Source: Thalia democratica (lineage: Eukaryota). Taken from it: a DNA stretch of 64,000 nucleotides. The stretch spans positions 36,084,001 through 36,148,000 of the forward strand of contig OZ241827.1 of assembly GCA_965202585.1 (NCBI GenBank), written 5' to 3'. Position numbers and translations under genes: made by a program. A model generated the notes under the pieces. The model did not search any database. It was given only the letters and a program-made list of their open reading frames with translations, and was not told the DNA's origin. Below, piece by piece: positions 1-64,000 of this stretch; positions within the stretch are counted from its first letter, which is position 1, and each line of letters begins with the position of its first letter.

Positions 1-673
1 AACTTAATTTAATTTTATATTTAACAACAATGTTATGTTCAAACTTTGAACTGTAATATTTACAGTGTTTGACAATGACCTTGTTAATTGCTTGTAACAA
101 ACTTTATTGGCATGTTTTTTGTTGTTTTAAATCTAACCGTACTTATAAAAAAACATTTTTAACGAGGTCATTTGAGCTATTTAATGTCTTACCCGGTATT
201 TAAAACCTAAAAATAAAAAAAAATGTTTAAAATTTGTTAGAATATTAAAGTTTTTAAAATCAGTACTAGTTCACTGGCTTTATATTTTTACGAAAAGAAG
301 TTTAAACTTTTGAGACGCATGTAATTGCTTGTTTTGTCAACTAACTCGTGTAAAATGTGAAATGTTTTTTATGTTAAATCTTGTAGAGAATTACTTCGTA
401 TTAATTGGAGCCACAAATGTTTTTCAATTCTTTTGAAACATAACAGGCTTTAAAGTTGAAATATAAATAAACTAATTGACTAATGTTGTGGCTAACTAAT
501 AGCATATAAGTTTGTAAATTTAATTTTTTTTAAATGTTTTAACTTGTTTTTAAAATTGAAATCAAGTAATGTTACGTACATTCTATTTGGACTATTGCAC
601 GAACGGCTCGAGAAACGAATCGGCGAGGAGCGGTACGAGGAGACCGAGCTTTATGTACGAGGAGATATACGGA

Positions 674-1088
674 GAGACGGATCAGAGGATTCTGTAGCGC
701 CAACAGACCGGTAAGGTGAGGCCAGGAGACGGAATCCGTAGCGCCAACAGACCGGTAAGGTGAGGCTAGGAGACGGAATCCGTAGCGCCAACAGACCAGT
801 AAGGTGAGGCCAGGAGACGGAATCCGTAGCGCCAACAGACCGTTAGGTGAGGCCAGAAGACGGATTCCGTAGCGCCAACAGACCGGTAAGGTGAGGTTAG
901 GAGACGGAATCCGTAACGCCAACAGACCGGTAAGGTGAGGTTAGGAGACGGAATCCGTAGCGCCAACAGACCGGTAAGGTGAGGCTAGGAGACGGAATCC
1001 GTAGCGCCAACAGACCGGTAAGGTGAGGCCAGGAGACGGATTCCGTAGCGCCAACAGACCGGTAAGGTGAGGCTAGGAGACGGATCAG
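674..1088. repeat. GC-rich 44-bp minisatellite, 9 copies
   Basis: Unit GGAGACGGAATCCGTAGCGCCAACAGACCGGTAAGGTGAGGCCA. The CAACAG anchor recurs at 701, 745, 789, 833, 876, 920, 964, 1008 and 1052 (44-bp period, one 43). The array is bracketed by GAGACGGATCAG at 674-685 and 1077-1088. Confidence 0.95.
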
Positions 1089-2984
1089 CATAAACCGGTC
1101 AAACGACTTGGAGATGTACAAGGGTGGAGCGAGTTCCAGTAGCGAAGAAATTTTTTTATACTTTCTACATTTGTCTGTCATATTGTAAAACCATATCATA
1201 CTTTTATTAATTTTGTGTATTTTAAACTTATTTATAGAATTTTGCAAAGTAAAGTAATGCTTTTTATACTAATGAAATAAAAGTCGGCGGTCGTTTTTTG
1301 TTCATTTTGCTATATAGGGAGTTTTAAGCATTCTTACAAGTGTTAATGAATAAAAATTATTGTTTTTTTTTTCGGAAAACCAAGAATAAATTCTTAAAGT
1401 ACGAAGGTAAGAAAGGGAAATGTGCCGCTTACGCGGTAATTGTCTCTTTTTTATTTTCTTCTTTTCTCTCAAGCGAGTATAAATTAAGAATATCGCGTGT
1501 AATTTAGACTTTTAGTTTCTACTCCGTTGCAGCAGACTGAAGTCAGTGCAGCTTTTCGCTGCACTTAAGTTTTAATGGTTTCAATCTTGTTGTCGAGTTG
1601 ATTTCGATTTTAGAAAACTTTTTGAGTTTGGTTTAAACATTTAGTTTTTAGTTTCTTTGATTCGAGTATTGTCGTCTTTTAAAAGAATTGATAATTTGAT
1701 TTATTAGTGTAATGTTGTGCAGTATTTTATCATCTTTTCGTTTCACAAATTCATTGTAAATGTAATCATTATCACAGATTCGAACTAAGTTTAAATTAGT
1801 ATAAGTAACTGATTTATTAAACCTTTAGTAAATAGTAAGTAAGTCATATTAGTTTATTTAAGTCAACTATAATTTAAGCGTTATCTTGGGGACTTCTATT
1901 ATACAAGTTAGAGCGCATGTTGCGTTATAAATCAGGCCAAACAGTGTATAAGTACAACCCGTTGATAGCGACAGGGGCCAAATTTCGAATTTGAAACATG
2001 TTCGGGGCTGCAGTTTTAGTTTTAGTCAGACATTAAAATTATTTAGTCTTAATCAGTCTTATAGTAGAGTCTAAGTTATATATGCGTATAATATAGGGCT
2101 TATTATTAAAATATAAAATTGCATTTTTTGTCTTAATGAACTCACTATTTGTCTAACTAAATATTAATTTTATATTTAGTAATTTAACTTCTTAATTATC
2201 ACCTACTAGCACGAAAAAAACAAGCTTAGATTGTAATTTTAGGTCATTTATTCAATTGTCCTTATTAATTTCGTTTTATAACTTAAATATACTCCTTACC
2301 TAATGTTTAATAACTTGATAAAACTTGAGTATTTGTTATAAAAAACTAAAATTAATAAAAAAATAATTCACTTGTATTATAAAAAATTAGGTTAGCTCTA
2401 ATAACTAATGTTTAAGCTTTTCGAAAAGCTGTTTATTTTTCAAACAGGGCCACATTTTGAGACAAGAAGTTTAACCTAAGTAACTAACTTAAGTACTTCA
2501 AAATTAAAATTCATAAAGGCTAATTAAAGTGTATAGTATTAGTAAGTATTGTTACCATTACTGTTATTGTGATTACATAAGTACTTAAATACTTGGCTAG
2601 AAGACTTAAAAGAATTTAAACTTTGTTAAATTTGTGGCTATTACCTAAACTAGCTTTAGACTTGCAATAAAAAAGTTTAAAGCTAGATAGATTTTCAATA
2701 AAAACAACTAGTTTGAAGTATACTAACTCTTTGAAATGCTCTTGCCGACCCCTGATCTACCTATATGAAATCTCAGTTTAAATGTAAAATTTCAAGCTAC
2801 TTATATGACTAATTTGGAATTTTGTACTTGTATGACGTAAGACAAAATTAAAATAAATGTTACAATGCGTTGAAAAAACAACAAACTTTATTTATAAAGA
2901 ATAGCTTTACATTAGACTTTTACTTACAATAACTTCATTAGCAACTGTTTACATATACAAAAGTAAGTAAATTAGTAAATAAAA

Positions 2985-4416
2985 TTTACTCATATAAACG
3001 CCATTAAGCTACAAAGAAACCTATCCTTGTTATTTAAAGCTGTAATGAGGAAATAAAAGTTTTTCGCCGGTCTTTGGAAGCAATCGATTCCGCATTTGTT
3101 CGTACAAATTACCAGCTGCTTAAATAACCATTTTAGAATAAACAGAAGATGGTGGTGCCGAAATATACCTTCTTGAAACCTGGCAAGACGTGTGTATCTT
3201 TTCTTGTTTGAATTCCACCAAGACAAGACTTTAGCTTCGCAGATAAGTTTTCTTCAGCCAAAAAAGCCTTAATTCCTGTCTCAATTTCCTGATCAACTGA
3301 ATCTTGTTGCTCACTTTCGTGAGTGTTTGCACTTTTTTCCGATTTAAATGTAAAATAGAACGACAACATTTTTTTGGGAACATCATTTGTAGGTATTTGA
3401 GATTTAGGTTTATCAGGCGGTACTAGAGGAACTTGACCACTCTCATGACAACTATGATCTTTAACTTGTGATTTCAGTAGCCTTACAACCGTCTGTTTGA
3501 GATTAACAGGGAAAAGTTCAAGTTGATACCGTAGATAAACAGCTGTTATGAGTAAAAACAAGTCGTTATCATGAAGGTTTGTTCGTGTGCTGTTATGAGT
3601 AGTATAAAACCTTCTTTCGAAAGCCTCTTCTATGTTTTCTGCTAGGGTTACCAAGGTTGTATAACTAATTTGATCTAGACCTTGTGGCTTTATGATTAAA
3701 ATATTTTTTTAGTACTGCTGCATGCGGGATTACACTTGACAGCAATGCGTTGTTTTTACTACACTTCTGCATTACTATATAAAAAAAGTTCGAGCAGTTC
3801 ATTAATGATGCTAACATTCATCAGCTGTAAGAATATTTTTGGGTTTAAATTTGTTGTTAGCCACGTAGTTCTGGACACTTATTTTTAATTTTTCTAGTCT
3901 TTTCAGTATAAGGTAGATTGAGTTTCACATTGTTTCAACATCTTGCACAAGTAGCAAGGCTTTTTGCATTGACACTAATGATCCTATAGTGACCTGGATT
4001 TTTTTTTACTTTCTCGCACGCTGTAGACTGTAGAAGAATGGTTAATGGTCAACAGTTTGACGGGCTTTAGCCATAAACACACTTATGTTATTTTCTGAAA
4101 ACAGTGAATTTTTAATAATCAGTTGAAGCGTGTGATTGAAACAGGGTGCAGAAGACGATTCTAAGAACAATAAACTAGCCTTTATGTTAAATAAACTGTT
4201 GAGCAAAATTTTTTGTTGAACTATTGCTGCCTCTTAAAGTTTCAGTAACCAAATTTTAAATGTACTGTATTTGTAGAGTTTTAACATTATTTAATATAAT
4301 TAAATGAGGTTCCAGTTCTTTTTAAAAAATTAGAATTCGGCCGGTTCCGGACCCAGGCAAAAAATGCCCGGTTTCGGGCGGGTACGGATCTGGATCTTGG
4401 ATTCGGTAGATTACTA
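2985..4416 (-). mobile_element. Degraded hAT-superfamily DNA transposon (transposase pseudogene plus one terminus)
   Basis: Minus-strand translation across stops and frameshifts gives PCFNHTLQL (CxxH motif), QDVETM*NSIYL (TRWNS-like), WWNSNKKRYTRLAR and RYISAPPSSVYS..AAGNLYEQMRNRLLPKTGEKLLF (hAT dimerization domain). The terminus TAGTAATCTACCGAATCC ends at 4416, and a related terminus occurs at 28667. Confidence 0.85.
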
Positions 4417-5269
4417 TTTAAAATATAATGGTTAAAAGATTTCTTCTAGTTTATAACGGTGTTATTTTTGAGTAATGTTGTCAGTTCTTTTATCTAGAAA
4501 AGTTGGCTTGCTTAACCGAAACTAGTTATTAAGAAAAAATAATTATTTGCATACATCGTTAAAAGTATATGATAAAATATTTTTAGCTTTAATTCTATTA
4601 TTTTAAATATTTGTTTTTTCAAACTGATTTAAAACATTTCTTGAGCTTCAAATAATCATAAAACATCTTCAAACTACGTCTAAATTATATTATTTTAAGA
4701 CATTACTAAATATAGTTTTACTTATATTTAAAATATTGCTGGTTGAAATTAATTTTAAGTGCATCAGTTTTTGAAATCAGTCATATCTAATATATATCAA
4801 AACAATTTTTTTCAAATTTTAGAATACATACTAAATATATAATTAAATTTTCTTTAGCGCGACCGCTTAAATTCTGTGATAAATCTTGAGTTACAGTAGA
4901 CTATCTCTTTTAATAGTTTTTTTTTAATCTTTTTTCATTACTATCATGTTCTTTTTTAATTGACCACTCTAACAGAATCATTATTCTTTTCAGTTTATTT
5001 TTCTTATATATGACTAAAATCTTTTTAATTCTTTTTGATACGAATATTTTTAGCAACTATGAATTTTAACTTTATACAAGTATTTTTCTTCATTTTTTTA
5101 CGTTCATAATGTTTTTTTATTGGACTTTAAGATACATTTTTTAATTTTAAATGTCCAAGTAATTTTTTTATATTTCTTCTTGAAAAAAAAACTTAAAAAG
5201 AACATGTTGCAGTTAAATGTGTTATGTAAATGCACAATGACTTAAAACAAGTATAATCTATTATATAGT

Positions 5270-6300
5270 ATACAGTACACTACGATGCACTCGGTATCGG
5301 TAGTATAAAATGAAAGTTTTATAGAAAAGTTTACAACGTGGAGAAATAAACAATAAGGTAGATAAAAGTTAACTTCTTAAAAGTTATTTAACTTAAATTT
5401 ATTAAATTCGAAAATTTAGTTATATTTTAAAGGTTAATGGATAGAGTCAAATGTTTGCGCTTACAATAACATTTAGAATTTAATCGCTTTTTAGAAACAA
5501 TTTTAACAATTACAAAAACAGTTTTGTCTCTTTTGAATAAAATATTAGTTAAAAGTATTTTTATGAGCTGATATTTTTACTTAAAACAAAGGTAAAACAA
5601 AATAATTAAATTGTTTTTATACTAATTTGGATCTTGAATTCTGCTTTACTCTGAGGAATGGCTCTTCTTTCATATCCTCTTTGATAACTTGTAGATTTTT
5701 CTTGAAAGATGTTTAAATTTCTCGAAGAAGTTAAAAAATTGCTGCACAGATTAACAACTCGTTCATTATCAGCTGAGGTATCATCATCAAACAAACCAAG
5801 AGGAACTAGTTCTTCAACAGGATACAAGATATGACGATTCATTGCATTTAATGCAGAGGTTGCAAAAAAAATCAGTAGTTTTGTAATTTTAAAGTGTGTT
5901 TATTAAACCCAAGTCTTTGTCACGAACTGCTGAAGCCACAGTAAAATTGATCCAATGGGTAAAGTAGCTTCTCTGTCAGTTATCATGCTTTTAAGATACT
6001 GCAACTCAGTTTGCTTAATGTTTTTCTTCTTGAAATAGAAAAGGGTCTTCAAACTTTTTCATATCTTAATTTCAATATTTCTAAAAAGGCATGGTTTTTT
6101 AAAAGTCTATTATTTCGCTTTTATGCCTTTTGCTATAGACTGTCAATTTTCTTGTACTTTCTGAAACTCATTTTATAACCAATAATAATTTTCAAGACCA
6201 ATACCAGACTTTTCACAATAAACTGTGACTGTTTTATAAACAATTTTGACAGCTCTTAATTTCTCAGTATATTTGTACTTTAACCTTTTTTTTAGATATT
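5270..6300 (-). pseudogene. Highly degraded transposase-like relic, family not assigned
   Basis: ORF 5606-5842 contains EELVPLGLFDDDTS, which resembles a WYLSEELVxLxxFDD-type motif I recall from invertebrate transposase-like proteins. Surrounding frames are broken by stops. An HMM search is needed. Confidence 0.35.
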
Positions 6301-8214
6301 AGTTATCTCCTATTTGATTCATAACAAAGTAGTACTTGCAAATAAGTTAGCAGTCTAAAATTTGTTATACTTAAACAAATGTACCTTGTAACTTACCACA
6401 CAAAAGCTAGTTTGTATTCTGTGTGAAACTCATCTTTAAACACTAACAAAAAGTAAAAATATCTTCTAAAAATTATATTATAAAACATGAACAAAACAGA
6501 AATTATAATTTAATTTTAGATGAAACATCTAGTCCTGGACAAGACGTTAAAAGTTATCCGTGGTGTGCGACTCCATAACGGAAAGGTTCTTTGTACACCA
6601 GGTCCCAGAACCAAATATTTTGAGAGTCTTTTTTTGTGGTTTAATAGACTATAAACTGTTTCTGAGATGCTTGAGTAAAAGCTAATTATAACGAGTTTGG
6701 TAAACATTAAAATAGATAATTTTTTAAGTTGTTGAACCAGTTCAACACTTCATATAAAATTTTCAATTGCTTTAAATTCCTTTTTTACCTTATAGTTAAT
6801 CTTGTCTAAACTTGTTTTAGCAAGTTTACTAATATAAGTTTTATTCTGAATAATTCATTTTACAGCTTTGTTTGTTAAGGAATTGTGGTTTATCAACCTT
6901 TAAAGTAATGTAACACTGTTTAGGAACTTTAACTTGTAACTTTTTTTTTTATAACTATATCTTTTGCTTTAATAATATTTTTTTGGTAAAGTTATTTTCT
7001 GATTTATCTATGTAGATGTAAGTAATGTTTTCTTAAAATCTTTTTTTCATTTATCTGGACTAATTTTATATAAGTTGTAAAGTTTATGTGCAAAAATAAA
7101 AAAATCTTTGTAGCCCTTATTTCCTTTTTGTCATTGTTAACTTTTTGGATATAAGAGTTTTTATACTAACATAATTATTTTTAACTCGAGAAGATCGTTT
7201 TCTAATTTATTTAAGAGTTTATCCTCGGGAGCGCGTTTTTTTGTTGGAAATAAACTGTCATAATCTGAAATTTAGCTTATCTTTCTTCAATTTAAATGGA
7301 ATGCTTAAATGTAAATTTTAAATATCAGTTTTGCTAATTTTTCTTACATTTTAATTACTGTTTATTGGTATGCAGTTTGATGAATAACTGAAGTTTATAA
7401 TATGTATATATTTATAAAAATACTGTACGGTTTTTTGTAATAACATTGTTTTTCTACTTATTAAATAGGATACTAATAAGATAGAGACATAAAATTTATT
7501 TATGTTGTATATATTATTCAAGATAAATCATTAGAAAAATTGTGTTTAGAATTTTGTTAAGTATGTGTTTAATTTACTATAACGTAAAAGCTAATTTCTA
7601 TAAAATTTTGTATCGATGTTTTTAATCTTCACTACAGTAAATAAGTACGTTGATGAAGAACGCTTTTTATATACTAAAACCGCTGCACAAGATATATTTA
7701 GTTTTTGTGCTAAAATTTTACATATGTAAACATTTTTTATTATATTGGTGCACGACAATAAATACTCTTACAACAAAAATTGTATTATTCCTGTGTTATT
7801 ATGAATAATTTGTTTTATTAAATGTTCTGCAACTTTTTTTTAAACTACTTTATTGTTAACTATGTCTACAGAAATATTCTTTTTATTTATTTCCAATTTA
7901 ATTTTTTGAGATATGGCTAATAGAAGTTTTAAACTTGATAAAATATGGCTAATTTTATAAAAAAAAATTTTTAATTTATAATACTTTAAAAAAAAGAATG
8001 TTTTTTATTGTCATTATCTTTTCACTTAGATTTTTTTTGCTAAATTGTGATGTGGCCCTTAAACATTTTATAACTGTTTTAACTGTTGTTGTTTCAATTT
8101 TTATATTACCATATAGTATCTAAAGTTTGTTTTTTAATGCTCAATAATTAAGAAATAAGGCATTTAATATAATAAAAGTAATAACATTTTTATACATCAA
8201 CACGGTTTAATGTT

Positions 8215-8457
8215 TTAATAAGGTATGCAAACTGTTTTAGCTTCGGTAAAAAAACTTCTTGAATCTGATAAACCTTCTCTACCAATACCACTCATTTTCA
8301 TTCCTCCAAAAGGCATGTGTAAATCACGAATAAGCCAAGAGTTAACCCATACTGTTCCTACTTCTAACTGGCTGGCAACACGATTAGCTCTTTGCAAATT
8401 TTCTGTGTAAACAGATGAGCACAAGCCATATTCAACTGCATTTGACCTCCTGACAAC
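8215..8457 (-). CDS. ALDH8A1: ALDH8A1-type aldehyde dehydrogenase, exon 2 (last coding exon)
   Basis: Acceptor tttag|GTT at 8458/8457, phase 0. Encodes VVRRSNAVEYGLCSSV...GTVWVNSWLIRDLHMPFGGMKMSGIGREG...KTVCIPY*. Confidence 0.92.
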   Translation of the reverse strand, partial: VVRRSNAVEYGLCSSVYTENLQRANRVASQLEVGTVWVNSWLIRDLHMPFGGMKMSGIGREGLSDSRSFFTEAKTVCIPY

Positions 8458-8831
8458 CTAAAGGTGTTGTTTTATATGATATTAGCCAAATAAAAAATTC
8501 TTATAAAAGAAAAAAAAAAGTCAAATTAAGATATAGAAATAACCCTTTTCTGAAACACATCTTGTCTAACAACTAATAAGCTAGTGTTTATGAACTAACA
8601 AATTAAAAAAAAAATTAAAAATTCTAATAAACTTAAGTTATGTATTAAATCAGGAAAAACTTATAAAAAACATTTGTTAGCAACAAAAATATTACTTAGA
8701 AAAAGTTATAAGCTTATAATCTCAAAAATTAATAGTAACAATTTCAAAAAATGTGCAATGTAAAAAGTATTCAGTTTAAGCAGGTACCTGGGTAATAGAT
8801 AACTTAAACAATATTTTATCTTTATTTTAGA

Positions 8832-9235
8832 GTAGGGGTAGGCAACGTACGGCCCGTCAATGTTTACAAAGTTATGTGGTTAAAATTTAAATACTAGATA
8901 AGGAGTTTGAAAACTGTATCCCGCAAGCCATAGTTGTTGGTGAGGAGCAAAAAAAGGTCTTACCGATAACTGATAGGTTTTTCGTATACCAGGTCCTAGG
9001 ACAAAATATTTTTAGCGCATTTTTTGTCGTTCAATAAACCATCACGTTAGGCGTAGGTAATGGTTGTTTTGAAAGTAGATATTCGGAGGTTTGAAGTAAA
9101 GAAAATAATTCTTTCAAAATTAATTGGAAAATTGAGTAATCTTTGTAAATTAAATAAAATTGAAATGCTCTGGCCAGTCAAGGACTAGATTTTTCCACAT
9201 TTTGCTCGTAGACTGAAAACGTTGATCACACCTAC
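8832..9235. mobile_element. hAT-type MITE in the ALDH8A1 intron
   Basis: Imperfect terminal inverted repeats GTAGGGGTAGGCAACG / CGTTGATCACACCTAC, with a GGCCCG subterminal motif. No clean target site duplication (TSD). Confidence 0.6.
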
Positions 9236-10208
9236 TTTTAATAAAGTAAAAAGAAATGGTAAAAATGGTTTCTATCTTTTAAAAATATATTTGATTTCTT
9301 AAATCTCTTAAACTTATAAAATTTGTTTAGCTTTTTTATTTTAGTCACTACAATCTGTTAAGAATATTTTAAATTTTTAAATCAGTATTTATTTTGGCCA
9401 TCATCATCAAGGTTGAGATATTTCGCGCCATCAACAATAACTAATGAACACAATAACCACACGATGCTGTTTTTGATAGTCTTGTGGTAAAGTTTTTTAT
9501 TTATTATTAATTATTCAAAATATATTTTACATTAATTTTTATACAGCAGATGTTTTGTAATATTTTTGGTTTCCAAAGTAGTATTATAAAATAAGTAAAC
9601 GTAAAAAATTTATCACTAATTTATACTAAACTTTCAATATATAACATCTATATTAATATTTATAACTTTTCTGATATGTAAATAACTTAATATTGAAGTA
9701 ATATACTAGTCAACATTAAAAAAAAAGTTACAAATAAATTGTTTCAACTCTGTTGACCTTATATTCTTAAATTTTTTTAATGTACTTTTGAAATTGTAAG
9801 AAATAAGCGTTTTATGATCAACTGCGTACTATAAGTTACTAAACTTGTTTTGTTTTTTAAGCTTAAATAATTATTTTGAAATAAGCATATGATTTTATTG
9901 AACAATAAAATTAGTTATCGCTTGAACTTTAAAAATAAGTATGGTACGATTAGAACTTTGTTTATGTGGTAAAATTTTATGAAAAAAAAAGTTTTTACCT
10001 TTTGATTAAAACTAACTAAATTGCTGCTTTGTTTTCTATTTAGTTTTTAGAGTATGTTATTAAAATGTATAAAAATTTTAAATACAAATTATTTTATCAA
10101 GTTAGGGTTCTAAATTTAACACGATAATTCTCTTAAAACTTTATGTACTTATATTTCAGTTTGACCTATATTTAACACGTATAATACTACTAATTAGTAG
10201 TTATATAA

Positions 10209-10614
10209 GGTTACATGATAATAAAATTTCCGCCAATTCAAATTCCAACAATTCAAATTCTTAAAAGATATTTAAGAGACTATATCTCAAAAAACCATAT
10301 ATGTTTTGAAAAATAATAAAAAAAACGTATGTAGGTCTTATTAAAACCTACAAGCCAATTTTACCTTTTTTGAAGTATGTTAAATAATTTTTGAGGTATT
10401 TAAAATTTATTAGAAAATACTACATTTAAAAAATAGTTTTAGCCATATCTTAAAATAATAATTGAAATTTTGCAAAATGAAAAAAATCATTGGAGATGTT
10501 ACTTAGACCTACAAACTTATTTTTTATTTATTTTATATACAGAATACTTTTTTTGAGTTGTGGTCCTTCAAAAAAGAGAAATTGAATTGTCGGAATTAAA
10601 ACTTTCGTGCACCC
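10209..10614. mobile_element. Possible MITE in the ALDH8A1 intron
   Basis: Imperfect inverted ends: ATTTCCGCCAATTCAAATTC near 10227 and GAAATTGAATTGTCGGAATT near 10578. Confidence 0.35.
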
Positions 10615-11146
10615 GTTTATAAAAGTTTAGTAATAACATCTAGTTTGTACTTTCGATCTAAAATAGTACATTAAAATAAGCTAATATTAATTGTCTAAAC
10701 TCTTAATATACTAATTAAAAATCATTAGAGTTTGACTGTATAGGTTATCCATAATTTACAATAAATATTTTACTGTATAGCAAGAAAGTTAAAATTATTA
10801 CGTTAAAATTATTAAATTATAAAAAAAACTTGATAGTTTTTATGCTCTAGTTTTTAAACCTAGACTCTTATGATCGTTTTGATATTAAAAGGCTAAAACT
10901 TTTAAAAAACTAACTGATATAAACATAAAAGCTATATACAAACTACATTTACATGTCGTTCGTTGCCAAAATAGTTAATATCTATTAACACAAACTATTA
11001 AAGTTTTACTTTACGTTTGTAGTAATATTTCTAAACATATTTACATATTTATACTTGTAAAAATATAGTTTTGTAGTTAAATCTGAAATTTATTATTATT
11101 CAATTTTTAAACTGAAATTGTTTAAACTATAGATAAAAATACTTAC

Positions 11147-12373
11147 TTCGTTTTCGTTTTTGAATGGAGTAACGCAAACAACTGGACCAAAAATTTCTTC
11201 TTTCATGCATGGATGGTTATCATCTAACCCAGATATTATAGTTGGTTGTATAAAATATCCCATGCTTATATCATTTGCTAAAACTAATTCATCAACACCA
11301 TCTCCGCACCATAGTTTTGCTCCTGAGTCACGAGCCATTGATATATACTTCTTTACTTTATCATAATGCTGTTTGCTTACTAGCGCACCACAGTTCGTAG
11401 AACAATCGTCTACTGCCCCAACTTTCAACTCACGAACTTTTTTAGTATATTGAGAGATAAAACTGTCAAATATATTTTCATGCACGAAAATTCTACTAGT
11501 ACACAAGCAAACTTCACCTTGGTTTGTAAAAGCTGACTTAACGAGTATTGGTAAACTTTTTTCTAAGTTAACATCTTCAAATAAAATCGCAGAATTTTTA
11601 CCACCTAATTCTAATGATAACTTTTTACAATATTCAGAAGATGATGCTATTATGTGTTTTCCGACAGTTGTACTACCAGTGAACGAAACTAGTGGAACGT
11701 TTTTGTGCTTGACTAAAGCATCCCCTGCTTTTTTTCCTGATCCAAAAACAATATTGACAACTCCTGCTGGTAATGATGATGCTTTTAGGACTTTGCATAA
11801 TAACCAGGCTGTCGCACTTGTAACTTCCGAAGGTTTTGCAACGCATGTATTTCCAAATGCAATTGCCGGCGCGATTTTCCATGTCAATAGATATAATGGT
11901 AAATTCCACGGACTTATAAGACCAGCAACTCCAACAGGCATTCGATCAACATAGTTAAGAGCGACTCCACTAGCAAATGGAATATCGTTCAGCTTTGTAC
12001 AAGTACTTGTGCTGTGTAAAATTGCACTTGCAAAAAATCTAAAGTTGTACACTGCTCTTGGTATATCAACATTCTTTGCTAGTAACACTGGTTTTCCTTG
12101 GTCTTGTGCTTCTACACCAGCGAACTCGTCTAGTCTTTCTTCAATCAAGTCTGCAATGTTGTTTAAAATACTTGCACGATATTTAGGACTAGATGTAGAC
12201 CATTTTTGAAATGCAGATTTTGCTGAGACAACAGCCTTGTTTACATCGGCTGCTTCACTGTCAGGAACTTTAGCATTTAGCTTAGTAGTTGAAGGATTGA
12301 AGCTATCAATAAAATCTTTATTGATTGGGTCTGTGAATTCATTGTTTATGAAGTTTTTAATATTAAAAACCAT
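11147..12373 (-). CDS. ALDH8A1: ALDH8A1-type 2-aminomuconic semialdehyde dehydrogenase, exon 1 (409 codons; 489 aa with exon 2)
   Basis: ALDH motifs ISPWNLP, FTGS, LSLELGGKN (catalytic Glu), GEVCLCTSRIFV (catalytic Cys) and EEIFGPV. DQGK...DIPRAVYNFRFFAS is typical of ALDH8A1. Donor GAA|gtaagt at 11147/11146. Confidence 0.93.
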
Positions 12374-12849
12374 TTTAGTTTATAAAATAATCTGTTTACA
12401 ATAACAATTTTTAATGCTCACTTTTGAGTTTTAATCTTTATTTAAAAATCATATACTTCACTTGCTATTTTTTCGATTTTTATAAAAACATAACAATATG
12501 TGAAATTAATTTATCGTGAAATACGTACTAATCTTTTAAAAATCAATTATGCTAGATATGTGAATAAATTAAGGTGGTAGATACTTAAAATAGAATAGAG
12601 GACACAAACATTTTTATATATATTTTATTAGTTATTCAACATGAGTTTTCACCTGCCAACTTATTTTCACTGTATAAGCAAAACATTTACAGGAAAACGG
12701 TAAAAAAAAATTCACAAGTCTGAAGTGTATATAACAAAGTATGAAATGAAATTAATCGCTAAACAGCCTACAACAATTGATCCATCTAAAAATTCAGCTA
12801 ATTATTTTGATATATAATTTTGCTTATTGAGCGAAAAAAAAAGCGCTAA

Positions 12850-13705
12850 GAAAAATTGTTATAAGGACCTGATGTACAAAAAAACTTAGTTATCATACAG
12901 ATACAGTTCAATGTCTTGTCCAGGACTTATATAAAGCAAAACTCAAAGATATTTTTAGCTGGTTTGTATGAAAATATGGATGAGATTTTAAAGTATGTTT
13001 GTGACCTAAAGTGAAGGAACATTGATTTTAGAATAAATTGGGAGGTGAAAGAAAGAGCACATCCTATAGCAGGTGGTAATAATAACCGGGTATGGAGGAT
13101 ATACTTAAAAGAGGTAACTGCCGTTGTGTATGCGTTTAAAAAAAGGGTTGCTTAAAGAAAAGAAGCAAATTTATATCTTCTTGCCGACATATAAAAAACT
13201 TTCTCTTAAAGTTTAATAAACTTTAAAAGTTTTAATTTCGAAGTTACTTAGTTGTGGTTTTCTAATTTTAGTTGTTTGTTTCGAACAAAGTTAGATTTTT
13301 GCACTGAAATGCGTCTTGTGTAAAATTTCATAATTATTTCTTTTTTTTTGTCTTTTTGTTTAATTTGTTTACTAATGTTTAATTCGAAATTAAACAGGTA
13401 AAGCTTATATGCAAAGTATATATGAAACAATTAAACTCTTTCTTTTTTTTTGAATACACATTTTGTAATAAATTGTTTAAAAGCTATTTAAGAAGGCTCA
13501 AGTGAAGTTGATATAGTTAACTTAATTTGAAATAATTTTAATATTTATGCAAACTTAGCGTGTCTTATTTTTAAAATGATTTATTTAGTGGCGTAACAAT
13601 CCTTATAGTTTTTTTGATTAATTTCATGTGCATATCATATTATCAAAAAAAAAAAACTGAGGATCTGTTCTGTCTAGCAAAACAGAGAAACAATTGCACC
13701 AGTAA
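12850..13705 (+). mobile_element. PLE fragment 1: degraded GIY-YIG 3' end plus pseudo-LTR
   Basis: Broken translation LKYVCDLK*RNIDFRINWEVKERAHPIAGG...KEVTAVVYAF...KRSKFISSCRHIK is homologous to ORF 20453-20857. Ends in a degenerate HHR at 13657. Confidence 0.8.
13657..13703 (+). ncRNA. Degenerate type I hammerhead ribozyme
   Basis: CTGAGGA-t-CTGTT..AACAG-a-GAAA-CAATTGC-A-CCAGT. Stem III palindrome is ACAATTG with U16.1 changed to C. The 5' arm of stem I is replaced by an A-run. Confidence 0.55.
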
Positions 13706-13769
13706 AATACTTGATGTTTTATTAAAACATTACCTATATATTTATTCTTTCAGGACTTTTTTATGAAAA

Positions 13770-13803
13770 CTAGGTTTCGGTCAAAGACCTCGTCAGTGCT
13801 TAA
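13770..13803 (-). ncRNA. Partial hammerhead ribozyme core
   Basis: Minus strand reads TTAAGCA-CTGACGA-GGTC-TTT-GACC-GAAA-CCTAGT. Core and helix II are intact; the 3' arm of stem I was not found. Confidence 0.5.
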
Positions 13804-14842
13804 ATAAAAATCTAAAAAGATATGTAACAGTCATTGAAAATAGTATTTAAACAACTAAATAAAAACAATTTTTACTAAAAAACAAAACAAATTGAATTTT
13901 AATCTTAAGGTTGAATTTATGGTAAAGTTTAAATTTTAGTTAAGTTTTGAAACCATTATAATGATAGAAAAAATGATAAAAACGTATATGAAGGCTTCTT
14001 TTTTCTTCTAGTGAGTTTTCAAAATAAACATAGCTTAAATAAAAATGTAGTTAATAGTAGTAAATGAGCTTTAAGTTGAGATACATTTTAATGAAGCTCA
14101 TTTTAATCGTGATGTAACTATCGAAAATTTAAAGAACTTTATGCTTGTAAAAACTACGAAAATTTGAAATTTTTCTTGAATGCATTTTATAAAAGTTTTT
14201 AGTTTTAAGAAAATAGTAAAAAAAACTTTTTAAGAGTATGCGTAAAACCTATATCACAAACAACTTAAGACTTAAGTTTTGAAGTTGAGTTTTTTGAAGT
14301 GCGGGCAGGAATAAAATGGTTCGTACCGTTTATTTAAGTTATCCCTTCTGTCGGCTTTGGCAATCGCGACTTTTTCTAGTATGCAAATACTGCAAATAAC
14401 TGTGGGTTTTTGGCTTTGCCAATATGGTGGATTATTTCCCAGTCTATTTTATAATCAATGTTGTTATTTTTAACTTTCAAGATATATTTCGATATTTCTG
14501 TGCCGTTTTCTTCGTAGTTTTCAAAATCACTAATATGGTTATACTATCTTTTTTTTGAAAGTACCACGCGTTGAGCCCAAATAGTTTTTTGATTCTTTTT
14601 CTGATCTGACTGTTGCTTTATATATGAAATTTTCAACTAAGCATTTGTTATTGAGAAGACATTTATTTTTTGTTCGAAAGTTGCAAAGTGTTTTGTTTTC
14701 TTCGTCGTTTTTGGTTTTTAAGTATTTTCGATTATGTTTTTGGATTGATTTCTTAATTTTGCTTATGCAGCTATATGAAGTTTTACAACTATTTCTATTT
14801 ATTATTTTGTTTAACTTGTGATCTTCTTTAAAATTTTTATCT

Positions 14843-15037
14843 GGTATACCATTAAAATCCACCCGCGTTCAAAATCCGACCGATTTTTTTTCTTTATTTA
14901 TTAATTTACTTTATATATTTTTTGCATATTTTTTATTTATTTTTTATTTATTTTTCACAATCACTGTTACCCCTAACCCTTACCCTCGATCAGTAAGCGG
15001 TTCTCGAATTTGACTGGGTGGATTTTGAACGTGTCCC
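14843..15037. mobile_element. Mutator-like MITE inserted in PLE fragment 2
   Basis: Same family as 30669-30803 and 34120-34254 (AAAATCCACCC / GGGTGGATTTTGAACGTGTC ends, internal TAACCCTTACCCTCGATC). Imperfect 9-bp TSD sharing TTTATCT. Confidence 0.75.
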
Positions 15038-15399
15038 GTTTATCTATTAGTTGCAGAAACGCTTTATCTATGTTGGTTCTTACTGACCGGCAGTAAGGTG
15101 GGTTGAAATAGATTGTTTTTCTTGTTCGTGTTGTTTTCTTTTTGTTTTATTGATTTGAGTATTTAAGTTTTTGTTTGAAATTTAAGTAAGTTGAAGCATT
15201 CTGCTATCTTGTTATTGATTCTTTGAAAGTTTCCTAGGTTTTTGATAGTCTGTTGAGTCTTTTTTCAATCATTTTGGGAGGTTCGTTTTGATAATGGACG
15301 GATGGTTCGAATAATTGTTAATATAGTTGGTACTTAAGTTTTTTTTTTGATATGGTTTGAATGTGTTATTAGCAGTATCTAGGGATATATCTCGGAATT

Positions 15400-15945
15400 T
15401 AAAAACAAAATAATAAATAGAAATAATTGTAAAATTTTATATAGCTGCATGAGCAATATTAAGAAATTAATCCAAAAGCATAATCGAAAACACTTAAAAA
15501 CAAAAAACGATGAAGAAAATGAAATACTTTTCAACTGTCGAACAAAAAATGAATTTTATCTCAATAAAATATGCTTAATCGAAATTTCATATATAAAGCA
15601 AGAAAAAGATCAGAAAACGAAACAAAAAAACTATTTGGGCTAAAGGGTTGGGACTTTCAAAAAAGATGGTACAACCATATCAGTGATTTTAAAAACTACA
15701 AAGAAGAAAGCCCACAATTGGGATATTATTATTATTTTTATTATTATGTTATTTTCGAAACATAACTAAAATTTAAACTTTACCATAAATTCAATCTTAA
15801 GATAAAAATTTAATGCGTTTTGTTTTTAAGTATAAATTTGTTTTTAATTAATTATTTAAATACTATTTTCCATGACTGTTACATATCTTTATAGATTTTT
15901 CATTTAAGCATTGACGAGGTCTTTGACCGAAACTTAGTGTTAACG
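15400..15945 (+). mobile_element. Inverted partial duplicate of PLE fragment 2
   Basis: ORF 15449-15643 (IQKHNRKHLKTKNDEEN) is homologous to minus-strand ORF 14539-14862. Ends in TTGACGA-GGTC-TTT-GACC-GAAA at 15911-15932, an HHR core with C3 changed to U. Confidence 0.85.
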
Positions 15946-16039
15946 TATTATTTCTCTTTTAGTAGTTGAGATCTCTTTATTTATTTTAAAAAAATCAAAA
16001 CATATAATACATCTATATATATATATATATATATATACC

Positions 16040-16430
16040 ACAGATGTTTTTGTGTCAAAACTTTATTCCGGCTAACGGCGTGTCACTAAAATTTAGCAAA
16101 AGTAGATTATGACGTAGTTTTGAAACTATCAAAAATCATGCAAAACGGCTTGTGCATGATTTTTAATAGTTTCAAAATTACGTCATAATCTACTTATGCT
16201 AAATTTTTAACTTTCAATTGTGTGTTTTGTTTTGTGCTTTATTTTGAACTTGTTTTGAAGCTGATGAATGCATAAGCACGAAACTCGAGTCCTTTAAGTT
16301 TTACATCTTGAAATAAACCTTTTTATTAATAAAGCCCTTAAGGTGGGCTCAGTGTGAAAGATTTTATCTATCAAGCTAAATAACTTAATTCTATATACAT
16401 ACAAAATAAGGTGTTATTCAAACTTGAACA
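16040..16430 (+). mobile_element. Family-A PLE pseudo-LTR with fold-back 5' end
   Basis: Roughly 54-bp inverted arms at about 16090-16206 around AAACGGCTTG. Homologous to 24300-24560. Preceded by (TA)n at 16012-16037. Confidence 0.8.
16255..16297 (+). ncRNA. Minimal type I hammerhead ribozyme, family A
   Basis: TTGAAG-CTGATGA-ATGC ATAA GCAC-GAAA-CTCGAGTC^CTTTAA, GUC cleavage site. One mismatch in helix II. Confidence 0.8.
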
Positions 16431-16520
16431 CCTTCTACTGAACCCACTTTAAGAGCTTTTAAATAATTTATTGAAAAAGTATGATTTAAAAAATACTGGT
16501 ACTTTACGATTTTAAATTAA

Positions 16521-16568
16521 GCTTGCTGATGATTAAGGCGTCTAGTCTTATGAAACATATGTACCAGT
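16521..16568 (+). ncRNA. Hammerhead ribozyme, family B, partly degenerate
   Basis: CTTG-CTGATGA-TTAAG..CTTAT-GAAA-CATATGTA^CCAG. Palindromic stem III ACATATGT, GUA site, one mismatch in stem I. Confidence 0.7.
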
Positions 16569-16619
16569 ATCTTTTAAATTGTAATTTTTCAATAAATTGT
16601 ATATATACATTTATATTAT

Positions 16620-17845
16620 AATAAAACAACTATTTTTCGAATCGTTTACTTAGTTTCAATGCTTAGCGCATGTCTTCAGAATGAAATAAAGAACAAAGCA
16701 AAATTTAAAAAAAATCACACAAAAAAACACATTGTGATGTTTCAAATAAAATTGAATAATTTTAGTTAGCCTATTTTAAAAACAACTTATGTACAAGTCA
16801 ACATATTTTTGCTTTGTTTGTTCTTGTTTTTGGATTTATTTTATTGTTATTTTTTGTTATTAATTAGTGGTTTTTGTTCTTTTAAAATACATGTTTTTTG
16901 CCAATTTTTTGCCTATTTTAGTTGCTACAGTTAGGGAAAAAGGTGGGTTAAAATAAATAATTTTTCTTTTTCTTTGCTTTTTTGTTGTTTTTTCATTTGC
17001 CTTTTGGTATGTTAAGTTGACTTTGTTATTGGTGAATTCTAGTGCTGATTGATAACTATGTTTTATACGGTTAAATGATTCTTCGTTACTTGATAAATTG
17101 TTTAGTCTTTCGTTAATAGTTATAGGTAATTGTTTTAATATTTTATTAGGGTGGTTTGATTTGTTGCTAACATAAAGGATATCCGAATTTGGTTTTCTGA
17201 ATGGGATGTATGTTTTGTTGGGTAAGTTTAGTTCGATATCTAAAAAGTCTGTTTTGATTAGGCCTGAATCCACTGTTATTTTAAAACCCCATTTGTTAAA
17301 AATTTTGTGTAATTCTTTTGTTGTGTTTTCTATGATTCTCGGCGATTTAGATTGGATGACCGCAAGGCCATCGTCTCTATATATACCGAATTCTTCTTCA
17401 TTGAATATATTATTATTTTTTTATTTCGCTTAGCATGAAAAGTCCTACCATGTCGCACACTTCGGCTCCATTGTAGGATCCTATGCTAACATTAAAAAGG
17501 TCAGAGGTGTTTATTTTTTCCCATGTTTTGTTTTCGTGAAAGATTGTAGACTTGCAGGAATGTAGTATTAACTTTTGATCGTAGTCTGTGATTGGTGTGA
17601 ATTTTTCAGCAAATTTTAACGAGTTAATTAAAGTTGTTTTTGTTATGGATGGGTAAAATATATTGATATCGAATTTTATGAATCGGGTTTTAGGGGTTAT
17701 TTCTAGTTTATTGAACCAGTTTATAGCGATGTCAGTGTTTTTCCATTGATTTAGTTTTGAGCCTATTATTGTTCTTTTATTTATTGTGTCTAGTTTAGCT
17801 TTCGTGGAATTTATTGAAAGGGGATTTGAAGGGATACAAAACTCT

Positions 17846-17848
<3 letters not shown>
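16620..17848 (-). mobile_element. PLE fragment 3: RT core with the endonuclease deleted, plus pseudo-LTR
   Basis: LNQWKNT, IKFDINIFYPSIT (RT motif A), GSYNGAEVCDMVGL, GIYRDDGL (motif C), TDFLDI and IIYFNPPFS. After KIGKK it jumps to the 3' UTR. Bounded by (TA)n at 17850-17880. Confidence 0.9.
16640..16686 (-). ncRNA. Hammerhead ribozyme, family C
   Basis: Minus strand reads TTTCATT-CTGAAGA-c-ATGC GCTAA GCAT-t-GAAA-CTAAGTA^AACGAT. Homologous to 24868-24914. Confidence 0.7.
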
Positions 17849-17883
<35 letters not shown>

Positions 17884-17904
17884 GTTTATTTAAAGATGCA
17901 AAAC

Positions 17905-17947
17905 TCAAAGGACTCGAGTTTCGTGACTATTCACTCATCAGCTTCAA
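17905..17947 (-). ncRNA. Minimal type I hammerhead ribozyme, family A
   Basis: Reverse complement reads TTGAAG-CTGATGA-GTGA ATAG TCAC-GAAA-CTCGAGTC^CTTTGA. Confidence 0.9.
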
Positions 17948-18482
17948 AACAAGTTTAAAATAAAGCACAAAACAAAATCACCAATGAAAGTTAAAAAATT
18001 TTTGCATAAATAGATTATGACGTAATTTTGAAACTATCAAAAATCATGCAAAACGGCTTGTGCAAAAACTAATTCACCAATCGACAATAAACTAGCAAAA
18101 ATTCATATAACTTCAGTGAGTAACTATATATTAGGACAGATAATTGAAAGAGATACAAAAGAAGCGAGTTTGTATCGTCTTGTAGACATATAAAAAAGTC
18201 GCTTTTAAAGTTTAACAAGTTTTAATTTAATCTTAAAATAACCTAAATTTCAAATTGCAACTTAATTTTACCTTTATCTCTTTCAATTATCTGTCCTAAT
18301 ATATAGTTACTCACTGAAGTTATATGAATTTTTGCTAGTTTATTGTCGATTGGTGAATTAGTTTTTGCACAAGCCGTTTTGCTTGATTTTTGATAGTTTC
18401 AAAATTACGTCATAATCTATTGATGCAAAAAATTTTAAACTTTCATTAGTGATTTTGTTTTGTGCTTTATTTTAAACTTGTT

Positions 18483-18525
18483 TTGAAGCTGATGAGTGAA
18501 TAGTCACGAAACTCGAGTCCTTTGA
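18483..18525 (+). ncRNA. Minimal type I hammerhead ribozyme, family A
   Basis: TTGAAG-CTGATGA-GTGA ATAG TCAC-GAAA-CTCGAGTC^CTTTGA; cleavage predicted after 18519. Confidence 0.9.
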
Positions 18526-18912
18526 GTTTTGCATCTTTAGATAAACCTTTTTAATAATAAAGCCCTCAAGGTGGGCTCAGTGTGAAAAGTTTAATTTGTT
18601 AAGTTAAATAACTTAATTCTCTATATATATATTATAGAATTAAGTTATTTAACTTAATAAATTAAATTTTTCACACTCGAAACTCGAGTCCTTTGAGTTT
18701 TGCATCTTTAAATAAACCTTTTTAATAATAAAGCCCTCAAGGTGGGCTCAGTGTGAAAAATTTAATTTATTAAGCTAAATAACTTAATTCTATATATATA
18801 TATTTATATTTATATATAGAATTAAGTTATTTAACTTAATAAATAAAATTTTTCACACTGAGCCCACCTTGAGGGCTTTATTATTAAAAAGGTTTATTTA
18901 AAGATGCAAAAC

Positions 18913-18955
18913 TCAAAGGACTCGAGTTTCGTGACTATTCACTCATCAGCTTCAA
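18913..18955 (-). ncRNA. Minimal type I hammerhead ribozyme, family A
   Basis: Identical to the 17905-17947 motif. Confidence 0.9.
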
Positions 18956-19163
18956 AACAAGTTTAAAATAAAGCACAAAACAAAATCACCAATGAAAGTT
19001 AAAAAATTTTTGCATAAAAAGATTATGACATTTATTTTGCATAAATAGATTATATATATATATATATAGAATTAAGTTATTTAACTGAATAAATTAAATT
19101 TTTTCACACTGAGCCCACCTTGAGGGCTTTATTAATAAAAAGGTTTATTTAAAGATGTAAAAC

Positions 19164-19206
19164 TCAAAGGACTCGAGTTTCGTGCCTATGCACTCATCAG
19201 CTTCAA
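19164..19206 (-). ncRNA. Minimal type I hammerhead ribozyme, family A (helix II variant)
   Basis: Helix II is GTGC ATAG GCAC, a compensatory change relative to GTGA/TCAC. Confidence 0.9.
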
Positions 19207-19279
19207 AACAAGTTTAAAATAAAGCACAATGTAAAACTTTCATTCGTGATTTTGTTTTGTGCTTTATTTTAAACTTGTT

Positions 19280-19322
19280 TTGAAGCTGATGAGTGCATAG
19301 GCCCGAAACTCGAGTCCTTTGA
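19280..19322 (+). ncRNA. Minimal type I hammerhead ribozyme, family A
   Basis: TTGAAG-CTGATGA-GTGC ATAG GCCC-GAAA-CTCGAGTC^CTTTGA. One mismatch in helix II. Confidence 0.82.
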
Positions 19323-19385
19323 GTTTTACATCTTTAAATAAACCTTTTTATTATATATATATATATAAATATATATATCATATAT

Positions 19386-20365
19386 ACACCGGTCGCAGTG
19401 AACAACCGCCTCCAGAAGATTTCTAGCAGTCAAAGCATTTTTAAGGAAACAACCCAGCAATACCAGGAAGCTATAAGAGAAAGTGGATACGATCACGAGT
19501 TAGCCTATAGCCACAAAAACGAGAAGGGTAACAACAAGAAAAGAAGGAGAAGAAATATTTTATATTTCAACGCACCATTCTGCAAAAGTGTGGCAACACG
19601 GGTTGGGAAGCGCTTCCTAGAGATTGTGGACAATAACTTTACTGAAAACCATCCATATTGTAAAGTTTTTAACAGGAAAACACTAAAAGTGTCCTACTCC
19701 TGCATGCCAAACATGAAACAACTTATAATGGCACACAATCGAAAGATGTTAGACACGCAGTACAAAGAGAGGCGAATGTGTGACTGCAAAAAACAAGAAT
19801 GCCCGGTAAATGGAAGTTGCCTAATGGAAAATATTATATTTAAAGCGACAGTCATAACTGATAACCAGACCAAGTTTTATGTAGGATCGACTGGACTATC
19901 GTTCAAGAATCGCTACACAAAGCACAAGTACAGCTTCAAACACTAAAAAACATAAAAATACGACAACTTTATCGCAGTACATTTGGAAACTAAAAAATAA
20001 CGGAGTTAATTTTAAAATTCAGTGGGAAATATTAACAAAAACAAAAAATAAATACAGTTTAAAAAACGGATGTAAATTGTGCAATGCGGAAAAAATCGAA
20101 ATTTTAAAAGTTAAAAAATCTCAATCTCTAAACAAAAGAAACGAATTACAAACTGGCTGCATACATTATCGAAAGCAATTTATCTAAAAACTCTGTTAAT
20201 AATTTTGTCTAAAATCAACTATCTATTATTACGTATTACCTAATTTTGTATAATTTTATTGCTGTACTTACAAGTTTGCTTTTCATTGAATAAAACTTGG
20301 CTGAGGACGCGTATTAAACGCAGAAACAGCTGTACCAAGCAAAAGTTTATTTTGTGTATGTTATT
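19386..20365 (+). mobile_element. PLE fragment 4 (5'-truncated: RT thumb, CxC linker, GIY-YIG, pseudo-LTR)
   Basis: ORF 19398-19946 has ILYFNAPF, VSYSCMPN, CDCKKQECPVNGSCL, IIFKAT and FYVGST. One frameshift, then KNGCKLCNAEK...LNKRNELQTGCIHYRKQFI* at about 20187. (TA)n on both sides. Confidence 0.92.
20296..20339 (+). ncRNA. Minimal type I hammerhead ribozyme, family D
   Basis: CTTGG-CTGAGGA-c-GCGT ATTAA ACGC-a-GAAA-CAGCTGTA^CCAAG. Perfect 5-bp stem I, palindromic stem III ACAGCTGT, GUA site. Confidence 0.9.
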
Positions 20366-20429
20366 TCTATATATATATATATATATATAAAATAAGGTTA
20401 ATGTTTTATATACATTAACCATTATTATA

Positions 20430-21110
20430 TATACGGTGGCTGTAAATACAATTTGAAGGGGGGCAATTGCCGGTCAGAGAACATTATTTACAAGGCAACA
20501 GTTAACTCTGACCTTGAAAAGAAGTTCTACATCGGCCTATGCTCCACTCAATTCAGATTTCGGTATGCCAACCATAAAAAATCCTTTAAAGGTGGTGTAT
20601 ACGAAAATGAAACTGAGCTTTCGAAGTATGTTTGCGGCCTTAAGCACAAAAACATTGATTTTAAATTAACTCGGGAGGTGATAAAAAGAGCACAGCCAAT
20701 AGCAGATGGTAACAACCCTGTTTGTAGGCTGTGCTTAAAAGAATCAACAGCCGTTATGTATGCGTTAAAAAAGGAAGGTTGTTTAAATAAGAGAAGCGAA
20801 TTTATATCGTCTTGTCGACATATAAAAAAGCTTCTTTTAAAACACAACAAATTTTGAAGCATTTTATAGTCAATTAACTGTTGTTTTCGTTAATTTTAGT
20901 TGTTTAATTAGTTAGAAGGTAGATCGATTTTTGTACTGAATATTTGTAATGTACAATATTACGTCATACTGTTTTTTGTTTTTTTGCATAACTTTTGTAT
21001 CTTTGTTTAGTACAGTGCTTTGTATTTTGAATTTAACTGGCTGATGATCAAAGCTTTATGAAAAATTAAAGCTTTGTGAAACATATGTTCCAGAATTTTT
21101 AAAATCGCCA
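20430..21110 (+). mobile_element. PLE fragment 5 (GIY-YIG endonuclease plus pseudo-LTR)
   Basis: ORF 20453-20857: NIIYKATV...FYIG...RYANH...CRLCLKE...LNKRSEFISSCRH (GIY-YIG with CCHH residues). Confidence 0.92.
21037..21093 (+). ncRNA. Type I hammerhead ribozyme, family B
   Basis: CTGG-CTGATGA-t-CAAAGCTTTA/TAAAGCTTTG (perfect 10-bp helix II)-t-GAAA-CATATGTT^CCAG. Palindrome ACATATGT, GUU site. Confidence 0.85.
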
Positions 21111-21114
21111 TTTG

Positions 21115-21146
<32 letters not shown>

Positions 21147-22900
21147 TTATTTATTTAATTATATAAAAACTTATGAAAAATATTACCCAATAACAGATAA
21201 AGAAATGAATTTAATTATACACTCTTGTAAAGCAATTTTAACTCATAAAAGCCAAACCTGGGAAAAAACAAATTCAGACCAACTATTTAATGTAAGTATG
21301 GGATCATTTAACGGGGCAGAAATCTGCGATTTAATAGGGTTATTTTTACTAAATGAAATCAAAAAAAGTAAGATTTTTATAGATAATGAATTCGGATTAT
21401 ATAGAGATGACGGGCTAGGGATAATAAGAAGCAAATCACCGAGATCAGCCGAAAACACCGCTAAATATTTATTTAAATTATTCAAACAAAACGGCTTTAA
21501 AATAACAATAGAATCCGGATTATTCCAAACAGACTTCTTAGATGTATCCTTCAACATATCAAACTCAAGTTACCAACCATACAACAAACCAAACTCACCA
21601 ATTTTATACGTAAACTACAACTCCAACCACCCCCGACAAATACTAAAACAACTACCCGAAACAATAAACAGAAGACTAATAAAACTATCTAATAACGAAG
21701 AATCCTTCAACAATGTAAAAAATGAATACCAAAAAGCATTAAATTCGGCCAATTATAAAAACACCTTAAAATACGATAAGACCACTTTACCAGAAAGAAA
21801 TAAAAAACAAAGAAAAAGAGACATAATATATTTCAACCCACCATTCAGTCTAAATATAAGTTCAAAAATAGGCAAACAATTCTTAAACCTGATTACTACA
21901 TCATTTGACGAAAACCACCCATTCCATAAAATATTCAACCGAAACACAATCAAAATATCTTACAGTTGCACAAATAATTTCAGAAGTAAAATAATAGCTC
22001 ACAACAACAAAATATTAAACAAAAGCAATATAGACGATAAAAGCACCATAAAAGATAAACTTTGTAATTGCCGTAAAGAACCTTGCCCTTTAAATAACGA
22101 ATGCCTAGTGTTAAATATAATTTATAAAGCAACAGTAACATCAAATAAAACAACAAAGCAATATATAGGGTCGACAGGAAATACCTTTAAACAAAGATAC
22201 AGAAACCACAAATCATCATTCAACAATATTAACAAAAGACACACAACAGAACTAGCGAATTACATATGGAACTTAAAAGATAACAATACAGACTACAAAA
22301 TTAAATGGGAAATATTAAACAGGACAAAATTAAAATTCAATACTAAATTCGGCTGCAAACTTTGTAACTTAGAAAAAATAGAAATCGAAAAATCAGATAA
22401 GAACGTAACACTAAACAAGAAAAGCGAAAGACAAAACAAATGCATCCATTATCAAAAATACTTTTTTAACAAAATTAAAACCAACTAAATATTAAAACAA
22501 AATAAAATCGCAGCGGCAAACACGAGTATTTTATAGCATTTTATAACATTTTTCCCAACAGCCTAAAAGATTTTTCTAATAGCTTAAAACATTTTTCCAA
22601 AATAACCTTTTTAAACTTTCCTAAAAAGCATAGAATAACATTTACAGCGTATTTCAAATTCAACTAATCGTACAATAAACTGTACCATTACTACGTCATA
22701 ATTACTATAAAAAATTCTAAAATCGAAATTTCTGTTCACTATTATAATAAACTACAACTCACTGAAGATCACATGAAATTTTACATTTCAATGTGTGAAA
22801 CAGCTGTTTGAATTATAGTTTTTATATAATTAAATAAATAAATATTAAGCTCCAATTTGATTTGTCGAGCACTATCGATCAGAACTTTGTATAAAACCTT
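21147..22900 (+). mobile_element. PLE fragment 6, Neptune-like, 5'-truncated, with an uninterrupted RT-to-endonuclease reading frame
   Basis: ORF 21112-22488 (the start is an artifact of the TA tract) has MGSFNGAEICDLIG, GLYRDDG, TDFLDV, YFNPPFS, CNCRKEPCPLNNECL, IIYKAT..YIGST, RYRNH, CKLC and KCIH. It is followed by a pseudo-LTR with an HHR. Confidence 0.95.
22756..22814 (+). ncRNA. Type I hammerhead ribozyme, family E
   Basis: AACTCA-CTGAAGA-t-CACAT..ATGTG-t-GAAA-CAGCTGTT^TGAATT. Palindrome ACAGCTGT, one mismatch in stem I. Confidence 0.8.
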
Positions 22901-22937
22901 TAATATATATATATATATATATGTTTAATATATGTTA

Positions 22938-22980
22938 TCAAAGGACTCGAGTTTCGTTACTATTCACTCATCAGCTTCAA
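22938..22980 (-). ncRNA. Minimal type I hammerhead ribozyme, family A
   Basis: As 17905-17947, but helix II is GTGA/TAAC (one mismatch). Confidence 0.8.
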
Positions 22981-23518
22981 AACAAGTTTAAAATAAAACA
23001 CATAACAAAATCACTAATGAAAGTAAAAAATTTTTTGCATAAATAGATTATGACGTAATTTTGAAACTATCAAAACTCATGCAAAACGGCTTGTGCAAAA
23101 ATTAATATACCAACAGACAATAAACTAGCAAAAATTCATATAACTTCAGTAAATAACTATATATTAGGACAGATAATTGAAAGAGATAAAGATAAAATTA
23201 AGATGCAAATTGAAATTTAGGTTATTTTAAGATGAAATTAAAACTTGTTAAACTTTAAAAGCGACTTTTTTATATGTCTACAAGACGATACAAACTCGCT
23301 TCTTTTGTTTAAACAACCTAAATTATCTGTCCTAATATATAGTTATTCACTGAAGTTATATGAATTTTTGCTAGTTTATTGTCTGTTGGTATATTAATTT
23401 TTGCACAAGCCGTTTTGCATGATTTTTGATAGTTTCAAAATTACGTCATAATCTATTTATGCAAAAAAATTTTTACTTTCATTAGTGATTTTGTTTTGTG
23501 CTTTATTTTAAACTTGTT

Positions 23519-23561
23519 TTGAAGCTGATGAGTGAATAGTCACGAAACTCGAGTCCTTTGA
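23519..23561 (+). ncRNA. Minimal type I hammerhead ribozyme, family A
   Basis: Consensus family-A motif; cleavage predicted after 23555. Confidence 0.9.
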
Positions 23562-24490
23562 GTTTTGCATCTTTAAATAAACCTTTTTATCAATAAAGCC
23601 CTCAAGGTAGGCTCAGTGTGAAAAATTTAATTTATTAAGTTAAATAACTTAATTCTATATATTTATATAGAATTTTATATATAAAATTTTCAACAAACAT
23701 AATATGGGAATAAGTTATTCGTGTACGGCAAATTTAGAGAATATCATTAAGGCACACAACCAAAAAATTTTAAATCAAAACTCAGGAATTCAAAGTCAAT
23801 GCGGCTGCGCTGGTAGCTGTAAATATAATTTGAAAGGGGGTAATTGCCGTTCAGAGAACATCGTCTACAAGGCCACAGTTAACTCTGGCGTTGAGACGAG
23901 ATTCTATGTCGGCTTCTGCTCGACTCAGTTTAGATTCAGGTATGCCAATCATAAAAAATCTTTTAAAGGTGGCATATATGAAAATGACACTGAACTTTCG
24001 AAGTATGTTTGTGGCTTAAAGCGCAGCGGCATTGACTACGAAATATCCTGGGAACTTATAAAAAGAGCACAGCCATAGCCGACGGCAATAGCCCAATATG
24101 TAGGCTGTGTCTCAAAGAAGCATCAGCCGTTGTATATGCACTGAAAGACAAGAGATGTTTAAACAAAAGAAGCGAGTTTGTATCGTCTTGTAGACATATA
24201 AAAAAGTCGCTTTTAAAGTTTAACAAGTTTTAATTTAATCTTAAAATAACCTAAATTTCAAATTGCAACTTAATTTTACCTTTATCTCTTTCAATTATCT
24301 GTCCTAATATATAGTTACTCACTGAAGTTATATGAATTTTTGCTAGTTTATTGTCGATTGGTGAATTAGTTTTTGCACAAGCCGTTTTGCATGATTTTTG
24401 ATAGTTTCAAAATTACGTCATAATCTATTTATGCAAAAATTTTTAAACTTTCATTAGTGATTTTGTTTTGTGCTTTATTTTAAACTTGTT

Positions 24491-24533
24491 TTGAAGCTGA
24501 TGAGTGAATAGTCACGAAACTCGAGTCCTTTGA
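24491..24533 (+). ncRNA. Minimal type I hammerhead ribozyme, family A
   Basis: Consensus family-A motif; cleavage predicted after 24527. Confidence 0.9.
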
Positions 24534-24557
24534 GTTTTGCATCTTTAAATAAACCTT

Positions 24558-24588
<31 letters not shown>

Positions 24589-24699
24589 GTATTATATATT
24601 TTTAAGAGAATAGTGAAATAATTGTATTTGATAACTTAGTGTTTTAATAATATATATACAAAAAAAAATTACTTAATCTTTTTTTATTAAGTCCGCTTG

Positions 24700-24960
24700 A
24701 AAAGGCTTTAAAATGACTTATTTAAAAGTTAATAAAAAACAAAGCAAAAAATAAGTTAACTTGTACATAAGTTATTTTTAAGATAAGCTAACGAAAATTA
24801 TTCAATTTCATATGAAACGTCATAATGTGTTTTTTGTGATTATTTAAAAATTTTGCTATGTGCTTTATATCGTTCTGATGAGACGTGTTAAACGTTGAAA
24901 CTTAGTAAACGATACGAAAATTAGTTGTTTTTTTGTATTATAAATCATTTCAAAGTTATA
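24700..24960 (+). mobile_element. Solo pseudo-LTR of the PLE fragment 3 family
   Basis: Aligns by eye with the reverse complement of 16620-16810. Confidence 0.8.
24868..24914 (+). ncRNA. Minimal type I hammerhead ribozyme, family C
   Basis: TATCGTT-CTGATGA-GACGT GTTAA ACGTT-GAAA-CTTAGTA^AACGATA. Perfect 7-bp stem I, near-palindromic stem III ACTTAGT, GUA site. Confidence 0.9.
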
Positions 24961-26396
24961 TATTTATTTTAATATGCGTCTTGAACAAAATCTAAAAACT
25001 ACGTCATAATTTTTTTTGTACAATTTTTAACTGCAGCAATGTACATTTGAGTCTTTATTTCTATTTTAAATATCTGAGTATTGTAGCAATAAGCTAATTG
25101 AAACCATTGTACTATTTTTAAAATTACTAAACTTTAATATAAATAATTTATAAATATACATAAAAATATAAAAACTCTAAAAAACACTCAAAGTTGTGGT
25201 CTAAGAACCTAGTGTACGAAATTTTTTTTCGTTTATCCTACTATAACAATAATAGTTCTGCTACCTCATTTAAAAAATCCTAGACACGCTTCTACTGTAG
25301 ATTCTTAAGTATGAAGTGAAACAAAAATACGCTTATTTATAACAGACTAATTGCAGTTTCATATTTTATTTTTGCTTGAAAAGGTCGCAATCTCTTGCCA
25401 CCGAAACCGGTCGCGAATAAAATATAAAATTTGCATAAATCTATTTAACAGACTAATTACTAAACAAAATATATTTTAATTAAAAAATAAAAAGTATAGT
25501 TATAATTAAAAAGTATTTGTTTCCCTATCTAAAAGTAATTTTTATGATGTATTGTTTAGAAGGTAATTTTCTATTGATTGTTTGCATTAGACATGTAACT
25601 TTAAAGTTTATTTAAGATACTCTTGAAATTTTATAGATTTTGTTTGCTTTGCTACGTACGAACTAAGTTAAATCACACTAGTTTAACTTTTTATTAGCTT
25701 TTATTTCAGTATTTTAACAAAACAAAAAATAACTTATTGTTGCTCAAAGAACATAAGACATTGCTTATTTTAACTTATAAATCAGATTGATGAATAAAGT
25801 TCGGAAGGAGAAACTAGAAAAATATTAAATTGTTTTTTTGAAACTAAAAAATATTGTAAATATATTTGTGCGTATAATTTGTCTTGTAGAATTTAGTAAA
25901 AATTATAATACTAGTTAGTACTTTTATTCTAATCATGCAATTGCAGTAAACAAACTAGAAATTAAAAACTATAAATTGTTTTTTATTACTTAGTATGAAA
26001 AGTATTAACTTTTATTTGACTTAGTTGATTAGTAATTAGGAATTAAAAAAAGTGTTATCATTTTAAAAAAGAACCAAATAACTAAATTAATTAGCTTAGA
26101 AAAACCTAGGTTTGAAACACAGGTGCTTGTTACTTTTTAAACAATAAACGTACTAGCACTGTTGACTAAAGCAGTGTTCTTCACGTTGTGCACCCGTGCA
26201 CACTACTTTGACGAAAGTTATACACAAAATTTCAGGGTCGGACTAGACTTATTTAAGGGTAAAAAAAATATTTTAGGATGCACAGAAAAGAAGAAAATAA
26301 TTTTATATGTATATTTTATTAAACAATCTCTGTACATATATGTACATTACTTTTTGGATCCTGATAACTCCATTAAAACGTGTTAACTCGTTTAAT

Positions 26397-26754
26397 CAAG
26401 GTTGCCAAACTTTTTTCAGATTTTTTGAATTTCTTGCAGGTTTTTGAAGTATAAGTTTTTTGTTTATTTTTAGTAAAAAAAAAATTAAGGTGAAAACTGT
26501 CTTAAATAGAACAAAAACATTGAAAAAGTACTGTAATACTACTTTTTATTTGTCTTACATAATAAGTAAAGTTATAGAAAATACAAAAAAAGTATAGATG
26601 GATTTTTTGTACTTAATCAAAGTTTCATTATTTTACTAGTTAAAAAATCAAATTCAAGGTTGTTTAGTAATTTTTGTTCAAAATTCTAGATTTTCCAGTT
26701 TTTTTATTTAATTTTCTCATATTTTAGGTTATTCCAGGTTTTTTGGCAACACTA
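26397..26754. mobile_element. CAGGGTTGCC-family MITE
   Basis: Ends CAAGGTTGCCAAA / TTTGGCAACACT with internal CCAGGTTTT repeats. Homologs at 33457-33861, about 38138-38501 and 39375-39709. Confidence 0.7.
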
Positions 26755-27381
26755 TTTGACACAAAGAAACATTAAAACCCGCAGTAACTGTTGCCCCAGC
26801 GTCTGAAAGGCCGGTTAAGTTTGAAGGACTTATAGTTAAAAGCCTAAAAGCCGCTTATTCTTGATTCTTAGGTTCCTTTTTGGTCTCATTAGAACTTTGA
26901 AATGTCATTGTACAAATTACTAAAGTAATAAACCTTTATAATAACTTAAATGATAAACTAAAAAAAGAACAACTGGCAATGATTTACAACAAAAGGTTTG
27001 ATACAAACGAGTAATAAAATATGTTTAGATACAATAGATAACATTTTACAAAAATAATGGTATTAAAAGATTTTCTATTTAAATTGTTACTGATTTAAAA
27101 TACAATAAATATAATATATTTAATAATTTGAATTTGCTCAACTGTTCTACGCTATAACCCACAGCAAAACAAACTACGCAAACCTGAGTACAGGAATCTA
27201 TATAGTATCATCAAACCTGTAACTAGCTCAGGGTTTGGAAAATTTTCTCCAGGTTTTTGAAACTACACGTTTTTGGGTCTATCTTTAGTTTCGAATTAAG
27301 TTCAAGGAAAAAATTGTTATTTCAAATAATGTGTAAACACTGCTATACATACCAAGCAAATTTTGCAATTGTCATTACAAC

Positions 27382-27919
27382 GAGAACGGGTTAAAATTGC
27401 ACGAAGACAAATTTGCACGATGGGTAAATTATGCACGAGTTACAATTTTGCACGAGGGTAAAAAAACGAACAAAAAAAAACATAAATTAAAAAAAAAAAC
27501 AAAAAAATAAAAAATACTGACCGAGGGTAAAGATTAGGTGTATCAGTGATAGTAAAAATATAAATAAAAACATAACTTATAAATTTTTTTATAAAAAACA
27601 AACAAAAGCTACCGACCTAGGGTAAGGGTTAGGGGTAACAGTGATAGTAAAAAAAAATAGTAAGAAGAAAAAGTAAAAAATTAATTAACAAAAAAGAAAA
27701 CTATAACATACCGACCGTGGGTAAGGGCTAGGGGTAACAGAGATAGTAATAAAAAGAAAAACTAAAAAAACATATACTTAATAAAAAAAACTACTAAAAA
27801 AAAATTCAACCTGTGCAAAAATGACTCCGTGAAATATTGTCTGCTCGTGCAAAAGTGTCTTCGTGCAATTTTGTGCTCTCGTGCAATTTTGTACGCTTGT
27901 GCAAATTTGACAGCTACCC
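27382..27919. mobile_element. Non-autonomous Mutator-like element
   Basis: Perfect 9-bp TSD CATTACAAC at 27373-27381 and 27920-27928. Subterminal TTGCACGA / TCGTGCAA arrays are in inverted orientation. Three internal GGGTAAG..TTAGG..GTAACAGTGATAGT-type repeats. Confidence 0.85.
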
Positions 27920-28599
27920 CATTACAACATATTTCGGTTCAATAAAGAGAAGTACTGTGCAAATTGCTTTTAATATATATACGAGCGAACTTGTTCGCTA
28001 GGATCTTTATTAAGAAACCATTAGCTTAAAATTTTTGAATTTTTTTATGTTGACTGCATTTTAAGTTTAGTATAAACTATATTTTGAAGAGCAGATTAGT
28101 TTATATATATTATTTATATTATAAATCAGAGTTAAAAAAGCACAACAAAAAATCAAAAATTTCTTCATCTAGTTATGTTCAAAAACATATCTAAAGTTAA
28201 ACGAAATTTATATAAGAGTAGAAAACTTAATAAGAATTGGTTTCTGTCAAGTTTATTAGTAGGAATCTGTCTAATGCTTGCATGAATTTTCTTTGTAGTT
28301 ACTTTTTGTATCTGATTGAGTAAGTTTGGTTTTCAAATAGAAATCAATTTTAGTTTTTGTACATAATAATACTAAAATGTTATCATTTTAATACAATTTT
28401 CAATTTTGCAATTCAACACTTAAGAATTTTTTTTTATTTGGCTAAGTTACGCGGCTCGCAAAGGTTTATTTTTAGATATTTCCGGTCTGCAAAAGACTTT
28501 TCTGGTGAATCTTGCTCATTAACTAGAAACGTTTTCCAACTATATGATAAATGAATAAGGCTAGTTTTAAAGTGTAGTTAGTCAAATTGAAAATTTTTA

Positions 28600-28667
28600 A
28601 ACTAGCTGGACCTGACCGGATCTTGATTTGAAAAACAAAATTGGAAAACAGATTCGGAAGATCACTA
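28600..28667. mobile_element. hAT terminus related to the one at 4416
   Basis: GATTCGGAAGATCACTA compared with GATTCGGTAGATTACTA. Confidence 0.6.
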
Positions 28668-29149
28668 CAATTTAATAACCTATTCAAAAACGTTTGAAAT
28701 TAGTTTTTTTGAGCATTTGTATTGATATTTTCCTATTATCGTAAAAGAACTGATTCAGCCTGCCGCGTATAAACCCTAAGTTATAACATCCTTATTTGTG
28801 AGTTAGACGTGAAATTTAGTTTAAAAATGATACTTTAACACTTACCCAATTGTTGTGTTATGTAAAAATTTGCTTGTATAATCTTATACTTATCTACTTG
28901 GTTTATCTTAGTTAATTTACAGCTACTAATGAAGTATAATGAAACTTTAAGTAGTACAAGTTGCAAGAACTTGATACTAGAATTTGTTTTTCTAGAATAA
29001 ATTCTACCTCATTCTATAACATTGTATTATACTTAACTTTTAGATTCAAGTACATACAATAAAATTAGTTAAAAGTCCATAGAAAAAAGCTGTCTCAACT
29101 TATAAAACAACATATTTAAAATCTTTCGTTTTGTCAAAACATTTTCAAT

Positions 29150-30055
29150 TCTGAATAGTTTGGTTTTGGTACTGTTTTTAACAAAAAAATTACCTTCGCT
29201 TTCCTTATATGGGTGAAAACTCAATAAGACTGGCTAAGCAAGCTTCATTAGCTATAAAATCCACCTTTAACAGCGTTTCGCTACGTGTTGTGTACAACAC
29301 CATACGCCCGCTTAACGGAATTGTAAAAGATGCCACACCTACCCATGATTTGAGTAATGTAGTATACATATTTAAATGTCATTGCGGAAATGACTACGTA
29401 GGTCGAACATCTCAACGTTTCCACGTCAGGCGAGAGCAGCATGTCACGAAAAAGCTAAAAAGGTTTATTTTTATTGACGACGTGAAGCCTAAAGGTGAAC
29501 AGTCATCTATTCATCAGCACCTCCTCAACAACCCTGTTTAAGCCGAGAACTACCTGGATAATAGGTTCGAAATTCTATCCCGAGCTAGAAACACCTACTA
29601 TCTTTCAGTTCTAGAATATTTGTTTATTATTTTAACTATATTTTAATTAATTATATTAACTATTTATATTTATGTTTATTAGAACTCGCGAGCCAAAAAT
29701 TTGCAAACCAAGATATTTTTACAATTTAAAACTTTATAAATAGCGTGCTTAGTAGTATTATTGTTGTCGTTTTTGTAATGTGCTTTTTATTTAACTTAGT
29801 TTCAGGTAAAAATTTTTACTATTTTAAATGTTTTTGTTTTAGCAATTTTGTCTTATAAATTACTTCAAATTAGCTTAGTACAACTCAATTCTATTTTTAA
29901 AACTAATTCTAAACAGACTTTTAAACTTTATGACGTAACTATTTTTAGCTAGACTTTTCAAATTTATTGTATATAACTAAAATTACACTATGATATTAAT
30001 AGTTTTAGCAATATTATTCTGAGGATGCGCTAAACGAAATTAATTAATAAACTTT
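29150..30055 (+). mobile_element. Penelope/Poseidon-type GIY-YIG fragment plus pseudo-LTR
   Basis: ORF 29209-29541 contains SNVVYIFKCHCGNDYVGRTSQRFHVRREQH...SSIHQHL, continuing FEILSRARN. Degenerate HHR at 30019. Confidence 0.88.
30012..30050 (+). ncRNA. Degenerate hammerhead ribozyme
   Basis: TTATT-CTGAGGA-tgcgctaaac-GAAA-TTAATT^AATAA. Stem I pairs and stem III is the palindrome ATTAAT, but helix II is disrupted. Confidence 0.5.
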
Positions 30056-30668
30056 TTTCGAAAATGAGTGAGTTCTGTTTAAATTTTCAATTCTGTTAGC
30101 AATTATTTGCTTTTAGAGAATTATAATAAAGACATTTTTAGTTATGATATGTTTATATAGTAAATAAAGTTCAAGTTCATTAGAAAATACTACTTAATTA
30201 TGTAAAAGTGTTGAAAATTTCACTGTAATTTATAGTTTATTAATATATATTAAAAAAATAAGAAAACTTACTTGAATTTGGTACTTTACTGTAATTATAA
30301 TTGCAAGTAAAGATTTAAAAATCCCATAAAAGAGAACTTAAATCAAAAACTTTGTATATTGCTTTATAATTTTTTGAGTTATTATTTGAACACATTGTTT
30401 AAATTAGTTTTCTGAATTTACCATTGTTCTACAAAATCTAAATCATTTCCAACTGGTAACTTTAAAAATTGTAAATTATATGCTTTTTCTTTTGGTATGA
30501 TTTTTTTATGAAAATTTTAAAATTAATTACTAAAGGAAATTGGTCGGTATGTTCATGAATTGTTTTAACTATATTTTTTTTCCAAGTCTTTCAGTGTGTG
30601 TTCCATTGTTTAGTAAAACTTTTTAAAGTTTGACCTATATACAGTTTCTAATATAAAATAGGCAGACT

Positions 30669-30803
30669 CGGACACGTTCAAAATCCACCCGCGATCAAAA
30701 TCCACCCAGTCAAATCGAGAACCACTTACCGATCGAGGGTTAGGGGTAACAGTGATAGTGAAAAATAAATTTAAAAAAATCGGGTGGATTTTGATAGTAT
30801 ACC
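30669..30803. mobile_element. Mutator-like MITE
   Basis: Perfect 9-bp TSD AGGCAGACT at 30660-30668 and 30804-30812. Confidence 0.88.
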
Positions 30804-32452
30804 AGGCAGACTACCTTCAAACCATTCATACTAAGATTCAAGTATGCAGAAAAACTTACAGAATTACAACCATAAAGTAAAAGTTTGGTTTTTAAAGTTG
30901 ATGTTAACTTTAAAGTTGAAATGTTGTTTAAATTTCGAATACACAATTTTAGTACAACTTTTAGTTGAATACTTTTTACATATATAACGTAATTATAGAT
31001 TAACATATTGAATTTGTGTTACTTTAATATATGAAGATAACATTATATACAAATTTTTTAATTGTTTATAATTCTTAACTTAGCTACAAAAGTTTTTGTT
31101 GCATTTGGAACAGAATCTTCAATGAAACTTTATCAAACTTTATTTTAAATAAAAAATAGTTACGTATTAGTTATATAAAAAGTATTTTTACATGCTTTTA
31201 AAATAGTTTTAACTTAAACCGAGTTAAGCTATGATATAATTAAAGTAACCCAAATTATTGTTATGGAAAAACACTAAAATTTATTAGCAACAACAGTCAA
31301 TCGACATTAATTTACTAACTAATGAAATTTACATCAATATAAATAATGCATTAAAACGTACAACAAAACAACATGATTTTGAATCTGTTATCAAACAGTT
31401 GAGAGTAAACTTAAACGTAAAAAAATAGTAAAGTACTTGATTAATTGTTTGGCCACTGTAAAAATGCACTGATTAAGTGAATAATCGTTCATAATTTTTG
31501 TTAATAAAATAAATTTAACATTTTAATAGTTTTAAAGTGACAACCTTTTAAATCATTACAAGTTACATCATTCACAAACACAACTTAGAATGAGGTGAAC
31601 TTTTTCAACCATATATCCTTTCAATAACTAATAAAAAATAAGCAATTAAAAAATTTTGTTTACAGAAAAATAAGTTACTTGTGTATTTTTTGCAAATATG
31701 ATAAAATATCAATAACTACAACAGTCTTTAGCGCAGCCTAAAAGATCCAAAGCCTTCAATAAACTTTCCTTATTCAGATATTTTACTTTTTCTTCCTTCA
31801 ATTTATTTTTTCACATCACAAAGAAGTTTCGTCACTTTCACTGTTGAATTGGTTAAATAAATGTTAATTTAATGTACAAAGATAATTTATTTAATAAAAT
31901 GAATGGAATTAACACTTATCGAATCAACCTATATACAAATAAAAGTAAAATAGTATAACAAATATTTTTAAAAGGCATAAAATAATATATTAAAAATAGA
32001 CTAATTCACAAAAATTATTTTAGTTTACTAAATGCTCATTATATTTCTAAAATAACTTTTGCTTAACTTAAGTACAATTAACTTAAATCTAATGGAATTT
32101 AGTTTGAAAAAAAGTAAATTTAATTACCGTTTGAAACTCTTTGAAGCTATAAAAACTAACTAGAAATTAATAAAAAGACATTAACAGAAAAATAACTAGA
32201 CTATAAATATTTGAATCCGCCGAAATGTTGTTTTTACTTGACTTTTATATTATTATATCCAATTAAAAAACACAAATAGCATTATTTTAATTATATGCTC
32301 GCTCATACTAAGTTTATACAAGGCTATAAAACACTCAATTTATTAAAAGGGCAAAAAGTTAAAATAACAATTTTTGCGTTTATTTATAGTTTCTAAATAA
32401 CAGTAGTCAGTTTTGAAAAAAAAGTTATAAACAACCATACCATTGATTAAAT

Positions 32453-33002
32453 AAGGGGTCAGCAAGCTGCGGCTCATGAAGGGTAAAAGTGAGGGCAGAA
32501 AGCATGCTTTTATTTAAATGGTATACAGCACATTAAAGATACTACCTGCGGCCCGTGAGCATGTAAGTGTTACCGCAAATACATTTTTAACTTACACAAG
32601 ATATTCTGAGGTTCGAAGCAGTGGCGACGTGTAGTATGTATGTTAGGGGATGCGGAAAATTTACAAGAAACTAAAAAACACCTTAAATTTAATCCTTTAA
32701 AAAAATAATTTAGTAAAAAAATTTACTACAATTACAACAAAAGTTTGTTTTTAAAAATAATAATTTTCAGTTTTTCATTAAAATAATAATTTTTAATCTT
32801 TTTTAGGTTGACCACTGCTCCTCCCGCACCTAGTTCAAAATGATGAGCAAAAGAAAAAGTTCTTAGGTAAAACTTACTAAAATTTGAAAATTAGACTAGG
32901 TATTTTGGGATCTGCTATAGAGGTTAAAAACTGAAACTACGACTGTGGCACGCAAATATTTTGATGTTTGAAGTTTGGCCCGCGACTACCTGCCGACCTC
33001 CG
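32453..33002. mobile_element. hAT MITE (CAGGGGTCGGCAA type)
   Basis: Ends AAGGGGTCAGCAA / CTGCCGACCTCCG. 8-bp TSD GATTAAAT / GATTAAAG (7 of 8 match). Confidence 0.75.
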
Positions 33003-33456
33003 GATTAAAGTAAAATAAATATATAATCAGATTTATCAAAAATAACATATATCAAAATGTTATGAGCTAAAGTAAAGAAACTATTTTATTTTTTCTTCAA
33101 AACAGTTTAAATGTTATAGTAAAGCAGTGCTAGTCGCAAGGCAGAAAATTCCAGCTAATAATTGAAATCAACAATAAAAATTAACAACTATAAATGTTAG
33201 GGCAAAAGCTAAAACAAATACCAAAAATTAGAAAGTGATCGAGCTCAATCTCATTTAAGTCTTAAGTAAAAATTAAATTAGCCTGAGTTTCTTAAAAAAA
33301 AGTCTAACTAGCTTAAAAGATCCGCGTGAGAGTGTGACAGCATTGAACTTTAAATTATTATTATTAAAGAAAACAAGTGGTTAAATAATTTATTAAATAA
33401 GTGGTCGAATACTATGCTATGATTGTTAATTTATTCAGTCAGACATCTGTTATATT

Positions 33457-33861
33457 CAGGGTTGCCAAAAATTTTTGAGAACTTTCTTCAAGGTTTTCTA
33501 AAGTAAAAGTTTCTGGGTCCACTTTTAGTATTGAATTAAGTTTAAGGTAAAAAACTGTTTTAAGTAGTATAACAACTTTGAAAAGATACTGTAAAGCTAC
33601 TTTAACCTTGTTTTTTTTTTTAAATCGTTTTATGATAACAAAATGAATTACTTTTATGGTAGATTTTTTGTTTCTAATCAAATTTTCATTACTTTACATG
33701 GAAAAATTGCTTAAAATTCCAGGTTTATTGGTGATTCTTGTTTAAAATTCTAGTTTTTTCTCAGGTTTCTTTTTCAAAGTGTCTCAAAATTTCCAGAACT
33801 TTTTGGTCCAAATTTTCAAACTCCAGGTTTTTCCAGGATTCCAGGAGTTTTGGTAACCCTG
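33457..33861. mobile_element. CAGGGTTGCC-family MITE
   Basis: Ends CAGGGTTGCCAAAA / TTTTGGTAACCCTG. Confidence 0.8.
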
Positions 33862-34119
33862 AATATAGGTGAGACACCGTATCAAGTATTTCGAACAAGT
33901 TATCGTAAAAATTTCAAAACAATGCAATACTCGAGCACCTATTTAATTGAAAACCCTTTCAGAACTCTGATACTGTAAGAAAATTTAGAGTTTTAAATGA
34001 TGCAAGCAGAGTTAGCTTAACATTTTAAAAACAATAACAGTCGGAAAACAGAAAAGAAAGTTCAACACTTAGTATTACTAAAATGGAAAAGCAACATTAT
34101 AATCCACAATCAAATTAAC

Positions 34120-34254
34120 AGTATACTACCAAAATCCAACCGATTTTTAAAATTTATTTTTAACTTATTTTTCACTATCACTATTACCCATAACCCTTAC
34201 CCTCGATCTGTAAGCGGTTCTCGAATTTGAATGGGTGGATTTTGAACGTGTCAC
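34120..34254. mobile_element. Mutator-like MITE
   Basis: Perfect 9-bp TSD CAAATTAAC at 34111-34119 and 34255-34263. Same family as 30669-30803. Confidence 0.88.
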
Positions 34255-35068
34255 CAAATTAACATAATCTTGCTTATTACCTATTTACATTAAGCACGCT
34301 TTGATTTTTTATAAACTTACAGTTGCTCATCATTATAACTTAACAAAAAACTTGACATTTTTAACTCAGATTGTAACTTTAGCTTAGTTTATCACTTGAT
34401 ATGGATACACAGTTTTTATAGAAAAAATTGTGAAAAATAAAAACATAAATAGCTCGAAAATGAGTATTTTTCTTAAACAAATATAAGTTGCAAATAGTAT
34501 TTAAATAAAATTAAATTTTTTCTATAATTATAAATGTTTGTTACATTTTGTACTCTCAAGCGACAATATACGTACGTATGGTGTGTCAAAATTTATGAGT
34601 TATTTTTCTCATGTATGAAAACTTTTAAAAACACCATACTGAAAATTTCGAAAGTATACTTAAAAAAAAAAAATTTAATTTGAAAACAAAAAAGCTTTAT
34701 TTATTTTAAAGTAAAATATTTTTTTACATAAATTTTAATCGATACATATCGTTTATTGCATATAAAGTCTTCAAAAGTTTATTATTGAAGGACAATTATA
34801 ATATTATTTTTATCTGCAATCAAATTAGACTATGCTTAAATTTCTTATATTGAATTAATAATTAAATAAAATTTTAAGTCGTAAAACCGTATTTAAAAAA
34901 TGGGAATTTACAAGAAAAAACTAACTTTAATCACTACCAAGCATACTCTTTAAAAATATAAAATGTGTTTAAATTAGAATTTTTATTAATGAGTTTAATA
35001 CAAGAGCTTTTTTTTAAACTAAATAAGTAAAAAACAACTTACTCTGAATGAACTTTTATATTACTCAC

Positions 35069-38000
35069 AGCTATTACGGGTTTTGTAGTGAGCTTATAAA
35101 TTTCATCATTGATTGAAATTCCGGGAGCTGTAAGAACGGGAATTATGTTTGTTTTTTAATTAAAAAACCTATTTTTAACAAACTAAATTTTATTTATTTG
35201 TCTATAAAAAACTACTTATAATTTACTTTACTCTAAATAAAATGCGCAAAATAAAAACAGTATTTCATTACTTCAACGCATCTTAAAATTAGAGATCTTC
35301 TGTGAACAAGTTGTAAACTAGGAATTGCTTTATTTATGCAAAATGCATCCCGAAAAATAAATTAACTAGTTAATTGTGAAATTATCTAAATGACTTCTAC
35401 ATAGTTAACAATAACAAAAAAAATTAACCAAGTTTAAACAATACTAGATTGTTCAAACTCAGTCTTTTAAAAAGTCTTTCAAACAACAGGGCAAAATAAA
35501 ATACTTTTAGGAATCGGCGACAACAAATCATCTTGGAACCTGGGTCGCAAATTCTTACGTTTTCCCGTCGACTGGGAAGTAAGTGGCGGGGAAGGGGGAA
35601 TAACCCGACAATTACGCATATTTCTGAGCGTGTTCCGCTGAGTGACTTCCTCTTCCTCTGCCTCGGACGAGGACGTACAGGTTGAAGATGAAGACAGAGA
35701 CATGCTACTCCGAGAGGAAAAACTCTCTGCGTCGCTCAAGTCATCATCGTGAGGTGACTTTAAAAAGTTTAGCTTTGGTATTGCGTAGGAAGCAAAAAAA
35801 AATTCAAACACTTTGCTTAACTAAATAATACTCTTAATAAATAGAGAATAAATAAAGAAAAGTAGGTAATCTTTAGTAAAACTTACCAGCTGCCTGTCGG
35901 GGTAATATCTTTGGTTAAATGCCATTGAATTATGGTTTGAACCAATCTTCAACATGTGGCTAGCTCCTGACGAGGTGTCGGGAGTTCGGTTCTAAATATA
36001 AAAAAAATTAAAAATACAGTTTTAAAAACTATAAACTAAGACATCTTACTGATAAAAGGTGTTCAAATGTCTGATTCCTGGAATTTTTAATTAACTTTTT
36101 TTTCTTATATGTTTTGAAACCTTCTCTCATCTCTTTGTTGTTCCATAAGTTTAGAACAAATATTGATGCACTCTAAAAAATTATTTTCATTTAAATACTA
36201 TTTCATTATCATACTAAATCGAAACAAATATATTCTTACCAGGGATATCACTGCAAAAGAATATAAGTAGAAATATAAAGATGAGTTAAAGTTGGTGGCG
36301 ACACAGGCGAAAAACCATGTAATGTAAGACATCACGACAGTAACGAGACTTGAACGGAAATCGTCTTTTATGACTTCACGATTCATGTCAGGCCGCTTTG
36401 AAGTTAAATAAGAAGCAACAGACTTTATAAAGATGATTATGTAGCACAGAAATGAGAATAGAGCTGGCACTGTATGTTAAGTAAAATGTTAAAACTTAGT
36501 AGACATTTATAATAATTAATACTTTATATTTACTCTTAGAATAAAAGTTGAACTTTTTATGTTAATATTTTTAAATGAAAGCTGTGTTTTTAATGTGCTA
36601 AATAATTAAGTAGTAAAATTTTTAAATGCAAACTAACTTTCAAACTTTTTTATACACTCAAAATAAAAGTTTATAAAGAACTTTATTATAAACTAAAAAT
36701 ATAGTTATACTAAATATTCTAACCTTAATTGAAAAGTTGTATTCACATCATGTATTATTATTTTGGGAAATAAGTAGTCTAAATAACCAGCTATGTTTTA
36801 AATAATTATAACAATGTAGTAATATTGTATGAAAAACAGACCATTTTTACTATCTTGTAAATAAACATGACACTTGACCTTGATAATTTAAATAATCTTA
36901 AACCTTTGGTAAAACCTAACTTTTCAACTTTTAAACTTTAAATTGAGTGATGTAATAAGTGTTATGACTTAAAAACTAAATGAATATTTGAAGCAAACTT
37001 GTTATTAAATTTTACTTAAGATATAAAGATATATAAACAAGAACATTTTAATTCAGTTTATTATTGAATTCTTCTTTTTCTATACTGCAGTTATAATTTT
37101 GTTTTTCTAAGCTAAAACCAAAACTAGTTTTATCAACCATAATTTAGACTTTTGAACTTGAATATTTAAATCAAAAACAAACATAAAATCAATTCAGTTT
37201 TACAGACCAACAAAACTCCAAATAAGATAATCTTGAACAGATATCCAACAAAATTCGCTATTTCCAAAACCTTTGGCATCAAGTCCAAGAGATAATGCTG
37301 TTATTACAGAAGGAATTATCCACCCAATTAAATAGTATACTCTGTAATATTTATTGTTATATAATTTACATCCTAGTATATCTATAAGATAGGTAAATAT
37401 TGTTAAAAAAAAGTTTATTATTAGTTTACATTGCTGTATACAAAAAATTGTTGAATGTTTAAAGTTTATTAATATTATTAGTTAATATTGTTGACTATCT
37501 AACCTTGAGTGTCCGTGATTAACATTACGTCTTTCAGTAATCGTTCTGTAGATATGCAAAACATCAACAACAATCCATGCGAAATTGCTTAAAACAAAGA
37601 AATGAATCAGAACGGCAGATGCCATGCACCAATATAAGTCCGCTGTACGCTGTGGTGGAATAAATTATTGTGTTAAAACGTATTTAAATGTTGTTCTTAA
37701 AATCAGAAGCACAAATGAAAAAATGTTTGCACCATTTTTTGATGTTGAAAAGCTATTTTCTAAGTTTTTTCGAGAAATTTATAAGAATCAGTACATATAT
37801 GTAACTGGATTTACAATAGTTAACCACCAAGAATAAAAGTTTTACTAGACTGCTACGGAACAAATGAAAATGATATTACACGAAATAATAGTCTATACTT
37901 ATAAGGTGGAAAATAAAAACATTTTAAAACTTTTAGACATCCTTATAATTCAAGATACATTGGATTTTCGACTACGGTAAACTGAAAAACATATTTAACT

Positions 38001-41000
38001 GGCCAGTATTTGCAGCTTCAGCCCATTGGTAGTAAAAAAATAAATATTTTAATAAAAATTTATGCTACTGAGTGCATATGATCTGTTCTCCTAACTTACC
38101 TGAGGAGAGATAAATAAAACAAAAAAACAGTTATTAGTATCAGAGTTTAGTTATATTTTTTGTAAATTTCTTCCAGGTTTTAAAAAACTAGTTTTATAGT
38201 CCATTTTTAGTATAAAGTTTAACTTAGGTTTCAAAACTGTTCTAAACAGTATAACAACATTAAAAAGATACTGTAAAGCTACTTTAAATGTTTTTTTAAT
38301 GAAAAAATATTTAAACAATACAAAAACTTTAAATCTTAAGGGTAGATTTTTTGTATCTAATCGAAATTTCGTTACTTTACATGTAAAAATTAGTTCGAAA
38401 TTTCAGGTTTTTTAAAGTTTTTTATTGAATTTTGTTCAAAGTTCCAGGTTTTTTCAAAATTTATAAAATTTCAAGTCTTCAACTTTTATTTTGATACCCT
38501 GTAGTATGCATGGATACCCAGAGTTTCTTATTTAAAGAGAAGTTAAATTCCAAGCAGAGAGTGTGTCTGAAAATAAAAATTTGCCTTATGGACCTGAAAA
38601 ATGTAACTTGGTTTTATAGCTACCATATGCAAGAGGAAGTAAACTCTATTAATGGAGAAAAAAGTTACATCGATCGCATAATCTACTTGCTATGCAATAC
38701 CAAGAGTAATCTTTGTATAGGTCTCGACGAGAAGGAATCAAATATAAAACTATGTGAAAAAAATTATTTTACATAAATTAACAAATTTGCTTGTTTTTGT
38801 GACAGGACCTGTATCGGTCAAATAACGCGTCATTTTTAGACAATAATTAAGGATCGTTTTCCAAGGTTTGTGGAGAACTTTTTAGGAGATGAAAATTTTC
38901 AAACGTCAAAAATACTAATAAATGCTGCCAAAGATCAGTAATTTATGTTTCTCTTTCTGTTAACACCAAATATATATGTTTGTTTTGATAAAAATAAACA
39001 TTAGGTTGTTTGTAAAAAATTAAGTTAAATGACTATTAAATTATAAAAAGTTTTATATTTACAAATGTATTAGGTTTACTTATTAGTAAAAAAATACAAT
39101 ATGTTTAATAAATAATAACCTGTATTCCGACGAGAAACAGTATGTTAGCAAAGGAATAAGCAACAACAAGATTTCTGTTCACAATAGAACGGACAGATCT
39201 AACAGCTGATAAGCAGATTTGTGCCAACACGACTACCAATAACATGACGATGGACAGGCTAATAACTATTGTAACCGGGGCTGATACAGAAGACTTTTTC
39301 AAAACACTGTTTGTTGTTTACATCATAAAACAAAACCTTAATAACTTTTACAAAATGAAAAAAAACTTTAATTACAGGGTTGCCAAATGTTTTGGGCTAA
39401 TTTTCTCCAGGTTTTAAAAATTTTCTCCAGGTACATTTTAAGGTCTATTTTTAGTTTAAAGTTAAGTTTAAGGTAAGAAACTGTGTTAAATAGTATAAAA
39501 ACATTGAAAGATACTTTAAAGCTAGTTTAAATGTGTTTTATAATAAAAAATTTCTATCTAAGTCTAAATTTCTAGTCTAAATCTGTTTTTTATCTATATG
39601 ATAGATTTTTTTTGTGTCAAATCGAAATTTTACTACTTAACATGTTTAATTCCAGGTTGTTTAGCCTAAATTGTCAAGTTTTAGGTTTCCAGGTTTTTTA
39701 GCAACCCTGGCAACATATTTAAATATTAGAAAAACTAGTTTTATGGTAAATTTTCAAAATTACTTGCTAAAATTTTGTTAATACAGATTCTAACGAAACA
39801 AGTTCGTTGGAATATACAATAATAATAATAACGATTTTCACAGTACTTTTCTTCATTTAACTGATTTTTTTTTCGCTTTAAAGCTTAACATAAAGTTTTT
39901 TTTCTACTTTAGTCATATATTTAACACTTAGTTGCCTCGTTGCTTTACACTAAAATTAAGTATAAACCATTTATACATTATTATACACTCAGATTGATTT
40001 AATTACAAATTTTTAACTAGTTTTTAAATACAAATTTTATAAGCATATAACGATATGTGTCTGTCCATAATTTTTAGTATATTTTCGAGTACAATATCGT
40101 GACGTAATGTATATTAAAAAATATCTTATCATCTGTTTTAATTTTTTACTCACTTTTTGAAACTTTTAACGTGAGTGTAGTTTATTTTGCATTTTATTTT
40201 GTTTTACTTTTGTTTCAATTTGACGTTAGTTCCTATTAATGTTATAACTGTACTGTACATACTACTCCAAACTTGAATAGTTTCAAATATGATAATTAAT
40301 AATTTTACATGTATAAAATAATAAACGTATAGTTTTTATAAGCACTACAGTTTAAGTTGTACTATACAATCCACATACAACTTTCATAGTATTATTAGTT
40401 TAAATTTATTAATTGAAGTTTATTGATTTACTCCATTTACAATGTTAGTGATTAACATGTACTATATCTACTATTAATTATTAATCTACAATTAATTATG
40501 GCTTATATTTTAGTAAATACACATTTTAATCTTCTTTATATTTTATAATTTTTTTACAGAATTCCGTGGAACTGTGATAATTGTTTAAAAGAGAGAATTA
40601 TATATCACATAGATAAAGAAAAGTACTGTGTAAATTATTGTTAATACTTTAATAAACATATCTTTTTTATCATGAAAAATATTATAAAATTAATTTTATT
40701 AACAATATTAAACTAAAATATATAAGAACGTGGTCAAAGCTGTTAATAAAATTGATCGAGAAAGGATGTAAAACAAATAAATGACTAAGAACAAAAACAC
40801 TACAGCTATTAAAAAAAAAATTTCAGAAAAAACAGTTATACTAATTTTCAAAACGTATTAAGATGGATAAAGTAACAGTGTAACTCTTTAAACATAATTG
40901 ATAAAAACTGTTTAAAATGTACCTAGTGATTTCTTTTTCAGTAATTACAGCAATTGTACCATTCATGTAGCAGTTACAAATAACATGTGTTTTGTTTGAA

Positions 41001-44000
41001 TGTGAATAAATGCAACCATCCTGAGACCAACCCCCAATCGAATTTAGTGAAGTTCTAATTTTAAAAGTATTTACAAAAGTCATTCTCAATAAATAGTAAG
41101 CAACATACTAAAACAAAAATATCATCAATCAAAGTGTAAATTTAGTTATACGTTCATGCAGAAATAACTAATAAAATTTATCAACAAATCTAAATTGTTA
41201 AAGTTTATGAAAAACCTTAACTTTGTGTAAGGTAAAAACCAGTTTCATAAGTATATGTATAAAATAAAATTTTAATTTATTTTTACTTCTACATAAAAAC
41301 ATACTAAATAACTAATAAAACAATGATTACCTAACATTATCTGAAAAATTCCACATAACACACAACGGATCAACTATATTTTCAGGTTTTATCAATTTTA
41401 AACTTATTTGTATTGGATCATCATTACGAGGTATTTCACGCATAAATCCCTTTTCGTCATACACTTTACTAACAAATGTACGATCTTCTTCGCTCATATA
41501 CTTAAATGATTTTCCTCGATATTTCACTACAAAGCTTATCAATTCGCTGTTGACGGTTGGCCTAAATGTTCAAAAACTATATTAAAGTTAAAATATATTT
41601 TACGTAGTTCCATTTTACGAACATACTATTTTAGCAATTAATTCTTAAACTCTAGAAAAAAATCATCTAAAAAACGATCTGAAGTAAATCTAAAAAAACT
41701 TTTTTTTTAACCTTTTTGGTATTCTTACTGATTGACTCACTTCAAATGATAATGGAAAAATGTCTTTTAATGTTTTAAACGACATTATTCCAACTACGAT
41801 TGAATTTGCTGTAACACAAAAAAAAATTTAAAAAGATGTAAGTATTTTATATATAAGTTTATTAGTTTAATGAGTATACTTACTCATTTAGTTAGAATAT
41901 GAACAATTATTGACACAGTGTTTTAAGGAGTTCATGTTTCTAAATTTAAATAGTTGATTAATATAAAGATCTTACAAAAAAGTTCACCAGAACGCAGACT
42001 TCTTTTTTTAGTCTTTTTCGTTTTATTTTTAATAAATAAAGTGTTTGGTAGCTTCATATAAACTCCACCAAGCAACATATCGTTTGGAACTGAAAACATT
42101 TTTTCTGGAAATATGAATATTGAACTTAAGTTTTACAATTTAAATTTGTGTAACCACGTAGATTACAATAAAAAAAAAACTGTATCGAGAAAATTTCGCT
42201 GCTACTTAGCTTCATGTTTATTTTTATGAATTTTTAACTATTAAAATTTACGATTAGTAAACACGTGTTAATCAAATAAATTAAAGCATTAAGCTTTTAA
42301 TTTGTGTACGTAGCAGCTAATATTTACGTGAGTTTTAAGCTTCGTAAACTTTAAAATATTTTTCAAAGGAAATAATAAAGTGCATTAAATGTGTTATCAT
42401 TATAGTAATATTCAAAAATTTTTTATCAAAATACAAAATCTATACAAAGATACTTTATTATTGGCAAAAAAGCATTAAAAATAGCAAATACTAAAATTAA
42501 TTATAGGTAAAATCAATTACTTGGTTTTTACAAACGGACAATACTTTATAGTTAATTCTAAACAAAGTTTTGTTTTTGTTAAAATAAAATCTTAAACTCT
42601 AAATGCTATAAAAAAAGTAAACAAATAAACAAAAACAAAATTTTGAGTTGTAGGTAAAAAATATAGTTATTGCTACTTGCTAAAATGGTTAAAACAAAAA
42701 CTAACCGTCGTTCTTGCCTAATGTGTCTAATGAAAACAAAATGTTTTCAGACGAAATATATTTAGCCCTGTCTAAATGTACTTTTTCAGCGTTTTCAACG
42801 AGTGTACTAATATAGTTTTGCCAATTCTTAATTAGGTACGGGGCTGACAAACCCGTGCTCGGATTTTCCATTTTCCAGAAGCGTTGTGTTTTGTTTGAAA
42901 TGATAGCAGATGTTGCTCGAACTAAATCACCTTTGGTAATGTATAAAAAATTAACTTCCGTTGTTTTATTGTCGGAAAGGATTTTGTTGTATTCAAAAAC
43001 TGTTTGCAGCTTAAAAACACTACACTTGTCATTTGAGAAATGTTATTAGTACCTAAAGCTTTTTGAATTGATATTCAACTCCTTATCAAAACTAAAATAA
43101 AAAGTAAAACTGTTTAAAACTTACTTATACAAGGTTATAAAAAGCAAGCTGTACAAACCAAAGTTAAAAAGCAAAGTTAAAAAGTCAAACTAAAGTTATC
43201 TAATTGATTTTCAAAAAAGTTTTTTTTTTTTTGCTGCTACTAGTGTGTTTAACTTTTATACTTCTTGTTTTATTAGCATCAATTCTAGACTATAAACCTT
43301 ACCTCAGGCACACCTTTTAAGAACCTTGAAATTATTCTCAATTTTTGATATCTGATACGGTAAACATTTATGCAAATGATAAAAAATATCACTACGCTTG
43401 TCTTGTCCTTTACAATCAGCAAAACATTTGATGCCATGTCTATTTCTATTCTATGTGATACATGCGCTGGTCTACAGAGCAGGTATACTTGTATATGACA
43501 TTTTCGTCAAATATTTCTGAACATTTCTGAACACTTGCTTTTAGTTTAACCTGAATGCTAATGCAATACACAAGTATGGGAGTTATGTATGAGCTTTGTC
43601 GATTTCAAAAAGAACTTTTCAAAATTACAAAAGTATTGTTTAAAAATTAATATGCAGAGCAAATAATATGAACTTAAATAAATAACTTTCTCGAAAGCCA
43701 TAAAATCAAAATTTTAACTTTTAAACAAGAACAAAAAACGAATACTGGCAACAACTCTGAAATTGATTAACTTTATGATATTATTCGTTAAAATTACAAA
43801 AACCAATTAGTAGTGTTTTTTTTTAATAATACCAGCATACATCACCAAAAAAGTGTCTGAATATTAAGTGTCTGAATAAAAGTGTTCAGAAATGTTTGAC
43901 GAAATGTCATATACAAAAATATCTGCTCTTAAAATCAAAGCATTTCCTACAAAACATAGACATCACTTCAAATGTTTGGAAGAGTTGCTAACTGTGAAGG

Positions 44001-47000
44001 ACAAAAAAGCTTAGAGCTATTTTCGATCATTTGTATGAATGTTTACCGTGTTAAACTCAAATATTGAGAATAGGATATCTTCAATGTTTATAAGAGGTGT
44101 GCTCAATGTGAGTTTTAAAAATTAGATCCGATGCTAATTGAACAAATACGCCAAAAATAAACACACAAGTAGCAGCAAATGGAAAATAGCTTTGTTTTAA
44201 ATTCATTAGATTATTTTAAGTTTTTTAATTTAGCTTGAATAGCCTTACCTTTTATTACCTTCTAAAACTAAGCCATAATCAAGTGAAATTTTAAAAAATA
44301 TTCTAAGCAGTTTTACTTTTGATAAATAAATTGAATGTAACTTAAAAAGAATTACATATTAAATAAGTTTTTTAAAATTAGATACAGGGTTCCCACTAAA
44401 ATTTCCAAAAATTTTTAGGGAAATCCATAAAATATAGCATATTTATAGGGATACTATCAAAAAAAAAAAAAGGACTTTAAACGTTACGATCATATTTTTG
44501 AGGTACGTAAAGTAAAACATGTCATAAACTGTTTATAAGCACAGTCTTTATAGAGTTTTACGAAAGTTCGAAGGTGTTTGAGCTCTAATTTTAGTTCAAT
44601 TAGCAAACTTCAGATAAATTGTACTTAATATTAATGAAAAAAATTTTATTCGCTAGGGGTGGTACCATAGAGTCATAGTTTGTACGGAGACTGCAAATAC
44701 TTAGATTTAAAAATAATTAATACTTTTTTACTTATTTTCACCACGCGGTGTCACTGTTTTGGCTTTCTAATTTCAATCACCAACCAAAAAAAAAACGTAA
44801 TTTATAGTGATTTTCACATATTTTTAAATTTTGTCTAGGGATTTATAGGATTTTTCAGAATATTGCAAATTTCTAGGGATTTCTACGAAAATTATAGAGA
44901 TTTATAGGGAAGTGGGAACCCTGTAAATATTTAGAGATTTAAAATTGCAAATGGTTTTCGAAAACTTCATTTATTTCAAAGTAAGTGCAATAAAAACAGC
45001 AAACTAGTCAAATATAACTATTTTCTCGGTTTGAAACTTTTAATAATAGTAATTTTTTAAATATTAGTTTGTATAAAATATAGATCAAACATACTTTTAA
45101 AAACGTTATGAATAGTAAAATAAGTTTAATATGTACTAATTTTTTTTGTAAAAGTTACAACAATCATAATCGTTCAAAAATTTCTAATTTTTTTATAGCG
45201 GCAATAATCTAAAATATAATTTAAAACTATTGAAAAACTTTTTTATAGAGTAATTTTTATTAATTTAACTTAAGAAATGTTATTGAGAACTGATTAAGAT
45301 ATAAAAATCATGTTAAGTTTAATATCTAAATATAAAATATTAAAAATTAAGTTCCGCTAGTAGCTGCTATAAAACCATAAATGTAAATAAACTGATTTTA
45401 CAAATAACCTCCTTTTTTTAATAACATTTTTCTTTTTAAGCTCGACTATGAATAACAAAACTTTTCATTAATGTTTTTATTTAACTACTAACATTTAAAA
45501 TTTGTTTATCAGTTATGTAATTTTGGTTAGCTTTTATTATTCAAAGAAAAAAGGTTTTAAAACGTTTAATATGGTATTTTTTTTTATAAATTAAAGTTCG
45601 TATTAATCTTAAAGACAAAATAAAAAGTAAATTACAAGAATCTATTTGTGATACACTTGTTATAAACTACTTCTGATAAATTTTTTTAATAAATATACCC
45701 TAAAACTAAACTTCATTAATATATTTGTAAATTAGGTGAAAAAACTATTAGACCATCGATCAAGTAAGTCCTAAACAGTTTAAAAGCAGAGCAGTTACAA
45801 AATTAACCTGTAAAAGAAGTCTCACGAGCCATTGCTAAACCGAAACCAGACTGCAAGCATTCATGTTTCAGTAACAAACTGATAAGATTTGAAGAAATTT
45901 CAATATCGTTAGCGTAAAACTTCTGCGTTGATTCAGTTATCACTCTGATTTTCATTGCCAAGTTTGCAAGACTGAAACGTAAACGCTCAATGTTACATTT
46001 ACAAATACTTTTTTTATTAGTAAAAACTAAATCAATACTATTTATATAATAGTATTTAAAAGCAAAACTTATAGAATACTAATATATGTTTATTACATAT
46101 TTATTAGAATAAGAAAAAAATATTAAACATATATTAGTGATAGAGTTTTTAATTTTTCAAAAAAAAATTCAAAGTTTTGGACAAATAAATGGTTTTAGAC
46201 CAGTGCAAAAAGAGTGAGTATTTTGTAAATAAAGATTTAATTCATTATTAAACATAAGTCTAAATATAGAGTAAAAATATTGTTTAAAAATCACTCAAAA
46301 GGTAAAAAAACACTTAATTATCAAATAACCTTACAACTAAAACGTTCTATTTTCACTGTTAAAAAAATAATAATTGAAGTGAGTAAAACTAACAATTTTT
46401 GACTTAAATATATGTTTTTATTCTCATAACTGGTTGTAAACGATTCAAAAGAAGAGTATTTTTTGTTTGTACAATTTGTAAATGTTGGTTCTAGCCATCC
46501 ATTTTTCCTACATTCTCTTATTGCTTTACCGACGGTATCTTCAGGACAACTACTGTAATCAGCTTGTCCAACTCTAGTTCTTGACCACACAATACCCTGA
46601 CGCCGGTTTTCAGGACACATGTTTACTCCATCAAGAACTTTGCATCCGTTTTTTCCAATCTAAAACAAAAAGAAGTTAAAAAAAGAGTTTTTGATAAAAT
46701 TTTGAAACTTTATTCTTTAAGTTTTTGCTTAAGATAGGACAATAATGTAATAAAAACATGAAAACTTTACTTTAATATATCTGAACGAAAGCTAAGCTAT
46801 TAAAATATATATAAAGTAATTAAAGAGAAACTTATTTAAAAATAAACATAATAAAAAACAGTCCTTTAAGAAAAAGGGTCTTATAGTTAGAGTTTAAAAA
46901 AAATTAATAATTCACATAAAAATATTACATTCCACAAAAACTAAAAATTTTAAACCTCAGCGAAAGCATACGAGCAGTTATCACATTTGTTTCCATAAAC

Positions 47001-50000
47001 ATTTTTTTTGCAAAAACACTTTCCTAATTCATTACTACAGCTTCTACTTAATGAACCAGGACTGTAGCAATCACAGGGATGACAAGAGTTAGTAGCAGAC
47101 TTGTAGTAAAAGTTTTTCTGCGTGAAAATTTATCTTTTATTCAGTATATAGAATCAATAATTAAAAACTTACATTTTCTTTTTAAGTTATACTTACTTTA
47201 CAATGACAGGCACCGGTTAAAGAGTGGCATATAAGGTCATAATGTTTAGAAGTAGAACACTTGCAAGGGGCACACATCCCGTCTTGACCATACCAACCTG
47301 TTGGGCATCTTCCTGATAATTTAAACTGACAATTTTCACCAGTGTAGCCAGCCTTGCACTCGCATCTGTACCCATGAACTTTATCTTTGTCTAATTTGCA
47401 TACAGAATTTTTAAAACATGGATTGAAGTCACAGACTGAAGTACAGTTAGATCCAACGTATCCTATGAATTTTTTTTTATAAAAGAAAATGTTATAAAGT
47501 ATTTAGCACTTTAAACTGTACAATAAAGATAGTAAAAAAAAAATAAAGTAAAGAAAACTTCAGACAAAAATAGAAAGTTCAAAAAGTTTAACTCTTATGC
47601 ATAAAACAAATATACAATTAAAAGTTATCTTCTAAACGCTAAATATTTTTTCTATAAGCGGCAAAAATTAAATTTGTTAAGTAAATGATTTTCAATAAAA
47701 AATTATGTTTATATTTAAACAATTTTTATTAGATTGAATAACCTTTTTTGCACTTGCAAAAATAATTAGCCCAAGTTGACACGCAATAACTCCCCACCGA
47801 GCAAGTATTTTGTAATGGACAAGTGTCATGACTACTGCATTTAGATGAAAACTTAGCACCCTTAGTAGGAACAACATTGTCTAACAACTTGAAAAGATAT
47901 GTTTTGTCCACTTTCAATATCACGTTCTGTATTAAAAAAAACGTTTAAAATATACTTATATAGCATTATGTTATACGTTATAGGAAAACTATTCAGCCCA
48001 TATAAATTTTTTTTTACTAACAAGTGAATAGCACGTTGTGTTCATAAACTAGAAAACAAACATTTTACTATTGGACGATCAAATAAAAGTTGAAGTGTGA
48101 GATAGCAGCATCAAAAGATATTTTAAACGACAAAGCGGCGCGCGCAACACTTTGTGTAGCTCATGTTGCTTTGATAAAAAGCTATATCATTATGACATTA
48201 ACTCATGCGTAAAAACAGTAATTTATTGAGTCAGTTAAAATTTTGCATGTAAAAATTACTACATTTGAACTAACAACTTTAAACTACCGTTTATAAAATA
48301 ATTGTGTAAAAATTGGTGCTACACAAGTTTTTAAGTATTAAACAGCGTTTTAGATTTGAACTTAAAAAAATACGTGCATACGAGTACATGATTTTGTGTT
48401 TAGTAAGTAATACGTAACATTATTTGTTCTTTTGTTTTTCTAAATTTTGTGTCAAAATAGCATTAAATGAGTTCCACTTTATAGTCTAATAAAAAAAATT
48501 CTAATATGATATGATTATGGTTTACAGTATGTAGAATCAGAAATTACATATCATAAATTTTATAATCTTACAGTAGTATAAACACTGGTTTTTTACCGAA
48601 CGTTACAAAAACCATTAAAAACGATTTCAAAGTTAATAAAAGTATTTGAAAATAAAAAATATTTTTTATGACACGTAGTTCTCCGATTTCTAGTTATGTA
48701 GTAAACAATATCAATCAAATATAAATTGAAACTCAAAAGTTTACTAAAAATATTGTCACAAATCCTTTTGACTTTTCATGTTTTACCGATTACAAATGTA
48801 AATGTTAATTTATATACTATTTAATTCCAAACTTTTATGCCAAAATGCATTAACACACAGTAATTTAATCAAACTGTGCTTATTTTATATTAAGAATAAA
48901 ATCAAAATACTAGTTTTTTTTCTAATAATTTTTACAAAATAATAAAGCACAATTTAAAACTTAAAAATAGAATTTATAAGGTTTCAAATTTCCACTAAAC
49001 TAAAACTAGACAATTATTAAAATAAACTGGTGTATTTTTTAATAAATTATGTTTAGGTTAAAAAAATTGACACTAAAATTTTATTTTTTTAATAAAAAAA
49101 AAAACAGTTTCAAGTGCTAATTTAATCAACAAAGAATTAGTAATACGAAGCAAGTACCAGATGCATTGTAAAGGCTTGAGTTTTATGTAAGAATAGCCAA
49201 GCGCTTTTTAAGTGTACTTGACACTTTAGTTTTAGTGAAAAAATCGCTAAAACCGTTTTGTTTTTTACTTGGCCAAAAAGATTAAAATATATACAGTTTG
49301 TCTTATTTAACAAAAATAGTTATTTAACTGAAGTTTTTCAAATGAGTTTACTTTTTATTATAAAAAAACGTACTGTAGCAACTTAAATACTTTTTTATTT
49401 AAAACTGGTATGTATGTTTTAGATTTAGACAGTAATTAAATATAAACCAAATCTGTTTTTAAGTAAATTAAGATTATGAACTAAAAAAAGGAGATTGAGA
49501 TCCAATATTTTTAAAATATTATTTATTAATAACTACAAACTGACTTGAAAACAGCCGGCAATAGTTTCGAAATTTTTTCTACTGGACTTGCCACCGATGC
49601 TTATTGTTTTCACAATAACTTTACCAAGCCAATTTTCCGATGAAAATACTTTACTAACCTAAAATTTTAATAGTTAAAATACTTAATATTAATCGAGCAA
49701 AAAAAAAAAATCTTACAATTTCTTTTCCATAATCAATGTCCATAATTACAGTTATTAAGTCATCGTTTTTCAGCCAATCAAAATGTATAGTATGCCATTG
49801 TCCATTGTTTAATAAAATTTTATTCGATTTTATGTTAAAAATTTTTGTCCCATCATATATCTCATACCATAACTTGCCTTGGGAAAGCTAAATATAATTT
49901 TATAAAATAAATACTTTTGCTTTAAAACAAAATAGTTTTTGAAATGTACAAAATACCAGTTGACAAAAAAGTTATATTTTGTACATTAAGGAAAAAACAG

Positions 50001-53000
50001 CTGCATAATAATTAGACAAAATAAATCAACTAGGCTTAAATTTTAGTTATAAAAAACTAAAAGTTTATACTGATAAGTTTAATATTTTAAATATAGATAT
50101 TAAAAAAGATTATAAACATTTGATTTTAAATTTGTATAATGACTTTCATGAAAATTCGGCATTACGACATGTAACTTTTTATTACTTTAAGTATGTTAAA
50201 AAATTTTATATAAACAGAAACTCTTGCTTTTTTAACATAAAATATAATATTAAAACACTAAGAGTTATGATTTTTGGAAATAAAAAAGTTTTATATAACA
50301 AACAAAACGACTTTACTTTTATTTCGGTATGAACGTAAATGTTGTTCAAGGTAGTTGCTTGAAAAAACATAACAGTTCCATCATCTTGAAAGGTTTTAAA
50401 TGATGATTTTAATTGGAACGGTAGAAATAACATGGGCAAAGTACTTATTAAACTGTACTTGAAATAGCCATGACCAAACAGTCGTTTAACAACCCCACGA
50501 CGTTCACAACTGTGATCATATACTTGGTCATTATTCGTATAATAAAAATAATCATTCACTTAATATAAGCTATAATTTAACCAAAGTCTTAAGAATGCCT
50601 AGTTATTTACAATAAGTAGTAAATTAAAATGCTTGAAACCTTTTAACACAGGTGAAAAATATTTAGCACAAACGAGCTAAGCAAAGCTATAAACCAACAA
50701 AAAAGACTCAAGCAAGAATAACAACAGTTTAAAAGAATGAACTTAAAGCGTAAAAACATAGTTAATTAAATTGATTGATAAATCGATGCTCTTTAATTAC
50801 TTTGAACAAACTGAATTCACTTATAATTTATATTTGATTAATAAAAAATGTATTAAATTTTAAATCTATTAGTTTATTTACAACTTATATGGTTTTTAAA
50901 AGTTTAAAATTCATTTAATAGTAATTCAGCTCAGGTACTAAAAATCAACTAGATCCGTCATTGAAAATTTGAAAAGCTATTAAAAAAAAATTATTTATTG
51001 AAAATTTAAAAAAAAGTTTTTTTTAATCTTTTAAAATAAATTTTACAGCTAATCAAGAAATATTGGAAATATTCTGTATAAAATTTTAACGCTTAAGGTA
51101 AGTTTAAAAGTCAAACTAACTTGTCTATACTAGATATACTAAAAAAAATTGATAATTTAAAACAGAGTTTTAAAATCTTTTTAAAAAAATTTTACAGCTA
51201 ACCAAAAAACTTTGAAAGTATTCTGTAAAAAAACTTTAAGGCTGTAGGTAAGTATAAAGGTAATAATAACTTTTCTCCAGAAGTACCGTCTTTACAGCTG
51301 CACTCAAATCCATCAAACTTGTTAACACATATACCACCGTTCGAACATTTTTTATTACAATGATCATTCATTGAAGAACATCCCTCTATCGAACCTTGAT
51401 TAGCTATGTAGGAGGACAAATCACTCCTTTGTCCATCAATAATCAAATCTCGGAGACATCCAATAAAACTTTTGCTTCTCACCTGAAACTGTTCGGGAAG
51501 ATTTGGAACTCCTCCTAATATTAGAGGTGAAGTTAAATCCAGCGATCTATAAAATATATTTTCATTATTTTAAGAACTGGAATTTATGCTAAATAGGAAG
51601 AAAAAAATATTTCAACAGATTTTTTTATACTCAAAATATAAAATGGTTCATTATTTACTGGATAATTTTTTAAACGATTTGAAAAGTATTCTAGAATGTT
51701 ATTTCCATAAAAATACTAATATAATAACAAAATATTATACTGTTACATACTTTTGGACTTAAAATAATCATTTTTAAAGTTATAAAAATTATACTTTTTA
51801 AAATTAAAATTCAACTCACTAAAAAACTTTAAAATAAAAGCAATTAGCTTATATATCATTTAACAAAAAAACAAGCAGCTAAACAAAACAACATTCAGCT
51901 GACAAAACTAATTACTATCAAGTTCAGGAAATGGTAAAGTTAATCTATGTTATTTATTTAATAAAAACTTCTAATTAAATGACACTTGGTTTTGTAATAG
52001 TATTGATCACTAGTAAGCTCAAAATCAAAGCTGTATTAAGTTAAAATTAATGTCCATCAGTAAACAAAGCTTTTTTAGCGAGTTTGATCACTTTTTCAAA
52101 AATTATCAAAAGCGATTTTTGTTTTTTATAATAAAAATAAAATTTTTTTAGTGTTTATTTCTACAACTATTTTAGTTTATGCGTAATAAACACTAAAATA
52201 CAGACTGATTTCTTAAGTTAATAAGTAAATAACAAAATTACTAAAAAAGTTATTAGTTTACAAAAAAAAGAGCAATTTTAATTAAAATAAGTGGAAAAGA
52301 GTTTCATAGAAAGTTGTTTTAAGAAATTGAATAATAATATTACGTTCGCTTCGAACGAAAACATTATAGTAAAAACGGTTTGCACTTTGAACATAAGTGC
52401 TTTTGAAAGCGTGTTCTGTCTTAAAATGTATTGTTTAATCTTAAAAAAACAAGAAAAACTAAATAAATTCTTACGTTTTTATTGAGCGTGTAATATTTTG
52501 AATTGATAGGTTTACAATATGTTTAAAAAAACAATACAAACTTTAGAAGTATAATAAAACACAGTCGGGTATTCAACCAAAAAAAAGTGAATTTGCAATA
52601 ATGAAGCATTTTGAAACAAAGTTTCTTTAAATTTCAAAATAACACATAAAAAATTTACGAAAAATTTATACAGAACAAACATTAGAATTAACATTTTTAC
52701 TTTAACTCACGTTTTTATGTGACATTCATTTGGGCTTTAAAAACATTTTACGAGCATTAGCAATCCTAATGTTACTTTTAAAGGGTTGTAACAACAAACT
52801 AAAGTAAATATTTACATACAACCTACCTTAGTTGTTTAACACAATAGTTTATATACAACAAATGAGAGTTTAAGTTCTACTTGATTGTTATTTAAGTTAA
52901 AAAAAAAATTAAACACATGAGAAAAATATTAAAAAATGTTTTGATATTTAAAATCAATAAAATTCCTGCTTTTTTTACAGTATCTTTACTGATTCGACTG

Positions 53001-56000
53001 AGTAAAACTTTCTAATATCATACAAGAATACAGACATCTAAAGAGCTTTTTATTTTCGTGGTACAATGTTATAGTTGCATTAAATCTTCTTGATGAAATC
53101 CCTCTATTTGGAATAACTAACTTGTATTAAATATGAAGTAAACTTACTTCACTCTTATTACTCAATAACTTTTAAAGACTCTTTGAAAAAACTACTATTA
53201 ATAAATTAAAGTAATACTAAATAAGTCATTAACATTTAAAAAATTTAATTTATTTTAGTATAATTTTTAAAAGTAGTTTTTTAAAATTATCTTTTTTCGA
53301 CACAGACGCATGAAATATTTATAATTTTAATAGATAGATGAATTTATAAATGGATTAAAAATAATAATAGATTTCAACGGTTTACTATTATTTCTAACTT
53401 GCGATCATTTCTAACCCGATAATTTCTAACTCGATCACTTCTAACCCGATCATTTCTAACCCGATCATTTCTAACCCGATCATTTCTAACCCGAGCACTT
53501 CTCACCGATCATATCTAACCTAATTATTTCTAACCCTATCTAACCTGACTTGACCTGTAACTTACAACAAAGCTTATAGACTGTAGTATGAAAATCTTTG
53601 TATCTGAATTAGTATTTAAGTTGATATAATTTTTTTTAGAACTACATTTACTTTATAAAAAAGAGTTTTTACAATATGTTGCTCGGAATTCTAATTAGTT
53701 TAACTATAAGTATTTTTTGTTTTTATATAGTTTTTTTCTTTGTTATATCGTTTGTGCTTACGTTTTTTGACTCTTTTACATAAAGTAATTTAAAAAAAAT
53801 AAATATATCAATATAAGTTTTAATTTAGTTGTACTTAAAACAATGAAGTGAATCAAATGATGATGCTTTTCATATATTGTGTAGATTTAATTAAAAAAAA
53901 AAAGATTAACTAGAAAACATTTGATCATCTTCGCACGTGTTGTAAGTCTGTTTAAGTGTCATTGATTTTTTTCGCTCTAGGTTTATGCAGATATTTATTA
54001 ATGAAAAAAAAGGTAGGCGGCCGGTCGACATTGCATACTTTTTCGGTTTGTTAAAAGACATAACTGTTCTAAAGGTTTTATTTATAAAGATTTCTTATTT
54101 CTAAAAATTAGGATTTTTTAATAAATAAACGAAAATGTTCAGGTTTGCCTAATGTTTGTTTTAATTCCATTATCAAAATAGGTCTGTGCAAGTTGTAGAA
54201 CACTTTAAGCTGTTTTTAACGTTTTAAAGCTGAAAATGGAAACTAGCTGACTTTAATGTAGTAATAGATTAGTAAACAACTGTACAACGTTTGCACTAGA
54301 CTTACAACATAACTTATAGACTGTAATATGAAGATCTTTGTATCCGACAATTAAATTTGCAAAGGTTTAACTTAAGAAAACTTTTTACATTAACGTTAAA
54401 AATATTCTAGCTATGTAATTGAGAAAAAGATTTAACTTAAATGTAGTTAAAACAGCTTACTTTAAAAACCCTACAAAGCAAAAAAAAGTAAATTTTTTAA
54501 ACAGTTTATTAATTTTAAGATTACGGAAATTTAAGATATTTTTCTTGACTTAAAATTTTCTACACACAACAGTTTCTTTGTCCTTAAAGTATATTTTTTA
54601 CAAAACTTAATAGCTAAATGATACAGCTAAAACAAATTAGTTTTTTCAATTTCGGATTTATTCGGTCGGTAATTAACCCATAGAAAAAGTGGGACATTTT
54701 AGCATTTTTTAGTCTTCATAGCATATCTCAAAAATTACATATAAATTTTTACTAATTTTCTTTTCAATATTTTTCAGTGAATTAACTACAATAGTCAGTG
54801 TTTTTGTTTTTATATAAACTTAATATTTTTTTGGATATTGGTCGTTTTTGTTTTTTTTTTTAGTTTTGGTCTTTATTTAGGGTCTTCTTACTTAGTTAAC
54901 AAATTAAGAAAATCTAAGTTCACTAACAAACAACGATGTTTTTGTTTGAACTTAAAAGAAAATAAAATTGCTAAATAAAACTTTTTTTAATGTTACGGAA
55001 ATTAAAAAAAAACATTTATAGACCCTTTTGTGGTTCGTTGTTCGCGTAGCACATTAAAAAAATAATTCAACAAAGTTGAACAAAGATATTTTTATTTGTC
55101 AGTTAATTTATTTCAAGATAAAAATTGTTAAACAAGAAAACCTTAACTTATCTTTATTTTAGAATGATTGTCGTGTAGTAAATCTTATATAATCAAAAAA
55201 AAAGTTCGATTTAAGCAGATTGATATAAAGAAAAAAGTCAAAGAGAGGAAAATAAATTGAAAGTATATAATAAGTTGAAATGAAGTTAATAACAAAAGTA
55301 TATTTAAAGTAGAACAATATAAACACTAAGTTTTGTTTATGACAGAAAACCTAAATTAAATCAAAGAACATTTCTGTAAAGTATAGTTTGTTTGAAAAAT
55401 AAATTCTGATTGAAAAATTCTAAAGGTTAAAAAAAGATACTGATTGAGTTAGAAATGGTATGGTTAGAATTGGTCGGATTAGAAGTGATTGGTTTAGATA
55501 GGGTTTGAAATGATCGGGTTAGATATGATCGGGTTACAAATGGTCGAATTAGAAATAATCGGGTTAGAAGTGATCGCGTTAGAAATGATCGGGTTAGAAA
55601 TGATCAGGTTAGAAGTGATAGGGTTAGAAATGATCGGATAAGAAATGCTCAGGTTAGAAATAATTGGGGTAGATATGATCAGGTTATGAATGATCTGCTA
55701 TAGATTTTAACAATACCAAAAATTATACATTGTTTCTTATTACTCTAGTGTGGGAACTAAAATTTTAACAGGCTATAACTTTATTGCAACGTACGTTTTA
55801 ATGTCAGACTGCTCAACTGTTTTTGTACAATTAAGATTAAGTTGTCGACTCATTCTGACGTCACAATTATGCGGGTCAACTGTTAAAACAACCACTTTTT
55901 TGTTTGAAGGTCCATTGTGACTTAAAAGCCCATATTGTAGTTCACCTTGGTTTCTCTGTCAAAAAGGTTGTATTGGTAAAAGAGTTACGTTTTCATAAGT

Positions 56001-59000
56001 CATTAAGTAACCTCTATCTAAACTCTAAAGTAAACATGTACAGAACAATTATTAAAACAAGGCCATTTGCGCTTGAAGTAATTTTTTAGTTTCTACTAAA
56101 CTAAACATAGTTTTAACATTTTCTTTATAGCAATTAGGTGAAATACATAAAGTAAGTTTGTTGTTGTACTCTTTGTTTTTTTTTCCTAGTTATATTTTCA
56201 TTTTAAAGATGGTCTATCTATGCTTTACAGCATAAAAAACATAATTTTAAATCCCAGTTTATCTATAACTCACAGCTTTTAAATGAACAGTTTAATAATA
56301 TAATGTTTCTAATGTGTTTACACTTTATGACTTTAGTTTAAAACTTTGTTTTGAGTAACAAAATAAATAACTATATACTAATATTTATTTATCTATATTA
56401 TTTATGTACTATAGATAGAAAAATAATTTAAATGATATTATATATAGAGAAATACATAACTTATTTTAATTGAAAATTCACTGTATAGCTTAAATGAACC
56501 TATATAAATAGTTTATAGTTTTACTGTAATAATATGGTTTTATCAAGACTGAAATATTTCTTCAACTTCGATTTTAGATTTCTTAACCTTTATGTATGTT
56601 TTATTATCATTAAATTATCTACAATTAAACCTATAAAAACCTATAGCAATTGTTTTTATTTTTAATGGACACATGTATATACCTACCTTAGCTTCTATTC
56701 TTTCCTTACAGTATTTATTTTTTTTTACAGAGCTTCGTTGAAGTGTGTTAATCCGTTAACACACAGAAACATGTGTTAGTGTAACAAAGAAAGGATACTG
56801 TATAATTTATTGTTATTATAACTGTTTATAAATTTAATATTAACCTAAATAAGTTATTTCGTAAAAAAAAAGATTTAGAACGACTTTTATAGTTAACAAT
56901 TAAATAGAACTGTTCCAAAATTGTCCAAAAGTATTTGCTTAATCAAAAACGAGTAAACAGAAAGTAGTTTCAGTTCGTGAGTTTAGGAAACTAAAATAAT
57001 ATATCTACAAATAAACTTAAGTAAACAATAGATAACTTGTGATTGACAAGTTTGATAAATTAAGAAAAAATAAACACAAATCATATGTCTATCAACATCA
57101 ACTGTTTTATAAATTTAATTATACAAATTTAAAAACTCTTTTACTCTATATGAGCTATGCTTTTTGAATAAGATTTTATTATAACTGAACAATCCTACAA
57201 GGCGAAACATTGTTTTGTAAATAAATTGCTTGAAACATTATTTTATTTCCTTAAATTCAAGTTGAAAACTCTAATTGTTGCTTTTAAAACAAACCAAAAG
57301 CATGCAAAGTTAGTTTCAAATCAAAAACGTTGTATACATATTAGTTCAAACTTAACTACAAAAATTGTTCATTTAAATATAACCTAAAAATGTCAGATTT
57401 ATATTCATTTGTCTCAGAAACTTTTTATAGTTTAGAAAAATTATACAGGGTGGACTATAAAGCATTTTAAAGTTAGTTGCAGGTTTTTTGAACTTTTTTC
57501 AGAACATACTAACTTATAATATGATTTTTAAAGTAAAAGTTCTTGTCTTTTCTTGTCCAAATAAAAGCCTATAATTTAATTTTTAAGTGTTCTAAAGTTA
57601 TCTTTACATGTAATTTCTATTTGTTTTAAAATGTATAATTTTTCAATTTATTTTCATAGTCTCTGTTCAAGTTATAGTTTATATTTAAATGTGGTCCTTC
57701 TGTTTTCTTCATTTAACTAATATGACCTAACTAGAAGATCATAGTTTGTAATAAAACAATCAAAAAAATTAGAAATAAAATAAATAAATTCAAATCATCT
57801 AAATTCTATAACACTTTATATCCAGAAATATAATCTACAAAAATTTGACAATAAAATGTGTCAAAAGAATATTTATGTTACAAACTTTTAACACAAAGAC
57901 GTAAGAGTTTGGTAGATAATTTAGATTTTAAACATTTAGAAAATATATACCTGATTATAATACTTTATATGTATAGTATGCCATTGACCATCATTTAGTT
58001 GAAGTTCTAATGTAGGATCTACAACTGAAGTGTGTTGACCGGTGGAAAAACTGAGCCGAATTTGACCATCTATTAATTCTAGTGCTAAAAAGTCGTTTTT
58101 GTGATTAAGTCGTCCGTTATACAAAATCAAACCGTTTGGTTGCAATGTCGAAAAACTGTTGATAAATATAAAATATGCTTTAACAAATTAATACTTGAGA
58201 AGAACATAAACAATTTGAGGTTCAGTTGATTATACATATCAATTTATCGGCTTTAGTTTTTAAAACTTGCAAAAAGCTAAAATATATTAGTTGGTAAAGT
58301 TTCATTCTTAAGAGAGCAACGGATCTAATTGTCAATTAATGCATAAAAATTAAAAAGGGTGGTCTAACGTGTCAAACTCTAATGTGGTCTAATTTAAAAA
58401 AATATATAAAAAACAATTCAATACTTTATTTAGTGTACATTTGTTGTAATCCTGTAACGATAGATTTAGCTCTTAGCAAACTATGAGTTATAAAAACAAG
58501 AAGCCTAAAACTTTATCAGCCTCTCTTTATTAGTTACTATGCACGCTACGCGCGCGCAAACGAGTGAAAAGACTTCTGATACTAGTAAAAATACTCGAAA
58601 AAGCTATCCCGAGCTAAACATAATTTCTGACCAGCACAATGTGTTATCAGACGAGCCGAATGTGTTAGCAGAGAATAAGTATCCTAATACAATGTAACAA
58701 TAAAAAATACCGTTGTACACAAAAATTCAACTTAATAATATGTAGAAAATACAAAAAAGTATTATTAGCAAGAATATAGTTCAGCTATTTAGACAAATAG
58801 TTTTTATGAAACTACAAAAAAAATTAAAAGCATTTTATTTTCATTAGACTTAATAACAACGTAAGTGTTTTACCTATACAAAATGTATGTGTTTATGTTG
58901 TCATACAAATCTTCCTACATCAACCTTAGGTTAGTTAAAAAATATTAGTTGAATATTTATACTTTAAACTAACTAAGCAAGAAGCTAAAAAAAACTTCAA

Positions 59001-62000
59001 CTTAACTAAAGCACTAACAAATATTAAAAATCAAACTTGAAGGAACTACATGTGTTTCTCAATACTTTAAAAACGGAAAAATATTGTTTTATGTTATACT
59101 ATTTAAAATTAGAATATAAAAAAAAAACCCTAAACCAACCTTAAAACAGAAACAAAAAAATAAGAATATTTTTTTATACAACAAACTAAAATCAACCTGA
59201 CAAAAAGATCAAAGTGCCACTGATTGCTAATACCTGGCAACATAAGAAAGTCCCCAGCTTTGAATTGTCGACTTCTTAGCTCACACGAAGATGTTAACTC
59301 GTCTTTTAATTTTACCATATTGCAAAGACACTCGAACCCACCACCGGTCAAATCAGCACATTTACCCCCTTTACAGATACCGGGATGGGAACTACAGGAA
59401 CTCTTACTAACATCCACTTCACATTGCTTGCCTAAATTAGTGTTTTAAATTGATTTTTAAATAGGTTATGTTAAAATAGAAAAATTAATGTTGAAAAACT
59501 ATCAAACTAAACTAAAATTTTATTAGGCCCTTATAAATATAAAATAGAAAATACCAATAGTATTGTTGTAAAATGGTACGTGTAGTAATATTTCAAAAAT
59601 ATTTAACAGTTAGCTTTTATTACGTATATCAAATTTAAAAAACAATAGTTTAGAAATATGTCAACTCGTAAATAAAATAAAAAAACTAAGTTAATTGTAA
59701 TTTTCAGTTAATGAGTTAAACAAACCGTTAAAAATATTTAGAACAACAAACATACCAGAAAAATTAAATAAAAAAGTTAACATCAATATTACAAATATAT
59801 TTTTACAAACACACCAGTAAAGTTAGGAGGGCAGATACAATAATAGCCGCCTTCTACAGGATTACAAGTAGCTTGATTAAAACATGGATTTGAATGGCAC
59901 ATGTTGATTTCATCAGTGCATTCAGCTTCATTAGTGAATCCTATGGGACATTCGCACCTTGAATAAAAAATTTGAAACTAGTTTTATAAACTGTTATTAC
60001 TTAATGAAACATTGTCACAAAAATCCGATTTATTTTAGTTTTATATTTTGTTTTAAACAAACAGTAGCTATACTTGAAAAAATAATAAAGTGTTATGCTG
60101 AAAATTTGAATTATTTTTTTCTATTAAAATTAACTATGATGATAGCTACTAATTAAGTCTAATGAATGAATCGTTACGATTTTAGTTCTTAATGCATTTT
60201 TGCAAAAGTTTTAAAAAGCCTAACGTCAGACCTAAACTTCTGAGATGTATTCTCTGTTACTAATCAAATAGAACTAGATTTTTGGAATATAAATGAATTA
60301 AATTTTTACAGGCTAAGATAAATACGAACAAAACATTATTACCTTTTTACCAACAACACATTTAGCATAATACTCTAAAGTCAACATACTATAGCTTATA
60401 ATCTACAAAAATTTACTATATGTTTTACAAACTGTAAACTTAAAATGAAATGGTATCGTTTTTAGTTTTTGTACTTGATTTTTAAATAAGTATAAAGTTT
60501 AAAACAAAAATGTTGTTTTCAACGCCTAGTATTTTTTACTTAATTATAAGAACTTACTTACACAAATTTTTCAAATTTCTATATCATAAATAGCTGTAAC
60601 ATGCTACATGTTTATGAAAGTCAGGAAAATTTTCAGCACATTATGTGCATTAATAGCTAATAATAGTAGAAACTAAAATATAATGATACTTATGAATCTT
60701 TTTATTTTGCAACGCATTCATATTACCTTTTATTTCAATTTAAAAAATGTTTAAGTTCTGTATTTTATTTATTTTATTTAAAGAATACATCATTTTTTGA
60801 CAGCCAACAAACTAGTTTTAATTTAACAAATTGTTGTTAAACTCTTTATAAAATAATCTTTTATCCAACTGTTTTTACAAAAAGCCTAAAGAAGATTACA
60901 TTACTATAACCTGGTTGTATTTAGGAAATGTTTATAGAAATTAAAGTGGACCATACTTAATATTTTACTTTTGAATGTTTAAAAAAAGTAAACATTACAT
61001 TTTTAGTTAATTGTAAAACTTATAATAGAAAATAAATCAACCCTTTTTCAAAATCGTTCTTTAGATGTACTTTGAACTTGTTAGATAAGAAAAAAATTTA
61101 ACTTTAATAAATTAATAAAACGACTCAAATTCTTTCTTTTCCAATATATTCCATTAATTTTTGTCAGGAAAAGTACAATTAAAAAAAATAAACTAAGATA
61201 AAACATAAACAATATATTACACAAAAATATACTAATTAATTAATTACATACAAGCTAAATCAATATAAGTAAAACTGAAAACTAAACGAAATGTCTTGTA
61301 ACTAAATAAGGCTAAAAGGTAATAAAATTCTTTCTTTTTACATAAATTAGGTTTTTTTTAAATATATTTAAAATGGCTTATAGTCTTATTAGTTCAAAAG
61401 TATTTGAACATTGTCTCATGTTACAAAATTTTTAAGTATCAAAATTGCTTCCACAGCAAATATTGTTTACTAAATGTTCAGCTATAGCTGATTTTTTCAT
61501 CGAATTTTTGACTGATACGCTCTTTTTATCTTTTTTTTGTCACTAATGTGCAAGATAATACATTTTGGAACATGCTCTTCTATTCTTATTTTAGGTGAAG
61601 GGAAGTTTTTCCAATGTAACTGCTTTTACAGTATCATTTAAACTTGTAAACTATAAGACTTTTTTCTTCTAGTAAATTAAGTCTTTTCCCAATGTTATAC
61701 GGTATCCCAAAAACAAGCCTAAAGTTCCACTCAGACCAATCTTATCAATGATCAGATCTCCTTAACATAAGATAGCAAAATATTTAAATGTGCTATTGGT
61801 GTATTTTAAGCTCTTCAGAATTTTTCTCGTTACACAGTTAAAGATTCCTTCACCTTTGTAGGGGATATTAGAAATCTAAATTCTGAAAACACTTTTATGT
61901 CATCTTTTGATCTTAAAAGTTTATTTACGAATGTACCCTTAGATAAAATAATAGAAATAAGTACAGAACAACTATATAAAATGGACAAACAATCGCTTAA

Positions 62001-63661
62001 GAAAGAAAGTTTTGTTCAACTTATGAAAATTGCCACAAAAGAAGTCGAGTTTAGTTTTAATGACACAATATTTTGTCAAACCGATCGAGATGCTTTGGGA
62101 TATCATTTAGGCCCGACTTTAGCTAACATCCTAATGGGATATATTGAACTCAATGCTATTCCAAAATTTATAACTAAGTACCCTAATACTAAGTATATGA
62201 GATATGTCGACGATTGTTTTGTAATAACAAGTTGTGAACAGGATAATAAACTTCTATTTCAAGAGCTAAATGAAGCCCGTGAAGCTATCAAATTCACCAA
62301 TGAATGTGAAGCAAACAATCAATTAGCTTTTCTGGATGTGTTGGTTGTAAAACAAGATGATCAATTTGAAACGAAAGCATATAGAAAACCAACTTGTACT
62401 AACAATTACTTTAAATTTTCTATTCTTTTACGGCAAACATAGAAAAATTGGTCTGATTAAAACTCTATATAGTAGAGCACAGAAAATATGTTCACCTGAG
62501 TTTTTAGAAATGAATTAAATAACATAAAAACAGTTCTCAAACTCAATGGGTACCCTGAAACGTTAGTAAAAAGAATAATAAAGTCGCAGTTAATTGATGA
62601 AATGGTCAATTGATGAAATATATTTGAAAACAAAAAAATTTGAGTCATTTTATTTATTCAGTAAAGTTAAAAATAATCTGATGTTTAAATTGTTAAAATA
62701 TTTTTTTCAGTTATCGCTTGCGTGGATCTACTTTGCTTATATTCTATTCATACTTCTAATTAGCTCCTTCAAGATAGAGATAAAAAATACGTCATCAAAA
62801 ACTAATATTTTCAAATTATTTTTAAATGATTTACTTTGATATTAAGTAAATACTACCTTTAGTTTATAGTATTTTTAATTTTTTCATTTAAATTTTGAAT
62901 AAAACTAAATTTCTTCTTTTTACATTCAAAAAAGTCGAAATTAAGCAAAAGCTGAAATAAATAAAACAGTTTAGATTAAAGTAATCACCAACATAAAACA
63001 TCAGTAAAATTTATACAATTACCGAGTTTGATATAAAAATTTAATGTATACCAAATTGTAGTAACGATAATAATTTCAAACTGTGACCTCAGGCAATTTT
63101 AACAGCAATTAGTTTTTCAGTTCATAAAGTTTTTTAATCATTGTATAACATATTTTTATATTATGTAAACAAAACTAAAATAAATAAAAATGACAAATTT
63201 AATAGAAAATTTGTTTGTTTATCAATAGTAAAACAAAGCTTACAAAAACTAAAACGAATCAATTAAGTATCTTTTCTTGAGTTTCCAATTCTATGGAACA
63301 AATTTTTTCGAAAGTAAAAATATACATTCATAACTACACAATAACAGTAATTCAATAAGTATACATTTAAAATAAGACAATTTAACAAATAAAATTATTT
63401 ATATTTTTTTAGTTCAACATCAGACTTTTTAGGTATTTATAACAATGTTACATTTTATAAAACTAACTTTAATGAATACACGGGGTATATTGGTCGAAAT
63501 ATCATATTAGAAGAAGATATAAAAGAGGCTGAGCTATTGAAAGTGAGAATAGATGCACAACGTTTGTAATTTTGACAAGGCTCACGCAAACAAATGTTGT
63601 CATCGAAAGGTAACACGTTCATTGATGTCATACTTGCTAACTTTGTACGATTAAGATAGAC
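35069..63661 (-). CDS. CELSR: CELSR/Flamingo-family cadherin EGF LAG seven-pass adhesion GPCR (3' part; the cadherin repeats lie beyond the window)
   Basis: 27 GT-AG exons with consistent phases, in 5'-to-3' order: 63468-63661, 59815-59957, 59197-59431, 57951-58155, 55795-55955, 51271-51546, 50317-50509, 49717-49887, 49545-49658, 47743-47926, 47197-47462, 46956-47117, 46394-46659, 45808-45971, 42706-42930, 41976-42104, 41712-41808, 41331-41561, 40923-41054, 39120-39306, 37504-37649, 37208-37341, 36240-36469, 36050-36172, 35887-35991, 35505-35772 (alternative acceptor 35757), 35069-35127. Hallmarks: VLPFDDNICLREPCQNY, LYNGRLNHKNDFLALE, SLDLTSPLILGGVP and GFGNSEFCWIS. The stop codon was not fixed. 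Confidence 0.93.
36050..39306 (-). CDS. CELSR: CELSR seven-transmembrane exons
   Basis: Hydrophobic TM1-TM7 segments, including AVLIHFFVLSNFAWIVVDVLHIYR, YYLIGWIIPSVITAL and IFVLNLWNNKEMR. Confidence 0.92.
37700..38940 (+). mobile_element. Degraded Penelope/Poseidon element in a CELSR intron, split by a CAGGGT MITE (about 38138-38501)
   Basis: Remnants FDVEKLF, LKLLDIL, LTGQYL, GYPEFL, YGPEKC..LPY and FACFCDRTCIGQITRH. Confidence 0.7.
39375..39709. mobile_element. CAGGGTTGCC-family MITE
   Basis: Ends CAGGGTTGCCAAA / TTTAGCAACCCTG. Confidence 0.8.
40923..47926 (-). CDS. CELSR: CELSR exons for EGF, laminin-EGF, hormone-receptor motif, GAIN and GPS
   Basis: CPTGWYG..CAPCKC, CHPCDCYSPGS, GIVWSRTRVG..CRKNGWLEPTFTNC, LLKHECLQSGFGL and PLCVMWN..GGWSQDGC..HVICNC. 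Confidence 0.92.
43140..44250. repeat. Long diverged inverted repeat (arms about 400 bp, spacer about 320 bp)
   Basis: 43140-43540 aligns by eye with the reverse complement of 43865-44250 (for example TTGCTGCTACT, GGTAAACATT, GTATATGACATTT and TTTCTGAACACTT). Confidence 0.75.
44385..44923. mobile_element. MITE with perfect 13-bp terminal inverted repeats
   Basis: CAGGGTTCCCACT / AGTGGGAACCCTG, flanked by TA on both sides (possible Tc1/mariner-type TSD). Confidence 0.8.
49545..63661 (-). CDS. CELSR: CELSR exons for the membrane-proximal linker, EGF repeats and two laminin-G domains
   Basis: CECPIGF, CHSNPCFNQATC, CKGGKC, LNDGQWHTI, FIGCLRDL, CSNGGICV and LNNGQWHTI. Confidence 0.92.
53379..55700. 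mobile_element. Foldback/Mutator-like element with inverted arrays of a 15-bp unit
   Basis: About 9 copies of GATCATTTCTAACCC at 53390-53530 and about 15 copies of the reverse complement at 55455-55695. Flanked by TAGATTTCAAC (53368-53378) and TAGATTTTAAC (55701-55711). Confidence 0.75.
61310..61600 (-). mobile_element. Inverted Poseidon-type GIY-YIG C-terminal fragment
   Basis: Minus-strand translation HLKIRIEEHVPKC...KKSAIAEHLVNNICCGSNFD...QCSNTFELIRL*AI, with frameshifts. Confidence 0.75.
61690..62600 (+). mobile_element. Penelope/Poseidon-type RT fragment, antisense in a CELSR intron
   Basis: RPILSM, VKDSFTF, SFDLKSLFTNVP, LGPTLANILMG, YMRYVDDCF, LAFLDV, YRKPT and NGYPE, with stops and frameshifts. 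Confidence 0.9.
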
Positions 63662-64000
63662 CTGGGCCAAAATGAATTGTTACATAAATAACAAATTTTA
63701 ACAAAATTAATTATATAAAACATTAAATGCAATAAACAAAATAACATGTTTCAGTAATAAATATAGACATTTCAACAAAGAAATTAAAAAAAAACTAGAT
63801 AAAAAAAAATTACTTAATTCAACACATTTATACACAGACCTAAAAAACTGATTTAAGTATTTAAACTAGTACACAAGTCACACATTAATTAAAGTGCTAA
63901 AAAAGAAACTATTGAAACTATTTTGTAAAACAAAGAAAAACTATTAAAGCAATTTAAGTGTTAGGTAAAAACTATTTATATTCTACAAATATATTAAAAT

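Follow-up and report, generated by a model that had tools for sequence, protein, structure and literature searches.

A dense cluster of hammerhead motifs in a tunicate genome as the probable 3' ends of nested, 5'-truncated Hydra-clade PLE copies

The region between 12.9 and 25 kb of the window (the whole 64-kb stretch of Thalia democratica DNA analyzed here) is very probably (we put this at about 0.9) an insertion nest of approximately 20 5'-truncated, non-autonomous ("dead on arrival") PLE copies of the Hydra clade, which belong to at least five families (A to E). The original prediction saw a special "ribozyme field" in the many hammerheads of this region, a description that we do not retain, because the density is explained by 5'-truncated PLE insertions nested at (TA)n sites, and roughly one site in four is defective. 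The count of ribozyme motifs is simply the count of PLE 3' ends.

The nest contains eight reverse-transcriptase/GIY-YIG ORF fragments. A tblastn search with full-length relatives found ORF fragments in the window only at 14281 to 24215, every one of them 5'-truncated, and blastn added a fragment at 12945 to 13374. The coding features are as follows:

11096 to 12373, minus strand: first large exon of an ALDH8A1-like aldehyde dehydrogenase (Pfam Aldedh, E = 7e-128), the flanking host gene outside the nest
12945 to 13374, plus strand: oldest PLE fragment, C2-like, with the 3' part of the ORF and part of the 3'UTR (blastn to reference copies, 70 to 72% identity)
14281 to 15397, minus strand: ORF fragment F1 (tblastn), frameshifted, residues ~401 to 709 of a full-length relative
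15407 to 15795, plus strand: F2 (tblastn), head-to-head with F1, both of family B (inverted repeat I10, 87%)
16884 to 17832, minus strand: F3 (tblastn, 55% identity to P0003), residues ~205 to 522, RT part
19389 to 20193, plus strand: F4 (tblastn), residues ~441 to 712, endonuclease domain included
20459 to 20839, plus strand: F5 (tblastn, alignment A5), endonuclease domain
21151 to 22485, plus strand: F6, the longest (tblastn), residues ~272 to 715, 84% identity to the full-length relative P0003
23680 to 24215, plus strand: F7 (tblastn), endonuclease domain, within the longest family A copy (23684 to 24557)

The oldest fragment begins 572 nt upstream of the ALDH8A1 ATG and is also found in the orthologous Tara contig L085; orthology with the related genome stops at 13446, where the remaining nest starts. 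The C3 copy bearing F6 has 99.4% DNA identity to the Tara contigs L001 to L003. Family A is represented by 11 copies, which align collinearly with one copy that carries an ORF, are 5'-truncated at eight different points, and form direct head-to-head junctions. In total, the nest holds six head-to-head pairs of same-family copies, and hammerheads therefore occur on both strands.

All of the motif coordinates predicted earlier proved accurate. The core CTGANGA occurs 27 times in the 64-kb window, compared with an expectation of 10.8 +/- 3.3, and 17 of the 27 lie within 13657 to 24881. We searched with a strict type I descriptor (core, helix II of at least 3 bp, helix III, UH, and stem I of at least 4 bp) and with a covariance model, R1, trained on external loci alone and on none from the window. 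The 19 sites, named by the position and strand of their core where this helps, are as follows:

13657 to 13702, plus strand: decayed hammerhead, family E; core and helix II intact, 16.1 = C, stem I absent (R1 8.7 bits)
13752 to 13796, minus strand (13796-): decayed hammerhead, family B; core and 4-bp helix II intact, stem I lost, no model match
15911 to 15955, plus strand: decayed hammerhead, family B; core begins TTGA (C3 to U), cleavage triplet GUG
16253 to 16299, plus strand (16261+): hammerhead, family A2; A.C at 10.1/11.1, rest intact (Rfam 25.8 bits; R1 23.9 bits, E = 2e-4)
16518 to 16571, plus strand (16526+): hammerhead, C2-like; U.U at 10.1/11.1, AUAU loop, single stem I mismatch (R1 18.5 bits, E = 0.009)
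16639 to 16687, minus strand (16679-): degraded hammerhead, family D; stem I broken (R1 8.7 bits)
17903 to 17949, minus strand (17941-): intact hammerhead, family A1 (Rfam, strict descriptor, R1)
18481 to 18527, plus strand (18489+): intact hammerhead, family A1 (Rfam, strict descriptor, R1)
18678 to 18720, plus strand: half-site 18679, a family A copy 5'-truncated within the ribozyme; begins at G12 (GAAAC), without CUGAUGA and helix II
18911 to 18957, minus strand (18949-): intact hammerhead, family A1 (Rfam, strict descriptor, R1)
19162 to 19208, minus strand (19200-): intact hammerhead, family A2; helix II GUGC/GCAC (Rfam, strict descriptor, R1)
19278 to 19324, plus strand (19286+): hammerhead, family A2; one helix II pair broken (R1 15 bits, E = 0.1)
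20293 to 20342, plus strand (20301+): intact hammerhead, family C1; C.A at 10.1/11.1, AGCU loop (R1 21.4 bits)
21033 to 21097, plus strand (21041+): intact hammerhead, family C2; 10-bp helix II, U.U at 10.1/11.1, AUAU loop (R1 12.7 bits; fold z = -3.2)
22754 to 22816, plus strand (22762+): hammerhead, family C3; core, helix II, and helix III kept, stem I interrupted by two C.A mismatches
22936 to 22982, minus strand (22974-): hammerhead, family A1; one helix II pair broken, 3' strand of stem I truncated (Rfam, R1)
23517 to 23563, plus strand (23525+): intact hammerhead, family A1 (strict descriptor, R1)
24489 to 24535, plus strand (24497+): intact hammerhead, family A1, ~280 nt past the F7 ORF remnant (strict descriptor, R1)
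24867 to 24915, plus strand (24875+): intact hammerhead, family D; 7-bp stem I, 3-nt helix III loop (R1 19.8 bits)

The nine sites given as intact satisfy the strict descriptor, for which 300 dinucleotide shuffles gave a mean of 0.02 matches per shuffled window. R1 found 11 sites with E < 0.01 (best E, 6e-5) and two further weak ones, and its search of the whole window returned no match beyond 16253 to 24915; besides intact sites it detected 16261+, 22974-, and 16526+ (E < 0.01) and 19286+ (E = 0.1), with one helix defect apiece. The hammerhead core (CUGANGA, GAAA, the A15.1-U16.1 pair, and H17 at the cleavage site) is complete at 15 sites, those of families A, C, and D and 13796-, and is broken at 13657+, at 15911+, and in the half-site. 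Thus, the cluster of about 19 hammerheads that had been predicted is real, although about five of the listed sites are decayed or truncated. The Rfam model RF00163 (Hammerhead_1) gave six matches of 24.3 to 25.8 bits (E of 0.013 to 0.041), all under the gathering score of 34. Twenty outside loci with Hydra-clade hammerheads also gave no RF00163 match, so the whole class is missed at this threshold. Six of the predicted cleavage positions (18519, 20334, 21089, 23555, 24527, and 24907) were recovered by the strict descriptor, and direct counting together with homology gives the other two (19316 and 22808). In family A, helix II indeed carries a compensatory change (A-U versus C-G at the fourth pair). 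Also borne out is the presence of several families of PLE-type minimal type I hammerheads whose stem sequences differ while the pairing is kept. A decayed motif homologous to 13657+ is present on the minus strand of L001.

The C1 hammerhead lies 108 nt past the end of the F4 match, the C3 hammerhead lies 274 nt past the F6 stop codon and has an identical sequence in L001 and L002, and the 217 nt upstream of 16679- share 83% identity with the family D copy at 24731 to 24945. The copies of 17941- and 18489+ meet head-to-head at 18155, and those of 19286+ and 19200- and of 23525+ and 22974- are arranged in the same way. A repeat scan for (TA)n runs of at least five units found ten in the window, all between 16014 and 24583:

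16014 to 16037, 17851 to 17880, 18622 to 18632, 18791 to 18803, 19051 to 19068
19352 to 19367, 20368 to 20389, 21122 to 21146, 22904 to 22922, 24558 to 24583

Every run is directly 3' of a hammerhead, where one or two PLE copies have their 3' ends, and the homology of independent family C3 copies (99.4% identical) ceases within the TA run. This geometry suggests that the PLEs target (TA)n and that an inserted copy would leave a (TA)n tail that invites further insertions, by which the nest may have grown. Since (TA)n is symmetric, both nicked strands could prime cDNA synthesis, which would give the six head-to-head pairs with motifs on both strands. Target-primed copies always retain the 3' end, where the hammerhead sits, and hammerheads therefore survive truncation.

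Many of the copies are inverted and direct repeats of 95 to 99% identity between TA microsatellites, and regions of this kind are prone to assembly error, so that the copy number might have been inflated by mis-assembly of a TA-rich repetitive region. However, we consider this very unlikely: the copies vary in truncation points, tails, and point substitutions, independent metagenome contigs show the same C3 copy and its end in a TA run, and errors of collapse or duplication cannot create five different families.

It is very unlikely that the short family A copies are non-LTR retrozymes, that is, non-autonomous tandem hammerhead repeats yielding circular RNAs, instead of truncated PLEs. They are indeed short (110 to 470 nt), a 171-nt stretch is present twice in tandem at 18507 to 18859, and a recent preprint traces animal retrozymes to PLE pLTRs. 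Nevertheless, the family A copies match the 3' end of the ORF-bearing copy collinearly and are 5'-truncated at eight different points, they lie head-to-head or tail-to-tail at (TA)n, and the second 171-nt unit begins inside the ribozyme, half of which is missing. Retrozymes are recognized by noncoding head-to-tail repeats of a constant unit with complete hammerheads, and the only tandem in the window is this 171-nt pair. Animal non-LTR retrozymes resemble the window copies in combining short noncoding DNA with a type I hammerhead, probably derived from PLE pLTRs, but they differ in that the window has no head-to-tail arrays of constant period and its copies are 5'-truncation products of coding elements.

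The interpretation of the window as a nest of truncated PLEs is supported by full-length relatives elsewhere, which have an ORF of ~700 aa in units of 2.4 to 2.85 kb. Of 84 outside loci, 52 have a strict hammerhead downstream of the ORF, at a distance of 51 to 534 nt (median, 142), and 21 cases include another one in the upstream pseudo-LTR, ~2.29 kb before the ORF end; 64 of 67 outside hammerheads are on the ORF strand. Paired hammerheads in the relatives are spaced by 2.36 to 2.85 kb, one on each side of the ORF, whereas the window has 3' ends alone. In an alignment of 58 distinct hammerheads, 93% of the cells were paired compared with 24 to 47% when the partners were slid, the covariation score was 0.64 compared with <0.1, and 10 of 12 pairs varied on both sides, values that lean towards structure because the alignment was fitted to the model. 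The hammerheads thus have three covariation-supported helices with an open helix I, the type I topology, and in these PLEs the 3'UTR, which also serves as the pseudo-LTR, contains a type I hammerhead whose helix III is very short.

Searches of Pfam, NCBIfam, and PDB sequences did not recognize the PLE protein. The AlphaFold model of P0003 (pLDDT 84), which is 84% identical to F6, had TERT structures as its top PDB matches (E ~1e-8), and judging from this model the RT is closest to telomerase RT. The C-terminal GIY-YIG endonuclease lacks CCHH and has a CxC-X5-C type linker before it and flanking CxxC and CxH motifs (alignment A5, including F6); in the fold search the GIY-YIG domains of I-TevI, T4 EndoII, and UvrC ranked first, but at nonsignificant E values of 0.66 to 2. 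An N-terminal RWK, and DKT replacing DKG, are present in 20 of 20 aligned full-length relatives, in a region absent from the 5'-truncated window copies. The relatives agree in their protein motifs, their targeting of (TA)n, and their TERT-like fold with what has been published on the Hydra clade of C-terminal EN+ PLEs (Craig et al. 2021, PMC8557442).

Elements of that clade likewise have a single ORF of ~700 aa in a unit of <3 kb, canonical pLTR hammerheads, (TA)n insertion, and tandem and inverted arrangements. Here, however, the adjacent ALDH8A1 gene indicates a tunicate host, a group unnamed in that paper, and all window copies are truncated. The type I topology, short helix III, and palindromic loop are also those of the minimal type I hammerheads of metazoan PLEs (Cervera and de la Pena 2014, PMC4209133), which resemble ours in that helix II starts with an unpaired position and that pairs lie 100 to 700 bp apart on opposite strands. 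Unlike the "min-HHR" descriptor of that study, which omits helix III, the window hammerheads have one (2 bp and a loop, compared with mostly 3 bp in metagenome relatives), and family C has both 10.1 and 11.1 unpaired (U.U; C.A in C1). Poseidon PAc from Anolis carolinensis (PMC11167929) has a similar pLTR organization, AT-rich targets, and an optional 3' "tail" that has been ascribed to reverse transcription starting at either of two sites. In family A, two discrete 3' ends occur ~70 to 90 nt apart, a longer tail than the 30 to 40 bp published for PAc. However, PAc belongs to a different PLE clade, and its hammerhead overlaps the ORF start, whereas those in the window are in the 3'UTR, 30 to 94 nt from the element end.

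Helix III consists of 2 bp and a palindromic tetraloop in four window families, in which the 8 nt from 15.1 to 16.1 form a perfect palindrome (ACUCGAGU in family A, ACAGCUGU in C1 and C3, and ACAUAUGU in C2); families B and D have nonpalindromic 3-nt loops. A short palindromic helix III loop implies dimer action (PMC4209133), and predicted dimers of C1 to C3 form an extended helix III with a ddG of -5.6 to -12.7 kcal/mol. From the folds and the literature, cleavage of read-through transcripts by monomers is predicted to be doubtful, because helix III has only 2 bp and, for family A, a competing non-hammerhead hairpin is predicted to have the lowest energy. Published PLE hammerheads have little or no monomer activity (PMC4209133), and in the one PLE assayed cleavage was protein assisted and dispensable for insertion in vitro (PMC11167929).

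These properties bear on the idea that the array works as a processing device, kept by host selection, in which a long transcript is divided into defined pieces. Seven same-strand sites within 5.6 kb and nine intact motifs, with same-strand partners carrying identical palindromic loops, would suit such a device. However, a transposon copy ending 3' explains every one of the motifs, one in four is decayed, the related genome's orthology ends where the remaining nest begins, and the monomer folds are weak or alternative, in line with the low published activity, so this seems very improbable. Chance matches in AT-rich sequence, which the short core and the missed Rfam gathering score might suggest, are refuted by the shuffles, the model E values, the constant placement of the motifs downstream of homologous ORFs in unrelated contigs, and the covariation.

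We hypothesize, based on the literature, that where tandem pLTR-ORF-pLTR units are active, their multimeric transcripts are processed by hammerheads that pair into double hammerheads by way of the palindromic helix III. The hammerheads in the window are relics, damaged except for the nine structurally intact ones, which might cleave if they were transcribed and paired.

The hammerhead motifs of the window are structurally conserved 3' ends of Penelope-like retrotransposon (PLE) copies, which lie beside (TA)n runs and in which copies of the same family are joined head-to-head. With about 26% G+C and no N, the window is rich in A and T, and CTGANGA occurs in it 27 times, compared with 10.8 ± 3.3 times in shuffled sequences, with 17 of the 27 within 13657-24881. 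The original prediction of about 19 hammerheads between 13657 and 24914 was mostly right. Reading each listed site revealed the layout of stem I, CUGANGA, helix II, GAAA, helix III, UH and stem I, and both the cleavage coordinates and the compensatory helix II change proposed for family A were correct. About 13 sites are convincing hammerheads; the site 22762+ (sites are named by core start and strand) is a homologous hammerhead with an interrupted stem I, and five others are decayed or truncated. A strict hammerhead descriptor was passed by nine window sites, whereas 300 dinucleotide shuffles of the window gave a mean of 0.02 and a maximum of 1. The sites are grouped into the following families:

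Family A: nine sites and one half copy, with helix III loop UCGA
Subfamily A1: helix II GUGA/UCAC
Subfamily A2: helix II GUGC/GCAC
Family B: sites 13796- and 15911+
Family C: four sites, 20301+, 21041+, 22762+ and 16526+
Family D: sites 24875+ and 16679-
Family E: site 13657+

At the gathering thresholds, Rfam gave no match in the window and none in 20 outside loci with clear hammerheads, so the threshold is uninformative for this class of hammerhead. Below the gathering score of 34, Hammerhead_1 matched six window sites with 24.3-25.8 bits (E of 0.013-0.041). When all 49 outside hammerheads were aligned with MAFFT (A2), the 3' strand of stem I was misregistered because of the variable length of helix III, and this alignment was replaced by a subset of 19 sequences (A3), together with a covariance model and an alignment based on the model (A4). 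The covariance model R1, built from 19 hammerheads of outside loci only, was used to search the entire window with filters off. Eleven sites had E < 0.01 (19200-, 17941-, 18489+, 18949-, 23525+, 24497+, 16261+, 20301+, 22974-, 24875+ and 16526+), followed by 19286+ (E = 0.1) and 21041+ (E = 0.55), the weak score of the latter being due to the penalty on its 10-bp helix II. The sites 22762+, 13657+ and 16679- scored at noise level, 13796- and 15911+ were not found in this search, and outside 16253-24915 nothing in the window was better than E ~1.

The attribution of these motifs to PLEs was right. The ORF at 21112-22488 encodes 458 aa and has more than 2300 homologues, with a full length of about 700 aa. 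Using full-length relatives, tblastn found seven ORF fragments (F1-F7), all 5'-truncated and all inside 14281-24215, and blastn found an additional older PLE fragment at 12945-13374. Pfam and NCBIfam contained no meaningful family for the fragments or for the full-length relatives, and a sequence-profile search of the PDB with the protein returned nothing; since the profile libraries did not recognise the protein, a fold search was needed. The best PDB matches of the AlphaFold model of a full-length relative (P0003, pLDDT 84) were telomerase reverse transcriptases, as expected for PLEs. For the isolated endonuclease domain (pLDDT 81), Foldseek ranked the GIY-YIG domains of I-TevI, T4 EndoII and UvrC at the top, although not significantly. 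ORFs in the nest bear a GIY-YIG-like signature. Alignments of 20 full-length relatives, and of the endonuclease region including the window fragments, showed RWK, DKT replacing DKG, the reverse transcriptase motif YRDD, the linker CxC-X4-5-C, and an endonuclease with a GIY-YIG-like core (IY, YIG and conserved R, H, E and N) lacking the CCHH motif and carrying CxxC and CxH motifs. These features agree with the Hydra clade of PLEs as published, for which one short ORF, canonical hammerheads and insertion at (TA)n are described as well (PMC8557442). By motifs, layout and fold match, the window families are most probably Hydra-clade PLE families with their hammerheads.

The same arrangement was found outside the window. 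Full-length relatives were recovered at 80 loci when metagenome contigs were scanned, and a strict hammerhead was present at 52 of 84 outside loci, with 64 of 67 motifs on the ORF strand and the hammerheads 51-534 nt (median 142) past the ORF. Where the contig permits, a second hammerhead precedes the ORF end by about 2.29 kb, so that the units measure 2.36-2.85 kb; this arrangement is the pseudo-LTR-ORF-pseudo-LTR layout of PLEs. In the closest full-length relative (contig L004, 84% protein identity), the hammerhead is 269 nt from the stop codon, compared with 274 nt in the window, and it has the same pairing with entirely different sequences in helix II and stem I. When 58 distinct hammerheads were model-aligned, 93% of cells were paired, compared with 24-47% with slid partners, 10 of 12 pairs changed on both sides, and the covariation score was 0.64 (<0.1 when slid); this alignment was fitted to the covariance model and leans towards the structure, but the fixed position of the hammerhead past homologous ORFs is independent of that bias. 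The F6 ORF has a 100% identical protein in three ocean metagenome contigs, which show 99.4% DNA identity to window 21174-22933, reach further 5' and differ in their 3' flanks, with homology lost inside the TA run. This identity combined with different flanks indicates that family C3, whose element ends 94 nt past the cleavage site, is a multi-copy, recently active element.

Within the nest, each plus-strand fragment listed here is followed 100-280 nt past its ORF by a hammerhead (F4 by 20301, F5 by 21041, F6 by 22762 and F7 by 24497), and the minus-strand fragments show the mirror image. In the copy at 23684-24557, the 3' end is collinear with eleven family A copies, whose 5' truncations fall at eight different points, from reference position 473 to 832. 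Direct head-to-head joins between copies occur at 16150/16156, 18155, 18677/18678, 19229/19234 and 23315/23321, and between F1 and F2 at 15397/15407. The 64-kb window has ten (TA)n runs of 5 or more units, and every one of them is inside the nest, with one or two hammerheads 30-100 nt to its 5' side. Together, the joins and the positions of the runs define the geometry of the nest, with (TA)n at every tail and a direct join at every 5'-truncated head. Family A 3' ends exist in two discrete forms:

17881-17910, 24528-24557 and 19317-19351: short form, in which about 30 nt separate the cleavage site from the start of the TA run
18520-18641, 18691-18818 and 23556-23683: long form, with an extra tail of about 70-90 nt carrying a small hairpin, and with about 100-120 nt between the cleavage site and the start of the TA run

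This geometry suggests how the nest may have formed. In target-primed reverse transcription, 5' truncation would keep the 3' hammerhead, so that the motif count would equal the insertion count. At a symmetric TA target, both nicked strands could prime cDNA, which would produce inverted pairs. An inverted arrangement has been described as typical of PLEs (PMC8557442, figure 2 legend), and opposite-strand hammerhead pairs 100-700 bp apart have been reported (PMC4209133). The two family A 3' ends probably correspond to the optional PLE "tail", which has been explained by two reverse-transcription start sites (PMC11167929). Sub-threshold matches to plant and animal microRNA models at 16102-16195, 18742-18867 and 19199-19287 were rejected as microRNA genes, the hairpins being inverted PLE copies placed head-to-head or tail-to-tail. 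Such long hairpins could yield double-stranded RNA if transcribed.

The ORFs of families A and C2 (23812-24231 and 20435-20855) share 79% DNA identity up to the stop codon, where homology ends; their 3'UTRs and hammerheads are unrelated. Either the 3'UTR and hammerhead were exchanged as a module, or the UTR diverged rapidly and neutrally, which explains the difference equally well.

The motifs had also been regarded as an unusually dense ribozyme field. A transposon nest at a TA microsatellite is expected to produce such density as a by-product. Contig L051 has several hammerheads from two families on both strands within 3 kb (2635-2964 minus and 2-2549 plus), and L010 has three in tandem at 2.4-kb spacing (197-5083), indicating that local crowding of PLE hammerheads is common. 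It is very improbable, in our estimation, that plus-strand read-through of 19.3-24.9 kb forms homo- or heterodimeric double hammerheads that cut defined RNAs of 0.4-1.7 kb, possibly circularised or mobilised in trans by recently active Hydra-clade elements as with retrozymes, with the family A hairpin acting as an off-switch. In families A, C1, C2 and C3, the 8 nt running from A15.1 to U16.1 form a perfect palindrome, and identical palindromic helices III are shared by C1 with C3, by C2 with the 16526 copy, and by family A copies mutually. Dimers of C1-C3 are predicted to have an extended helix III (ddG of -5.6 to -12.7 kcal/mol). The predicted monomer folds are weak, which agrees with the low or absent monomer activity of the PLE hammerheads of PMC4209133; in the only PLE that has been tested, cleavage was assisted by protein, and insertion in vitro did not depend on it (PMC11167929). 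In the family A monomer (18507-18531 and other copies), a predicted hairpin sequesters GAAAC and helix III by pairing them with the 3' strand of stem I; it is preferred over, and incompatible with, the hammerhead fold and could be a conformational switch. Positions 10.1/11.1 of helix II, usually G-C, are unpaired in family C of the window:

16526 (16533/16551), 21041 (21048/21077) and 22762 (22769/22796): U.U
20301 (20308/20322): C.A

They are also unpaired in 18 of the 57 distinct hammerheads of alignment A4, mostly as U.U. Roughly one in three hammerheads of the clade has U.U in place of G10.1-C11.1, a testable variant for ribozyme biochemistry.

The nest starts 572 nt upstream of the ATG of an ALDH8A1-like (2-aminomuconic semialdehyde dehydrogenase) gene, whose large exon (11096-12373, minus strand) falls inside tunicates in the tree with 99/99 support; its closest relatives are 94% and 86% identical proteins from marine samples. 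The position in the tree makes a pelagic tunicate the probable host. Window 10197-13446, including the oldest PLE fragment, is orthologous to 1944-5138 of contig L085 from a related genome (82% DNA identity). Synteny is lost exactly at 13446, the start of the remaining nest, and the alignment covers the near side of the nest only. Lineage-specific growth of the nest, starting from the old copy's 3' end, would fit this pattern but is not proved by it. Elsewhere, the window contains the following:

687-1084: G+C-rich 44-nt tandem repeat, nine copies with 94% match, overlapped by two 116-aa ORFs, neither with a family match
27398-27886: tandem repeats with periods of 34 and 95 nt
53402-53540 and 55448-55695: 15-nt repeat arrays 1.9 kb apart, mutual reverse complements
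61897-62442, plus strand: 181-aa ORF with an RVT_1 match (E = 4e-9), a fragment of a different, non-PLE retroelement

The 15-nt repeat is also present at the ends of contigs L085 and L086, and the paired arrays are possible termini of a further mobile element.

These results bear mainly on annotation, in which masking of the region as a Hydra-clade PLE nest is called for and not its treatment as a new ribozyme system. Its clean geometry, with (TA)n tails and same-family head-to-head joins, is a useful natural record of integration. Tunicates are absent from the paper defining the Hydra clade (PMC8557442), and a Hydra-clade PLE is apparently resident in a pelagic tunicate and recently active, with 99.4% identical copies in several ocean metagenomes.

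Follow-up and report, generated by a model that had tools for sequence, protein, structure and literature searches.

The helix III palindromes of the hammerhead ribozymes studied here are true parts of Penelope-like element (PLE) hammerheads. Sequence comparison and modelled pairing suggest that they likely allow one copy of the motif to pair with another. We consider it quite probable that they are kept for pairing of identical ribozymes on a tandem precursor RNA, and that families differ by compensatory drift rather than by a selected address. The original prediction went further and proposed that each family bears its own palindrome as an address for independent RNA processing. That claim is not supported, because the words are reused by distant lineages and stem I already separates nearly all families. 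The palindromes probably do not serve as a family address code.

A nest of Hydra-clade Penelope-like elements

The window (the whole 64,000-nt stretch that was analysed) contains a nest of Hydra-clade PLE fragments, each with a type I hammerhead at its end. A relaxed hammerhead scan found helix III of the nested hammerheads to be 7-8 nt long and self-complementary, and recovered the predicted words ACAGCTGT, ACTCGAGT, ACATATGT, ACTTAGT, and ACTAAGT. Ten (TA)n runs (16014..24583) separate the nested fragments and mark their insertion junctions.

A short A-type 3' fragment ends in a family A type I hammerhead (16254..16298, +), with helix III ACTCGAGT at 16283-16290 and the cleavage site after C16291. 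It is followed by a family B3 hammerhead (16519..16568, +; ACATATGT at 16555-16562) with an intact core and a damaged 5' strand of stem I, and by a broken C4-type fragment (16609..17832, −) that retains RT pieces and a 3' UTR and ends in a hammerhead at about 16641-16685 (helix III ACTAAGT at 16648-16654). Short family A 3' ends, in inverted and tandem arrangement, cluster at 17876..19353 (mixed strands), with family A hammerheads at 17904-17948 (−), 18482-18526 (+), 18912-18956 (−), 19163-19207 (−), and 19279-19323 (+). The 3' part of a family D element (fragment 4; 19389..20378, +) encodes the thumb, linker, and GIY-YIG endonuclease with one frameshift, and has a hammerhead at 20296-20339 (+; helix III ACAGCTGT at 20326). 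The 3' part of a family B element, including the endonuclease (fragment 5; 20434..21127, +), matches an intact 713-aa copy elsewhere at 98% identity; its hammerhead lies at 21037-21093 (+; helix III ACATATGT at 21081). A family E element (fragment 6; 21174..22845, +) comprises a 5'-truncated RT and the endonuclease, shares 99% identity with a young copy elsewhere, and has a hammerhead at 22759-22811 (+; helix III ACAGCTGT at 22800). Beyond an inverted pair of family A 3' ends (22938..23662, mixed strands; hammerheads 22938-22980 on − and 23518-23562 on +) lie the 3' part of a family A element (fragment 7; 23682..24562, +), with a frameshifted endonuclease and a hammerhead at 24490-24534 that carries ACTCGAGT, and a family C 3' end (24731..24966, +; hammerhead 24868-24914) with the odd-length helix III ACTTAGT at 24900. 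Nine family A motifs contain ACTCGAGT, at 16283, 18511, 19308, 23547, and 24519 (+) and at 17912, 18920, 19171, and 22945 (−).

Outside this interval, old family N pieces in inverted arrangement (13736..15938, mixed strands) carry degenerate hammerheads at 13796 (−) and 15911 (+). The two outlying palindromes that had been listed are present, but in degenerate motifs. In one (13657..13703, +; word at 13690) a C follows the word in place of U16.1 and poly-A replaces the 5' strand of stem I. The other (30014..30050, +; ATTAAT at 30039) is hammerhead-like, has a weak stem II, and lies downstream of a GIY-YIG remnant (29182-29541).

The endonucleases of fragments 5 and 7 are 78% identical (69/88), in agreement with the earlier estimate of about 78%, and as noted then the two fragments differ in palindrome (ACATATGT in B, ACTCGAGT in A). 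Fragments 4 and 6 do have ACAGCTGT in common, but to call their endonucleases related was loose, because only 81/189 residues (43%) are identical.

Judged by sequence, the elements are Hydra-clade PLEs with type I hammerheads in their pLTRs, a kind of element that is already known. Their layout is a single ORF, RT followed by a C-terminal GIY-YIG endonuclease, in less than 3 kb; a 713-aa ORF lies between hammerheads 2,525 nt apart in one copy (L044), and family E has 718-aa frames. RWK (at 41), DKT (at 120), YRDD, the Cys linker, CxxC, and CxH are all present in the intact B copy and match the Hydra-clade traits given in PMC8557442. The E copy has DKS, and its N-terminus lies outside the locus. 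The endonuclease has no CCHH: the IIYK...YIG spacer contains no His, and CRLC/CRH and CKLC/CIH occur near the end. In three families the spacing in the CxCxnC linker is x5; families A, B, and E have x3 or x4. TA runs occur at the fragment junctions of the window and at copy ends, consistent with (TA)n insertion. In a Pfam search 9 of 11 proteins, among them every PLE fragment of the interval, matched no family, so PLE identity rests on motifs and BLAST.

The hammerheads have the CUGANGA and GAAA boxes, an NUH site, and stems I and II. An Rfam search gave Hammerhead_1 matches below the gathering score in three A copies, and otherwise just chance miRNA matches. Families were compared in a tree of 40 hand-picked copies out of 113 with an endonuclease, all from this genome. 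Rows W_16261 and L040, which carry a neighbour's endonuclease, were set aside; branches are long for several old copies, and family E4, which lacks the endonuclease, owes its place solely to the likeness of its stem II. In RNA libraries of two studies, families D, B, E, and A are represented by contigs that show neither ends nor strand.

Probable pairing between two ribozymes

A pattern search identified about 15,000 such hammerhead motifs in the genome. The pattern with an 8-nt helix III has 5,782 matches, versus 170 for the reversed pattern. By hand count, 76 of the first 100 8-nt matches listed are perfect palindromes where about 6-9 would be expected, in copies that are not independent. 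Helix III self-complementarity thus exceeds chance. Matches in coding tandem repeats and in a gag-like ORF (L050) were discounted as false positives. Because the catalytic core dictates the first and last A/U of helix III, information resides only in the inner 2-3 pairs.

Self-complementarity is not universal. Odd-length helix III, in which a perfect palindrome is impossible, occurs in 5,523 motifs, half of those with 7-8 nt. The centre is mismatched in some families (CTCG, ATTT, and all 7-nt forms), and an ACAT-type pair has been copied at least once (L078). The original prediction held that frequent non-palindromic helix III in young copies would count against it; this is found in part, in the odd-length motifs and in the young A' family, which has tandem G·U in helix III.

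Three observations give new support for dimer pairing: covariation of the innermost pair, a strand asymmetry of G·U-type variants, and a wobble intermediate that was itself replicated. The innermost helix III pair is complementary in 17 of 22 recurring inner tetramers and the next pair in 21 of 22, where chance is 6/16 (the tetramers are hand-picked and not phylogenetically independent). A monomer cannot reach the innermost pair, yet it is complementary, which supports pairing between two copies. At the inner positions, G/T-G/T combinations (G·U-type) number 773 against 277 for their reverse complements, A/C-A/C; at the outer positions the counts are 279 and 162 (controls 43, 58, 38, and 64). 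Helix III is therefore self-complementary in a manner that only a dimer could use.

Palindrome-to-palindrome changes, as had been proposed, do exist. Family B3 has ATAT and ACGT forms on one unchanged stem II. Copies with ATGT carry the flank marker of the ATAT copies in 9/9 informative cases (7 insertion loci) and the ACGT marker in 0/23; we therefore rejected ATGT as a CpG-decayed ACGT. ATGT pairs at 8/8 positions with both ATAT and ACGT. Probably, ATAT gave rise to ACGT via the replicated U·G intermediate ATGT.

Full-length copies have two identical hammerheads 2.5-2.8 kb apart. The twin pLTRs of L044 match over 265 nt upstream with 0 mismatches and both carry a private stem II variant; those of a second copy (L141) match over 420 nt with 1 mismatch. 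A motif likely pairs with its identical twin in the other pLTR of the tandem. As the sequences show, elements insert at (TA)n and full-length copies bear two identical hammerheads; from there we propose the following course of events. In 24/24 families an active dimer is predicted to be more stable than two active monomers, by 6-20 kcal/mol, with rule-based structures and nearest-neighbour energies that ignore core and tertiary contacts. In an earlier modelling run, with partly faulty stem constraints, the homodimer was often no better than misfolded monomers. Going by the literature, the dimer would form both helix III and stem I between copies, so a lone motif would cut poorly. Since private variants are common to both pLTR copies, an altered palindrome would always meet an identical partner. 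Helix III could move by single transitions via G·U states that still pair with both parent and daughter, as in B3 and presumably in three other lineages. Loss of cross-cleavage between families may follow incidentally as the ribozyme diverges as a whole, above all in stem I. Small PLE hammerhead variants reportedly cleave as dimers, to go by the title and citation of work by Lünse, Weinberg, and Breaker from 2016.

Partner choice and rival readings

An address code would mean that palindromes were selected to differ among co-active families, allowing self-dimerization only, as in the HIV-1 DIS. We regard this as improbable. The ATAT to ACGT change in the B group is a true double change with stem I nearly unchanged, and modelled B/B3c heterodimers incur a 5.7 kcal/mol penalty from the palindrome. 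The A and B endonucleases are 77-78% identical with orthogonal words, part of stem I is common to the B group and D while helix III differs, and in HIV-1 co-packaging is reduced when DIS palindromes differ (PMC3187697, in part). Family specificity, however, fails within the window, where D and E have one word and B and B3 another, and also genome-wide. One word, ACAGCTGT, has 1,518 copies and spans three lineages (D, E, and G) with endonucleases 39-49% identical; C/N and H/I also share words, so co-active families do not each have their own. Among family pairs with endonucleases below 60% identity, helix III is shared in 5/196 and stem II in none; these 5 collisions compare with 2.7 expected at random, and no avoidance is seen. 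Nor does the palindrome decide the partner. Stem I, which is also exchanged in the hammerhead dimer, alone excludes a doubly active heterodimer in 253/276 modelled family pairs. In the other 23, the palindrome discriminates by 4.5-8 kcal/mol in 14 and does not discriminate in 9. A swap was thought to keep self-dimerization and block cross-pairing; this is consistent with B versus B3c, but the sisters A/A' (TCGA/TTGA, −0.4 kcal/mol) and C/C4 (TTA/TAA, −4.0 kcal/mol) show no modelled barrier and are predicted to cross-pair at least as well as with themselves. Moreover, an identical partner is present in cis, and a productive heterodimer may carry little cost, since each RNA would still be cut where it should be. 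No heterodimer or address-code claim was found in the part of the literature that was searched. A related reading, which we also think unlikely, is that stem I and helix III together make a two-part self signature for trans pairing, and that a two-step G·U walk such as that in B3 isolates a subfamily from its parent and splits families. If so, PLE families would split because subfamilies become isolated at cleavage, in RNP assembly, or in template switching.

The motifs could instead cut mainly as monomers (2 bp plus a tri- or tetraloop), aided by tertiary contacts or the element protein, the palindrome being secondary or vestigial. Invertebrate retrozymes with similar helix III cleave as monomers, efficiently so in a coral retrozyme, and an axolotl hammerhead with 2 bp and a tetraloop shows weak monomer cleavage (PMC7229834, in part). 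Cleavage by an Anolis PLE hammerhead depends on the protein that the element encodes and is dispensable for insertion in vitro (PMC11167929, in part), which leaves the role of cutting itself uncertain. The abundance of odd-length motifs also fits monomers, and their A/U-rich forms have a weak modelled duplex (−1.6 to −2.3 kcal/mol). This reading nevertheless seems doubtful to us, given that the innermost pair is useless to a monomer but kept and covarying, and that modelling favours the dimer in every family. Less plausible still is a role for the palindromes as DNA-level sites in the promoter of the pLTR. CAGCTG, CATATG, CACGTG, and CAATTG all fit CANNTG, the E-box motif, but the words of family A, of the C group, and of every 7-nt form fall outside it, and a double-stranded site predicts equal frequencies of a word and its reverse complement, against the roughly three-fold excess of G·U-type variants. 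Pairing of identical twins in cis remains our preferred explanation.

Comparison with known systems

The genomic fossil record thus offers comparative evidence for selection on pairing between two ribozymes. It bears on whether PLE hammerheads act in vivo, because one in vitro study found cleavage dispensable. The B/B3 series (ATAT, ATGT, and ACGT on one stem II) and A/A' are natural pairs for comparing homo- and heterodimers.

The elements share RWK, DKT, the Cys linker, CxxC/CxH, the lack of CCHH, a length below 3 kb, (TA)n insertion, and canonical hammerheads with the Hydra clade of C-terminal EN+ PLEs (Craig et al. 2021, PMC8557442, in part); the linker is CxCx3-5C here versus CxCx5C as written there. 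Palindromic helix III and dimer cleavage of PLE hammerheads, which the original prediction took as established, are indeed published (PMC4209133; review PMC6765202; both in part). The metazoan pLTR hammerheads of Cervera and De la Peña (2014, PMC4209133) have in common with ours the type I topology, the pLTR location, the tandem dimer model, and a short helix III that is palindromic; in both cases a genome holds many divergent families, and the copies are mostly single and truncated. That paper, in the portions available, has no tree of helix III states, whereas replicated G·U intermediates and a strand asymmetry are described here. Repeat-type dimeric hammerheads also have a palindromic loop III (Perreault et al. 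2011, PMC3088659). Their Fig. S8, from scrambled figure text, apparently has two alternative palindromes each within Schistosoma and Aedes; in the parts examined, palindromes are not linked to element families or partner specificity. The HIV-1 DIS palindromes GCGCGC and GTGCAC (PMC3187697, in part) are likewise self-complementary words, and differing words lower hetero-pairing, but the DIS joins two packaged genomes in trans by way of the loop of a stable hairpin. The PLE word, by contrast, lies within a catalytic fold in which stem I swaps too, and has an identical partner in cis.

A nest of Penelope-like element ends

In the 802-Mb host genome, the interval consists of nested retroelement ends that are truncated at the 5' side and abut at (TA)n runs. 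A relaxed hammerhead scan of the window recovered the motifs listed in the original prediction. Family A contributes nine hammerheads with helix III ACTCGAGT; ACAGCTGT serves both D and E, and ACATATGT serves B and one damaged B3 copy. C carries ACTTAGT and C4 ACTAAGT, and two further motifs, at 13690 and 30039, were recovered in degenerate form. Fragments 5 and 7 (families B and A), estimated at about 78% identity, have endonucleases that match at 69 of 88 residues. Fragments 4 and 6 (D and E) do share ACAGCTGT, as had been noted, but their endonucleases are "related" only at 81 of 189 residues. An intact 713-aa copy elsewhere matches fragment B at 98% identity, and a young copy matches fragment E at 99%; the truncated, nested fragments themselves are unlikely targets of selection.

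A genome search with the E endonuclease returned 9,395 candidates, of which the best 150 are 86-100% identical, some in 718-aa frames. RWK, DKT, YRDD, and a Cys linker are all present in the intact B protein; its endonuclease has IIYK...YIG but no CCHH, with CxxC and CxH near the terminus. These features, with (TA)n insertion and canonical hammerheads, are described for the Hydra clade in the available part of PMC8557442, which gives the linker as CxCx5C where the spacing here is CxCx3-5C. The window elements carry these Hydra-clade features, a placement by motifs rather than by a tree with named references.

Other features lie elsewhere in the window. A GIY-YIG remnant with a CHC...H pattern (29182-29541, + strand), upstream of the 30039 motif, likely derives from a Penelope-like element (PLE) of a different, CCHH-type clade. 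Hydra-clade proteins gave no match at a reverse transcriptase remnant (Pfam RVT_1; 61810-62442, +). A 427-aa aldehyde dehydrogenase exon (Pfam Aldedh; 11096-12379, -) adjoins the nest. Exons at 42701-59444 (-) encode many EGF-like cysteines and LamG-like stretches, resembling a Flamingo/CELSR-type gene. Tandem repeats include nine 44-bp copies (687-1084) and two 15-bp arrays in opposite orientation (9 copies, 53402-53540; 17 copies, 55448-55695).

Helix III and pairing between ribozymes

Exact-pattern genome searches, with reversed patterns as controls, returned 5,782 matches with 8-nt helix III (control, 170), 5,523 with 7 nt (176), and 3,777 with 6 nt (226). By hand count, 76 of the first 100 8-nt matches listed are perfect palindromes. 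A perfect palindrome is impossible at 7 nt; among the matches listed, the third position nearly always pairs, leaving one central mismatch. ACAGCTGT has 1,518 genome copies and none in the control, and its listed matches span at least four distinct stem II families. The 6-nt class is mostly a single ACCGGT family in 327-bp units; because no endonuclease lies upstream of these units in the loci examined, we regard it as retrozyme-like. It is abundant and tandemly arranged (e.g., G000:C1:4121084-4121441), and one locus (L142) holds a stem I variant as a long array. A 27-bp tandem repeat (L092-L106, G000:C1:1631774-1635566) imitates the hammerhead pattern without stems and yields false 6-nt matches.

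Palindromic helix III was probably selected for pairing between ribozymes. A hairpin within one monomer cannot close an 8-nt helix III at its innermost pair. That position pairs in 17 of 22 inner tetramers, chosen by recurrence and not independent on the tree, and the next in 21 of 22. Classes compatible with G·U pairing are commoner than their reverse complements at the inner pair (773 versus 277) and the outer pair (279 versus 162), counts dominated by a few subfamilies; such strand asymmetry is expected of RNA pairing, whereas neither neutral decay nor a DNA-level site should produce it. One real copy represents each of 24 families in nearest-neighbour models that leave out the core and tertiary contacts; in these, the active homodimer is predicted to beat two active monomers by 6-20 kcal/mol. 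Counting against dimers, similar helix III forms cut as monomers in some animals (PMC7229834, in part), and one PLE hammerhead is described, in the available text of PMC11167929, as protein-dependent, with insertion in vitro not requiring the hammerhead. The RNA data here are contigs, and dimer cleavage is predicted from sequence and models. The comparative case for selection at the dimer level is good.

Partner choice and changes of palindrome

The original prediction held that the palindrome is a family-specific dimerization address; we found instead that words are reused by distant lineages without avoidance and that, in models, stem I separates most family pairs. In a double hammerhead of type I topology, each core borrows from its partner both the site of cleavage and the 3' stem I strand (PMC4209133, Fig. 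1A), so stem I and helix III both bear on partner choice. Allowing one mismatch, 253 of 276 modelled family pairs leave at least one core with <3 bp of stem I, 18 of them retaining one possibly active core. Nine of the 23 compatible pairs have no predicted helix III barrier (A/A' -0.4, C/C4 -4.0, E2/E4 -1.4, six others 0). In the remaining 14, eight of them B-group versus D, the barrier would be 4.5-8 kcal/mol. The young family A' (L141, L156), with an endonuclease 99% identical to that of A, has a tandem U·G in helix III; its modelled duplex with A (-8.6) is stronger than its homoduplex (-5.8). In family M (L191-L194), both stem I strands are one self-complementary 4-mer and the helix III centre is mismatched.

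An endonuclease tree (40 copies, LG+G4) places G as sister to A plus B (bootstrap 100) and D and E elsewhere, yet ACAGCTGT is common to G, D, and E despite 39-49% endonuclease identity. Words are also shared by C with N and H with I. Among 196 pairs below 60% endonuclease identity, helix III is shared in five, four stem I bases in three (all inside the C group), and five stem II bases in none; among the stems, helix III does not change the fastest. Across 14 deep lineages, five collisions were observed against 2.7 expected from random draws, and zero would have had P = 0.04. Lineages do not avoid shared words. We found no address-code claim in the limited literature collection searched, and consider a selected code quite improbable.

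The compensatory change foreseen in the same prediction was found in B3 (152 exact genome matches). By hand count of the 100 listed, one core variant has ACGT in 41 of 47, and the other (n = 53) has ATAT 26, ACGT 9, ATGT 9, ACAT 3, and other 6. In 57 collapsed copies from fetched loci, the base five before the core is G in 23 of 23 ACGT copies, some of them segmental duplicates, and A in 12 of 14 ATAT and 10 of 10 ATGT copies (one truncated and uninformative). Decay from ACGT is ruled out for ATGT since its copies carry the A of the ATAT background, on which it is a replicated state at seven loci. B and B2 combine ATAT with A, so the order was likely ATAT, ATGT, ACGT. ATGT is predicted to pair fully with ATAT (-7.0 kcal/mol) and ACGT (-8.5); ATAT with ACGT would reach -3.0. 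Two steps would thus isolate the ACGT type of B3 from its parent, which counts against our own reading. Transition series of presumed order occur in E-like families (AGCT, GGCT, GGTT, GGTC), the C group (TGCA, TGTA, TATA), and family A (TCGA, TTGA). Compensatory change follows the ordinary wobble route, every step compatible with its parent.

Tandem partners and known hammerheads

Full-length copies carry two hammerheads 2,522-2,787 nt apart in near-identical pseudo-LTRs, and in one (L044) both share a private stem II variant. Because the two ends share variants, a new helix III variant would be copied into both and find an identical partner in cis. Since each RNA in a productive heterodimer would still be cut at the site proper to it, cross-talk between families is likely to cost little. 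Genomic copies retain 35-100 nt past the cleavage site; the template was therefore uncut or religated there.

Tandem pairing, allowing cleavage in multimers and avoiding it in monomers, has been proposed in print, and palindromic helix III and dimer action of PLE hammerheads are already published (PMC4209133, PMC6765202, both in part). So far as the machine-read text can be followed, the supplement of a 2011 paper (PMC3088659) lists alternative palindromes inside one species. A small G/C hairpin (GCCC, 7 nt, GGGC) recurs in A, A', B, and B3 about 40-60 nt past the cleavage site (16315-16350 and 18545-18590; L044:3590-3640), although all three hammerhead stems differ. Inverted pairs often keep this hairpin at one end and stop at (TA)n at the other, resembling the PLE tail signature. 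In many families the base of stem II is mismatched, as U·U or C·A (21048-21077, 22769-22796, 16533-16551), like axolotl HHR_Amex2 as described in the available part of PMC7229834.
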